Of a stretch of DNA of 64,000 bases, positions 1 to 64,000 are shown one piece after another. The DNA is from Macrostomum lignano. Its lineage: Eukaryota. The stretch covers positions 158,676 through 222,675 of the forward strand of contig NIVC01001911.1 in NCBI GenBank assembly GCA_002269645.1, read 5' to 3'. Position 1 is the first letter of the stretch; each line of letters opens with the position of its first letter. Both the position numbers and the translations under genes were made by a program. Under the pieces are notes generated by a model. The model was not told the DNA's origin, did no database searches, and was given only the letters and a program-made list of their open reading frames with translations.

Positions 1-905
1 TAGGATTTGAGGATAAGAAAGGAAGTGAGATAGAGGTGAGATTGGAGATGAAGGTGAAGGTGAGATTTGGGGTGGGTTGGAAGTGAGATTGGAGATTAGA
101 TAGGAGATGAGATGCAGGTGAGACTGGAGATGAGATGCAGGTGAGATTTAGGGTAAGACGGGAGGTACCATTTTTGGAGTTTAGAGATACGATGCAGATG
201 AGATTTGGGGCGACATAAAGGTGAGATTGGAGATTATATGGAGGTGAGATTAAAGATGAGATTAAGATAAGATAGGAGATGAAATGCAGGTAAGATTGGA
301 GATGAGATGCAGGTGAGATTGGAGCTGAGATGCAGGTGAGATTGGATATGAGATGCAGGTGAGATTGGATATGAGATGCAGGTGATATTGGAGATGAGAT
401 GCAGGTGAGGTTAGAGATGAGAAGCAGAAAATATTTAGGGTAAGACGGGAGGTACGATTTTTTAAGTTTAGAGATACGATGCAGATGAGATTTGGGTTGA
501 CATAAAGTTGAGATTGGAGATAAGATGGAGGTGAGATTAGATATGAGATTGAGATACAATTGGAGATGAGATGCAGATAAGATTTGGAGTGAGACGGAGG
601 TGAGATTGGCGATAAGATGGAGGTGAGATTTGGGTGAGATTGGAGATGAGATATAGGTGAGAGTGGAGAAGAGATTGGAGGTGAGATTGGAGATGAAATG
701 GGGGTGAACTTGGAGATGAGATGGAGGTGAGATTGGCGATGAGATGGAGGTGAGATTGGAGATGAGATGGAGGTGAGATTTGGGTGAGATTGGAGATGAG
801 ATATAGGTGAGATTGGAGAAGAGAATCTCGGAGGTGAGATTGAAGATGAAATGGGGGTGAAATTGGAGATGAGATGGAGGTGAGATTGGAGATGAAATGC
901 GGGAT
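1..905. repeat. Degenerate GAGAT-rich minisatellite (about 23-bp core GGAGATGAGATGCAGGTGAGATT), in the DAW1 intron downstream of exon 4
   Basis: Visible degenerate tandem repetition; best-preserved copies around 290-420. Confidence 0.85.
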
Positions 906-999
906 GAGATTTAGAATTGATTTACCTTTGTTGCCCACCTGTCCGCTATATGACCCCTATCCCTCACAGCAGCCCCCACATCGAACATGTGGAACTCAC

Positions 1000-1599
1000 C
1001 TTGACTTTCTTATCCATAGACGCGGTAGCAACCAGAGTGGCATCCCAGTTGAACACGGCGGCGGAGATCTCAGCTGTATGACTGACCAACTGTTGAGTTC
1101 GTTTGCCGCTGCGCGAGTCCCACAGGCAGACTGTGTGATCAAAACTAGCCGTTAGAACGTCCGAGCCTTGCTGACTAAACTGCATGCCGATCACTTCGGC
1201 TGTGTGCCCGTTCAATGTGCACAGCTCCACCCCGGTCTCAACGTCCCACAGTTTAGCTTGGGTATCCATTGAGCCAGTGCCCAGCATAGTAGAGGTGGGA
1301 TTAAACTGCAGAGTGACAATCTCGGCCGTGTGACCGCGAAACGTGTGATGCAGAGTGCCCCTCTCGGCAGACCACAGTTTGGCAGTTTTATCAAAACTAC
1401 CAGTGCCAATCTTGTCAGAGTAGGGCAGATTGAAGGCGATGGCGTAAACTACATTGCGATGACCTTCTAATGTGAATTTCTCCTCGCCAGATCCGGTGTC
1501 CCACACTTTGCAGGTTCGATCGTAGGAGCCGGTGATGAACTCCGTGCCGTTCTTGTTGAAGGCTACGTTTGTCAATGGCAGGATGTGGGCTCGCAGCAC
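1000..1599 (-). CDS. DAW1: Dynein assembly factor with WD repeats 1 (ODA16/WDR69), coding exon 4; gene continues beyond the window start
   Basis: Translation [34 protein letters not shown]...[12 protein letters not shown]...[10 protein letters not shown] matches DAW1 as I recall it; acceptor cag at 1602-1600, donor gtgag at 999; 600 nt, phase 0/0. Confidence 0.95.
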
Positions 1600-1694
1600 C
1601 TGGACATTGCGGTTGGAAAAATTGATTGTAGGTTGAATTGTTTGCTTTCGGTGTTTAGCTTCTAATAAGATGGATTGGCTCAGATTAATGCAAA

Positions 1695-3945
1695 AGTGTC
1701 TGCCATTCTGTCTGCCTTCTGTCCGCCATTGTGTCTGTCTTCTATCTGCCATTCTGTCTGCCATTGTGTCTGTCTTCTGTCTGCCATTGTGTCTGCCTTC
1801 TGTCTGCCATTGTGTCTGCCTTCTGTCTGCCATTGTGTCTGTCTTCTGTCTGCCATTGTGTCTGTCTTCTGTCTGCCATTCTGTCTGCCTTCTGTCTGCC
1901 ATTGTGTCTGTCTTCTGTCTGCCATTGTGTCTGCCATTGTGTCTGCCATTGTGTCTGTCTTCTGTCTGCCATTGTGTCTGCCTTCTGTCTGCCTTCTGTC
2001 TGCCATTGTGTCTGTCTTGTGTCTGCCATTGTGTCTGTCTTCTGTCTGCCATTCTGTCTGCCTTCTGTCTGCCATTGTGTCTGCCTTCTGTCTGCCATTG
2101 TGTCTGTCTTCTATCTGCCATTCTGTCTGCCATTGTGTCTGTCTTCTGTCTGCCATTGTGTCTGCCTTCTGTCTGCCATTGTGTCTGCCTTCTGTCTGCC
2201 ATTGTGTCTGTCTTCTGTCTGCCATTGTGTCTGTCTTCTGTCTGCCATTCTGTCTGCCTTCTGTCTGCCATTGTGTCTGTCTTCTGTCTGCCATTGTGTC
2301 TGCCATTGTGTCTGCCATTGTGTCTGTCTTCTGTCTGCCATTGTGTCTGCCTTCTGTCTGCCTTCTGTCTGCCATTGTGTCTGTCTTGTGTCTGCCATTG
2401 TGTCTGTCTTCTGTCTGCCATTCTGTCTGCCTTCTGTCTGCCATTGTGTCTGCCATTGTGTCTGCCATTGTGTCTGCCATTGTGTCTGTCTTCTGTCTGC
2501 CATTGTGTCTGCCTTCTGTCTGCCATCGTGTCTGACATTGTGTCTGCCATTGTGTCTGTCTGTCTGTCTGCCATTGTGTCTCTCTTCTGTCTGCCTTCTG
2601 TCTGCGCCATTGTGTCTGTCTTCTGTCTGCCATTGTGTCTGTCTTCTGTCTGCCATTGTGTCTGTCTTCTGTCTGCCATTGTGTCTGTCTGTCTGTCTGC
2701 CATTGTGTCTGTCTTCTGTTTGCCATTGTGTCTGTCTTCTGACTGCCATTGTGTCTGTCTTCTGACTGCCATTGTGTCTGTCTTCTGTTTGCCATTGTGT
2801 CTGTCTTCTGTTTGCCATTGTCTGTCTGTCTGTCTGCCATTGTGTCTCTCTTCTGTCTGCCTTCTGTCTGCGCCATTGTGTCTGTCTTCTGTCTGCCATT
2901 GTGTCTGTCTTCTGTCTGCCATTGTGTCTGTCTTCTGTCTGCCATTGTGTCTGTCTGTCTGTCTGCCATTGTGTCTGTCTTCTGTTTGCCATTGTGTCTG
3001 TCTTCTGACTGCCATTGTGTCTGTCTTCTGACTGCCATTGTGTCTGTCTTCTGTTTGCCATTGTGTCTGTCTTCTGTTTGCCATTGTCTGTCTGTCTGTC
3101 TGCCATTGTGTCTGCCTTCTGTCTGCCATTGTGTCTGTCTTCTGACTGCCATTGTGTCTGTCTTCTGACTGCCATTGTGTCTGTCTTCTGACTGCCATTG
3201 TGTCTGTCTTCTGACTGCCATTGTGTCTGTCTTCTGACTGCCATTGTGTCTGTCTTCTGACTGCCATTGTGTCTGTCTTCTGACTGCCATTGTGTCTGTC
3301 TGTTTGCCATTGTGTCTGTCTTCTGTCTGCCATTGTGTCTGTCTTCTGACTGCCATTGTGTCTGTCTTCTGACTGCCATTGTGTCTGTCTGTCTGCCATT
3401 GTGTCTGCCTTCTGTCTGCCATTGTGTCTGTCTTCTGACTGCCATTGTGTCTGTCTTCTGTCTGCCATTGTGTCTGTCTTCTGACTGCCATTGTGTCTGT
3501 CTTCTGTTTGCCATTGCGTCTGTCTGTCTGTCTTCTGTCTGTCATTGTGTCTGTCTTCTGTCTGTCATTGTGTCTGTCTGCCATTGTGTCTGTCTTCTGT
3601 CTGTCATTGTGTCTGTCTGCCATTGTGTCTGTCTGCCGCTGTGTCTGTCTTACTCTTGTCTGCCATTGTGTCAGCCGTTGTGTCTGTCTTACTTTTATGT
3701 CTACCATTGTGTCTGTCTTCTGTTTGCCATTGCGTCTGTCTGTCTGTCTTCTGTCTGTCATTGTGTCTGTCTTCTGTCTGTCATTGTGTCTGTCTGCCAT
3801 TGTGTCTGTCTTCTGTCTGTCATTGTGTCTGTCTGCCATTGTGTCTGCCTGCCATTGTGTCTGTCTGCCTGTTTGTCTGCTATTGTGTCTGCCTTCTGTC
3901 TGCCATCTGTCTCTTTTTTCTGTCTGTCTGTCTGTCTGTCACAGT
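1695..3945. repeat. About 23-bp TGTC-based minisatellite (TGTCTGCCATTGTGTCTGTCTTC and variants) filling DAW1 intron 3
   Basis: Direct tandem repetition; source of the stop-free ORFs on both strands. Confidence 0.95.
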
Positions 3946-3985
3946 GCCTGTCTTAAAGGGGCATAAGGCCGCCAGCCGATCTCAC

Positions 3986-4130
3986 CTTGAACAGGGAGAA
4001 CTGGCTGTCGTAGACTTCGGCCAGTTTCTTCTGCAGTTTGCCGACCAACTCGCGCAACTGCGGCACCCGCTTGTCAGTGATGAGCGGCTCCTTGCGGACA
4101 ATTTCCTCGATGATGCTGTCTACATTTGAA
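3986..4130 (-). CDS. DAW1: DAW1 coding exon 3 (SNVDSIIEEIVRKEPLITDKRVPQLRELVGKLQKKLAEVYDSQFSLFK)
   Basis: tttcag acceptor and gtgag donor; 145 nt; phases join exons 2 and 4 in frame; matches the DAW1 N-terminal domain. Confidence 0.9.
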
Positions 4131-4207
4131 CTGAAAGAAAAACAATAGTAAAATTAATATATTTTAGAAATTATTCTGAAGCCAAGAAAGTTAAAATTGG
4201 TACTTAC

Positions 4208-4280
4208 TGAGGCGTTAGATCCAGCAAGTCAAGCGCCTTGGTTTTCAGCTGGCCACCTTGCTCATATTCGAGAATAATTC
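4208..4280 (-). CDS. DAW1: DAW1 coding exon 2 (GIILEYEQGGQLKTKALDLLDLTP)
   Basis: ttctag acceptor and gtaagt donor; 73 nt; matches the conserved GIMLEY..G.LKTK.IDLLDL segment. Confidence 0.9.
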
Positions 4281-5858
4281 CTAGAAAAACAGATTTTTGG
4301 TAAGTTAAAAATTGTATGAGTATTAAGTTAAACAAATAGTCCAGGCATACAAAATTGCATGCAAACTAATTTTTCATCATAAATTCCAGCAGACTATTCA
4401 ATATATTTTTTAAATTAGAGATTGAAAAGCATTTGATATTTTGGAAAATTGGTCTTTTAGGATACATTTGGTTCTTAGATTAGTAGTTAAGTTGATAATA
4501 ATCAATGGTAACAGTTATATTTTAGACAGTATATGTTAATCTCAACTTGTTCTAAATTAAACTAAAGTGTTTAACAAGTTTTTTCTTCATTGCATGCATG
4601 TATAGTTAAAACAAAATATAATTTTATTATTAACTCAAAAATTAAGGTTCTATGTATTAGAAAAAGGGATTTTATACATTTTTTCATTGTTTTGTAATTT
4701 GTACGCCCTACTTTGGATTCAGAATTTAAATTTAAATGAGTAAAAAAAGTAGGTTTCTTCTATTCTACTGAAAATTTCCAAATTTAGACCAATTAGTTTA
4801 TTAACTTTTAACAAATTAATAAAAAATATAACTGAGGGACCCAAGAGAGGGGTGAAAGGGGTGGCTCTATATTTTGGAAAAAAAATTGCTAGGTCCCCCC
4901 TTTTTCTGGTCTCCCCCTAAAGGGGGTGATTTCCTCTCCCTTGCCCTTTTAGTTGTACTCACTGTAAAGCCTACTAAAGGAGCATAAAAGACCTATGCAA
5001 ACATTAGAAAAACAATAGGTAAATAAAAAGGAACTTTATAAAATTTAGGAACTTTTTAAAAAAATGAGCTATTTTTTAAACTCATTAGAATAAGCTGTAC
5101 TTTTGAGGATAAGAATTGAGAAATAAAATTGGTATAACTCATGCTTATATTACTCCTTTGTTCTTATCTAGAGCCTAATATCAGATAGGGATTTAAAGTA
5201 AATTTTGTTAATTTATTTTTTAGTTTGCTTAATATTAATCATTGAATGATATCAATATTGGACTCAAAGTGCATTGTAAAATTTATTGCTATTTATAACT
5301 TTTATAACTATAGCCATATAGGTTACTTTGAAGAACTTTATGTCAAAAAGACCCTTGCAATTAATGGCTGCAGAAAAACATGGGCATATATTAGGAGACA
5401 TGAAATCGTATCCTTTGATGACAAAAGTCTACTGGTATAAAACATTTATAACAAAGTTTTAGTGCTAATACCAATAAATAACTTTTAAAAAAAAATTTGG
5501 CCTAACTCATTAAGTGAAATATAACATTAGATAACTATCAAATATTTTGAAAGTTAGGCTCAATATTATAATTCTGTTCTGAAATTATAAACCGTGATAA
5601 TCAGATATTTCATATAACGAGCTAAGCAAAGAAAGATTGTCCTGTTGGTACAACGTACAAGTACTCATAGTCGCACTTGGTTAAAAGCGCAAATGTTTAT
5701 AAGTACTATAGTTACTAGCTAAACATAAAAGTAGACTAAATAAATACAGTATTAAGAATTTCCTACACATCGTGTTCGACAGATAAGAAGCGAGGCCTCT
5801 ATGCCTGAAAATAATTTAAGTGATAAAGTGATGACTGCTCGTGCTCAAAAAAACGTAC

Positions 5859-5898
5859 CTGGAGGGAAGTATCTCAGAAGAAACCTTTTTAGTTTCAT
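5859..5898 (-). CDS. DAW1: DAW1 coding exon 1 (MKLKRFLLRYFPPG)
   Basis: ATG at 5898, donor gtacg at 5858; matches the conserved MKLK..LLRYYPPG start; exons 1-3 total 258 nt = 86 codons. Confidence 0.9.
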
Positions 5899-5998
5899 TT
5901 TATAGATGTTAATACCGCAAAAGTAAAAAAATGAAATACAATAACTGGTCCAACTCGACTACAATACAAGTGTACTAGTTCTCCGCCAGCCAGCGAGC

Positions 5999-7403
5999 AT
6001 GCAGGGACTCCCCGAGCGACATTCAAGATCGATATTCGGAAATAACAAAAATCTCTGCTTTTAAAGCACCAAACGCCATGATTTTTTACAGAAGAAACAT
6101 CACCCACGAGATAAACCGACTTAAAAAAAATTACGGCTACAGATTGAAAGGATTTTTTACAATTTGCCAAAAACTGGTGCTTCCCTATCTCCACAATGCA
6201 TTTAGTTGATATTCGATTTCGAGTACTTCTGCTTGCTCTTTGTCGCTGAAAATTGACATGCAGGACTTCACCCAGACACTAAGCGATTATCATAACTCAA
6301 ACCGAACTCAAAGCTTCATGCTCGAGAACTATTCGGGAAAAACTGATGTTCCTATCTCCACAATGCATTAGATTGATATTCGATTTCGAGTACTTCTGCT
6401 TGCTCTCTGTCGCTGAAAATTGACATGCAGGACTTCACCCAGACACTAAGCGATTATCATAACTCAAACCGAACTCAAAGCTTCATGCTCGAGAACTATT
6501 CGAGAAAAACTGATGTTCCTATCTCCACAATGCATTAGATTGATATTCGATTTCGAGTACTTCTGCTTGCTCTCTGTCGCTGAAAATTGACATGCAGGAC
6601 TTCACCCAGACACTAAGCGATTATCATAACTCAAACCGAACTCAAAGCTTCATGCTCGAGAACTATTCGAGAAAAACTGATGTTTCTACATGTACATGTA
6701 CATGTATCTCCACAGTGCATTAGATTGGAATAAGAATTTTTTTCATTTGTGTGAATATATAGTAAGATGTTTGCATGCATGATGTACATATATTGGCTGA
6801 TTTACAATAATTTCAATTTTCAGCGACAGAGAGCAAGCAGAAGTACTCGAAATCGAATATCAACTAAATGCATTGTGGAGATAGGAACATCAGTTTTTCT
6901 CGAATAGTTCTCGAGCATGAAGCTTTGAGTTCGGTTTGAGTTATGATAATCGCTTAGTGTCTGGGTGAAGTCCTGCATGTCAATTTTCAGCGACAGAGAG
7001 CAAGCAGAAGTACTCAAAATCGAATATCAATCTAATGCATTGTGGAGATAGGAACATCAGTTTTTCCCGAATAGTTCTCGAGCATGAAGCTTTGAGTTCG
7101 GTTTGAGTTATGATAATCGCTTAGTGTCTGGGTGAAGTCCTGCATGTCAATTTTCAGCGACAGAGAGCAAGCAGAAGTACTCGAAATCGAATATCAATCT
7201 AATGCATTGTGGAGATAGGAACATCAGTTTTTGGCAAATTGTAAAAAATCCTTTCAATCTGTAGCCGTAATTTTTTTTTAAGTCGGTTTATCTCGTGGGT
7301 GATGTTTCTTCTGTAAAAAATCATGGCGTTTGGTGCTTTAAAAGCAGAGATTTTTGTTATTTCCGAATATCGATCTTGAATATCGCTCGGGGAATCCCTG
7401 CAT
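5999..7403. mobile_element. Non-autonomous foldback DNA transposon (MULE-like by its 9-bp TSD) with 167-bp internal subrepeats in both arms
   Basis: Arms 5999-6684 and 6814-7403 are reverse complements; CCAGCGAGC directly repeated at 5990-5998 and 7404-7412; subrepeat starts at 6184/6351/6518 and 6814/6981/7148. Confidence 0.85.
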
Positions 7404-7893
7404 CCAGCGAGCCTGCTTGCGCACATGAAACAAAAATTTCGTTCTGAATGCACTTTTCAAAATTTACAGACTCATTACAAATATATTGAAAACGTTAAAA
7501 ATTACACATTTTTAGAAAGCTTTGATAAAGACCTCTTTTCGGACCAAGAATACTAAGTTTTTGCATTATTTGCTCCAAAGAAAAGTTTATATTTGTTAAA
7601 AGTTTTCATAATAACGGTTTGAATTTTTTCGATTGTCGATTTCGATATGTACTTTGCAGCTATATTCTATTAAGTTGAGTTTTAATATCAGGGACGTCAC
7701 CACCGGAGAGACACGCAGAAGGATGTAAAAGCTTTGACGATATGGGCCAATATAATTTCGAGCCTACTGCGACAAAAATAAATGCCTGAATTATATGTAC
7801 ATGTATTATAATTTTGTTTGTTAACTGCAGTGTTTTCTTGATCGTCCACCGCGGTTCTCATTGCAAGCCCGCTGTTTCTAGACGTACATGTAA

Positions 7894-8398
7894 ATGTCAA
7901 GGACGACATAAATAGCTAGAAGGACGGGAAACCTCGTTTCTTGGAAAATTTTTGAAGGCAGTTTTTCGGAAAAAATACACTACGTAGATAGGAAGTTTTC
8001 ATGTTTTTCATTTTTTCATTTTTTAAATTGTTATTGCTCTTGATAGGAGGCAGACCCAGTGTTCATCTTTTTATATGTTGTGCCTTTCGTTAACTGCTCT
8101 ATCGCTCTCTGATATATAATTCGTTATATTCGTTATATATTCGTTATAAGTTCGTTACATGTACATGTATTCGTTATACAATATTCGTTATCTGCTCTTA
8201 GTAGAGAAATAACAAAGGCACAACATATAAAAAGATGAACACTGGATCTGCCTTCTATCGAAAGCAATAACGATTTTTGTGCAGAAAAAAATGAAAACTT
8301 CTTATCTCCGTAGTGAATTTTTTTCGGGAAAACCTGCCTTCTAAAAATTTTTAGGAAACGAGGTTTCCCCGTCCTTTTACCTAAGTCGTCCTTGACAT
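7894..8398. mobile_element. MITE with long imperfect inverted arms (ATGTCAAGGACGAC...GTCGTCCTTGACAT)
   Basis: Arms of about 200 bp are reverse-complementary; a related one-arm copy lies at about 34190-34335. Confidence 0.75.
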
Positions 8399-8508
8399 GT
8401 ACATTTGCATGAGTATGTAGGTATACTTTCGTCGCTTAGTGTAGCTGCTATTCTTATTGAAGTAACTTAAAACTTAACGAAACGCTACTACAGTGTAAAT
8501 ACGAATAT

Positions 8509-8509
<1 letters not shown>

Positions 8510-8550
<41 letters not shown>
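8510..8550 (+). repeat. (CAA)n microsatellite, about 14 units, abutting the LINE 5' end
   Basis: Direct reading. Confidence 0.95.
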
Positions 8551-11500
8551 CCCGTCGAACTCTACGGACGGCCTGGAGCCACGGCTTCAGCTCCTACCCG
8601 GCGCCGCGTCTACGGAAGGCATTCAACCAAATGGGTGTCGAAGAGCGCCGGAAACTCGGACACCCAGTGTCGCATCGGCTAGTCATACCACCAGCCAGCG
8701 GCAACCCTGCGACGTTTTATCCGAGGGGAAGGGTAGAGAGGTGGCCCACTACCTTCCCAAGATGCTGCTGTGTAGGGCCGGCGATGTCGAATCCAATCCT
8801 GGACCTCACCGAACCTGCAAACATCGCCACTGCGGAAAGACTCTTCGTGGCAGGTTCCTCGAATGTCCAAACTGTTACCACGGGTACCATATCCAACGTG
8901 CCTGCTCGGGCCTGACCCGTTGGGCTGCCAACGAGAAAATAGCAGCCATGATCATTTGGACACGTCTGAAAATCGGAGTAATCGACCTCGCGATGAAGCC
9001 GCGACGCTTACCGAGGCCGACCCTGATGAGAGACGCCTAAACTTGCTCACTAGACTCAAGGAAGAAAAACCCCTCTGCGGGCGGTGCAAGAAGGCCGTTC
9101 GGGTTTCCACGGTGATTTCTTGCTGCAACACGTGCGAGGCCCTTTTTCACAACGCCTGCACACCATGGCCACCCGTGACCAGATAAACCGTGAAGTCCGT
9201 GGGGGCCAATGGCGTTGCTCCAGCTTCACGGAGGCCCTTCGCCGCATGGCCCCGAACTCCCCTCCCGAGCCGGATCCAGTGTGAGCCACATTGTGAGCGC
9301 AAAAAAGGATGGAAAGGCGGAGACACACCCACTCGCCTGCTCCAGTGGAACGCGGACGGCATACGGAACAAACTTGGGGAACCGGAGGGTGCGGCGGCTG
9401 AACATCAGTTTGGTCGTCATTCAGGAGTCCAAACTAACTCGACTCCCTGGCTCGCACTCCTAATATCCCAGGCTTCTCTACTGTTCGCAAAGACCGGCGA
9501 TGCCTCCGCTCGAGTGAGACAAACAAAGGAGGAGGTCTGCTCCTCTTCATCCGCCATGACATCCCGTTTCGCAAGATCAGAGGCTGGAGCGGAAATACTG
9601 TGGAAGGATGCAGAGTAGTCATCAACTGCTCCAACAAGCTCAGCCTGGTGATCTCCAACATCTATCGCCCCCCCCATTCGGCGCTTGGCGGGTGTTGACC
9701 ATAGGGAGTGCACCCCCCCCCCCTGTCGAGACCTGGCTCAAACCGCATAAACGAGAACTCATCCTGGGCGACCTCAATCTGCATGACGTTAACTGGGGCA
9801 GTCTGCCAGACCAGTGTCCAGAGGGGAAGGCCCAGGCCTGTTTGTTCCTGCAGTGGTGCGACGCCTTCGGTTACAACATCCTGAACACCGGCGCCCCAAC
9901 GTGCCTCGATCGTCGCACCGGAGGGCAGAGCGTGCTGATCTCAGCCTTGCCAGTGCTAGTGTTGCTGATAACTGCACTTGGGAGATGCTCAACGAGCTGG
10001 GGTCCGACCATAAACCTATCTTGATCCCGCTCGACACCGACTGTCTAACCCTGGACTAGCGCCCCCGCCTCACCTGGGCCTGGCAGAAAGCTGACTGGAA
10101 CAGCTACCAGGACAGGCTCGAGGAGTGGAGCGATGGACTCAACAAAGGTACTCTTAAAGAGCAAATCGACCGTCTCTGTAAGAGAATGTCCAAGGTCGCC
10201 AACGCCAGCATCCCGATCCCGCTCAAGAAAGTCGGTGAAAATCAAAAACCGTACTGGGATGCGGAGCTTTCTCACATTCGCGAGGAAAGAAATCGGCTCA
10301 GAAACCTGGGCGATCCTGAGGTCTGGCGCAACAAAAATGCGGAGCTCAATAAGCGCTGTGCGGAAAAGAAGCAGGAGTTCTGGAAATCCTACGTTCAGGA
10401 TCTTTCCTCCTCATCCGACCCTAAGAAGATTTGGCGCACCATCAAGACCCTGGAGACTGGGGATAAGAGCACAGAAAAAAACGAGAATATGGTTGTTAAC
10501 ATGCCGACAACTTGGCAGTTGGCCTGGCTCAAGGTGTTCAACCGCTGCTGGAGCCTTGGCCACTGTCCAGGAGTCTGGAAAAAAGCCATCATAGTGCCCC
10601 TCCTTAAAGACGGGAAAGATCCCAAAGACTGCTCCAGTTTCCGGCCCGTCAGCCTTACGTCCATCTGCGTCAAGCTCATAGAGCGGATGGTGCTAGACCG
10701 GCTGATGCACTGGCTCGAGACCAACGGCACTCTGCAGCCCTGGCAAGCGGGTTTTCACCGCGGCCGGAGCTGCGAGGAACACATAGCTCGCCTCGTGAAA
10801 GAAATCCAGGACGGATGGTAAAGAAGGCCCCACTTTAAGACGTTGGCCATCCCGCTCGATTACTCAAGGGCGTTCGACCGGGTTTGGCGGGCAAAGCTTT
10901 TGGCTCGTCTTATGGACGAAGGTCTGCTCGACCGCTTTATTCGCTGGTACGCCAGCTTCCTGGAAGGGCGTCAAATCGCTGTGCGTGTCGGTGAAGAGGT
11001 CGGCAAGTGGCGCGGCCCCTCCGCGACGGGTAGCCCCAGGGGGGCCGTCAGCTCTCCTATTCTGTTTCTCCTGTATATCAATGACTGGCGGGACAAACTG
11101 GTCACCCAGGTCTGCTACGGGGGATTCGCTAACGACCTCGGCATTTGGACTACCGGTCGAAACACCAACTAGCTGGAATTTCGCATTCAGACTGCGCTAA
11201 ACCGCATTGAAGACTGGGCGGCCGACCTGAGAATCGACCTTAACCCCTCCTAGCCTGTACACGCGCGGCCGGAACGAGCGAAATCGCCCTCTTAACCTGT
11301 CGATTTCTGGCACTCGTCTCCCCACCAAACGTTAGGTCCGATACCTTGGCGTCTGGATTGACGATGGCCTGACCTTTAAGCGCCAGACGACCGAAGTTGT
11401 TTCTAAGATACACCGCCGATGCAGCATCCTCTGCGCCCTGGCCCACAGATAGTGGGGCTGGGACAGCGATACCCTCCGCACTGTCTACAAGGCGGTCGTC

Positions 11501-12790
11501 GAGTCCATCGCTTGGCATGCGGCCGCGGCTTAGATGCCTTGGCTGCCCAAAACGAGATTGGAGGAGTTGGACCGGGCCCAGCATGAAGCCCTGAGACTTT
11601 TTACCGGTCTGCTGAAGTCAACTCCCTGTGAGGCCGTCTATAAGGAAGCAAATTGCGACCCCACTAGTGTCGAGGCTAAACGGAAAGCCCTCATCGCCGT
11701 TGAAAAGGCCAAAAGAAGACCGGCCAGCGACCCTTCGCGCCAGATCTGTGAGCGCGAAGCCGACGTCCGTCTCAAAGCCAACGAGGACTCCTGGAGCAAG
11801 CTAATATAATTCTAATTAACCTCCTCCCGTTCGAGAGACTGTTGAACTCATGGGGATTCGCGCGCCTCCCTGGGAAGCGCTCAACGGCCAGGAGCGTCTT
11901 CGCCTCTTCCCTAATCTCTTCAGTCCCTGCAGCAAGTACGATGACATCCAGGTCAGGCGCGACCTCTTTGAGAAGACCTGCAGAGTGCGCCTTCCTGACA
12001 CTTGCTATAATACTGATGGATCGGCCACCGGCGGCACCCAGCTTGGCGGAGCGGCCTGGATACTGTACTGTAGCAGCCAGGACCTGATCATCCGTTCAGG
12101 GCGTGCAACGGCCGGCAGATGGTTCAGCTCCTTTAAGGCCGAGCTCCGCGCCCTCTCCCTGGCGCTGGACGACATCTTGATAGAGGGACCGCCGAATGCC
12201 GCTATCCTGACCGACAGCCAGGCCGCCATACGAGCTATCCAAGCCGACTCTACCACCACCAACAGCCTGCTCGAGGAGCCCAAAGACCTCATTCGACGCG
12301 CTATCCGGGTCACAGACATCACCATCCAGTGGATACCGGGGCACGTGGGCGTCGATGGAAATGAGCTGGCCGACCGGGAGGCCAAGCGGGCCGCGAGCCT
12401 GCCGCAGCAGCACATCCCGCTGGCGCTCGCTGCCGCCAAGAACTTGCTGCGCATGTCCGTCCCGTACCATGCAGCCCGCCCTGAAGGGTCACCTGGGGGA
12501 AGTCTACTCTGGGCGCCTTACCTTCCACGACGGCCCAAGTAATCAGAAGGTCCTCGTCTCGCAGGCCGTCGGCTTACTATAAAAAGCGTATCGGGATGAC
12601 CGACGAGGCCACCTGCAGGCTCTGCAGGACGAGGTGGACCAATTTCACCTACTGACATGTCCCGCCTAGGATTCGACACGCCGCTTGTTTGGAGTTCATA
12701 ACCTTAGCGACCTTGCCGATGGTCACTTGGTGGCGCGGCTCCTGGGTGCCCTCGATTGGGTCCCCATCTGATGGAGCCGCACTCCGCAAT
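8551..12790 (+). mobile_element. Near full-length degenerate non-LTR retrotransposon, I-group/Ingi-like: 2A peptide, 2 PHD-like fingers, APE endonuclease, RT, RNase H
   Basis: DVESNPGP (8783-8806); APE motifs LLQWNADGI, IQESK, GDLN, SDHKPI; RT motifs FRPVSLTS..VKLIER, QAGF, LDYSRAFDRV, SPILFLLYIND, FAND; RNase H motifs TDGS, ELRA, TDSQ, WIPGHVGVDGNELAD; broken by frameshifts and stops. Confidence 0.92.
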
Positions 12791-12791
12791 C

Positions 12792-12838
<47 letters not shown>
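12791..12838 (+). repeat. (CAA)16 tract at the LINE 3' end (tail or split target)
   Basis: Direct reading. Confidence 0.95.
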
Positions 12839-12839
<1 letters not shown>

Positions 12840-13806
12840 AACAAAATATACGCTACAAATATCTGTATTATATAGTCGTCGAAATTTCATGTACCTGCAA
12901 CATCCGCGGCCATCCATGGAGCGTTCGTGCGACGGAAAATGTTTTCGTCTTTTGGAGAAATATATGTACATGTATATATAACTATGCAAATTACATGTAA
13001 ATTTTCTTACTGAAATCGTTATTGATTATGTAAAATTTTAATGTACTTTTTATTTTAAATCAGAAACAAGCGTCTGTACAATTAATTATACGAGTAGGAT
13101 CACGTACCGTAAAAGCTTTTGACGGAATACAGTACACTGTACATGTACGCTGTATGCAAATAAGCCTGAACATGTGCCTATTATAAATTTTACCGTATTC
13201 ATGAATCCTGCATGCGCTGATCGCAAGTCTTTCTCCGAGAGACCGGATTCCCTGATCCGATCTTGATTTGTGATTTTCAAATTATTTCTTCAAACTTGAT
13301 TTACCAACAAGATATGATGTAATTTTCCTGCTAGATCTTTTGCCTAGCTATATATACAAGACAGAAAGACTTTCAAACAGGCTGGCCACTAAAGTCCCTA
13401 AGCCTAATTAGGAGTTTGAGACTTATATCTCAAAATTACCGAATATTATTCAAGGCACAGGCACAGCGCAAAAGCAAATAAATAGTTTTATTGTAGGGTA
13501 GGGTACGTTAGCACTCATGCAGTTTTTCCTTGTTCCGTTGTTCGGCAAACACAACCCCCCCCCTCAAAGTATTTGCTGCGAGTCTTCTGTGGCCACGCGT
13601 TCGCAGCAGCTGGCTTGGCCCTCAAAATTGTCCTTTTGGCATTGAAGTTGGCTAGTCTAGAGAGCTTGTCTGCTTTGGTTAGCTTAGCTTTGGTCCTGGA
13701 CAAGTAGAGGTAGAGGTTGTTATTTTCTTCCACTCCGTTGAAAGTACTTTTCATGTGTTCACAACCATATGGCTTAAGCAGCGGTTGTATCCATGTAGCT
13801 CGTATT

Positions 13807-14643
13807 CAGGGGTGTCACCACCGAGGAGGGGGGGTTAGGAGGGACGCATGTCCCTCCAGTGAAACCTATGGCCCAGACGGGGACGTACAATGCTTTGTGG
13901 AAATCAATAATTATTTCTTCAGAGCGTTAAAATACAAGGCCTGCAGCGCTAAATTGAGTGCCTGCGACGCTAAAATGAGCGCATGCTTGCGACACCAAAA
14001 TGAATGCCGTGCGGCACCAAAATGAATGCCGTGCGGCACCAAAATGAATGCCGTGCGGCACCAAAATGAATACCGTGCGCCACGTGCGGCGCCAAAACGA
14101 GTGCCTGTGGCACCAAAAAGAGTGCCTGCGGCGCCAAAATGAATGCATGCTTGCGGCGCCAAAAAGAATGCCTGCGGCGCCAAAGAGTGCCTTCGGCGCC
14201 AAAAAGAATGCCTGAGGCGCCAAAATGAGTGCATGCTTGCGGCGCCAAAATGAATGCCTGCGGCGCCAAAATGAGTGCATGCTTGCGGCGCCAAAATGAG
14301 TGCATGCTTGCGGCGCCAAAATGAGTGCATGCTTGCGGCGCCAAAATGAGTGCATGCTTGCGGCGCCAAAATGAGTGCATGCTTGCGGCGCCAAAATGAG
14401 TGCATGCTTGCGGCGCCAAAATGAGTGCATGCTTGCGGCGCCAAAATGAGTGCATGCTTGCGGCGCCAAAAAGAATGCTTGCGGCGCCAAAGAGTGCCTG
14501 CGGTGCCATGAGTACCTGCGGCGCCCAAATTAGCGCTAACAACACACTGATTCTCTAAATAATGTACATGTAGGAATTCAGTCATCAAAGTTGTGGCTTT
14601 GTCCCCTCCCCTCCCCCACCAAAAAACCATGGCGACGCCCCTG
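13807..14643. mobile_element. Non-autonomous hAT-like element containing a 22-25-bp minisatellite (GCTTGCGGCGCCAAAATGAGTGCAT)
   Basis: TIRs CAGGGGTGTCACCA / TGGCGACGCCCCTG (12/14 match); 8-bp flanks CTCGTATT and CATGTATT (6/8 match); array at about 13940-14530. Confidence 0.7.
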
Positions 14644-14937
14644 CATGTATTTGACTATCAAAATACTATCTACGCGTTCGCATGTACAACGTACAGTTAT
14701 ATTTTTTTATCGTGCATGAATGACGTCTCGCAACTCTTTTTGGTGCCGGAATGCAAATTAAGTCTATTATATTTACATGCACGCTTGTCTCAAGCCACAA
14801 TTCAGTGCAGAGATACACAAATTAATGTATAAAAACTTGGACGACATGTTATTAGGTAAAGTGGCTCGCTTGATGAAGAGTAGATAAATAAAGGTAAATA
14901 TCAACATGAAGTTAGTTATTTATTTATTTGAGTTGCT

Positions 14938-14973
14938 GATGCATTTCGTCCATTTGCATTAGGACATCGTCAG
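14938..14973 (-). ncRNA. Minimal hammerhead ribozyme core in the PLE 3' repeat (sense to the ORF)
   Basis: CUGACGA-U-GUCC-loop-GGAC-GAAA-UGCA-UC; palindromic AUGCAU stem III; stem I weak. Confidence 0.65.
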
Positions 14974-17046
14974 GGTCTTTTTATTTAAGAAACAATTTGA
15001 ACGAATATTCAGTATATATAGATAGTTGAGAGTAACAAGAGTAGTTGAATTGAGTTTTTAATTGATGGTTTAAAACTTGTACATAGTAATCAATTTTTTG
15101 ATACAGTATTGGTTGGGTAAAGTGCATATATCAGTTTCAAGCCAGTCCGGTCATTGACAAATCAGCTAAAAAATTCTGAGTTGACGGCTAGCCCCACCCA
15201 TCGCAAGTTGGTTATTTAACGTGGGCTGTTTGGTCTTAATGTACAGGGCTTCTAATAGTCAGAGCATGTGATCTCTATTACAAAAATCAATAGCCTTTAT
15301 CATTTCGTGTGGTTTAGCCTCACAACAGGAATTGCAGGTTAGCAGGTGTTCGTTAATAGCAGAGTTTTTTAGCCAGTGCTCTCTGACCCTCGTGTACAAG
15401 TGTCGTTTAGTTTTTCCTATGTAGGAGATGCTCTGGTCCTCAGAGCAAACAAATTTATACACGACACCAGCCGCGAGAGGACGTGGAACACTGGATTTCA
15501 ACTTGCAGACGAACTTAGCAATCTTTTCGGTGCGAAACACAACATGGATTTGAGTGTTTAAGTCTTTACGTAGCAGCTTTTCTAACTTCTTTTTAAACTC
15601 TATAGAACAAACATCAAAATAAAACAAAGTGATCAAGGGACATTCAGAGGTGGAATCACGAACTTTCATCCGAGTAGGTTCAGTCAGTTTGTCATTGAGA
15701 AAAGAGTTGACAATTTTCATCACAAAGTTCTTAGGATAGCCATTGTAGCTGAGCAGATTGGTGAGGATTTCAACTTCGTTGTGGAAAAGTCTCCAAGAGC
15801 TGCAAGTGGAAAAAGCCCAGTGAAGAAAGCCACGAATCAATCCAGTTTTCCATTGTCTAGGGCACAAGGCGTCAAACCTAAGCAAAAGCCCGGTAAAGCT
15901 AGGTTTCCTATACACGCTGGTCGAAATAGTTTCATCGGTGGCGTCAACGTCAATGTCTAAGAAAGGAAGTCTTCTGCCTCCCCCCTCCACCGTGAATTTG
16001 ATATTCTCATGAGTAGAATTGATTAACTTAAAAAACTCGTCCTTCTTAGCTTCGTCCTCAAAGATCGCAAACGTGTCATCGACGTAGCGTTTGTAGAAGT
16101 GAGGCGCACAAGGGAGGGCCATCCAGTCCTTTTCCCAGTGAGCCATGCATAAATTAGCGAGGGTTGGGGCGAGAGGGCTGCCCATGGCACACCCATCAAT
16201 CTGTCTGTAATATTTTTCCCGAAAAAGAAAGATGCCGGAGGTGGCGAATTTGAGCATCTTCTTAAAAGAGGCTTTAGAGAAAGGAGGTGGATTGGCTTTT
16301 TCATACACAAGATCAGCAGCCAGCTCAATGGTGAATTCGAGAAGGATGTTGGTGAACAGAGAAACAACATCAAAGCTATATAAAGCCTGTCAGTTTGATT
16401 AATCGTGGTATTGCTGAGGCTCTCAATAAACTGTTTATTGGATCCCACACAGTGCTCAGAAGGAATAACAGGTTTAATTAAATTGTCAAGGAATTTGGCT
16501 AGCTCATACTCCGAAGTGTTGATCATCGAAACAATTGGTCTTAAAGGATGACCATCCTTATGAACTTTGCACAGACCATACAGTTGTCCAGGTTGGCTAC
16601 CACTTGGGACAATCACCTTAAAGATCTCAGGGCTCACATGCGGCTTGACATAAGTTCTCAAAAAAATCTGAAGAGATCTTTCATTTTTCAGAATCGGGTG
16701 CGTCATAGTGACTTTATCGGCGGTACCAAGGCATTGAAACTTGAGTTTGTCCTGGACCACTTTCTCAAGTTTCTCAAAATAATCATTACTGTCTAAGACA
16801 GCAACGCCATAGCCTTTATCGTAACCAAGGATCTTGATATTGTCATTGTTCTTGAGACCGTTCATAGTCTGGTGCATAAGCCTATTGCTTTTCTTGTTAA
16901 CGTATCCTTGAGCTCTACAGATAAACTTGATTACTATGTACAAGTTTTAAACCATCAATTAAAAACTCAATTCAACTACTCTTGTTACTCTCAACTATCT
17001 ATATATACTGAATATTCGTTCAAATTTTTTCTTAAATAAAAAGACC

Positions 17047-17082
17047 CTGACGATGTCCTAATTAAAATGGACGAAATGCATC
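17047..17082 (+). ncRNA. Second minimal hammerhead core in the inverted PLE repeat
   Basis: CUGACGAUGUCCUAAUUAAAAUGGACGAAAUGCAUC followed by GG, giving only 2 bp of stem I. Confidence 0.65.
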
Positions 17083-18001
17083 GGCAACTCAAATAAATAA
17101 ATAACTAACTTCATGTTGATATGTTATTAGTCTTTTTCTATCTTATCTGAAGTGGAGGGAGCTGTGTGCGAAGGTTGGAAGGGTTAAAGCTACTCCGATC
17201 AGTTTTCTTGCATCTTTTATTTCAGAGTCCAAGAGAAATTGTTCACTGGCGTATAGAGTGGCGACTTTTTAATGTTGCTGAGTATAGCTAGTTGCTGAGT
17301 ATAGCTAGTTGCTGAGTATAACACTAGTTCTCTATTTTTAAACACAGCTCTCACCCCGCGAGCAAGAATTTTTCAAACTGAGGATTAAGTCATTATTTTA
17401 GTTCCGCGTTGGTTTGGTCTGCCCTACTAGTATTGGACGGCAAGGAAATGTGTACTTCTTAAATCTGGAAATATAGCTGTGCATGTGGGTGCACATTTGG
17501 TGTACATGTGTGCATTAGTGTCATAGGAGATGTACTTGCATGACAGGGGTGAGTCAAATTTCTTGGAAAAAAGCGAATGAGAGCGCCAAGTCTGCTTTTT
17601 AAGTCTGCTATCGATAAAATACATTTGAGGCAACACACTCGGTTTCCAATCCACAAAAATTCGGTGCAATCGCTAACCTATACTGCCTAGTGCAGCGAAG
17701 CTTACAACTTTTCGATCCAAAATTTGATTTTTTGACCAAAAACTGAGTGGATTCGTTCATCTCTGAAGCTACGGAAGGAATTGCATGTAAGTTAAACAAA
17801 ATACTAGTAAACCTGTCACAGTATATGCATACTATACCATCTTATAGATAACTGCTCGTCTGTATCAAGTATTATATTTTCTCATCAATTAGTCAAAAAA
17901 CTAGTGAAACCACCTTAGAATATGCACACGTACTGACGATACAGGGAAAACTGAAAATGCAGGACTCTATACACTAGTTTCCATAAGTTAGATAAAATCT
18001 A

Positions 18002-18420
18002 CTCAATCAATTTATAAGAATGATTGCATGCACTACAGAGACTACTGATGAAATTGAGTTCAGTAGTTGATTGTCGCGCTGTCGCGAGTTGTAAAATTTT
18101 TCAAATCAGCTTCTTTGGCCCACATAAGTGGTTAATGAGTGAAGGGTGGCCCATCTTGTGTATCTATGACATTTTTTGTAAGTGCGAGTATAAGCATCCT
18201 TCCATTGTACTTCAGCTGTCCATGATATTGACTCGACTCGAACTAGATCAAAGATCATATCAAGGAGTTCTATAATTTGCAATGCTAATTATAGAACTCC
18301 TTGCATCATGCATATATACACAAGATGGGCCACTCATTTACAGCGCTAAAATCTACTACTGAACTCAATTTCGTCAGTAGGCTCTGCAGTGCATGCAACC
18401 ATTCTTATAGTTTGATTGAG
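18002..18420. mobile_element. Palindromic MITE with TA target duplication (Tc1/mariner-like)
   Basis: TA|CTCAATCAA...TTGATTGAG|TA; outer arms about 65 bp inverted, plus further inverted blocks (TGGCCCATCTTGTGTAT pair; 17-bp stem hairpin at about 18261-18303). Confidence 0.7.
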
Positions 18421-18770
18421 TATCCTATTTAATTCGTTTAATAATTATAGCGTCTTATTTCCCTTAATCTACTGAACTCAAAATTTAAGCAACCCATAGA
18501 TGTCGGCTTTTTTTCGCACACGTGACGAAAAACCTAGGCCTATCTATGGAATACAGGATCCATTCTCTAGATCATCCAACAGTTTAGAAGACGAAGGAAC
18601 TATTAGTATAATACTAATTTAGTGCAAAATTGTAAAATTCCTTTCTGCCTACTATTAGTACGCTCGTAGTAAAAATAAAGCGTTTTTTTATTCTATATTT
18701 TTAACTCTTTGCTAATGCATTGAAATAATGCATTTGCATTTCTAAATAAAACCATATTTTAAACATTTAA

Positions 18771-18960
18771 GACACTTAACTCTGCATTGCTTCAGTTCAC
18801 CCAGCTGTAAAATGGATGCCAGCATTAGCTGGGATAATTGAGGGTATGTGTGGCGACCCCCAGTCCTTGGACTGAACAGCCGTACGCAGCCTTCAATAGC
18901 GGCGGCTGAGCTGTCGGTTGCACATCTGCCCATTGGACAGGTGTAATCAATTATTATAAT
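18771..18960 (+). mobile_element. 5'-truncated SINE fragment with a CORE-like central domain
   Basis: GACACTTAACTCTGCATTGCTTCAGTTCACCCAGCTGTAAAATGG resembles the CORE consensus (CACTT.AC...TGCCTCAGT..CC..CTGTAAAATGG) from memory; AT-rich tail. Confidence 0.45.
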
Positions 18961-18980
18961 AATTTAAACATTGCAGTATA

Positions 18981-21900
18981 ATGCAGCGTCCGAGGGGCGC
19001 CGCCTCAGGAGTGCGACGACAAGCCACCAGCAGTCCACAGGAACTCTTCAGCGTGCAGATTACTGGCCTGCCACCCGGCGTGTCCAGTCAGAGTCTAGTC
19101 GATCGGTTCCAGCAGTCTGCAGGTCAGTTCGTGATTCCTCCCGAGCCCAAGCAGCGAGACAAGACTGCCTGGTGCGCTTATCTAAATGGACTCACAGAAA
19201 ACCAGGCTGAAACCTTTCAGGAAAGATGGAATAATAAAATATTTCCCGGCGGACAACATTCTATAAGATGCAAAACAAGCTCGTCAAAATTGAAGGGAAG
19301 TGAAAATATTCAAGGCAAGGCCACCCAACCGCAGCCCATGATTTACAACGTGGAATTATCCGGACTTCCGCCAAATGCATCGAACAAGTTTCTGGCCGCG
19401 ACATTCAAGCAGAGCGCCGAAAAATTTGAGGTGCTCCCAGAACCGAAGCAGCGTGACAAGACTGCCTGGTGCGCTTATTTAAATGACGTTCCCGAGTCTG
19501 AGGCACACAGATTTATACAAAAATACGATAATTTCAAGATAGGCAATAACAAGTTTGTAGTGAGGTGTAAGCTCATTTTCAAAGCTGACCGTCGGACTAC
19601 TGAAGATCGTTCTAGAGTGCGATCTAGAGTGCATGGTGACTCGCTACGCCAGCAAACTGAGAAGCTCGGCGCCGAGGCCTCAAGCTCGCAGTCTTCCGTG
19701 AGCACTACCCATAGTGAGACTACCAATCAGGATAAAGGCATTTTGTGCAAGTACAATATTCTGGGCACATGTAAATTTGACAATGACTGTAAGCACATTC
19801 ATATGTCTTGTCCAATGGAAGAGGATTGCGACGATGATGAGTGTTGCCTGGGTCACCCTGCGAACGTTAAAACGCAGATTGGTCGTAGCGTGGGTCGCAG
19901 ACTGGTATTGTGCAATCTCTTTCGATTCGGAGCTTGTCGATACGAATCAGAATGCCGCTTCAAACACTTAGACTGTCCGTTAGCAGAATTATGCGAGGAT
20001 TCCTGCTGCTTTTTTGGGCACCCGCAGGGCTGGGGAAGCGATTTCTCTGATCCAAACGAATGCTCTGTGGATTGCGACCAGTACGACTGCACGAAGAGCC
20101 ACCCAGTTGGTCGCACAAAGCGCTGTCAATTCGGCGATAAGTGCACCAAATTTGAGTGCAGCTTCCTGCACTCCGAGAAGCGTCAGGCTTGCGAATCTGC
20201 CGGCGACTGTCAGGATTTCGACTGTTCAAAGTTGCACCCGGAATCTCGTGAGGAGCCTTGTGTGAAAGGAGCCAAGTGCCTGGAATTTCATTGCCAAAAA
20301 CTGCACCCAGCTTCTAGAGAGCTATGCGACAAGGGAAAGCTGTGCACTGAATATGCGTGCGATAAACTGCACGAAGCTGGCAGACGTAAAAAATGCAAGT
20401 GGAGAGATCGTTGCAAGCTGCCCTTTTGTCCATGGCTTCATCCAATAAACCGGAGCAAACAATTTTGCGACCGGGGCGATTCGTGCGACGACTTCGACTG
20501 CGCATTGGTGCATCCGCCTGGTCGATGCAGTCCCTGCAAGTATGGAGAACGGTGTTGGAATCACATTTGCGAATGCCTACACCCCGAGGCTTGGAACCCT
20601 TGTCCCAACGGTCTGGGCTGTCGCGATGTCACTTGCGATTGCTCGCACTCTCCGAGACGCCCCAAACCGTGTACGCAGGGGAGCGACTGCAGGAACAGAG
20701 ATTGTGCAGGTTTACACCCAGGTATGAGTAGCGTTTCGAACGCGCCTCTTCAGAGAAGCTCAGCGCTTAAATCGGATCACCAGCGAAGAATTGACAGAGA
20801 AGCGAACCGCTTGCCAGTACTGAACTATCGAGAACAGTTCCTTGAACGGCTTCAAACTGAAAAAGTTCTGATTGTAAGGGCAGAGACAGGAAGTGGAAAG
20901 ACCACCCAGCTGCCGCAGTACGCAGCAGAGTGCTTCGGAGGCCTTGTTATCTGCACACAGCCTCGCGTGATGGCGGCGGTCTCGATTGCGCATCGAGTGG
21001 CCCAAGAATTTGACGGATGCGATGTCGGAGAGTCAGTCGGGTACAAAGTCGGTGGCGAGAACAGTGCACCAGGCTCTGGCATAATGTTCATGACAGAGTC
21101 GTGTCTCATTCGGTATTGCCAAAGCAATGAATCATTGGACAATGTGTCAGTGCTAATCGTCGATGAAGCTCACGAGCGATCGCTGAATGTTGACATTGTT
21201 CTTGGACTTGCCAAGCTCATTCGCATCAAGAGACCTGACAATTTCTATGTTGTGATAGCATCGGCCACGATCGATCCACAGTTGTTTCGAGATTTCTTCA
21301 ACTGCGGCGTCCTTGACATTCCAGGAAGAATGTACGATGTCTCACTGCAGTACATTCCTCCGGCTTTTGATTCAAACCCGGATGTGTTTATCAAAAGTCA
21401 TCTGGTGCCAAGTCTGATTAAAGCGCTGCGAGACCACAGCGACGGTTATGCGCTCGTCTTTCTGCCCGGAGAGCGAGAAATCCAGCAGGCCATCAAGGCG
21501 TTTCAGCAGCAGCAGACGGAAGACAACTGCGTGGCGCTGCCTCTGTACGGGTCTCTTCCTCGGGAGGAACAGGTCAAGGTTCTGGACTTCAAGCCGAGTC
21601 AAGACTCCGATCGCTTGGTGGTGTTCTGCACTAATGTTGCTGAGACGTCACTGACAATTAACGGAGTCAGGTTGGTGGTCGACTCCGGTCTGGCGAAGGA
21701 GTCACGCTTTGACGCAAAGAGGCGCATCACAGTGTTGGAGCTGCGGCAGATTTCGCAGTCAGCCGCCAACCAGAGAAAGGGTCGAGCGGGACGAACTGCA
21801 CCAGGTCACTGTGTTCGGCTGTACTCTGAGGACGTTTTAAAGAGCGCTGAGTTTGTTCCCGAAATTCTGCGGTCCTCGTTGGATCTGGTCGTTCTGCTGT

Positions 21901-24900
21901 TGATCAAACTAAAGTTAAAGCCGCTCGAGTTTTCATTTCTGGACAAGCCAAATGAAGAAATGCTGATTCACTCGTACCAAACTTTGATGGATCTTGGATG
22001 CCTGTCCGGAGTTGAGTCGCTGTCAAATGCAGGTGAACTGTTTGCAGAACTCGGGCTCGATCCACGTTTGAGTGCTTTCATAGTCAGGGCTCATGAGCAC
22101 TTCGGTCAGTTAGAATTGGCGGTTACGGTTGCCTGCATCCTGACAGCCCCTGGTAGTATATTCTTCCTTGGACGCGACAAGGAGAAGAAAGAGGGACTGC
22201 AGAAAAGAGCATTAGAAGCATTTTCTCACGAAAGCGACATTCTCTACGAAGTCAGTGTCTTTGATTCGTGGTCTAACGCCGGAAAATTGATTAATGGGAA
22301 GTGCAAAAACTGCGGAAAAGTGGCTAGAAATTTTCAGAACAGCTGTAGATCATGCCGGGTTGGACACAGCAACTCAAACAGGCTCAATAACAAGGTCATG
22401 GAGCACATAGAGAAGACGCGAACCTCTTTTTTGAAGACTATAAAGAAAAGCAAATGGTTCTTAGAGCTTCAAAAGGTTGAGAGCAGCTGTGAAGACACAA
22501 TCCAAGTTGTTGGAAGCTGTCTCGAGCAGGTGATTCCAGAACAGGTGACATGTCTGTTGGTAAAGCGTCTGCCGTCAGAGGGCATAAAGATTGTTGACTC
22601 AAATATCCGAGCTAGAATTTCGAACACATCGGTGTTTGCACAACGCCCCCAGGACTGTGAGTACTTCGTTGCAGTACGAGTTAGGCAGATGGTGTCCGGT
22701 ATGTACATCGTGGATGGGTTGCACCCACTCAAAGATCCAACGACTGTGTCTGATAGAAGGTCGCATCCTTTAGAAAAGATATTTACGGAGGCCAATGCGA
22801 GCTCGAACTTGTTAAAGGCAGTCAATTCGAAAATCAAGGATGAATCGTCACAGATCTCGGAAGAACAACGAAGGTGGATTGTACTGTCGCACAATGCGGA
22901 TGAAGCAAGCATCGATGTCTACGCAAGAGCTTCGGAAAGTTCCGAACTTCGTTCCAAGCTGAAGTCTTTAATTGACAAATCAAAACTGACGTATTTACAA
23001 GAACAGCATATGCTTGAAACGAAGGGTTTCAGAGCAACATTTCAAGGTGGCCTTCAAGTAAAAGAGGTGCATATTTGTACTTTGAATCGTACTGATAGCG
23101 AAGTGTCATCATCGAATAACGAAGGTGCCACAGACTCAGCTGAAAGTGACAACGGACTGGCTCAACTTCTGGTATCCGCTCCCTGCGGCTTTGAAGAGGA
23201 AACTATTCGAGCACACAGTGACTCGACTGCAAAGATCCATCACACTAATCAGCGCAGACGGCGTCAGGAAAAGTTTAAAGTCTTCATTTCGAATATGCCA
23301 GCAAACTGGAAAGAATCTGATGTGCAAGATCTCATTAGGAAATCAGAATGTTTGAACGCTGTAGTCCCGATTCGCATTTTCCCACCTGCTCAGCCGGGAA
23401 TCGGGACTTCGAGAGCGCTTTTAACACTAAACAGTGAAACAGAGCGCGACAGTCTGATTAAATCTTTGAGCACAGTTTTGTGCAACATCGGACCGTTTCC
23501 TATTAGTCTCATTAGTAAGAAAAACGGCGGAACCTTCGTTAAACAGGTTTCACCTGAAATAAAGCCTTGCGAAGATAAAACTCCATCTATTCCAGAACTA
23601 TTTTTTGTTAAGTTTAACGAATCAAAGCATGCAGTCGAATTTTACAACAAGATCCGTGCAGGTTCAATTGTTGGATGCTCTGCAGAATGGACTGAATCTG
23701 TTTTCATCAGCCATCCTGACCTTTTTCCGGACCTAAACAGCCTCATTGAGCAGTCTGGCGATCCCACTGTAAAGAGTACGAGCGTTCCGAAGCCTGACAA
23801 AACGTTAGAAATCCGACTGTCCGGTCCGCAGCAGGACAAGATAAAATTGGTAGCGAACAAGCTCCGAAGTCTGTTCTCCCCAATAACTATTCGGCACGTA
23901 TCCAACAAAGAGAAAACACTTTTCTACGAAATCAAGAAGACTGGTCTGTTCGATGCCTGGGCCAAGGAACTCAATTTGGTGTGCGAATTCCGAGACGATT
24001 GAACTTCCGGGTATTTGGCTCAAAAGTAAGCCAAGGCTCTCTCATGCGAAAAATTGCTGACGAGTTCACGAAACTCGAGAGCCGCTATCGCCTGATACCC
24101 CTGAATGCTGCAACTACCCAGTTGTTCCGAAATGGACTCGCCGGAGACTCAAAATTGAAGGCGCTGCAACGGAAATGGGACCAACGTTGCTTCATCAAGT
24201 TTCTGTTCCACACCTCGGAGATTGAGCTATTTGCTAGAAAAGATTCTTCGGTTCTTTCAGATTGCGAAAAAGAGGTGAACGATCTCGTTGCTGAACTCGG
24301 AAGCAAAAATATACTTGGCCAAAAGACGTGCGTTGTCTGCAGATCTAAGTCAGCAGTCGAAAATTTCTTCATATACGGACACCCGTACTGCAAGTGCATT
24401 GACAACTGGCTACAAAGCGTCTCTGCAGCCTCAATCTGTTGTCCGAAATGCAGACACCAATTACGATAAGAGAAATTCGCAAACTCACCGGCGACAACTT
24501 TGAAAAGCTTGCAGTACGTCAAGTTGCTCATTATGTGGCTCAGGATCCTTCAATGAAAATTGCTAGATGCATCATTAAAGACTGCAATGGATTCGTTAAT
24601 AAAGGCTCGTACGAAAGTTGCGCTTGCTGTAAACACTGGGTGTGTGTTGACTGCAAGGTTGCAGACGATGTAATGCATAGAGGTTTGAGCTGCTCAGAGT
24701 TCAAAAAAGCATCTACAGATAAGGAATCGGTTTCTCGGCTGATTAAAGCAGCAGAAGTCTATGTCAGACAGAACTGGCCTGCCGACATGCCACCGATCCG
24801 TGCGATCGACGTCAACCCTGGACTGCTTAGCAATCCTCCAAGTCCGCGTACAAAACTTTTCACCGCGGCTTGTTGTCACTGAATCGGGGCACATTGCACG

Positions 24901-25763
24901 AGTCCGACGGTATCTTCGCCTTTCACGGAAGCAGCAGTGAGGCACTGAGACAAATCTGCCACTCGGGATTCGATCCTAAAAGGAGGTCGGGCCAAGCTTA
25001 CGGCCCGGGAGAGTATTTCGGAGTGACTCCCAGCATCTCTGGAGGTTACTCGAGAACTGCGGCGCGATGATCGTCGCTTTTCTCTTGAACGGAGGTCCGA
25101 TTACACACAGACAAGGCTTTTGCTATGTGGTTAAAACCCAACAGACGGCTCAAAGTCTTTTAATTTGCCTGTCTTAGTGGTGTACTTTGACTCATCAACT
25201 CCTCGATTGGACTTCATTAAGCCAGTAGCCAACCAGTCTCAAATATCCAATCATTTGAAAACGACAACTGGCGATCTCCGTTTCGGTGGCACTGGCAGAA
25301 AGATGGCGGCGGATTTGAACCCTACACGGATGAATTTAATCGCTTGCTTGAATCGCAATACGATGCGTACAGAATGCACAGCGGACCGGCGCAGTTCACC
25401 ACACCGCCTATTAGGCGTTACATAGACGACACTCCGCAACCGTACACTGTGAACTTCTCGGCTAACACACAGAGGAACGTGAAAACTGGTTACGTTCGGT
25501 CCATCCAACGCCAACAAGTGGACATCAACGTCAGCGTCAGCACTACTTGGCAGTACCAAAACGAGAACGGCATCTGGCAGCCATTTGAAAGCTTAGTACA
25601 GCGTCAAATTCAGCAGGCATATGTAGCCTACACGAGTGGCTCTGGCAGCTGCAAAGCGAGAGTCCAGTTTCCAGGGCGGCCGGAAACCTACGAGCTGGAC
25701 TTCCTTCAAGGCCAGCAGACCAACTTGCAGAGCGGAACAAAGCGTCCCATTAGAAAAAACTGA
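18981..25763 (+). CDS. Giant intronless multidomain protein (about 2,260 codons after frameshift correction): 2 RRM-like, 14 CCCH-type Zn fingers, DEAH-box helicase, RING-like + IBR, PARP-like ADP-ribosyltransferase, 2 WWE
   Basis: 1673-aa clean ORF with ETGSGKT (about 20883), DEAH (21162), SAT (21261) and QRKGRAGR (21771); continues through -1 shifts into C..C/GH..C/CP.C (24329-24449), IBR (24568-24693), FHGS..GEYFG..CYVV..LPVLVVYF (24921-25190) and two WWE-like units ending at TGA 25763. Confidence 0.85.
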
Positions 25764-26918
25764 CGTTTAATCGTTGAGACTGTAAGTTTTGTGAGTGGTC
25801 AGTTGATTTTAACCGATTTTAATTGCAATCAACCGTGGTGGAGGCGGCAAATTTGTCTTTTGTCGGGTTTTGCTGCACGTGATATTTAATATTTATTCTA
25901 TCATTTTAAGACTGATTATTTATATTATACGGCAGTTCATCTTTTCCCCGTTTTTTCATCAAAACGAGATTTGCAAGTTAAACATCTTTAGACATTTAGA
26001 TCTTTAGACTATAGACAATTTAGACATTTAGACAAATTTCGTTATTCCATTTTAAACACCATTGACAGTTTATATTTAAATGTTTCCATTTAAAGTCTAA
26101 TTTGAATTGAGTTTTGCCTTACTTTTAGCTACATATATAGTCAATCGATTGTGAAACAATGAACTGTCTAAATTGTACTGCCGTTATGGCTGAATTCGAT
26201 GTTTGGCTCGTCTGAATAGGACTGGAAAGGTGTAATAATTAATATATCAACAACACATCCGCTCTATGATTTTCACGTACAAAACGAAGAAAGATAGATA
26301 CTTGTAGCTTTCTCTATGGTCCGCGCATCAATGTATTGATTTTATTGCCGCACGGCATTGACAAACAAATTTGCTCTTCAACAATGCTTCTTTTACCATA
26401 GAAGCGTCCGGCAACGCCCAATTAACATTTGCTGCGAAAAATTTCGTCAATGATGTCGACTTGTACGGCTTTCGTGCAGCAACGACCATAGATCATGTCT
26501 AAATCGTGTCTATAGGTTGTGTCTAGCTCGCTGCTGCACTCAAAAGCCGCGTGCGTCATCTCTACAAGCTCGTGCATTGACGCACTGGCAGACAAACAAT
26601 ATGCACTTGTAACTAGAGCACGATTGGGAGTGCAGCAACAACGCTTAAATTACTATATAGCTATGATGTATATGTATCATTCTATCATCGGCTTCTCATA
26701 ATATTATGCACGTACATAATTAAATTAGATATACTGGTATACAGACCTACTATCTGTAACAGTATTTCTCTTATTTAAGCTGAGCGTCTTCCAGTTCAAC
26801 TCGTCGCTGAGACACGAGCAAACGTCAGCTTTGGTCTCTAGGGACGCTGACGTGAACAATTTTTTTACATGCACCTCATGGTCTATCTGATTCGCTGGAC
26901 TCATTTTTATCTTGTTTT

Positions 26919-27277
26919 GGGTGAGTTTCATAAACGCGAAACTTCACAAACGCGAAACTTCACAACCGCTAAATGTCATCTACTTTCACAACCGCGAAAC
27001 TTCATAACCGCAAAACTTCGCAACCGCTAAAATTTTTGCACTTAATTTCATATACAACAGTCTTTTTAGCGGTTGTGAAGTTTCGCGGTTATGAAGTTGC
27101 GGTTGTGAAAGTAGATGACATTTAGCGGTTGTGAAGTTTCGCGTTTGTGAAGTGTAGCGCTTATGAAAGTGACTGAAATTTTTTTAGCGGTTGTGCAGTT
27201 TCGCGGTTATGAAGTTTTGCGTTTATGAAAGTAGGTGATTTAGCGGTTGTGAAATTTCGCGTTTGTGAAAGCAACCC
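26919..27277. mobile_element. Small foldback MITE with GGG...CCC termini, 8-bp TSD and internal subrepeats (AAACGCGAAACTTCACAACCGC)
   Basis: CTTGTTTT at 26911-26918 and 27278-27285; inverted subrepeat blocks. Confidence 0.75.
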
Positions 27278-27718
27278 CTTGTTTTTTGCACCAACAACAG
27301 ACAATCATAAAAGTTATTTTTAGGTGAAAAGCACAAACCCTGTCTGTGTTCTCTGATTCACTGTCTGGGTCTGGGTTGTCCGAATCTCAGTGTCTGAGTG
27401 CTAGTGTCGCAATCTAGTCTCATTGCTACATGTTCGTCCTGTAACAGCATTGTGCTCATATAATTTTCTGTGTATCGATAAGTGACGGTAACATGTTCAA
27501 ACTAGCTTTAAAGGTAAATTGGGCAAACTTAATATAAACTTAAAAACGTTACAAAATGTGTTTTAACTTTATCTGTCCCCTGTAGCGCATAAAGTCATCG
27601 CAGATTGGATAAGATAATAATTTGTTATAAATACCGTCTACCAGACAAAATTTTTAGGGTGCTGACGCAATTTTTCATTGCTAATTTTAAAAAAATGCTA
27701 CAAGCTTAAGTTTTCGAT

Positions 27719-28014
27719 ATGAAACTAACTGTAGCTCTGTTTTTCTGCATGACAGCGGCAGTTTTACTGCTTCTGCCGTCGGGTCCAACTGCGGCACCTG
27801 TAGCACGGAGGGCCGATGCCAACTCCGATCTGATTCTCCACCGACAACGCCGGCTGGCACCAATACCGGCTATTTTATTTTTTGTTCGAATCGGCACTCA
27901 ATTATACAGATTTAGAAAGCGAAAACAAATGATGGATTTTCTAAAACAAAGCAGCACACGACGGGAGATTTTAAACCTTCCCAAAAACAGCAATAATATC
28001 GTCCAAGTCCCAAA
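27719..28014 (+). CDS. Exon 1 of a secreted prepro-protein (signal peptide, propeptide ending RQRR, cationic segment)
   Basis: MKLTVALFFCMTAAVLLLLPSGPTAA hydrophobic leader; gtaagc donor at 28015 (phase 2); TATAAA at 27626. Confidence 0.7.
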
Positions 28015-28163
28015 GTAAGCTTTATTGTCTTTAAATACTCGTAGTATGCTTTACTATTTTTTAAAATCCTCAAAAATGCTTTTTCAAAACAGTTTCATTA
28101 ATCAGATGATAATTTTTCCCAAAAAGCAAAGTACATGTAAAAAATCATTTTTTTGCTTTTCAG

Positions 28164-28914
28164 CCAAAGCATTGCCAAATTTCTAGCGAAAAGGATGAGC
28201 GCAAAGAAGACATCGAAGCCCGTTCACCACAGGAACCCTAAAAATGGTGATCCTCATTTTCATCCAGTGGACGCAGCTGGAAATAAAATGAGTCCTCACA
28301 TAAGTTATCAAAGCACTGCTCCGAAATCACCGAGTCGCTACCGCCCAGGTGGCCATTCTATAAATCAGTTTAGCATCACTGGTGGTGGTGCAGCTAGTGG
28401 TACCGCTGGATCTAGCAGTAGTGTACTCAGCGGTCACGGTGGACTCGGAGGAAGCAGTAGTGTACTCAGCGGTCACGGTGGACTCGGAGGAGGAAGCAGT
28501 AGTGTACTCAGCGGTCACGGTGGACTCGGAGGAGGAAGCAGTAGTGTACTCAGCGGTCACGGTGGACTCGGAGGAGGAAGCAGTAGTATACTCAGCGGTC
28601 ACGGTGGACTCGGAGGAGGAAGCAGTAGTATACTCAGCGGTCACGGTGGACTCGGAGGAGGAAGCAGTAGTATACTCAGCAGTCACAGTGGACTCGGAGG
28701 AGGAAGCAGTAGTATACTCAGCGGTCACGGTGGACTCGGAGGAGGAAGCAGTAGTATACTCAGCGGTCACGGTGGACTCGGAGGAGGAAGCAGTAGTATA
28801 CTCAGCAGTCACAGTGGATTCGAAGCCAGTGGCAAGTCTGGTGGCAGAGGTTTTCAATTTTCCATCGGAACTAATGGAATCAGTATTTCCTGGGGTTTTA
28901 ATATTGGAAGGTGA
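28164..28914 (+). CDS. Exon 2 of the secreted protein (His-rich motif, about 10 x 14-aa SSSVLSGHGGLGGG repeats, aromatic C-terminus); spliced product 348 aa
   Basis: Polypyrimidine tract + ttcag acceptor at 28163 joins in frame; 42-bp coding repeat at about 28414-28820; AATAAA near 29069. Confidence 0.7.
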
Positions 28915-29366
28915 CGCTGACAAATATTCCAATCAATTCATCATTAAAGCTAACTTAATTTTGATTTTAATAACTAGAGGCTATTTATTATTCTAACTGG
29001 ACTCTGCACTTCTTTTTTATGCCAAAATTAACCCTGCGAAACAGTGAGTTGATTTGATTTGGTAATTAATAAATGAGCGATTACCTTAAAAGCTGTCTGT
29101 TAAAATAAAATTGTTGACTCAAAATTCCAGATTGTAGGTAATGTATAAATCAAAATCCTAATATTCCTTTTCTACGCTCGTATCTGTATTTTTTAAATTT
29201 CCGTTGATTTTCATCAGTTTAAATGAAACCAAGACTAAAAATGAAATGGATTTACTCGCGCTATTAGTTCGCATAATTCAAAACATAATTTTTTTTGAGT
29301 AGGTTTATAATAAACATCATTGTAAAAGAAGATACCTACCAATGAATATACATGTACAGTTGTACA

Positions 29367-29637
<271 letters not shown>

Positions 29638-30304
29638 TTGAAGCTTCAAAAATAGAAAAGAGACTTTCATAATTATTGTTTAAAAGGCAGTCCATTCAGT
29701 ACGACATCATATTTATTCAGGTATATATATTTATACGCAAATAAGCTTAAATGAATCGCTTCACTTCAGGAGTCCCGCTCCAAATCACAAAATTAAGGAA
29801 TGATTTTGACAAACGGTTTACTTACCGCCATGGCAGGTGTTGCAACGCTACCGCTTAATAGAAAATACTATAGAGTACATTTAAAACAAAAATACAGCTT
29901 TTAAAAGTACAACTAAGCATGAATTTTTGTGTAGTAATTTAATATGCCAAATCTACATTAGTTAAGCCTAAATCCGAACATTAACATTACATATAATATA
30001 ATATATAATGATACGGACAGGAATTGTGTCAAATTTGACAAATAATATTTAGCAACTTGCAATGATCGACACTGAAAGAGAGTAAAAAGAGATATTGTCT
30101 ATTCCCAGAGAATACTTGATAGCTATGAATCGAAACTTTTTGATACACACGAAAGTTGTCACAGAAGATGCATTTTCCCTTCCTCAATGACTCGCTTTGT
30201 TATCTGGAAGTTCAATAGCTAAGAAAGAGACAATTCTGTGTTCACCCAATGCGACCGATCATTGTCTTAAAATGAGATTTAGTGCTTGAAAACTATGTGA
30301 ACTC

Positions 30305-30595
30305 TTAGCACTCAACGCCGAACTTGTCAAAGTTGCGCAGAATAACGCTGAGCTCCAGGTGCACCTTGCCGCCGGCGGTCGAGTGCACATTGCGTCGGTC
30401 GTGCAACTCGTAGACGAGGTCGGGTCGTTTCAATTGGATTCCGCCGCCGACAAACTTTGAGCTGACCTCATCCATGAACGAGCCGGTTGGGCGCCAAGTG
30501 ACGCAGTCGATTTTGTGCAGGCCGGGCTGCGACGGCACGTGAGCGAAGCCGTAGCCAACCAATGAGCTGCGCCCGGCCCAGTCGTAGTGGAACAC
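30305..30595 (-). CDS. B9D2: B9 domain-containing protein 2 (MKS transition-zone complex), exon 2
   Basis: VFHYDWAGR..VGYGFAHVPSQPG..WRP.GS..FVGGG..VHLEL.VILRNFDKFGVEC*; cag acceptor; total 175 aa with exon 1. Confidence 0.95.
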   Translation of the reverse strand: MFHYDWAGRSSLVGYGFAHVPSQPGLHKIDCVTWRPTGSFMDEVSSKFVGGGIQLKRPDLVYELHDRRNVHSTAGGKVHLELSVILRNFDKFGVEC

Positions 30596-30669
30596 CTGCG
30601 ATTTTTTAAAATAGATATCGGGTCCGTTCTGTATAAGACGTTTAAATGATATGGCATGTATGGCTAAAG

Positions 30670-30995
30670 CCCCTTGGTGCTGGCGCCCCTGGTGCTGGCG
30701 CCCCTGGTGCTGGCGCCCCTGGTGCTGGCGCCCCTGGTGCTGGCGCCCCTGGTGCTGGCGCCCCTGGTGCTGGCGCCCCTGGTGCTGGCGCCCCTGGTGC
30801 TGGCGCCCCTGGTGCTGGCGCCCCTGGTGCTGGCGCCCCTGGTGCTAAAGCCCCTGGTGCTGGCGCCCCTGGTGCTAAAGCCTCTGTTGCTAAAAGCCCC
30901 TGGTGCTATAGTCTCTGTTGCTAAAAGCCCCTGGTGCTATAGTCTCTGTTGCTAAAAGCCCCTGGTGCTAAAAGACCCTGGTGCTAAAGTCCCTG
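30670..30995. repeat. 15-bp minisatellite (GGTGCTGGCGCCCCT)n in the B9D2 intron
   Basis: Direct reading; degenerates at the right end. Confidence 0.95.
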
Positions 30996-31136
30996 GTCCC
31001 CTCAAGCAGCACAATTCTGCCCATTCCGAAGACTCGCCGTGAGCTAGTACAGTAGTATTCGAATACATCATCATGCACACACGTGGAGGCACGCACTCAT
31101 ACACACGCTCACACAGGATGTACAGCGGTCCTGGCT

Positions 31137-31905
31137 TTCTAATTGTCAGGCATGTACACAGTCTCTCTAATTGTCAGGCATTACACAGTCTCTCTAATTG
31201 TCAGGCATTACACAGTCTCTCTAATTGTCAGGCATGTACACAGTCTCTCTAATTGTCAGGCATTACACAGTCTCTCTAATTGTCAGGCATGTACACAGTC
31301 TCTCTAATTGTCAGGCATGTACACAGTCTTTCTAATTGTCAGGCATTACACAGTCTCTCTAATTGTCAGGCATGTACGCAGTCTCTCTAATTGTCAGGCA
31401 TTACACAGTCTCTCTAATTGTCAGGCATGTACACAGTCTCTCTAATTGTCAGGCATGTACACAGTCTCTCTAATTGTCAGGCATTACACAGTCTCTCTAA
31501 TTGTCAGGCATTACACAGTCTCTCTAATTGTCAGGCATTACACAGTCTCTCTAATTGTCAGGCATTACACAGTCTCTAATTGTCAGGCATTACACAGTCT
31601 CTCTAATTGTCAGGCATTACACAGTCTCTCTAATTGTCAGGCATGTACACAGTCTCTCTAATTGTCAGGCATTACACAGTCTCTAATTGTCAGGCATTAC
31701 ACAGTCTCTCTAATTGTCAGGCATTACACAGTCTCTCTAATTGTCAGGCATGTACACAGTCTCTCTAATTGTCAGGCATGTACACAGTCTCTCTAATTGT
31801 CAGGCGTGTACACAGTCTTTCTAATTGTCAGGCATGTACACAGTCTTTCTAATTGTCAGGCATGTACACAGTCTTTCTAATTGTCAGGCGTGTACACAGT
31901 CTCTC
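31137..31905. repeat. 27/28-bp minisatellite (CTCTCTAATTGTCAGGCAT[G]TACACAGT)n in the B9D2 intron
   Basis: Direct reading. Confidence 0.95.
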
Positions 31906-32066
31906 TGTGTTTTCGGGGGCTCGCCGTCATGAGCGTAAATCGCACGACAATTCCCCAGCAAAGTTTTGTGCTTACAAACCCCAATGAATGTGTGTGTCCA
32001 CGCACGGACTCGAACCATGAGGTGTTGTGGCGCGAGAGAGTCAGATGGTTTTACCGCTGAGCAAAA
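31906..32066 (-). mobile_element. tRNA-derived SINE head and body (Pol III A and B boxes) running into the 27/28-bp array
   Basis: A-box-like TTGCTCAGCGG (32064-32054) and B-box GGTTCGAGTCC (32016-32006), 37 nt apart; I could not fold an intact cloverleaf. Confidence 0.55.
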
Positions 32067-32182
32067 TTTGGATAAAATATCTGATTTAGCCGCTTGCTCT
32101 GAGCTGCTATAGGGGGTTTTGAGTTGCGGCCCTCACAGTGTCAGTGAAAGAGAAAGAGAAACATTGAAAGAGAAATTCTTGC

Positions 32183-32419
32183 CTCAAAATGCAGCTTAGG
32201 CCAGCCCTGCAGTCCGCGAGTAGCGAAATGCAAATCGATGGGATGAGCGAAGTAGGCCATTTCGCCCGAGGCTGGGCAGTCCACCTGAGTCTGGCCGCTC
32301 ACTTCGCCCTCAAGACGTTTCCATGCGGGACCGAAGTGGGCCTCCCACTTGCAGAAGAGATCATTTTCCGGGAACTCGCTGGCACCAACAATCTGCCCGA
32401 TCACGTGAACTTCCGCCAT
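32183..32419 (-). CDS. B9D2: B9D2 exon 1
   Basis: [46 protein letters not shown]; donor is GAG|GCAAGA (GC-AG intron). Confidence 0.95.
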
Positions 32420-34189
32420 GGACTATCGAATACTGCATGAAAAGGAAAATAAAAAATCCTAATATAGAAAATAATTCCCTCTTATTGTATCAAGTAATAA
32501 AACAACTAAACTCACTAAAAATACTAGGTTAAAACATGCTTTATATGGTATAATAGTATGTATTTTAGTGTTAAAGAAAATTTTAAAAACTTAAGCTTGT
32601 GCTTGATTGCTTGAAGTGAGATAAAATTATTATATATTTTAATGAGAAAGTGTTAATCTACTGCTAAAACCTTAGTAATTAAAGTAAGTTTGTTCTAGTA
32701 ACCAAAAATTTTAGTCAAATATAACATTAAAAATTAACATTTTTGCAGCAAATAAATCCAAAAAATGTATCTATTTTTTTGCAAGAAAGTAAAATAAAGT
32801 TCTAAATAAGTAATAAAAGCTATTGGAATATAAATAAAAATAAATTATAAGCCTGCATATTCCTGGTTATTTGATTTTATATTAGTTAATTAAGCTTGTG
32901 TAAGCTTCTAATTGGTCTTTAATGTCACTTTCTATCCACAAGCACAAATACTTCCTAGACCATTGACCAATTATGACAATGCTATATGCTACCAGTAGTT
33001 ATATTTGTGAAAAACCAAAATTTTTGTTAGTGATTGGTCGAGAGAGCAGAATATTTTCTAAAGATATCTTTCAATCAAACCGTATGCTGTGCCATACCAT
33101 ACACCGATATGGTATTGGATACATAAATTTAAAATAACATTCATTTTTCATTTACAAGGCGATAGGCGTAAAAGAGCTATTACAAAATGCTGATGAATTT
33201 TGATATAAGTAAAGTACGTGTTTAGCTATTTACAGTCTATATCGAATAAACGAAGAGCGTTTATAGACTGAAGACGTTTATTGACTATAGGTATTAGATT
33301 GAAACTTATAAAAACGCTTTCCTCTACGTTCATTTCAACGCGAGTTATGATAAAAATTCATGGGCGGAATGCAATTTCAAAATAATTTGTTGCGACTGAA
33401 CACAATATAAAACAAACATTCATTCATCTATACATGTATGACTTATAAGTTATTTTTTAAGGATTTAATTGCTGTTAATTTTTTAAATTTATAAAAATAA
33501 AGATATTATCATAGGGTCACTTATTTTTTACGAAATCAATAATACAAATTAATTCGTTTACCAAATTTATAATGCTGCTGTCATTGCTTGTAATGTTTTC
33601 AACTTTCTGGATAGGAAGAGATGCCTGGTAAAAAATCTAAATATTTAGACAGGTTTTAAAAATAATTAAAAATCAAGGTTGACTTTCTAAAATCTAATGA
33701 ACACCAGAGAAGCATTCACTATTGAACGCAACAAATCTGCTTCGAATAAAAAACTATACTTTTTGTGCCGAAAACGGAAATTACTATATAAAGTAGTGCA
33801 TTTTTCGTGCAAACCCAGCTCCTAAAAATTTTGAAGAATGAATTTTCCTGTACCTATCTGCCATTTGATATTAATAAAGTTTTTCGTTTAAAAGTGGGAT
33901 TCTATGTAACATTTTTCTTCTAGACACTTATACTACGTACATGTACATTCACTGTACCAAAAAGTAATAAAAATGCATGACGCAGCTCGGTTAATTGGTT
34001 TATGAATCTATTTTATCATTTTCTGTTGCTCATATTTATTGTGACAGAGCCAGTTAAGACTGATAAAATAGATTGATAAAACCAATGAGCCGAGCCGTGT
34101 CATTTTAATGTTTTTTAAGCACATGATATGAATTGTAAGTAGATTCGTAGAATAAAAAAAATTACATATTAAAATATGAACATTGGGTC

Positions 34190-34335
34190 TGGCTTCTATC
34201 GTAAGCAATAACAATTTTTGTGCTGAAAAAATGGAAACTTCCTATCTCCGTAATGTACTTTTTCGTAGCAATAACCTGTCACCTAAAAGTTTCTAAGAAA
34301 CGAGGTTTCCCGCCCTACACTTGAGTAGTCCTTGG
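34190..34335. mobile_element. Partial diverged copy of the right arm of the 7894-8398 MITE
   Basis: Shared string AAGCAATAAC.ATTTTTGTGC.GAAAAAA..AAACTTC.TATCTCCGTA...AGAAACGAGGTTTCCC. Confidence 0.65.
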
Positions 34336-36189
34336 TCTCAATATGTTGCGGCCGCAGTTTAACACATAAAGCTCAAACGTGACGCCATATCGACCTACAT
34401 GTAACTGTAACAACTTGTGCCATAGACAGAGTAGATTGTAGTAGTCCGATGGAGGCTACAACAGATTTATATTCACATGTGTCCGAAATGAATGTGCCAT
34501 AAAATCTATGCGTAAATATATTTCGCTACATTGTGATAGCGTGTCAGCTAGATCTTACATTTAAAGCTCTTCATCATCACTATCTAAGTCTGTTACCGTG
34601 ACCGCAAACCATTGTTTTGATACGAGTAATGATTTCGTGACACAGAAAAAAGATACAATTTAACCAGACAATTGACTGCTTTAGCTGCAGCTGCGTTCGT
34701 GTCTGTCTGGTCTAACTAAAACAAAATCTAAGCTAAATGCAGTATTGTAGAGATTCTTAAGATGCGTAGCCCCTCACCTGAGCATTGCTGATTAGGGATT
34801 AGACTGCATGTCAGGAAAAAGAATGCTCAAAACGAAAGGGGGTAAGGGTTAATTAAAAGCTAGTGCTTCCGCAGACTCAGGAAAATGGGGGTTCAAAGAA
34901 GCTTAAATACCCGAGCTCAGAATTCTTTGTCTTCTATAATTCTGTCAGTTCTTCAGCTCACGGCGCTCCCCTGCTGTGTCCTTGATATCCCAACCGCAGC
35001 GCAAAGTTCCTTTTCGAAAATCTATGAATACAGACTTCTACACGATCGAGCACTGAATGCAAGATTAGCGAAAGCCTGCACTTTAGGCCAATAAATAACC
35101 CCAGGTAAATCTCGATAAGATAGGATAACATGGCCGAAACCGAGGTAGAAGTATTGCTCACAGGCTGACTTTAATTGTACAAAGAGAGCATGTCTATGGT
35201 CAAAACCCAGCTCTGGCTAACACTGTGTGCTATGGGCTGTCTGAGATTGGTTGTCTATGGCCAAGCCTCATTCGGCGCACTGCGAAAATAGCAAATCTCT
35301 GCAAAATCCCTTTAGAAAACACAGCTGTATTTTGGTTGAGCCTCCACAGTTTTAAAACTTTTTCTTCACAAGCTTGTAAAGTTTTGTCTATTCGTGCCTG
35401 TATAGCAAAATTTGCAAGATCTGCAAATGTACTCGTAGCGTTCCTTTTACTTGAAATGTCCATGTTGAACATGCAAAATCAGACTACTAAATATACAACT
35501 GCATTTTCGAGGACCCCACTAACGCAGTTATCAATATTCACTTCAATTTTTTAGTCTAGTCCTCAAAATTGTTAAAGTACCTTATTTACATCCTTACTGT
35601 AACCTCCCAGAATCCTGTCCCTCATCCATCTCATACAAATTTCTGGCATTGTTATTGACGCAAAATAGAATGCCTTTAAACAATAACAAAAACTACCCGG
35701 AGCAGCGACTGCAAGCTTATCTGCTTGATTTCACATGGTGGATGTGAAGTACGCCTGCTAGACCGCGCGCCCTGTCTTTCAAGTCTTATCTTCGGAGCAC
35801 ATCAGATCAACTCCCCATAATTAGCTAGCTAGTGCATCTGCTCAGCGCGGCAGTGACGGATTCCTCAATGACGTCAGCAGCGAATAACTGGAATAAACAT
35901 GCGCAAACTAAATGACCTCTCAGTGCAGTCCCCGCTGCTGTCTCTCGCCCTTTTCATTACGCACTGCAAATTAACGCAGCAAAGTTTTCTAAACAACACT
36001 CGACAGACGTCATCCCGAGTCAGAAATTTGCATTCGTGTATTTATAGAAATACTTCTTGTTCAGCTCGTTGCACAGAGGCAGGTTGAGTTAGAAGTCGTC
36101 TTCTAGTGAAAGAAAGTCTTCTTTTGTAGATTAACGAAGCCAATATTCAATGTGGATTCTGCTGAGATGCCAATTGAATCAAAGATGAG

Positions 36190-38880
36190 TTGCTGAGATG
36201 CAATTGGGAGATTCTGAGATGCAATGGTGGAGATTCTGGGATGCAATGGTGGAGATTCTGGGATGCCAATGGTGGAGATTCTGAGATGCAATGGGGAGAT
36301 TCTGAGATGCCAATGGTGGAGATTCTGAGATGCCAATGGTGGAGATTCTGAGATGCAATGGTGGAGATTCTGAGATGCCAATGGTGGAGATTCTGAGATG
36401 CGATGGGAAGATTCTGGGATGCAATGGTGGAGATTCTGGGATGCAATGGTGGAGATTCTGGGATGCAATGGTGGAGATCCTGAGATGCAATGGTGGAGAT
36501 TCTGAGATGCAATGGTGGAGATTCTGGGATGCAATGGTGGAGATTTTGAGATGCCAATGGTGGAGATTCTGAGATGCCAATGGTGGAGATCCTGAGATGC
36601 CAATGGTGGAGATTCTGAGATGCCAATGGTGGAGATCCTGAGATGCCAATGGTGGAGATTCTGAGATGCCAATGGTGGAGATTCTGAGATGCAATGGGGA
36701 GATTCTGAGATGCAATGGGGAGATTCTGAGATGCAATGGGGAGATTCTGAGATGCAATGGTGGAGATTCTGGGATGCAATGGTGGAGATTCTGGGATGCA
36801 ATGGTGGAGATTCTGAGATTCCAATGGGGAGATTCTGAGATGCAATGATGGAGATTCTGAGATTCAATGGGAAGATTCTGAGATGCAATGGTGGAGATTC
36901 TGAGATGCCAATCGGGAGATTCTAAGATGCAATGGTGGAGATCCTGAGATGCCAATGGTGGAGATTCTGAGATGCCAATGGTGGAGATCCTGAGATGCCA
37001 ATGGTGGAGATTCTGAGATGCCAATGGTGGAGATTCTGAGATGCCAATGGGGAGATTCTGAGATGCAATGGGGAGATTCTGAGATGCAATGGGGAGATTC
37101 TGAGATGCAATGGTGGAGATTCTGGGATGCAATGGTGGAGATTCTGGGATGCAATGGTGGAGATCCTGAGATGCCAATGGTGGAGATTCTGAGATGCCAT
37201 GTGAAGATTCTGAGATGCAATGGTGGAGATTCTGAGATGCAATGATGGAGATTCTGAGATTCAATGGGAAGATTCTGGGATGCCAAATGGTGGAGATTCT
37301 GAGATGCCAAATGGTGGAGGTTCTGAGATGCTATAAGGAGATTCTGAGATGCCAATGGGGAGATTCTGAGATGCAATGGGGAGATTCTGAGATGCAATGG
37401 GGAGATTCTGAGATGCAATGGGGAGATTCTGAGATGCAATGGTGGAGATTCTGGGATGCAATGGTGGAGATCCTGAGATGCCAATGGTGGAGATTCTGGG
37501 ATGCAATGGTGGAGATTCTGGGATGCCAAATGGTGGAGATTCTGAGATGCCAATGGTGGAGATTCTGAGATGCCATGTGAAGATTCTGAGATGCCAATGG
37601 TGGAGATCCTGAGATTCCAATGGTGGAGATTCTGAGATGCCATGTGAAGATTCTGAGATGCCAATGGTGGAGATCCTGAGATTCCAATGGTGGAGATTCT
37701 GAGATGCCAATGGTGGAGATTCTGAGATGCCAATGGTGGAGATTCTGAGATGCCAATGGTGGAGATTCTGGGATGCAATGGTGGAGATTCTGGGATGCAA
37801 TGGTGGAGATCCTGAGATGCCAATGGTGGAGATTCTGAGATGCCATGTGAAGATTCTGAGATGCAATGGTGGAGATTCTGAGATGCAATGATGGAGATTC
37901 TGAGATTCAATGGGAAGATTCTGGGATGCCAAATGGTGGAGATTCTGAGATGCCAAATGGTGGAGATTCTGGGATGCCAAATGGTGGAGGTTCTGAGATG
38001 CTATAAGGAGATTCTGAGATGCCAATGGGGAGATTCTGAGATGCAATGGGGAGATTCTGAGATGCAATGGGGAGATTCTGAGATGCAATGGTGGAGATTC
38101 TGGGATGCAATGGTGGAGATCCTGAGATGCCAATGGTGGAGATTCTGGGATGCAATGGTGGAGATTCTGGGATGCCAAATGGTGGAGATTCTGAGATGCC
38201 AATGGTGGAGATTCTGAGATGCCATGTGAAGATTCTGAGATGCCAATGGTGGAGATCCTGAGATTCCAATGGTGGAGATTCTGAGATGCCATGTGAAGAT
38301 TCTGAGATGCCAATGGTGGAGATCCTGAGATTCCAATGGTGGAGATTCTGAGATGCCAATGGTGGAGATTCTGAGATGCCAATGGTGGAGATTCTGAGAT
38401 GCCAATGGTGGAGATTCTGAGATGCCAATGGTGGAGAATCTGAGATGTCAATGGGGAGATTCTAAGATGAAACGGGGAGATTCGGAAATTCAATGGGAAG
38501 ATTCTGAGATGCAATGCGGAAATTCTGAGATGCCAATTGGGAGATTCTGAGATGCAATGGGGAGATTCTGAGATGCAATGGGGAGATTCTGAGATGCCAA
38601 GTGGAGTTGCTGAGATGCCAATTTGCTCAATGGGGAGTTGCTGAGATACCAATTGGCTCAATGGGGAGTTGCTGAGATACCAATTGGCTCAATGGGGAGT
38701 TGCTGAGATGCCAATTGGCTCAATGGGGAGTTGCTGAGATACCAATTGGCTCAATGGGGAGTTGCTGAGATGCCAATTTGCTCAATGGGGAGTTGCTGAG
38801 GTGCCAATTGGCTCAATGGGGAGTTGCTGAGATGCCAATTGGCTCAATGGGGAGTTGCTGAGATGCCAATTAGCTCAATG
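36190..38880. repeat. 2.7-kb minisatellite, 21-22-bp unit (GGAGATTCTGAGATGC[C]AATGGT), shifting to a longer variant after about 38600
   Basis: Direct reading. Confidence 0.95.
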
Positions 38881-39764
38881 GGGAGTGGTATTTTTGTTTG
38901 AAACAACATTTCTTAGAAACCCCGAATAGTAACTAAGCAAAACTGTTATGTTGGTAAATTTTTTTTCCATATAATTTTATTACTCTTTTATCTTTTGCCT
39001 ACGCAATGGAGTGACTAAGACTGCTTGGCTTTATCTGAGAAATACGTTATTGTTTGTCCTTTACACCTGAGCGCATCGTCCCCTAATGGTGCAGTAAGCC
39101 TTCGTCCTACACTCGTATAAATGCTCTTCGAGCTGCCAATCATCTTTCGAGTTGAGCAAACAGAGCGGCAACCATGAGAGTCTCAAGTGCCACCCCAGGC
39201 GGCTGTGAATGAGACTCCAGTTCGAGGTACTTCAAGCCGGAGTTATATAGTTCGAGCAACGTATCCTCATTCTGTAGGCTAGCATAGCCACTTTATTTCT
39301 TCATTGAATTAGGCCCCTCTATTCGCCTATCCTATATCGTTTGCAACTAAGAACAGTCTGAAGACTCCCCGGAGACTCCGCCCACCCCCCTCATTCAGAC
39401 TGAAGGTGCAGATCTACTTAATACTGATGCTGCTCTTAGAACTGATATTCCTGCTGCTCCATAGAGTTGTTAACGCTTGGTCAGTCTCTGCTCACCATCG
39501 CACTATTGGCCCACGGCACTAGGGGGGGGGGGATTCTGTCTCTCTCCTACCTCAGCCTTCTCCCTTATGCTCTCATTTCGAATCTCCATCGCTCAACTCA
39601 TCTTTCTTCCCTTCCCCACTCACGCCGGCGCCTCATTAATCTGGGAATAAACCAACCAACCAACCAACTCCCCCTACATTCTCCATCTCTGCCCCCCCTC
39701 CCCGAGTCACTCCGTAAAATTCCTCTGGGCGAAAAAGTCGCACAAGAGTTAAGACGCAGACTGG

Positions 39765-39816
<52 letters not shown>

Positions 39817-39828
39817 AAGAGAGAGAGA
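39765..39828. repeat. (GA)n microsatellite
   Basis: Direct reading. Confidence 0.95.
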
Positions 39829-39960
39829 ACGCGACCTCTTCAAGGTGTCGGTCAGGATATAAGCATATATCGAATTCTAAAGGGCTTTTCAATATCTATA
39901 TAAGACCCAGTCTGGTGCACACTGCGACGCGACCACCTTCAGTGCTGACTGTACATTATA

Positions 39961-40487
39961 ATGTCACGCGCATCCCGCAGGGCGACGCCAACCGCTAGAC
40001 GAGGTCGTCAACAAACGGCTCTATTGCAAAAATTTTGCTGCTGCTGCTGTTGCACCGGCGCCGCCAAGGATGACGTCATAGACAAAGACCTACCGAGACA
40101 CGACGTGGAAGACTCGGAAGACGAAGCTCCAGCGGATTCAAGGTCGCCAGCCAGGCTGCTGCCGCGCGAGTTTCGGGCTGCCAGCGCCGACAACTTGGAG
40201 CTTCGCCCGTTGAGATCCGAGAAGTCGGTGACATTCGTGACGGCTTCAACCGCACCTGGCGACAGCAGCTCCGACAGCAGCTCCAAGCGGAGGCGAGTTC
40301 TGATCGCCTTCAAGACCGTGTGCGACAAGACAACGAGCACGTCGGCTGTTAGTCCCGGCGGTTCCAGCGCCGACCATGCGGGACAAAGGGCACCGAGTCC
40401 TGCTAGGGAAGGAGGCGGCGGCGCCAAGGTTGCGCCCGCGGGATCGCATGGACCAACCGGAGGTGGAAGGGTGAGACTCATTGAAGG
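39961..40487 (+). CDS. Possible first coding exon of an unidentified multi-exon gene (Cys-string, low-complexity product)
   Basis: GC-rich open frame starting with ATG between repeats; two candidate donors (GTGAGA at 40471, GTGAGG at 40488); no recognisable domain. Confidence 0.35.
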
Positions 40488-40517
40488 GTGAGGGATTTCG
40501 ATTGAGACGCGAATCAG

Positions 40518-41655
40518 CTAGAGATGACAGGTGAGACATCTGATAGAGATGACAGGTAAGAGATCTGATAGAGATTAAGATCACAGGTGAGAGATCTGAT
40601 AGAGATGTCAGGTGAGAGATCTGATAGAGATGACAGGTGAGAGATCTGATAGAGATGACAGGTGAGACATCTGATAGAGATGACAGGTAAGAGATCTGAT
40701 AGAGATTAAGATCACAGGTGAGAGATCTGATAGAGATGTCAGGTGAGAGATCTGATAGAGATGACAGGTGAGAGATCTGATAGAGATGACAGGTGAGACA
40801 TCTGATAGAGATGACAGGTAAGAGATCTGATAGAGATTAAGATCACAGGTGAGAGATCTGATAGAGATGTCAGGTGAGAGATCTGATAGAGATGACAGGT
40901 GAGAGATCTGATAGAGATGACAGGTGAGCGATCTGATAGAGATTAAGATCACAGGTAAGAGATCTGATAGAGATTAAGATCACAGGTGAGAGATCTGATA
41001 GAGATGTCAGGTGAGAGATCTGATAGAGATGACAGGTGAGAGATCTGATAGAGATGACAGGTGAGAGATCTGATAGAGATTAAGATTACAGGTGATAGAT
41101 CTGATAGAGATGACAGGTGAGAGATCTGATAGAGATGTCAGGTGAGAGATCTGATAGAGATTAAGATCACAGGTAAGAGATCTGATAGAGATTAAGATCA
41201 CAGGTAAGAGAACTGATAGAGATTAAGATCACAGGTGAGAGATCTGATAGAGATGACAGGTGAGATCTGATAGAGATGTCAGGTGAGAGATCTGATAGAG
41301 ATTAAGATCACAGGTAAGAGATCTGATAGAGATTAAGATCACAGGTAAGAGATCTGATAGAGATTAAGATCACAGGTAAGAGATCTGATAGAGATTAAGA
41401 TCACAGGTAAGAGATCTGATAGAGATTAAGATCACAGGTAAGAGATCTGATAGAGATTAAGATCACAGGTAAGAGATCTGATAGAGATTAAGATCACAGG
41501 TAAGAGATCTGATAGAGATTAAGATCACAGGTAAGAGATCTGATAGAGATTAAGATCACAGGTAAGAGATCTGATAGAGATTAAGATCACAGGTGAGAGA
41601 TCTGATAGAGATTAAGATCACAGGTGAGAGATCTGATAGAGATGACAGGTGAGAT
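40518..41655. repeat. Minisatellite of GAGATCTGATAGAGAT[GA/TAAGATCA]CAGGT variants
   Basis: Direct reading. Confidence 0.95.
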
Positions 41656-42220
41656 TGGAGAGGCAGTTAAAATTGTAAAGCAATTAAAATGATTGCTTTC
41701 CAACTGATTGTGTTGGAAATTTTTATTTTCCAATATTATTCATTATTCATTTGCAAAATTTCTCAATAATTTTATATGGCCAACAATAAAACTCAGTTGT
41801 ATTGGTCAGCCGGATATTCTCGTGTATCTGTATAGAGAAAAGAGACCAAGCAGATTTAGGTCCCTGAGGCACATAGATTGCTATATTGATTTGGGAAGTG
41901 AAGGATCAGGGAGGCTGGTCAACTTAAAGGGGGAATGGTCACGCACACGCAACATCATCTGTCACTTAGCCCCCACCCAGCCCCACAGTCCCTTCATCTC
42001 TAAGTCCTTCCCCTCATAACCGCCACTCATATTTTAATTCTAGAAAAATATTCCCAACAAAGCTGACAGAGTGAAGAAGAGAAGAGACTGATGAGTCCTG
42101 CTTCTTCTAGGGAAGAGGTTGCTTGGGTCTTTCGCTATAGTCTGTCTCTCGGGTCTCTTCCTGCCTTCTTCTCATCATCTTTCACTTTATCTGGCTGAAT
42201 TATATTGCTAGCTTGTGTCA

Positions 42221-42762
42221 GCTAGTGTCTGCCTGTGTCAGCTAGTGTCTGCCTGTGTTAGCTAGTGTCTGCCTGTGTTAGCTAGTGTCTGCCTGTGTTA
42301 GCTAGTGTCTGCCTGTGTTAGCTAGTGTCTGCCTGTGTCAGCTAGTGTCTGCCTGTGTTAGCTAGTGTCTGCCTGTGTTAGCTAGTGTCTGCCTGTGTCA
42401 GCTAGTGTCTGCCTGTGTCAGCTAGTGTCTGCCTGTGTTAGCTAGTGTCTGCCTGTGTTAGCTAGTGTCTGCCTGTGTTAGCTAGTGTCTGCCTGTGTCA
42501 GCTAGTGTCTGCCTGTGTTAGCTAGTGTCTGCCTGTGTTAGCTAGTGTCTGCCTGTGTCAGCTAGTGTCTGCCTGTGTCAGCTAGTGTCTGCCTGTGTTA
42601 GCTAGTGTCTGCCTGTGTTAGCTAGTGTCTGCCTGTGTTAGCTAGTGTCTGCCTGTGTTAGCTAGTGTCTGCCTGTGTTAGCTAGTGTCTGCCTGTGTTA
42701 GCTAGTGTCTGCCTGTGTTAGCTAGTGTCTGCCTGTGTTAGCTAGTGTCTGCCTGTGTTAGC
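42221..42762. repeat. 20-bp minisatellite (GCTAGTGTCTGCCTGTGT[T/C]A)n, left part, about 27 units
   Basis: Direct reading. Confidence 0.97.
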
Positions 42763-45569
42763 CATCAGGATTCGGCCGATCTCCTGGTCGTCCGTGTTGC
42801 TCTGCGGATCCTCCTGGACGTTTGGTTGTTGCCTAGACAGCAGGTCGGCGATGGTGTTGTCTCGGCCGCGCACGTAGCGAATGGTCACCAGGGGGTATGC
42901 CCTAAGACGCTCTGTCCACCGAAGGATGCGCAGCGGCCGGACTCCTTGACTGCCCGCGGTCAGCAGAGTGCTCAGCGTGCTATGGTCTGTGTAGACGGTC
43001 ACTGGCCGGCCATAGGTGAACAGGTGCCACTTCTCGACCGCCCATACGACAGCCAGCGCCTCCTTCTCCCCGACCGAGTAGTTCCGCTCCGGTGAAGTGA
43101 GGGACCGCGAGCTGTAGGCAATCGGGTGCTCCTCGCCGAGCTGTATCTGTGCCAGCACGGCGCCGATGCCGTGGGCACTGGCGTCGCATCGGATGATTGT
43201 CTCGGATTTGGGGTCAAATGCCTTTAGGACTGGCGCCATGGTCAGCTGCCTCTTGATTTTCTGGAAAGCGCCATCTTGCTCTGGACCCCACGACCACGGC
43301 TCATCTTTGCGTAGCAGCCGGCGGATCGGCTCCGTGGTTTCCGAGTAGGCATGGACGAACCGGCTGTAGAAGTTTGTCGCTCCGAGGAATGCAGCTGCCT
43401 CCTTGGTGTTACTCGGCTGAGGCGTCTCCTTGATTGCCTTCACGTACGAGTCGATCGCTTGGATGCCGTTGCCGGAAATGCGGAAACCATGGAAGTCCAC
43501 TGCCGGTTGGGCGAAGACGCACTTATCGTTGAGCACGATGTTGTTCTCTCGAAGACGTTCTAGTGTCCGGCTCAGGTTGTCGTCGTGCTCCTTCTTTGTC
43601 TTGCCGTGCAGCAGGATGTCATCGACCGCGTTGACCGTTCCTGGCAGGCCTTGCAGGATGCGAGCCATGGCCTTCTAGAAGAACCCTGCCGCGCTGCTGA
43701 GGCCGAACGGGACGCGGCAGAACTGGTACAGGCCTTCGTCCGTGATAAAAGCTATTAGGTATCGACTGTCGTGGTGAAGTTCGAACTGGAGGTACCCGGT
43801 CTTCATGTCCAGCTTCGAGAAGACTTGTGATCCACGGAACTCGGCCGCCAACTCATCGATAGTCGGTGTCGGGTAGGCGTCCGCGACGATCGCCTTGTTG
43901 ACGTCTCGTAGGTCGATGCAGAGTCGGATTCTACCGTCGCTCTTGGGGGGCGATGACCATGTTGCTCACCCAGGCACTGGCGCTGATCTTCTCGATGATT
44001 TTCTCCGCCTCCATTCGGTCGAGTTCCGCTTTTACCGCCTCCTTCATGGCGAGCGGGATCTTGCGGCGAGCCTGGATCACCGGGTGGGCATCCAGTTTCA
44101 AGTTCGGTCGGTGCACGATGCCCTTGGCTCGCCTGATTGGCCCGAAGAGGTCCTTGAAGCTGTCCTGGGGTTTTGAGCCCTCGTCACCGAGATGGTTGAT
44201 TTGAAGCGACACGCCAAACTTCGGGAAGTCTGAAGTCTGAAGTCTGAGTTGAAGCCCAAGAAGGCTTGAACTGCCCTCTGCGACTTGAAAACAGACTGAG
44301 GCCGTCTTGTCCTTGAACGTGATCGGGAGCGTCGCTGTCCCGTAGGTCCTGATGTGCGAGCCGCCGTAGGCCACGAGCCGTGCTGGAGTTCCGCTTCCCT
44401 TGGTTGCGTGTCGTCGAACTCTCTGGAAGTCGGACATGCTGATCACCGACACGGAGGCACCGCTGTCCAGCGTCAGCGTCAGCAGCTCGTCGCGGACCGC
44501 GCATTCGATGTTGTGGACGGCAGTCGGATCCTGGTTCGCGACTTGCAGGATGGTGCTCACCTCCTCGCCGACTGTTGCCACCATCTTGCTTCGGCATACA
44601 GCGGCAAAGTGGTTCGGCTTATTGCAGTTGTTGCACTTTTTTCCCATTGCTGGGCACTTGTGCTCCTTGCTGTAGTCGCCGCCGCATCGCCTGCACTTCT
44701 CGCTGTCCTTGCGCGTTTTGGGCTTGGCTCTGACTTTCTGCTTTGAGACGGCGTGCACTGTCTTTTGAGACGCCCCTGATGTGCCGTTGAGGACCTTGGC
44801 TTCGTTGATGGCTGTCTCGATTTGGTTGGCGAGCTGCAGGGACTTCTCCAGTGTCAGGTCGTCTGGTTCCATCAGCAGCCTCTCACGGATACGTGGCATG
44901 CACGTTTTCTCGATAAGCTGATCGCGGACCATCTCCTTCGTCAGGTCCTTGAACGCGCAATCGGCCGCGAGCTGCTGCAGATCTCTGACGAACTGCTGCA
45001 CCGGCTCCCCTGGTCGCTGCTCCCTGCACCGAAACCTGTAGCGAGCTCCGATGACGCTCTTGTTCGGCACGAAAATTTTGTCCAGTTCTTCGAGCAGCTT
45101 CTTCATGTCGTTCGCCTCCACGCTTTCCGCCTGCCGTTGGCCTTCCGGCCCGAGGCAGTGTCGAAGGACGGCCATTTGTCTCGCCTCCGACATTTTGTCC
45201 AGTTCCGTTGCTGTTGAATAGATCGCGAACTGACTTTTCCACCTTGGCCACGGGCAGCTTGGCTCGCCCGGGCTAGCCAGGTACGGCGTTGGTGGGTTGA
45301 GACTGAAGTCTGCCATCTTCGTCGCCAATGTTGTGTATTGAACGCGTGGGTTTTTGTGCGAGCGAGAGTTGAGAAAAAAGAATTGTGGAGTCTCGACTGA
45401 CTCCGCCGCTTTATATTTGTTAGTCAATGAAGCGTGCACGTTGGGTGTAGTCACCTGGCAGATTGGCTATATGTTACGCAATGATTTGAGTTGAATACAA
45501 TACTGTTGAAACATAAATACGGTACGACTGAAGTACTCAATACTTGTACTTAGTACTCACGCCACAACA
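42763..45569 (-). mobile_element. Truncated Ty3/Gypsy (Mag-like) LTR retrotransposon: 5' LTR, PBS, gag, protease, RT, RNase H; integrase and 3' LTR missing
   Basis: LTR 45569-45329 with TGTTGTG...CACAACA ends; gag ATG at 45316; CNNCNKPNHFAAVC knuckle; LDSGAS; LCIDLR..N, FSKLD, PFGL, AVDD; CDAS..GIGA, YSVGEKEALA, TDH; frameshift at about 43950 and in-frame TAG at about 43676. Confidence 0.93.
45313..45327 (-). promoter_or_regulatory. Primer-binding site of the Gypsy element (tRNA-Ser(GCU)-like)
   Basis: TGGCGACGAAGATGG lies 1 nt after the LTR end and overlaps the gag ATG; near-complement of the tRNA-Ser(GCU) 3' end as recalled. Confidence 0.75.
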
Positions 45570-45812
45570 GTGTCTGCCTGTGTTAGCTAGTGTCTGCCTG
45601 TGTTAGCTAGTGTCTGCCTGTGTTAGCTAGTGTCTGCCTGTGTTAGCTAGTGTCTGCCTGTGTCAGCTAGTGTCTGCCTGTGTTAGCTAGTGTCTGCCTG
45701 TGTTAGCTAGTGTCTGCCTGTGTTAGCTAGTGTCTGCCTGTGTTAGCTAGTGTCTGCCTGTGTTAGCTAGTGTCTGCCTGTGTCAGCTAGTGTCTGCCTG
45801 TGTCAGCTAGTG
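45570..45812. repeat. Right part of the same 20-bp minisatellite, about 12 units
   Basis: Direct reading. Confidence 0.97.
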
Positions 45813-46334
45813 TTCTTTTCTGTACCGCAGTCAGTGCCATTTTGATATTTATTTACCAATCTTAGAATTCAAACTTATCGGAAATCAGACAAAACTACTT
45901 TAAGTAAACTATCTAGCTTTTAGTAGTGCAAGGGGAAATTTTGTTATCAAGCAAAAAGTTGAGAATAAAATATAGAAAATTGTTACCAAGGTGCACCCAA
46001 TCGACCCCTGCTCAAGTCCAAAGCAGAAATTTTATAATAACGAAGTGGGTTAGGGAGGCACTGCTCACTAACTGCTCCATGAATGTATGTATCCGTGCTG
46101 GTTGGGCAGTGAATAAACCTGGATGCAATTTTCTCTGGGAAACTTAATAATTTCTTGGAATTGAGGCAGCAAAGAGGCACTGATTTTTTGCTACTTATTT
46201 AGAGAAAATTGCTACAGATCAAGATTCCAGGGGAGCCAATCTTGAGGGCTTCGAGTCAGGATTAAATGTGTGGGATTGTACTTTTCGATATCGGTTCATG
46301 TACTAAGTTTTCTTGGTAAAATTATGTTTCCAGT

Positions 46335-48010
46335 TTGCTTCTGTTCTGTTTCTGTTCTGTTTCTGTTCTGCTTCTGTTCTGTTTCTGTTCTGTTTCTGTT
46401 TCTGTTTCTGTTCTGTTTCTGTTCTGTTTCTGTTTCTGTTCTGTTTCTGTTTCTGTTCTGTTTCTGTTCTGTTTCTGTTTCTGTTCTGTTTCTGTTTTTG
46501 TTCTGTTTCTGTTTCTGTTTCTGTTCTGTTTCTGTTTCTGTTCTGTTTCTGTTCTGTTTCTGTTTCTGTTCCGTTTCTGTTTCTGTTCTGTTTCAGTTCT
46601 GTTTCTGTTCTGTTTCTGTTCTGTTTCTGTTCTGTTTCTGTTCTGTTTCTGCGCTGTTTCCGTTCTGTTTCCGTTCTGTTTCTGTTCTGTTTCTGTTCTG
46701 TTTCTGTTCCTGTTCTGTTTCTGTTTCCGTTCTGTTCCTGTTCTGTTTCTGTTCTGTTTCTGTTCTGTTTCTGTTCTGTTTATCTGTTCTGTTTCTGTTC
46801 TGTTTCTGTTCTGTTTATCTGTTCTGTTTCTGTTCTGTTTCTGTTTCTGTTCTGTTTCTGTTTCTGTTTCTGTTCTGTTTCTGTTCTGTTTCAGTTCTGT
46901 TTCTGTTCTGTTTCTGTTCTGTTTCTGCGCTGTTTCCGTTCTGTTTCCGTTCTGTTTCTGTTCTGTTTCTGTTCTGTTTCTGTTCCTGTTCTGTTTCTGT
47001 TTCCGTTCTGTTCCTGTTCTGTTTCTGTTCTGTTTCTGTTTTGTTTATCTGTTCTGTTTCTGTTCTGTTTCTGTTCTGTTTCTGTTATTTTTATGTTCTG
47101 TTTCTGTTCTGTTTCTGTTCTGTTTCTGTTCTGTTTATCTGTTCTGTTTCTGTTCTGTTTCTGTTCTGTTTCTGTTCTGTTTCTGTTCTGTTTCTGTTCT
47201 GTTTCTGTTTTGTTTCTGTTCTGTTTCTGTTCTGTTTCTGTTCTGTTTCTGTTCTGTTTATCTGTTCTGTTTCTGTTCTGTTTCTGCGCTGTTTCCGTTC
47301 TGTTTCCGTTCTGTTTCTGTTCTGTTTCTATTCTGTTTCTGTTCTGTTTCTGTTTCCGTTCTGTTTCTGTTCTGTTTCTGTTCTGTTTCTGTTCTGTTTC
47401 TGTTCTGTTTATCTGTTCTGTTTCTGTTCTGTTTCTGTTCTGTTTCTGTTCTGTTTCTGTTCTGTTTATCTGTTCTGTTTCTGTTCTGTTTTTCTGTTCT
47501 GTTTATCTTTTCTGTTTATCTGTTCTGTTTATCTGTTCTGTTTCTGTTCTGTTTCTGTTCTGTTTCTGTTCTGTTTCTGTTCTGTTTCTGTTCTGTTTCT
47601 GTTCTGTTTCTGTTCTGTTTCTGCTCTGTTTCTGTTCTGTTTCTGTTCTGTTTCTCTGTTCTGTTTCTGTTCTGTTTCTGTTTCCGTTCTGTTTCTGTTC
47701 TGTTTCTGTTCTGTTTCTGTTCTGTTTTTCTGTTCTGTTTCTGTTCTGTTTCTGTTCTGTTTCTGTTCTGTTTCTGTTCTGTTTCTGTTCTGTTTCTGTT
47801 CTGTTTCTGTTCTGTTTATCTGTTCTGTTTCTGTTCTGTTTCTGTTCTGTTTCTGTTCTGTTTCTGTTCTGTTTCTGTTCTGTTTCTGTTCTGTTTCTGT
47901 TCTGTTTCTGTTCTGTTTCTGTTCTGTTTCTGTTCTGTTTCTGTTCTGTTTCTGTTATTTTTATGTTCTGTTTCTGTTCTGTTTCTGTTCTGTTTCTCTT
48001 TTGTTTATCT
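46335..48010. repeat. (TTCTG/TTTCTG)n simple repeat, 11-bp composite unit
   Basis: Direct reading. Confidence 0.97.
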
Positions 48011-48196
48011 GTGGACCAGAGATGCTCAGTACGGATTTGCTAGCAATTATCCCCTGTTTTTGGGTTTTGGGAGATGCAGGTTTTAGGATGACTAAAGTCT
48101 CCCTGGTTCAGACAGACTGCCATTGGCTGGGAGCAGCTGGGATGTGGATGGCGAGATATGGGATTTAGTAAATAAGAATAGAATATTCTGACTCAG

Positions 48197-48373
48197 TTCG
48201 AACTCGTGCTGTCGAACCAGCCGAAGAACCGAGCGCACAGCGGTGCTGGATCCTGCGCCATGCAGCTCAGCAGAAGTCGCGATGCGATGTCAGTTGAAAT
48301 TGACCACCAGGGCGAATGCGCTTCTGCGGGTGCCAGCCCGGCGAAGATCAAATCCGCTGGACTGTCGCAAAAG
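48197..48373 (+). CDS. Possible internal exon of the unidentified gene
   Basis: ctcag acceptor and AAG|gtgagc donor; two frames open; unique island between arrays. Confidence 0.3.
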
Positions 48374-48387
48374 GTGAGCCGATCAGG

Positions 48388-49158
48388 GTGACAGATTGGT
48401 GTGACAATGAGGGGGAGAGAGTGACAGATTGGTGTGACAATGAGGGGGAGAGAGTGACAGATTGGTGTGACAATGACGGGCGGAGAGAGTGACTGATCAG
48501 TGTGAAAATTAAGGGCAGAGAGAGTGACTGATTGGTGTGACAATGCGGGGAGGGAGTGACTGATTGGTGTGACAATGCGGGGAGAGAGTGACAGATCGGT
48601 GTGAAAATGCGGGGAGAGAGCGACAGATCGGTGTGACAATAAGAGGGGAAAGAGTGACAGATTGGCGTGACAATGAGGGGCGAAGAGAGCGACAGATCGG
48701 TGTGAAAATTAAGGGCAGAGAGAGTAACTGATTGGTGTGACAATGCGGGGAGAGAGTGACTGATTGGTGTGAAAATGCGGGGAGAGAGTGACAGATCGGT
48801 GTGAAAATGCGGGGAGAGAGCGACAGATCGGTGTGACAATAAGAGGGGAAAGAGTGACAGATTGGCGTGACAATGAGGGGCGGAGAGAGCGACAGATCGG
48901 TGTGACGATGTGGGGAGAGAGTGACAGATCAGTGTGACAATGCGGTGAGAGAGCGACAGATCGGTGTGAAAATGCGGGGAGAAAGTGACAGATCGGTGTG
49001 ACAATGCGGTGAGAGAGCGACAGATCGGTGTGACAATGCAGTGAGAAAGTGCAACAGATCGGTGTGACAATGGGGGAAAAGTGACAGATCGGTGTGACAA
49101 TAAGAGTAGAGAGAGTGCCAGATCGGTGTGACAATGCGGGAATAGAGTGACAGATCGG
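48388..49158. repeat. About 30-bp degenerate minisatellite (GTGACAGATCGGTGTGACAATGCGGGGAGAGA)
   Basis: Direct reading. Confidence 0.9.
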
Positions 49159-49809
49159 CAGGTGTTGACTTCATCTCATTGCCACCTGTGACCAGCTCAG
49201 CCACCCCGTCATACCGAGGCGCTAATTAAGTTGCTCTACGAAGACTGCGAAACGCTTCACCAACTTTGCGGTGCAAAAACTTCAGCACCTACGAATAGAT
49301 ACGGCTTGAGTAGAAAACCAACACGAACTGAACTCCAGATATCGTAAATTTTGCCATGTCACAGACTTAGCAGACCCTATAAAAGTGTCCCTAAACTAGC
49401 CCTAAGAAAAGCTATTTTTCACTCGCAGCAATATCTTTGGTCTAATAATTTCGTTGGAGATATCATAAGCGTGTCGGGTCAAACAGCAGAAGGTAGGCCG
49501 CCCGCTTCCGCTTGTCCGCAGAGCTGACAGACTCAGAGCTCATGCGAGAGAAGTTCAACTGATCCGGCTTTAAACTCAGGAAATCATGGAGCACTTGGGC
49601 TATGGAGAGCTGAAACTGCAGCTTCTGGAATCCTCATTTGTTTAACTCTGAAAGCTAACACCGGAATAAACAAAGCGTTATCTGGATGACCTCATTTAGC
49701 TCATCGGACTCTGAGAATCCTTTGAAGTTTACCGAAACTGTGCGGGCTGATGCTAGAGGCTTAGCGATAAAGTTAGCTGCATTTCCATTGCAGTATATAT
49801 TGCCGTCTG

Positions 49810-51048
<1,239 letters not shown>

Positions 51049-51787
51049 TATGTTTCGGACAGGCTGACTCAGTTGTTAACTCAAGCCTGAACTCAATTCC
51101 TTCAGCCTGAGACGTTGGCAGAACGGCATAAATAAAGAAAAATAGCTTCCAGTTGAGAGCAGGTGGCTGCAGTGTGGCCCAGCTCTTGCAGTCTTATCTA
51201 TTCCAAGCGCGGTAGAATCGCGGTCACCGGCTGCATGAAGTGTTTTTATGCCAGTCTTTATCAAGTCAAGATTGAGCAGCACGCCACAGTCACTAAGGCG
51301 CCTAGAAACGTTTTTCATGTCGAAAAAAAGTTCTGCAACTAATGCTTAAGAAGTGCATCTTAGTAATGTATGCCTCGCTTTTTGAGCAGATAAACAAACT
51401 TAAATTTAAAATTCACATTGAAGAGGTTATCTCAGGATTAGTGAGGAATTAGATTTTCCGCTTCAAAATCGAGGGCTAATAATGGGATCAAAATGTAGCA
51501 CGGGACAGCGCGGGAGCAATGGAGATCGGCATCAGAAAAATGCAAAGTGGCTCTCGCTTTTTAGTTCCACTAATTCTTTGAGAGTCTCTTGAGCTTCGAC
51601 TTAATTCTCCCTCCCTTTTGTGTTCAAAACACTATCCCGAATTTCGGACTCCCAGTTGAGCGCAAGGATCCAGAAGTCTGCCTTCCACTTCTGTCTGTCT
51701 TTTTAATTCGATCCTGGCGCTTCACTAAACAGCATTCTGACTAATTATGCTGTTCTTGGATTTCCCATCAGTCAGTTCAGCTGTTTA

Positions 51788-52768
51788 GAAGAGAGAGGTG
51801 GGGTAGGGGGAGAGGTGGTGGATATAGGAAAGAGGGAAAGTAGGGGGTAGGGGAGAGATGGGGTAGGGTAGAGAGGGCGTAGGATAAGGGAGAGAGGTGG
51901 GGTAGGGGAGAGAGGAGGTGGGGTAGGGGAGAGAAAAGGTGGGGTAGGGGAGAGAAAAGGTGGGGTAGGGGAGAGAAAAGGTGGGGTAGGGGAGAGAGGA
52001 GGTGGGGTAGGAGAGAGAAAAGGTGGGGTAGGAGAGAGAAAAGGTGGGGTAGGGGAGAGAGGAGGTGGGGTAGGGGAGAGAAAAGGTGGGGTAGGGGAGA
52101 GAAAAGGTGGGGTAGGGGAGAGAAAAGGTGGGGTAGGGGAGAGAAAAGGTGGGGTAGGGGAGAGAGGGGGGGTAGGGGAGAGAAAAGGTGGGTAGAGGAG
52201 AGAGGGGGGTAGGGGAGAGAGGAGGTGGGGTAGGGGAGAGAAAAGGTGGGGTAGGGGAGAGAAAAGGTGGGGTAGGGGAGAGAGGAGGTGGGGTAGGGGA
52301 GAGAAAAGGTGGGGTAGGGGAGAGAGGAGGTGGGGTAGGGGAGAGAAAAGGTGGGGTAGGGGAAAGAAAGGTGGGGTAGGGGAGAGAAAAGGTGGGGTAG
52401 GGGAGAGAGGAGGTGGGGTAGGGGAGAGAAAAGGTGGGGTAGGGGAGAGAAAAGGTGGGGTAGGGGAGAGAGGAGGTGGGGTAGGAGAGAGAAAAGGTGG
52501 GGTAGGAGAGAGAAAAGGTGGGGTAGGGGAGAGAGGAGGTGGGGTAGGGGAGAGAAAAGGTGGGGTAGGGGAGAGAAAAGGTGGGGTAGGGGAGAGAAAA
52601 GGTGGGGTAGGGGAGAGAAAAGGTGGGGTAGGGGAGAGAGGGGGGGGTAGGGGAGAGAAAAGGTGGGGTAGAGGAGAGAGGGGGGGTAGGGGAGAGAGGA
52701 GGTGGGGTAGGGGAGAGAAAAGGTGGGGTAGGGGAGAGAAAAGGTGGGGTAGGGGAGAGAGGGGGTAA
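51788..52768. repeat. G-rich 21-bp minisatellite (AGGTGGGGTAGGGGAGAGAAA)n
   Basis: Direct reading. Confidence 0.95.
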
Positions 52769-53164
52769 GGGCGCAGAAACAAGGTAACAGATGAGATAAG
52801 TGCAAGAAGGAGACTCCCGCCGCCGCCGCCGCCGCCGCCGCTGCCCCGAGAACCGAAAGTCGGCGCCGCCGATCATTTGTCTTATCTCATAAGAGTTGTG
52901 GAGTCGGGTTTGAAGAGTCTGAGATCGATGAGACGGAGAGACGGGAACATAAAGCCGCTGCAATCTGAATTATTTACCTTTTCAGAGAGAAAATAGCAGC
53001 CCGACTGATTTTGCAGCAACAAATGCACTTTTGTTCGCACGCATCAAAATCTGATCTCTTTGAAACTCGCCCAAAAGCCAGAGAGTATATGAAACAAACA
53101 AAGTGGCAGAGTGGCTAAATGCTGAGCATCTATTTGTGTGCAAATAAGCATTTAATATTTTCAG

Positions 53165-53410
<246 letters not shown>

Positions 53411-53959
53411 GGATAGATTTTGTACTCATTTTGAAGTACCCGCTGGGCCGAGAGAACCCGCCAATGCTAACTAATTGTTTTCAGTCATAGCAAAATTCAA
53501 AGGGCATTTGATCCTCTGCAAGTCTCAATTATGCGCATAGCAGTGCCTAAAAGCAGGGATTTGTTATCTAGAAATCCTTCAACTGAAGAGGTTCAGGAAG
53601 CCAGAACGAATGCGCAGAGCTTAAAACAAAGCCGGATTTCGAATGCCCCACCCCAAGAACCAGGCAATCAGCGGGAAATAGGATGTGAGAGACGGAAATC
53701 CGACAACCCAAAGCGGGATGAGAGGGAATCACGAAGGCACTCACATGGAAACAAACGGGCAGGAGACTCAGCACTTTGTCGCAGGACAACAGAAGCTGAA
53801 ATTAAATTTCCGCAACATTTTTTGTGACACTTGGCAACCTGTCTCAGACGTCAAGGCTGCTGAGTGTTGGGCTAATCTTCTGACAATAAAAACAGATTAA
53901 CTTTTCCAAATTACCGTTACATACAGCTGTGACTGACAGCTTCAATTGCACTAGTAGCC

Positions 53960-54610
53960 TTACTCCCAAATCATCAGCCTCACTCCCCAAACACCCACCT
54001 CACTCCCCAAACACACACCTCACTCCCTAAGCACCAACCTCACTCCCCCAACACCCACCTCACTCCCAAACACCCACCCCACTCCCCAAACACCAACCTC
54101 ACTCCCGAAACACCCATCTCACGCCCCAAACACCCATTTCACTCCCTAAACACTCATCTCACTCCCAAAACACCCACTTCACTTTCCAAACACCCGCCTC
54201 ACTTTCCAAACACACACCTCACTCCCCAAATACCAATTTCACTCCCCAAACACCCACCTCACTCCCCAAACACCCGTCTCACTTTCCAAACACGCAACTC
54301 CCTTTCCAAACACGCACCTCACTTTCCAAACACACACCTCACTTTCCAAACACACACCTCACTTTCCAAACACGCACCTCACTTTCCAAACACGCACCTC
54401 ACTTTCCAAACACGCACCTCACTTTCCAAACACGCACCTCACTTTCCAAACACGCACCTCACTTTCCAAACACGCACCTCACTTTCCAAACACGCACCTC
54501 ACTTTCCAAACACACACCTCACTTTCCAAACACACACCTCACTTTCCAAACACGCACCTCACTTTCGAAACACGCACCTCACTTTCCAAACACGCACCTC
54601 ACTTTCCAAA
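53960..54610. repeat. 20-bp minisatellite (CACTTTCCAAACACGCACCT)n, degenerate on the left
   Basis: Direct reading. Confidence 0.93.
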
Positions 54611-54651
54611 GACTAAAATAATCAAAATTCTTTTGGAAACCCATCGTCAAT

Positions 54652-54821
54652 CAGCAGGACTTTTTGGCCCCGCCGGGATCTCAGGAGAGGCGCCACTCAG
54701 ATCACGGAGCCTACCGCCGAGCAGGCAGCAACGGTGGCGCTAGCGGCGGCGGCAGCAGCGTCTCGCCAATTCGAACCATGGTGATTAGCGCGCCAAGAAT
54801 TCAGATCACGTCGTCAAGGAA
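54652..54821 (+). CDS. Possible internal exon (QQDFLAPPGSQERRHSD...SAPRIQITSSR) of the unidentified gene
   Basis: GC-rich open frame ending at AA|gtgagc; acceptor position uncertain. Confidence 0.3.
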
Positions 54822-55185
54822 GTGAGCAAAAAGTCGTTGTATACTGTATTATTGATGTCGCGGTAAACTTGAAACTACTAATAGTAGGTTTTATTAAATG
54901 TACTATTAAGTATTTTTAAGCAATACTGCTGGCGCTTAGCAGTTTAAAGCGAAATTCAGGGCCTCAGAGCTGGTTTTGGGACGAATGTTGCAGAAGGCGT
55001 TGCTCTCAGCTACGAGTATTTTCAATTTCTCTGCCTGGCAACTTTAGTGTTGACACTTTTTTTGAAAAAAAACTGAAAAACAAACGAATCAGTCTACTAT
55101 CTAGCTTATGTGCAGTAGCACATTTTTGTTGTAGTAGTAGCATATTGGTTGTCGCACACGAGTGTCGGATAAAAATTCAAGTGGG

Positions 55186-55900
55186 GAGACAGTGACAAGA
55201 GACAGTGACAGGAGACAGTGACAAGAGACAGTGACAGGAGACAGTGACAGGAGACAGTGACAAGAGACAGTGACAGGAGACAGTGACAGGAGACAGTGAC
55301 AGGAGACAGTGACAGGAGACAGTGACAGGAGACAGTGACAGGAGACATTGACAGGAGACAGTGACAGGAGACAGTGACAAGAGACAGTGACAAGAGACAG
55401 TGACAGGAGACAGTGACAAGAGACAGTGACAGGAGACAGTGACAGGAGACAGTGACAGGAGACAGTGACAGGAGACAGTGACAAGAGACAGTGACAGGAG
55501 ACAGTGACAGGAGACAGTGACAGGAGACAGTGACAGGAGACAGTGACAGGAGACAGTGACAGGAGACAGTGACAGGAGACAGTGACAGGAGACAGTGACA
55601 GGAGACAGTGACAGGAGACAGTGACAGGAGACAGTGACAGGAGACAGTGACAGGAGACAGTGACAGGAGACAGTGACAGGAGACAGTGACAGGAGACAGT
55701 GACAGGAGACAGTGACAGGAGACAGTGACAGGAGACAGTGACAGGAGACAGTGACAGGAGACAGTGACAGGAGACAGTGACAGGAGACAGTGACAGGAGA
55801 CAGTGACAGGAGACAGTGACAGGAGACAGTGACAGGAGACAGTGTCAGGAGACAGTGACAGGAGACAGTGACAAGAGACAGTGACAGGAGACAGTGTCAG
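55186..55900. repeat. 13-bp minisatellite (GGAGACAGTGACA)n
   Basis: Direct reading. Confidence 0.97.
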
Positions 55901-56589
55901 GAGATATCAGGCAGAGTGCGGCCCTGGAGTAAAAAATGCATGCATTTCCCCACCCAGCTCATGCTCCCAGGACACGCGAGGCAGGCAAGGGTGGATTCTG
56001 GAACAGGACAGACCCCAACCAACACGCGGGCCACATTTCGCTGCCTGACTAATTCATGATCACGCCGAGCCATTAGCGAAAAATTTTAAGAGCCTCCCTG
56101 TTTGGGAGGGATGGTGAATGCAGCTCCACTCCGCTACAGGGACCTCTGCTTTCTGAATTCTAAATTCTGCATTCCAACCCCTGCCATCTTACAGACAGTC
56201 ACACTCGACTACAAAGCCCCATTTTCTTCTCAGTCTACTGTCGCTGCCACAGCACGCCTCGATGTGCGCACAACTTACCCCTTAATCCGCTGCTGACAAT
56301 TGCCGCTGGCAGATTAGAGAATCTGATAGGCCCCGTGCGAGCCTGATGGCGTGGCCGGGCTCAGAGATTCAGATTTGTTGTGCTCCAAATATCCATTTCT
56401 CTCTGCCTGACTCTTATACATTTGAATAATTTTGATGTGTTTTTTGCATCTGGGTAGCATCGTATCAATCTGGGTGGTGTCTGCGCATGAAATTTAATGC
56501 TCAAAAAGCTTTTCTCCTGCTGTAGAATTTGAGTACACAGCGAATCTCTGCTGCTTTTTAGAAACCTCTTCCCCGATATTAGCTCATCA

Positions 56590-57164
56590 CTCTCGCTCTC
56601 CCTCTCCTCTCTCTCTCTCTCCTCTTTCTCTTCTATCTACCTCTCTCATCTCCTCTCTCCCTCTTCTATCTCCCTCTCCTCTCCTCTCTCCCTCTTCTAT
56701 CTCCCTCTCCTCTCCTCTCTCCCTCTTCTATCTCCCCCTCCTCTCCTCTCTCCCTCTTCTATCCCCCTTTCCTCTCTCTCCTCTACTCGCTCCTTCTTCT
56801 ATCTCCCTCTCTCTTCTCTTCTCTCCTCTTTCTCTTCCATCTACATGTACCACTCTCCTCTCCTCTCTCTCTTCTATCTCCCTCTCTCTCCTTTCCTCTC
56901 TCTCTTCTATCTCCCTCTCTCTCCTCTCCTCTCTCCCTCTTCTATCTCCCTCTCCTCTCTCCTCTCCTCTCCACCTCTTCTCTCTCCCTCTCTCTCCTCT
57001 ACTCGCTCCTTCTTCTATCTCCCTCTCTCTTCTCTTCCTCTCCTTTCTCTCCTCTCTCTCTCTCTTCTATCTACCACTCTCCTCTCCTCTCTCCCTCTTC
57101 TATCTACCACTCTCCTCTCCTCTCTCCCTCTTCTATCTACCACTCTCCTCTCCTCTCTCCTCTC

Positions 57165-57258
<94 letters not shown>

Positions 57259-57609
57259 ATCTCCCTCTCCTCTCCTCTCCTCTCTTCTATCTACCTCTTT
57301 CCTCTTCTCTCCACCTCTTCTCTCTCCCTCTCTCTCCTCTACTCGCTCCTTCTTCTATCTCCCTCTCTCTTCTCTTCTCTCCTCTTTCTCTTCCATCTAC
57401 ATGTACCCCTCTCCTCTCCTCTCTCTCTTCTATCTCCCTCTCTCTCCTTTCCTCTCTCTCTTCTATCTCCCTCTCTCTCCTCTACTCGCTCCTTCTTCTA
57501 TCTCCCTCTCTCTTCTCTTCCTCTCCTTTCTCTCCTCTCTCTCTCTCTTCTATCTACCACTCTCCTCTCTCCCTCTTCTATCTACCACTCTCCTCTCCTC
57601 TCTCCTCTC

Positions 57610-57685
<76 letters not shown>

Positions 57686-58700
57686 ATCTCCCTCTCCTCT
57701 CCTCTCCTCTCTTCTATCTACCTCTTTCCTCTTCTCTCCACCTCTTCTCTCTCCCTCTCTCTCCTCTACTCGCTCCTTCTTCTATCTCCCTCTCTCTTCT
57801 CTTCTCTCCTCTTTCTCTTCCATCTACATGTACCCCTCTCCTCTCCTCTCTCTCTTCTATCTCCCTCTCTCTCCTTTCCTCTCTCTCTTCTATCTCCCTC
57901 TCTCTCTCTCCTCTCTCCTCTCTCTCTATCTTCCTCTCCTCTCTCTCTCCTCTCCTCCTCTTCTCTCCTCTCTCTCTCTCTTCTCTCTCCTCTCTCTCTC
58001 TCTCTCTCTTCTCCCTCTCCTCTCCTCTCCTCTCTTCTATCTCCCTCTCCTCTCCTCTCCTCTCTTCCTACCTCTTTCCTCTTCTCTCCACCTCTCCTCT
58101 CCCCTCTCCTCTCTTCTATCTATCTTCCTCTCTCTTCTCTTCCTCTCCTCTCTCTCCTCTCTCTCTTCTATTTACCTCTCTCCTCTCCTCTCTCCCTCTT
58201 CTATCTACCTCTCTCCTCTCCTCTCTCCCTCTTCTATCTACCTCTCTCCTCTCCTCTCTCCTCTCCTCTCTCTTCCTATCCCTTTCTCTCTCTTCTCCTT
58301 TCTCTCTTCTATCTACCTCTCTCCTCTTCTCTAAACCTCTTTTATCTCTCTCTCCTCTCCTCTCTCTCTTCTTTCTTTATCTTTCTTCTCCGCTCACTCC
58401 ACCTCTTCTCTCTCCCTCTCTCTCCTCTACTCTCTCCCTTTGCTCTCCAAATTCTTGCATGTATTCTCCCTCTTCATGTTAGCCTTGGGAAAGAATATAA
58501 AATATTCGAAATATCGGCACTTACAGCGCTTAAACATATTTGTTAATATTTCAGTGCTTTGGGGGGGGCTTGAACACTTTTCCCTCCCTCCCCCTCTCCT
58601 TTTCCTCTCCCCTCTCTACCTCTCGTCTCTCACTCTCTTCTTCGCATCTCTCTCCCTTTCCCCGCTCTCACTCCCTCACTCCCTCTCCTCTCTCTTATCT
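56590..58700. repeat. CT-rich polypyrimidine tract with higher-order internal duplications
   Basis: Marker CCATCTACATGTAC recurs near 56837, 57393 and 57820. Confidence 0.93.
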
Positions 58701-59422
58701 CTCTCTTTTCTCACAGGCTACCCATTCGAGGTAAATTCAAGTACTTTTCCCACCTTTTGAAAAACTATAAATATTTTTCTACCATTAAAGCCCGGCTTTC
58801 TTCCTCCTCAGTGAGGATATTTTGGTAAAAATAATTCATCCGAAGCGAGAAAGATTTGGATGCAAAAATAATTGCTGCTTTGAGGCTGCTGCGCAAGAGA
58901 CCCGCTTGGCTGAGCATGAGGAACACTGGTGAATGCAAAACTCAAAGAGGGATGCAGGGGGCAGAAGAAGGGAGCTTGCCAAGGTGGCTTCCCCAATTTT
59001 CCCAGGAAATCGGCCCCAAACCTTCCCCGCCACTTAAAATTGCTTGCCTCCTCTACCTGGTTTTTAGCAGCTGGCTTCCGTATTTCTTTGTGTTTGACTT
59101 CCTGCCTCAGTAGGGAAGCGAGGAGGATGATTTAGGTAACGCCTCTTGCACCTGCTTCTTAAATCCCAGGTGCGCCAGAATCACTGCGGGATTAATAATC
59201 ATTATTTTAATTTTTATCATTTTGATTGCTGCAAATTTGGCTCTGAATCGAAACCTATTTTGTTTGAAAATCCTGGCTAACAGAATGAAAGTGTTTCATT
59301 TTTTGATCGAATCCTCTGCAATAATTTGTCCCCTAAACAGTGTAGGGGAAAAGCTGCATACACATCCAGAAACGACCTCCTATCTCCATGTGGCGCTGTA
59401 ACTTAAATATATAAACCTTTGA

Positions 59423-59785
59423 ACACGCGACAACTCGCAGAAACACAACCCTAATCAGACACGACAACTCGCAGAAACACAACCCTCATCAGACACGACA
59501 ACTCACAGAAACACAACCCTAATCAGACACGACAACTCACAGAAACACAACCCTAATCAGACACGACAACTCACAGAAACACAACCCTAATCAGACACGA
59601 CAACTCACAGAAACACAACCCTAATCAGACACGACAACTCACAGAAACACAACCCTAATCAGACACGACAACTCACAGAAACACAACCCTAATCAGACAC
59701 GACAACTCACAGAAACACAACCCTAATCAGACACGACAACTCACAGAAACACAACCCTAATCAGACACGACAACTCACAGAAACA
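59423..59785. repeat. 34-bp minisatellite (ACACGACAACTCACAGAAACACAACCCTAATCAG)n, about 10 units
   Basis: Direct reading; no spacers. Confidence 0.95.
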
Positions 59786-60314
59786 ATCTTCAATAGACCC
59801 AAATTCGCACAAGTGCAAGAGAAGCACAGAATCTCCACTTCAATCACGGATAATTTGGCATCGAAGAGCTTCAGGGATTTGCTCAATCAGTCCAAATCTG
59901 CCAAATCGGATTGTAGCTGCAGAGCATTATCGCAACCAGCTCTACATCACTGCCAGTTAGACAGCAGATATTTAAGACAAAATCTGATTTTCATCAAATA
60001 AAACTCTCTTCAAAGGAATAGCAGCTAATATAGAACTGGAGCAGCCTTCGAGAAGAGATTAGGGGGTAGTGTGGAGGGTCCTTGAGCAGCTGAAACGCTA
60101 ATGACAAGCGAGGAACAGACGCGAGCATGCCCCAGAAGAGGCCGCTTGCTGTGTATCCATCTGTTTTAAAATCGTTCCTACATTTGTTCGTCCAATCAGA
60201 GAGCGTCCTCAAACTCGTATCTGCCGGACTCTATAAATCCAGAGAACTCAAGCCCTTAGCTAAAATAAAATAGAGGTGTAAAACTAAATATTGTTGAATA
60301 ATTGAATAAGATAA

Positions 60315-60567
60315 TTATGGAAAACTCCGCTGAGGACTCGGCCTCATCGACTGGCGGCGGCGAGCAGCACCTGTGGAGCACTGGAAGCGGCTCGATCCGG
60401 CTGAAACCTCTGTCCGGTCCGACCATTGTTCTCGAGGGCGTGTCCGGCAAACTTCCCGGCAGCTTGCACAGCTTGTCCGACATGACGGAATGGAGAAAGA
60501 GGCGGCATCTGTTGAGAATCTCCAAGTCGGACTGTTCACCAGCTTTCCTGGAAAATCGCGTTCTGGG
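60315..60567 (+). CDS. Possible exon (ENSAEDSASSTGGG...RISKSDCSPAFLENRVL) of the unidentified gene
   Basis: Open GC-rich frame ending at CTGG|gtgaga, just before the next array; 5' boundary uncertain. Confidence 0.25.
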
Positions 60568-60596
60568 TGAGAGGCGCTGAGAGAGAGGATTCAGAG

Positions 60597-61085
60597 GATG
60601 TCAGACGGTTATGTAAATCCTAGAGTTCACGACAATGTCAGACATTTATGTAAATCTCAGTTCATGACAATGTCAGACATTTATGGTAAATCTCAATTCA
60701 TGACTATGTCAGACATTTATGGTAAATCTCAATTCATGACAATGTCAGACATTTATGGTAAATCTCAATTCATGACAATGTCAGACATTTATGGTAAATC
60801 TCAATTCATGACAATGTCAGACATTTATGGTAAATCTCAATTCATGACAATGTCAGACATTTAGGTAAATCTCAATTCATGACAATGTCAGACATTTAGG
60901 TAAATCTCAATTCATGACATTGTCAGACATTTATGTAAATCTCAGTTCATGACAATGTCAGACATTTATGGTAAATCTCAATTCATGACATTGTCAGACA
61001 TTTATGTAAATCTCAGTTCATGACAATGTCAGACATTTAGGTAAATCCCAATTCATGACAATGTCAGACATTTAGGTAAATCCCA
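60597..61085. repeat. 35-36-bp minisatellite (ATGACAATGTCAGACATTTATGGTAAATCTCAATTC)n
   Basis: Direct reading; each unit has an AATGTC-A-GACATT dyad. Confidence 0.95.
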
Positions 61086-62424
61086 ACATTCAGGTAGTCC
61101 AATCTCATTCAGGAGGTCAGACAGACAGGTGATTTAATTAATTAATACGCCTTGAGAGCAAGAAGTTATTCTGCCAAATTCGTCTGCCAAAATCATTACT
61201 TTCTCGATGTACTTTATCTCTGAGAGTCAACAGTGAAAGCATTGCATGGAAATGACAATGGGGAAAACTCTTTCTGCAGCGAGGCAACAAGGAGACAGTC
61301 AAACAATACGACTTGAAGCCGGATGAACTCAGCTAAGCAAAAAAGAGCATACCGGAAACTCTGCTCAGCACTTCCAGTTCCTCGCAGCTTCCAGTGTCTC
61401 TTCTGTACAGCAAAAATTTGATTGCTTTGCAAGGGAAATCAAGGTTGTCACGAGCTGGTGAAGGGAGGAGAATGGCGTATTTAGGAACAATGGAGCACCC
61501 GATTGGTAGATGGTAGATGCAAGACTGGTGTACTGTTTTCACTGCTTTTCTGCCTATATAGTGCTGATTCCTGAGCAGATGCAAGCGAGTCAATTCTGTG
61601 CACGGACCCGCACTCATACACACAACACACAATTTTCCACACCCGCCACTTTACCTTTTTACAAGCTACAATTTACCTAATAGCTTTAAGCACTAGATGT
61701 GTGTTTTTACGGACGCTAGTCCTCTACCCGGCACAAGGTGCCTCGACCATCACAATGTTGCAGGTTTTGCAACATTGTGGCGGCTCAGAAATCTGACACT
61801 CTCTGCGTCTTTGTGAAGCCAATTCTTTGCTCTGAAGCAGAAAGACAGTCACGCGGTCTCAGAAATAAGTCTCGATGTGTTTGTGTAGCCTGCTTCGAAT
61901 TCTGCAAGACCTCTCGACAGCTGACACCCTTTAATAAGTCTCCTACACTGTCAGACCTTCGTTAGCAAAGTTCCGCGATAATCTTCATCGAATAGGATAT
62001 TGAAAACCCTTTTTGCGCTTAATTTCCTGAGCTGATAAAGCAAAGGCAGGCCAAAGTCATTATCTATTTAGAAAGGGTGTTGACTGCGTCATCGAGCCGG
62101 TCCCAGTAGCCAAGATGAATGTTCACAAAGAGTTTTTTGCAATTTTCTTGAATTCTACCTGGAGCAGAGAAGGAGGGGGGCTATGAATGAAAAGAACTCA
62201 AAATTAGTCAATAAGAAAAAGAGCCTTTAAGTTAGATTTAATTATTTACACCCGCTTCCCCGTCTATCGAATAATATCTAATCAGAATAAATAATTATTA
62301 GTTAGATGTCCAGATGATACTACTCTACCGCTTAAGTAGTATGTAAGACAAATAGGCTTTTGTAATTTTTCTTACCGCGACGAAGGCAGAAGGAATACTC
62401 TCATAGGACTGTGGGATCAAAAGA

Positions 62425-63260
62425 AAGAGAGAGAATGAGAAATAAAAAGCATGAGAGAGAGAGCATGAGAAAGAGAGAGAGAGCATAAGAAGAGAGAGAG
62501 AGCATGAGAAAAAGAGAGAGCGTGAGAAAGAGAGAGAGAGCATGAGAAAGAGAGAGAGAGAGAGAGCATGAGAAAGAGAGAGAGAGAGAGCATGAGAAAG
62601 AGAGAGCATAAGAAAGAGAGAGAGAGAGAGAGAGCATGAGAAAGAGAGAGAGAGCATGAGAAAGAGAGAGCATGAGAAAGAAAGAGAGAGCATGAGAAAG
62701 AGAGAGAGAGCATGAGAAAGAGAGAGAGAGAGCATGAGAAAGAGAGAGAGAGCATGAGAAAGAGAGAGAGAGCATGAGAAAAAGAGAGCGTGAGAAGAGA
62801 GAGAGAGCATGAGAAAAAGAGAGAGCGTGAGAAAGAGAGAGAGAGCATGAGAAGAGAGAGAGAGAGAGAGCATGAGAAAGAGAGAGAGAGAGCATGAGAA
62901 AGAGAGAGCATAAGAAAGAGAGAGAGAGAGAGCATGAGAAAGAGAGAGAGCGTGAGAAAGAGAGAGAGCGTGAGAAAGAGAGAGAGCGTGAGAAAGAGAG
63001 AGAGCATGAGAAAGAGAGAGAGCGTGAGAAAGAGAGAGAGCATGAGAAAGAGAGAGAGAGAGCATGAGAAAGAGAGAGAGAGCATGAGAAAGAGAGAGAG
63101 CATGAGAAAGAGAGAGAGAGAGCATGAGAAAGAGAGAGAGAGCATGAGAAAGAGAGAGATAGCCATGAGAAAGAGAAAGTGAGCATGAGAAAGAGAGAGG
63201 GCATGATATAGAGATATAGCATGAGAAAGAGAGAAGGCATGAGATAGAGAGAACATGAGA
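62425..63260. repeat. GA-rich repeat (GAGAGCATGAGAAAGA variants)
   Basis: Direct reading. Confidence 0.95.
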
Positions 63261-63804
63261 AAAAAGAAGGAAGCAGATGCGTGAGCCAGCACATTGTGTT
63301 AATATTTTTCGGCCAGTAAAATATTCTAAAAAATGAGTTTTTTTCATCCCATAGCTTCAATGCGAATCGCATGCAATTCGGAAAAGTGGCCACAGTACAC
63401 AGGAAGAGATCAAGTAAAGGAACTGTTTTCCTAGTTTCCCAACCCTTCCACACAGAGAGAATATCGCCCCGCAAAACCATGTACCGCGCTATTGACCTTC
63501 AGCTTCAGACCCCGCTGTGCTGTGTCACGATCTATTATGTGTGACCAGCTCTCATCTAATCCATTCCGTCTGTTGGTTGCATAAAAAACTTTTTCCACGG
63601 CTTGTCCGAGTGAGGAGGAGCCATCTTAGGACTCATTTTTCCCTGCTCACGGGCAACCTTTTTTTTCAATTCTGCGCAAATGCGCCCTTGCACTGTGGGA
63701 GCTGACAGGAAGCCTTGCTGGGGGGGGGGGGGCAGAGCCGCCACCAGGGTCAATATGGGCTGTTGAAATATACATACTAGAGATTCTATGCTCGACCTCT
63801 ATCT

Positions 63805-64000
63805 CACCCTTTTATCTCACCCACTATCTCACTCCCTATCTCACTCCCTATCTCACTCCCTATCTCACTCCCTATCTCACTCCTATCTCACTTACTCACT
63901 CCCTTATTCTCACTCCCTATCTCACTCCCTATCTCACTCCCTATCTCACTCCCTATCTCACTCCCTATCTCACTCCCTATCTCACTCCCTATCTCACTCC
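63805..64000. repeat. 12-bp repeat (ATCTCACTCCCT)n running off the window end
   Basis: Direct reading. Confidence 0.93.

What the first reader, a model, noticed from the sequence alone, without database searches (positions are those of the whole stretch)
18981..25763. Single-chain candidate antiviral machine: RRM x2, CCCH x14, DEAH helicase, RING/IBR, PARP-like ART, WWE x2
Seen: one intronless frame, once the -1 shifts are bridged, strings together RNA-binding modules, a complete DEAH helicase core, Cys/His RING-like and IBR motifs, an ART-like HG..YF segment and two WWE-like domains. Known: CCCH+WWE+PARP is the ZAP/PARP12/13 architecture; WWE binds ADP-ribose and couples ADP-ribosylation to ubiquitination (RNF146, DTX); DEAH helicase+RBR fusions occur in plants (DEAH11/12 type). 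Inference: one polypeptide could sense and unwind foreign RNA, ADP-ribosylate a target, read that mark and recruit an E2. I do not recognise this complete combination from any characterised protein.
Basis: partly seen in the sequence, partly recalled or inferred. Interest (0 to 1): 0.9.

Follow-up and report, generated by a model that had tools for sequence, protein, structure and literature searches.

The report
Flatworm RNA helicase–RING–PARP–WWE giant gene
This flatworm (Macrostomum lignano) gene encodes a giant single-chain protein that joins RNA-binding modules and an RNA helicase to ubiquitin-ligase-like, ADP-ribosyltransferase and ADP-ribose-reading domains; it belongs to an old, widespread but apparently undescribed eukaryotic protein family, so the architecture is real, though not unique to this locus.

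Summary
Window 18981-25763 (+) is a Macrostomum lignano gene (assembly Mlig_3_7). It carries 2 RRM-like modules, 14 CCCH fingers, a complete DEAH helicase core, a DEAH11-like RRM/KH region, RING1, IBR, a PARP10/12-like ART domain and two WWE domains.

In the window the reading frame is broken by six single-base gaps. There are no stops and no larger indels. A 99.5% identical sister copy on another contig reads through the whole tail in one frame, and at least 17 relatives carry helicase plus RING/IBR-PARP-WWE in one predicted protein. They come from bdelloid rotifers, oomycetes, a chrysophyte, Archamoebae, metamonads and a diplonemid; Paulinella has the same order without a detected RING/IBR. 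The one-polypeptide reading is therefore supported, and the gaps look more like long-read assembly errors than decay.

The nearest known family is the DEAH11/12-type helicase-RBR ligases. Here the catalytic RING2 is absent and ART-WWE-WWE takes its place.

The antiviral role is an analogy only and was not tested. I found no paper describing this architecture. My reading is a new variant of known kinds (helicase-RBR and PARP), already present but mis-annotated in public proteomes. Interest is moderate to high.

The parts
18981..25763 (+). Whole gene, about 2,260 codons with no intron. In this window the frame is broken by six single-base gaps relative to the sister copy; there are no nonsense changes and no larger indels.
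   Evidence: ORF list and translation. DNA alignment to sister locus L001. Same contig record as GCA_002269645.1 NIVC01001911.1.
19044..19277 (+). RRM-like module 1
   Evidence: Pfam RRM_1 E 4e-4, 20.5 bits against a cut-off of 20.7. Internal repeat with module 2. Beta-alpha-beta-beta-alpha-beta order in a low-confidence model, with tandem-RRM Foldseek matches.
19338..19589 (+). RRM-like module 2, an internal duplicate of module 1
   Evidence: Local alignment of the two modules scores 200. Model and Foldseek.
19746..20717 (+). Array of 14 CCCH zinc fingers, mostly CX5CX4CX3H
   Evidence: Regex count with shuffle control. Pfam zf-CCCH E 3e-3. The array is conserved in relatives.
20832..21797 (+). 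DEAH/RHA helicase core (both RecA-like domains): GSGKT, TQPR, DEAH, SAT, TNVAETSLT, QRKGRAGR
   Evidence: Pfam DEAD 4e-10 and Helicase_C 2e-12. Motif scan.
21798..22742 (+). Helicase C-terminal extension (winged-helix / ratchet / OB-like), aligned to the DEAH11-like family
   Evidence: hhalign of the family against DEAH11-like proteins, probability 100%, E 1e-40, high column confidence in this stretch. No direct Pfam HA2 or OB hit in the window protein.
22743..23978 (+). Middle region collinear with the RBD/RRM and KH domains of DEAH11-like proteins
   Evidence: hhalign alignment continues through this region, with good confidence over the RRM-like and terminal KH-like stretches and poor confidence between them.
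24329..24450 (+). RING1 (C3HC4)
   Evidence: Seven of the eight ligands are invariant and the eighth (C138) nearly so across ten diverged family members. Family profile against HOIP and HOIL-1 RING1-IBR, 5e-9 and 1e-7. Coordinates mapped from L001.
24568..24693 (+). IBR (C6HC). No RING2/Rcat follows it.
   Evidence: Pfam IBR 3e-4 on the window piece. Ligands invariant, and no conserved Cys or His between the IBR and the ART domain. HOIP RING2 is not aligned.
24709..25203 (+). PARP-like ADP-ribosyltransferase domain (H...Y... with no acidic third residue; mono-ART type)
   Evidence: Pfam PARP 2e-8. Invariant H, G, Y, S, Y. Family profile against PARP12, PARP10, PARP15 and ZAP. Foldseek of a rotifer relative's model against PARP10/12/14/15 over the whole catalytic fragment.
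25278..25517 (+). WWE domain 1
   Evidence: Pfam WWE, two stretches, in the sister copy (1e-24) and in the window piece. Profile against the DTX1 tandem WWE, 1e-13.
25542..25760 (+). WWE domain 2, followed directly by the stop codon
   Evidence: Pfam WWE 2e-21 on the window piece. TRIP12 and DTX1 WWE matches.

Best explanation
Window 18981-25763 is one of several near-identical copies, in the neopolyploid Macrostomum lignano genome, of a cellular gene for a protein of about 2,260 residues. The protein belongs to an ancient eukaryotic family that branches next to the DEAH11/12-type helicase-RBR ubiquitin ligases.

Shown:
- Domain order is (RRM x2, specific to this lineage) - CCCH array - DEAH helicase with its WH/ratchet/OB extension - RRM/KH region - RING1 - IBR - PARP10/12-like ART - WWE - WWE.
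- RING2, the catalytic domain of RBR ligases, is missing, and ART-WWE-WWE sits in its place.
- The zinc ligands, the ART H and Y, and the WWE signature residues are invariant across supergroup-level divergence.
- The tail is under purifying selection between Macrostomum copies.

Inferred:
- The six single-base gaps that break the frame in this window are more likely residual long-read assembly errors in a duplicated region than real mutations.
- Mechanism: the CCCH, RRM and KH modules and the helicase bind and translocate on RNA. The ART domain binds NAD+ and mono-ADP-ribosylates a nearby target (the protein itself, an RNA-bound protein, or possibly a nucleic-acid end). The tandem WWE reads ADP-ribose. 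RING1-IBR brings in an E2~ubiquitin.
- RNA recognition would thus be converted into a combined ADP-ribose/ubiquitin mark. This is the logic seen split across ZAP/PARP12, RNF146 and DTX3L-PARP9 in vertebrates.
- The biological setting (RNA surveillance, or defence against viruses and transposons) is a guess by analogy.
For: - Identity and copies. The window and sister copy lie on two contigs of GCA_002269645.1, each with a B9-C2 gene downstream.
- Single chain: the sister copy has an unbroken 1026-codon ORF across the junction and the tail. A third copy's tail is unbroken over 597 codons. At least 17 clusters in other taxa carry helicase, RING/IBR, PARP and WWE in one protein, and others lack one of the tail domains, with names.
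- Selection: dN/dS 0.21 between the two intact tails.
- Nature of the breaks: all seven differences in length between the two copies are one base long, six of them a base missing in the window. No nonsense codon occurs in either copy. The window lineage has only 7 tail substitutions (3 synonymous, 4 not), fewer than the intact sister's 15. The assembly is PacBio/Canu polished with Pilon, 64% error-free bases by REAPR, with 180 Mb of duplicated blocks at 95% identity or more (PMC5730564).
- Relationship to DEAH11-like proteins.
- Domain assignments.
- DELTEX-type ubiquitylation of ADP-ribose and of nucleic acids, as the precedent for coupling a RING to an ADP-ribose/NAD+ pocket: PMC7615817, PMC11467253.
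Against: - Neither assembled copy has a complete uninterrupted ORF (six breaks here, one in the sister).
- Five of the six gaps lie in the last 1.8 kb and the sixth just before it. That stretch also has about 4.6 times the substitution density of the rest of the gene. This could mean the tail of this copy is really decaying.
- No transcript or peptide evidence was available.
- Without RING2 there is no known way for an RBR-type RING1-IBR to transfer ubiquitin, so the ubiquitin step is speculative.
- The residue at the catalytic-Glu position of the ART domain could not be fixed. The sequence suggests Cys or Phe in 'GFCYV', so activity is unproven.
- dN/dS of 0.2 and deep conservation fit a housekeeping RNA-metabolism role as well as a defence role.
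Confidence: 0.6

Rival explanations
1. The window copy is a partly decayed paralogue. It makes, at most, a 1673-residue RRM-CCCH-helicase-RRM/KH protein without the RING-IBR-ART-WWE tail. The six single-base deletions are real.
For: - Five of the six gaps lie within the last 1.8 kb and the sixth just before it. That stretch shows 1.2% substitutions against 0.26% in the rest of the gene.
- The genome is redundant (neopolyploid, 180 Mb duplicated), so loss of one copy's tail would be tolerated.
- The public annotation stops the model at 1673 residues.
Against: - All length differences are single-base and nearly all go the same way, which is the signature of long-read consensus error. Real decay gives mixed lengths and some nonsense codons; none is seen.
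- Most of the extra tail substitutions belong to the intact sister lineage, not to the window lineage (15 against 7).
- The sister copy has a single-base break of its own elsewhere, which suggests a general error process.
Confidence: 0.25
2. Two separate genes: a helicase gene ending near 24002, and an independent downstream RING-IBR-PARP-WWE gene.
For: - Some database entries are tail-only proteins of 526-544 residues, for example in Rotaria socialis.
- The annotation of this assembly calls nothing downstream of the helicase model.
Against: - The sister copy reads through the junction without a stop.
- At least 17 relatives across five supergroups have helicase and tail in one protein, in the same order.
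- There is no spacer. The DNA of the two copies is collinear base for base apart from single-base gaps.
- Most tail-only entries come from short contigs and are likely fragments.
Confidence: 0.05
3. The gene reached Macrostomum (and bdelloid rotifers) by horizontal transfer from a protist rather than by descent. This concerns its origin, not its function, and is compatible with the best explanation.
For: - Among named animals, only bdelloid rotifers and Macrostomum carry it.
- The ORF of about 6.8 kb has no intron.
- Bdelloids are known for taking up foreign genes (PMC3417536).
Against: - Macrostomum and rotifer sequences form one clade (72% NJ bootstrap) whose next named neighbours are Amoebozoa. 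That is what vertical descent within Amorphea with many losses would give.
- The related helicase-RBR subfamily is already reported to have been lost repeatedly in animal lineages (PMC2904391).
- The tree is a simple NJ tree with weak deep support.
Confidence: 0.25

Closest known systems
DEAH11/DEAH12-type helicase-RBR ubiquitin ligases (the 'Helicase / Plant I' RBR subfamily of Marin; Pfam KH_DEAH11, RBD_DEAH11, RRM_DEAH11)
   Same: - Closest helicase relatives outside the family itself (about 300 bits; 42 of the top 150 hits).
- Same order: DEAH core, WH/ratchet/OB, RRM/RBD, KH, RING1, IBR.
- Collinear profile alignment over 665 columns.
   Different: - RING2/Rcat, which carries the catalytic cysteine of RBR ligases, is absent.
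- A PARP-like ART domain and two WWE domains follow the IBR instead.
- A long CCCH array precedes the helicase.
ZAP (PARP13) / PARP12 / PARP7 / PARP11: CCCH-WWE-PARP proteins
   Same: - Same domain vocabulary: CCCH RNA-binding fingers, WWE, and a PARP catalytic fold of the mono-ART (H-Y-nonacidic) type.
- PARP12 and ZAP are among the best sequence and structure matches for the ART and WWE parts.
   Different: - Different order: here ART precedes the WWE pair, whereas in ZAP/PARP12 the WWE domains precede the C-terminal PARP domain.
- Different finger spacing: mostly CX5CX4CX3H here.
- A full DEAH helicase, RRM/KH domains and RING1-IBR are inserted.
- The helicase body is related to DEAH11-like proteins, not to PARP12 or ZAP.
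DELTEX E3 ligases and the DTX3L-PARP9 pair
   Same: - Tandem WWE (DTX1 is the best PDB match, 1e-13), together with a RING next to a domain that binds NAD+/ADP-ribose.
- DELTEX RING-DTC ubiquitylates ADP-ribose and nucleic acids (PMC7615817, PMC11467253). DTX3L works with a PARP partner.
   Different: - No DTC domain was found (no Pfam hit).
- The RING is of the RBR RING1 type, with an IBR.
- The NAD+-binding module is a PARP fold in the same chain.
- The WWE pair is C-terminal rather than N-terminal.
RNF146 (Iduna): a WWE-RING, poly(ADP-ribose)-dependent E3
   Different: A small protein with one WWE domain and a canonical RING. It has no helicase, ART or IBR. The resemblance is one of logic only.
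ZNFX1: an immune RNA helicase that is also an E3 ligase
   Same: A giant RNA helicase with zinc-finger ubiquitin-ligase activity in innate immunity (bioRxiv 10.1101/2025.10.14.682297, abstract seen).
   Different: It is an SF1 helicase, not DEAH/SF2, and has no PARP or WWE. It is unrelated in sequence and serves as a functional analogy only.

Membership tests
DEAH/RHA (SF2) RNA helicases | Motifs I (GxGKT), Ia (TQPRR), II (DEAH), III (SAT), V and VI (QRxGRAGR) | tested here: met
   All six are found intact in the window ORF. Pfam DEAD 4e-10 and Helicase_C 2e-12.
DEAH/RHA (SF2) RNA helicases | C-terminal winged-helix, ratchet (HA2) and OB-fold extension | tested here: inconclusive
   No Pfam HA2 or OB hit in the window protein. 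The region does align with high confidence to the corresponding part of DEAH11-like proteins, which do have Pfam HA2_N, HA2_C and OB_NTP_bind hits.
DEAH11/12-type helicase-RBR ligases | DEAH helicase followed by RBD/RRM and KH_DEAH11 domains | tested here: met
   Profile-profile alignment, probability 100%, E 1e-40, 665 columns, reaching the terminal KH-like stretch. There is no direct Pfam hit to KH_DEAH11 in the window protein.
DEAH11/12-type helicase-RBR ligases | RING1 and IBR | tested here: met
   Zinc ligands conserved in ten members, with one RING1 ligand nearly invariant. Match to HOIP and HOIL-1 RING1-IBR at 5e-9 and 1e-7. Pfam IBR 3e-4 on the window piece.
DEAH11/12-type helicase-RBR ligases | RING2 (Rcat) with the catalytic cysteine after the IBR | tested here: not met
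   There are no conserved Cys or His columns between the last IBR ligand and the ART domain. HOIP RING2 does not align (score -5). DEAH11-like proteins do show a second IBR/IBR_1 hit there.
PARP (ARTD) family | PARP catalytic fold | tested here: met
   Pfam PARP 2e-8 on the window piece, above the cut-off. The model of a rotifer family member matches the PARP10, 12, 14 and 15 catalytic fragments over their whole length, E 6e-7, TM(target) 0.55-0.58.
PARP (ARTD) family | NAD+-binding His and Tyr of the H-Y-E/H-Y-x triad | tested here: met
   H317/G318 and Y347 are invariant in alignment A1. The same 'FHGSS' and 'GEYFG' strings are present in the window piece.
PARP (ARTD) family | Catalytic Glu (needed for poly-ADP-ribose chain elongation) | tested here: not met
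   The strand that should carry it reads GFCYV(V/I)NNP in nearly all members, with no acidic residue. This is as in mono-ARTs such as PARP10 and PARP12. The exact equivalent residue was not fixed by a residue-level structural superposition.
PARP (ARTD) family | ADP-ribosyltransferase activity | not testable with these tools
   There is no biochemical evidence. This is an inference from the conserved pocket residues.
ZAP / PARP12-type CCCH-WWE-PARP proteins | N-terminal CCCH fingers, then WWE, then a C-terminal PARP domain, in that order | tested here: not met
   The order here is CCCH - helicase - RRM/KH - RING1 - IBR - PARP - WWE - WWE. The helicase body groups with DEAH11-like proteins.
DELTEX E3 ligases | Tandem WWE plus RING plus a DTC domain | tested here: not met
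   Tandem WWE is present, with DTX1 the best match, and a RING is present. No DTC-domain hit appears in Pfam scans of the window pieces, the sister tail or the relatives.
WWE domain (ADP-ribose/iso-ADP-ribose reader) | WWE fold with conserved W...W...E and the Q-x-N/T-x(n)-R pocket residues | tested here: met
   Pfam WWE 2e-21 (window) and 1e-24 (sister), two stretches each. Conserved W, Y, E, Q, N/T and R columns. TRIP12 WWE TM(target) 0.80. Ligand binding itself was not testable.

The most novel reading that the evidence does not exclude
In this family the PARP-like domain has functionally replaced RING2. RING1-IBR would hold an E2~ubiquitin next to NAD+ or ADP-ribose bound in the ART pocket. 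The nearly invariant cysteines in 'IC..GFDP' and 'GFCYV' are candidates for a role in this.

On that reading, the enzyme would write a joint ADP-ribose-ubiquitin mark on RNA ends or on RNA-bound proteins that the helicase and the CCCH array have selected. That would be DELTEX-like chemistry evolved independently, built into an RNA-sensing helicase, and dating back to early eukaryotes. It would represent an ancient one-chain RNA surveillance or immune effector.
Probability: 0.12. Interest if true: 0.85.

Novelty: new variant of a known kind. Interest (0 to 1): 0.6.

Why it matters
Crosstalk between ADP-ribosylation and ubiquitin (RNF146, DELTEX/DTX3L-PARP9, ubiquitylated ADP-ribose, ubiquitylated nucleic acids) is an active field. 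So far it rests on a few vertebrate proteins that act as separate partners.

A conserved pan-eukaryotic family that puts an RNA helicase, RNA-binding arrays, an E2-binding RING1-IBR, a mono-ART domain and a tandem ADP-ribose reader in one chain would offer three things:
- a natural 'fused pathway' that says which activities belong together;
- a case where the catalytic RING2 of an RBR ligase was swapped for an ART domain;
- a candidate ancient RNA-directed surveillance or defence protein in protists and a few invertebrates.

On the practical side, the family is mis-annotated in public proteomes as 'DHX15/PRP43', 'HrpA-like' or a truncated 'RNA helicase'. The two Macrostomum gene models both miss the entire effector tail.

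Tried and rejected
- Word-indexed homology searches with the big ORF and with the sister copy's tail found almost nothing. The family only appeared in the exhaustive search.
- Exact-sequence look-up of the Rotaria socialis tail protein found no contig.
- phmmer of the N-terminus against PDB sequences gave no RRM hit. The RRM call rests on a marginal Pfam score plus a low-confidence model.
- Introns as the cause of the frame changes are rejected. The sister copy reads through the same DNA, and the two copies differ there only by single bases.
- The two-gene reading is rejected (see rival explanations).
- A mobile-element or viral origin for the gene is rejected. The retroelement fragments nearby are separate ORFs on other coordinates. 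The gene has cellular relatives in many eukaryotes and the same downstream neighbour in both loci.
- Membership of the ZAP/PARP12 family and of the DELTEX family is rejected on domain order and on the missing DTC domain.
- Literature searches for the gene identifier, for Macrostomum plus PARP, and for helicase plus RBR/IBR plus PARP plus WWE found no description of this architecture. The main survey of PARP evolution does not mention a helicase fusion. Subscription journals are largely outside the library, so absence is not proven.
All comparisons used the window pieces and the relatives as they stand.


Full report
**What the sequence is.** The window is Macrostomum lignano DNA. The 1673-codon ORF at 18981-24002 is on record, identical, in assembly GCA_002269645.1 (Mlig_3_7), contig NIVC01001911.1. 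Its first 1224 residues are 99% identical to BOX15_Mlig016460g2 on contig NIVC01000353.1. The surroundings are typical of this genome. There are many tandem arrays and retroelement fragments. A B9-C2 domain gene lies downstream on the minus strand in both loci.

**Checking the observation.** I scanned the window pieces as they stand and joined nothing.
- Above Pfam's own cut-offs: DEAD (4e-10), Helicase_C (2e-12), PARP (2e-8) and WWE (2e-21, two stretches).
- Just below cut-off: IBR (3e-4), RRM_1 (4e-4) and zf-CCCH (3e-3).
- Weak: RING (0.06).

The sub-threshold calls are supported by other evidence.
- The CCCH region holds 14 units, 11 of them strict CX5CX4CX3H. Shuffles give a mean of 1.8 and 0.03.
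- All six diagnostic DEAH/RHA motifs are intact.
- The two N-terminal modules are an internal duplication.
- A single-sequence model of the N-terminus has low confidence (pLDDT 53). Even so, it gives beta-alpha-beta-beta-alpha-beta twice, and all 50 best Foldseek matches are tandem-RRM structures.

The inventory in the finding is therefore correct, with one amendment. The zinc-finger part is RING1 plus IBR without a second RING.

**Is it one chain?** The sister locus L001 aligns to window 13929-26306 at 97.5%. Over the 6.8 kb coding span the two copies differ by 34 substitutions and seven single-base length differences. In six of these the window lacks a base, and in one the sister does. Neither copy has a nonsense codon in the other's frame, and there are no longer indels.

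The sister copy has an unbroken 1026-codon ORF. It starts in the post-helicase region, crosses the point where the window ORF stops, and runs through RING, IBR, PARP and both WWE domains to the same stop codon. The tail of a third copy, 92% identical, lies 7.7 kb upstream of the sister copy and is also unbroken over 597 codons. Between those two intact tails dN/dS is 0.21 at dS 0.10, so the tail is a constrained coding sequence.

**Are the breaks real?** All of them are single-base, and six of seven go the same way. About half sit in short homopolymer runs by a crude test.

Five lie in the last 1.8 kb and the sixth just before it. That stretch also has a higher substitution density, 1.2% against 0.26%. 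I polarised the tail substitutions with the third copy as outgroup. Only 7 fall on the window lineage (3 synonymous, 4 not), against 15 on the intact sister lineage. Six one-base deletions beside seven substitutions, with no nonsense codon, is not what gene decay usually looks like.

The assembly was built from PacBio reads with Canu and polished with Pilon. REAPR rated 64% of bases error-free, and 180 Mb of the assembly lies in duplicated blocks at 95% identity or more, where short-read polishing is least reliable (PMC5730564). I therefore put about two to one on assembly error over true decay of this copy. Read-level data would settle it.

**The family.** An exhaustive profile-free search with the helicase plus its extension, followed by local phmmer with each segment, showed that at least 17 clusters at 50% identity carry helicase, middle region, RING/IBR, PARP and WWE in the same order in one predicted protein. 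Others lack a detected WWE or RING/IBR. Many also carry the CCCH array.

Named members are:
- bdelloid rotifers (Adineta vaga UJR18854.1, A. ricciae CAF1446543.1, Rotaria, Didymodactylos);
- oomycetes (Lagenidium, Aphanomyces);
- the chrysophyte Pedospumella;
- Paulinella (no RING/IBR detected in the representative);
- Archamoebae (Pelomyxa, two genes, and Mastigamoeba, which shows no detected PARP match);
- metamonads (Chilomastix, Carpediemonas);
- the diplonemid Namystynia.

Their source names are 'RNA helicase', 'HrpA-like', 'DHX15/PRP43' or 'hypothetical'.

In an alignment of ten tails at 31-38% identity, the following are invariant (one RING1 ligand is nearly invariant):
- the RING1 ligands;
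- the eight IBR ligands;
- the ART His-Gly, the Tyr of GEYF, and Ser and Tyr;
- the WWE signature residues.

No conserved Cys or His lies between the IBR and the ART domain.

A simple NJ tree gives the following:
- Macrostomum groups with the rotifers (72%).
- An unnamed environmental sequence joins next (88%).
- Archamoebae join after that (50%).
- DEAH11-like proteins are the outgroup.

The N-terminal RRM pair is not found outside Macrostomum, apart from one weak hit.

**Relation to known families.** After the family itself, the best helicase matches (about 300 bits; 42 of the 150 listed) are proteins with Pfam KH_DEAH11, KH_DEAH11_2nd, RBD_DEAH11/RRM, OB_NTP_bind, HA2, RING, IBR and a second IBR. 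This is the DEAH11/12 'Helicase' subfamily of RBR ligases. That subfamily is described as ancient and as repeatedly lost in animal lineages (PMC2904391).

A profile-profile alignment of the post-helicase region of the family against these proteins has probability 100% and E 1e-40, and is collinear over 665 columns.

The family tail profile matches:
- HOIP and HOIL-1 over RING1-IBR only (5e-9, 1e-7);
- PARP12, PARP10, PARP15, ZAP and PARP14 over the ART core;
- DTX1, TRIP12, PARP11, HUWE1 and ZAP over the WWE domains.

An AlphaFold model of the Rotaria socialis tail (pLDDT 76.5) matches the whole PARP10, PARP12, PARP14 and PARP15 catalytic fragments (E about 1e-6, TM(target) 0.55-0.58). It also matches TRIP12, DTX1 and ZAP WWE structures.

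The strand that should carry the catalytic Glu reads GFCYV(V/I)NNP, with no acidic residue. The domain is therefore of the mono-ART type.

**How it most likely works.** Shown: the parts, their order, and their conservation. The rest is inferred from what these domain families are known to do.
- The CCCH array, the RRM and KH modules and the DEAH motor select and remodel RNA.
- The ART domain binds NAD+ and mono-ADP-ribosylates something nearby.
- The tandem WWE binds ADP-ribose.
- RING1-IBR docks an E2~ubiquitin.

Without RING2 the usual RBR thioester relay is impossible, so the ubiquitin step is the weakest link. The best precedent for a RING acting next to an NAD+/ADP-ribose pocket is DELTEX RING-DTC, which ubiquitylates ADP-ribose and nucleic acids (PMC7615817, PMC11467253).

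Whether the setting is antiviral, anti-transposon or general RNA quality control cannot be decided from sequence. Deep conservation and purifying selection fit any of these.

**Novelty.** Every domain is known, and the nearest family (helicase-RBR) is known. The combination, with ART-WWE-WWE in place of RING2, is present in public proteomes. I did not find it described in nine literature searches or in the main PARP-evolution survey. I rate it a new variant of known kinds. The finding is real and moderately to highly interesting.

Noticed in passing
window 15259-16943 (-): Penelope-like retroelement remnant. Reverse transcriptase (RVT_1) and a GIY-YIG nuclease domain lie in two overlapping ORFs in different frames, so there is at least one frame break. 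A matching element sits upstream of the sister copy in L001.
   Followed up: partly
window 10133-12542 (+): ORF fragments with RVT_1 and RNase H / RVT_3 hits, in a GC-rich stretch (0.56). This looks like a non-LTR-type retroelement fragment. The region is not shared with the sister locus.
   Followed up: partly
window 42742-45454 (-): LTR-retrotransposon pol fragment (RT_RNaseH_2 4e-35, RT_RNaseH, end of RVT_1), flanked by arrays of the same 20-bp tandem repeat at 42214-42762 and 45569-45813.
   Followed up: partly
window, many places (e.g. 1696-3940, 36193-38622, 46339-48006, 49810-51051, 56590-58448): Very dense tandem-repeat arrays: 23-bp x 93, 23-bp x 110, 11-bp x 150, (ATCT)n x 310, CT-rich. 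They produce the long spurious ORFs and the extreme GC/AT skews in the composition profile.
   Followed up: no
L001 1-2329: The tail (RING-IBR-PARP-WWE x2, unbroken over 597 codons) of a further copy of the gene lies 7.7 kb upstream of the sister copy. It is 92% identical to the window tail, so the family is tandemly duplicated at that locus. The window has no such copy upstream.
   Followed up: partly
window about 30305-32419 (-); L001 21991-23733 (-): A B9-C2 domain gene (ciliary transition-zone type) is the downstream neighbour in both loci, which shows the two loci are syntenic duplicates. A 28-bp tandem array (31138-31906) lies inside its span.
   Followed up: no
relatives P0017, P0023-P0026, P0176: Protist members extend 350-450 residues beyond the second WWE domain, with a region that has no Pfam match. 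P0176 shows a 'GGFVRDW...NDIDT' string there. The Macrostomum protein stops right after WWE2.
   Followed up: partly
relatives P0030 (Mastigamoeba), P0055 (Pelomyxa), P0049: These members carry four to five tandem IBR-like repeats between RING1 and the ART domain instead of one.
   Followed up: no
public annotation of GCA_002269645.1: Both Macrostomum gene models (1673 and 1263 residues) end at a single-base break and omit the effector tail. No protein covering the tail of this species is in the protein collections searched.
   Followed up: yes
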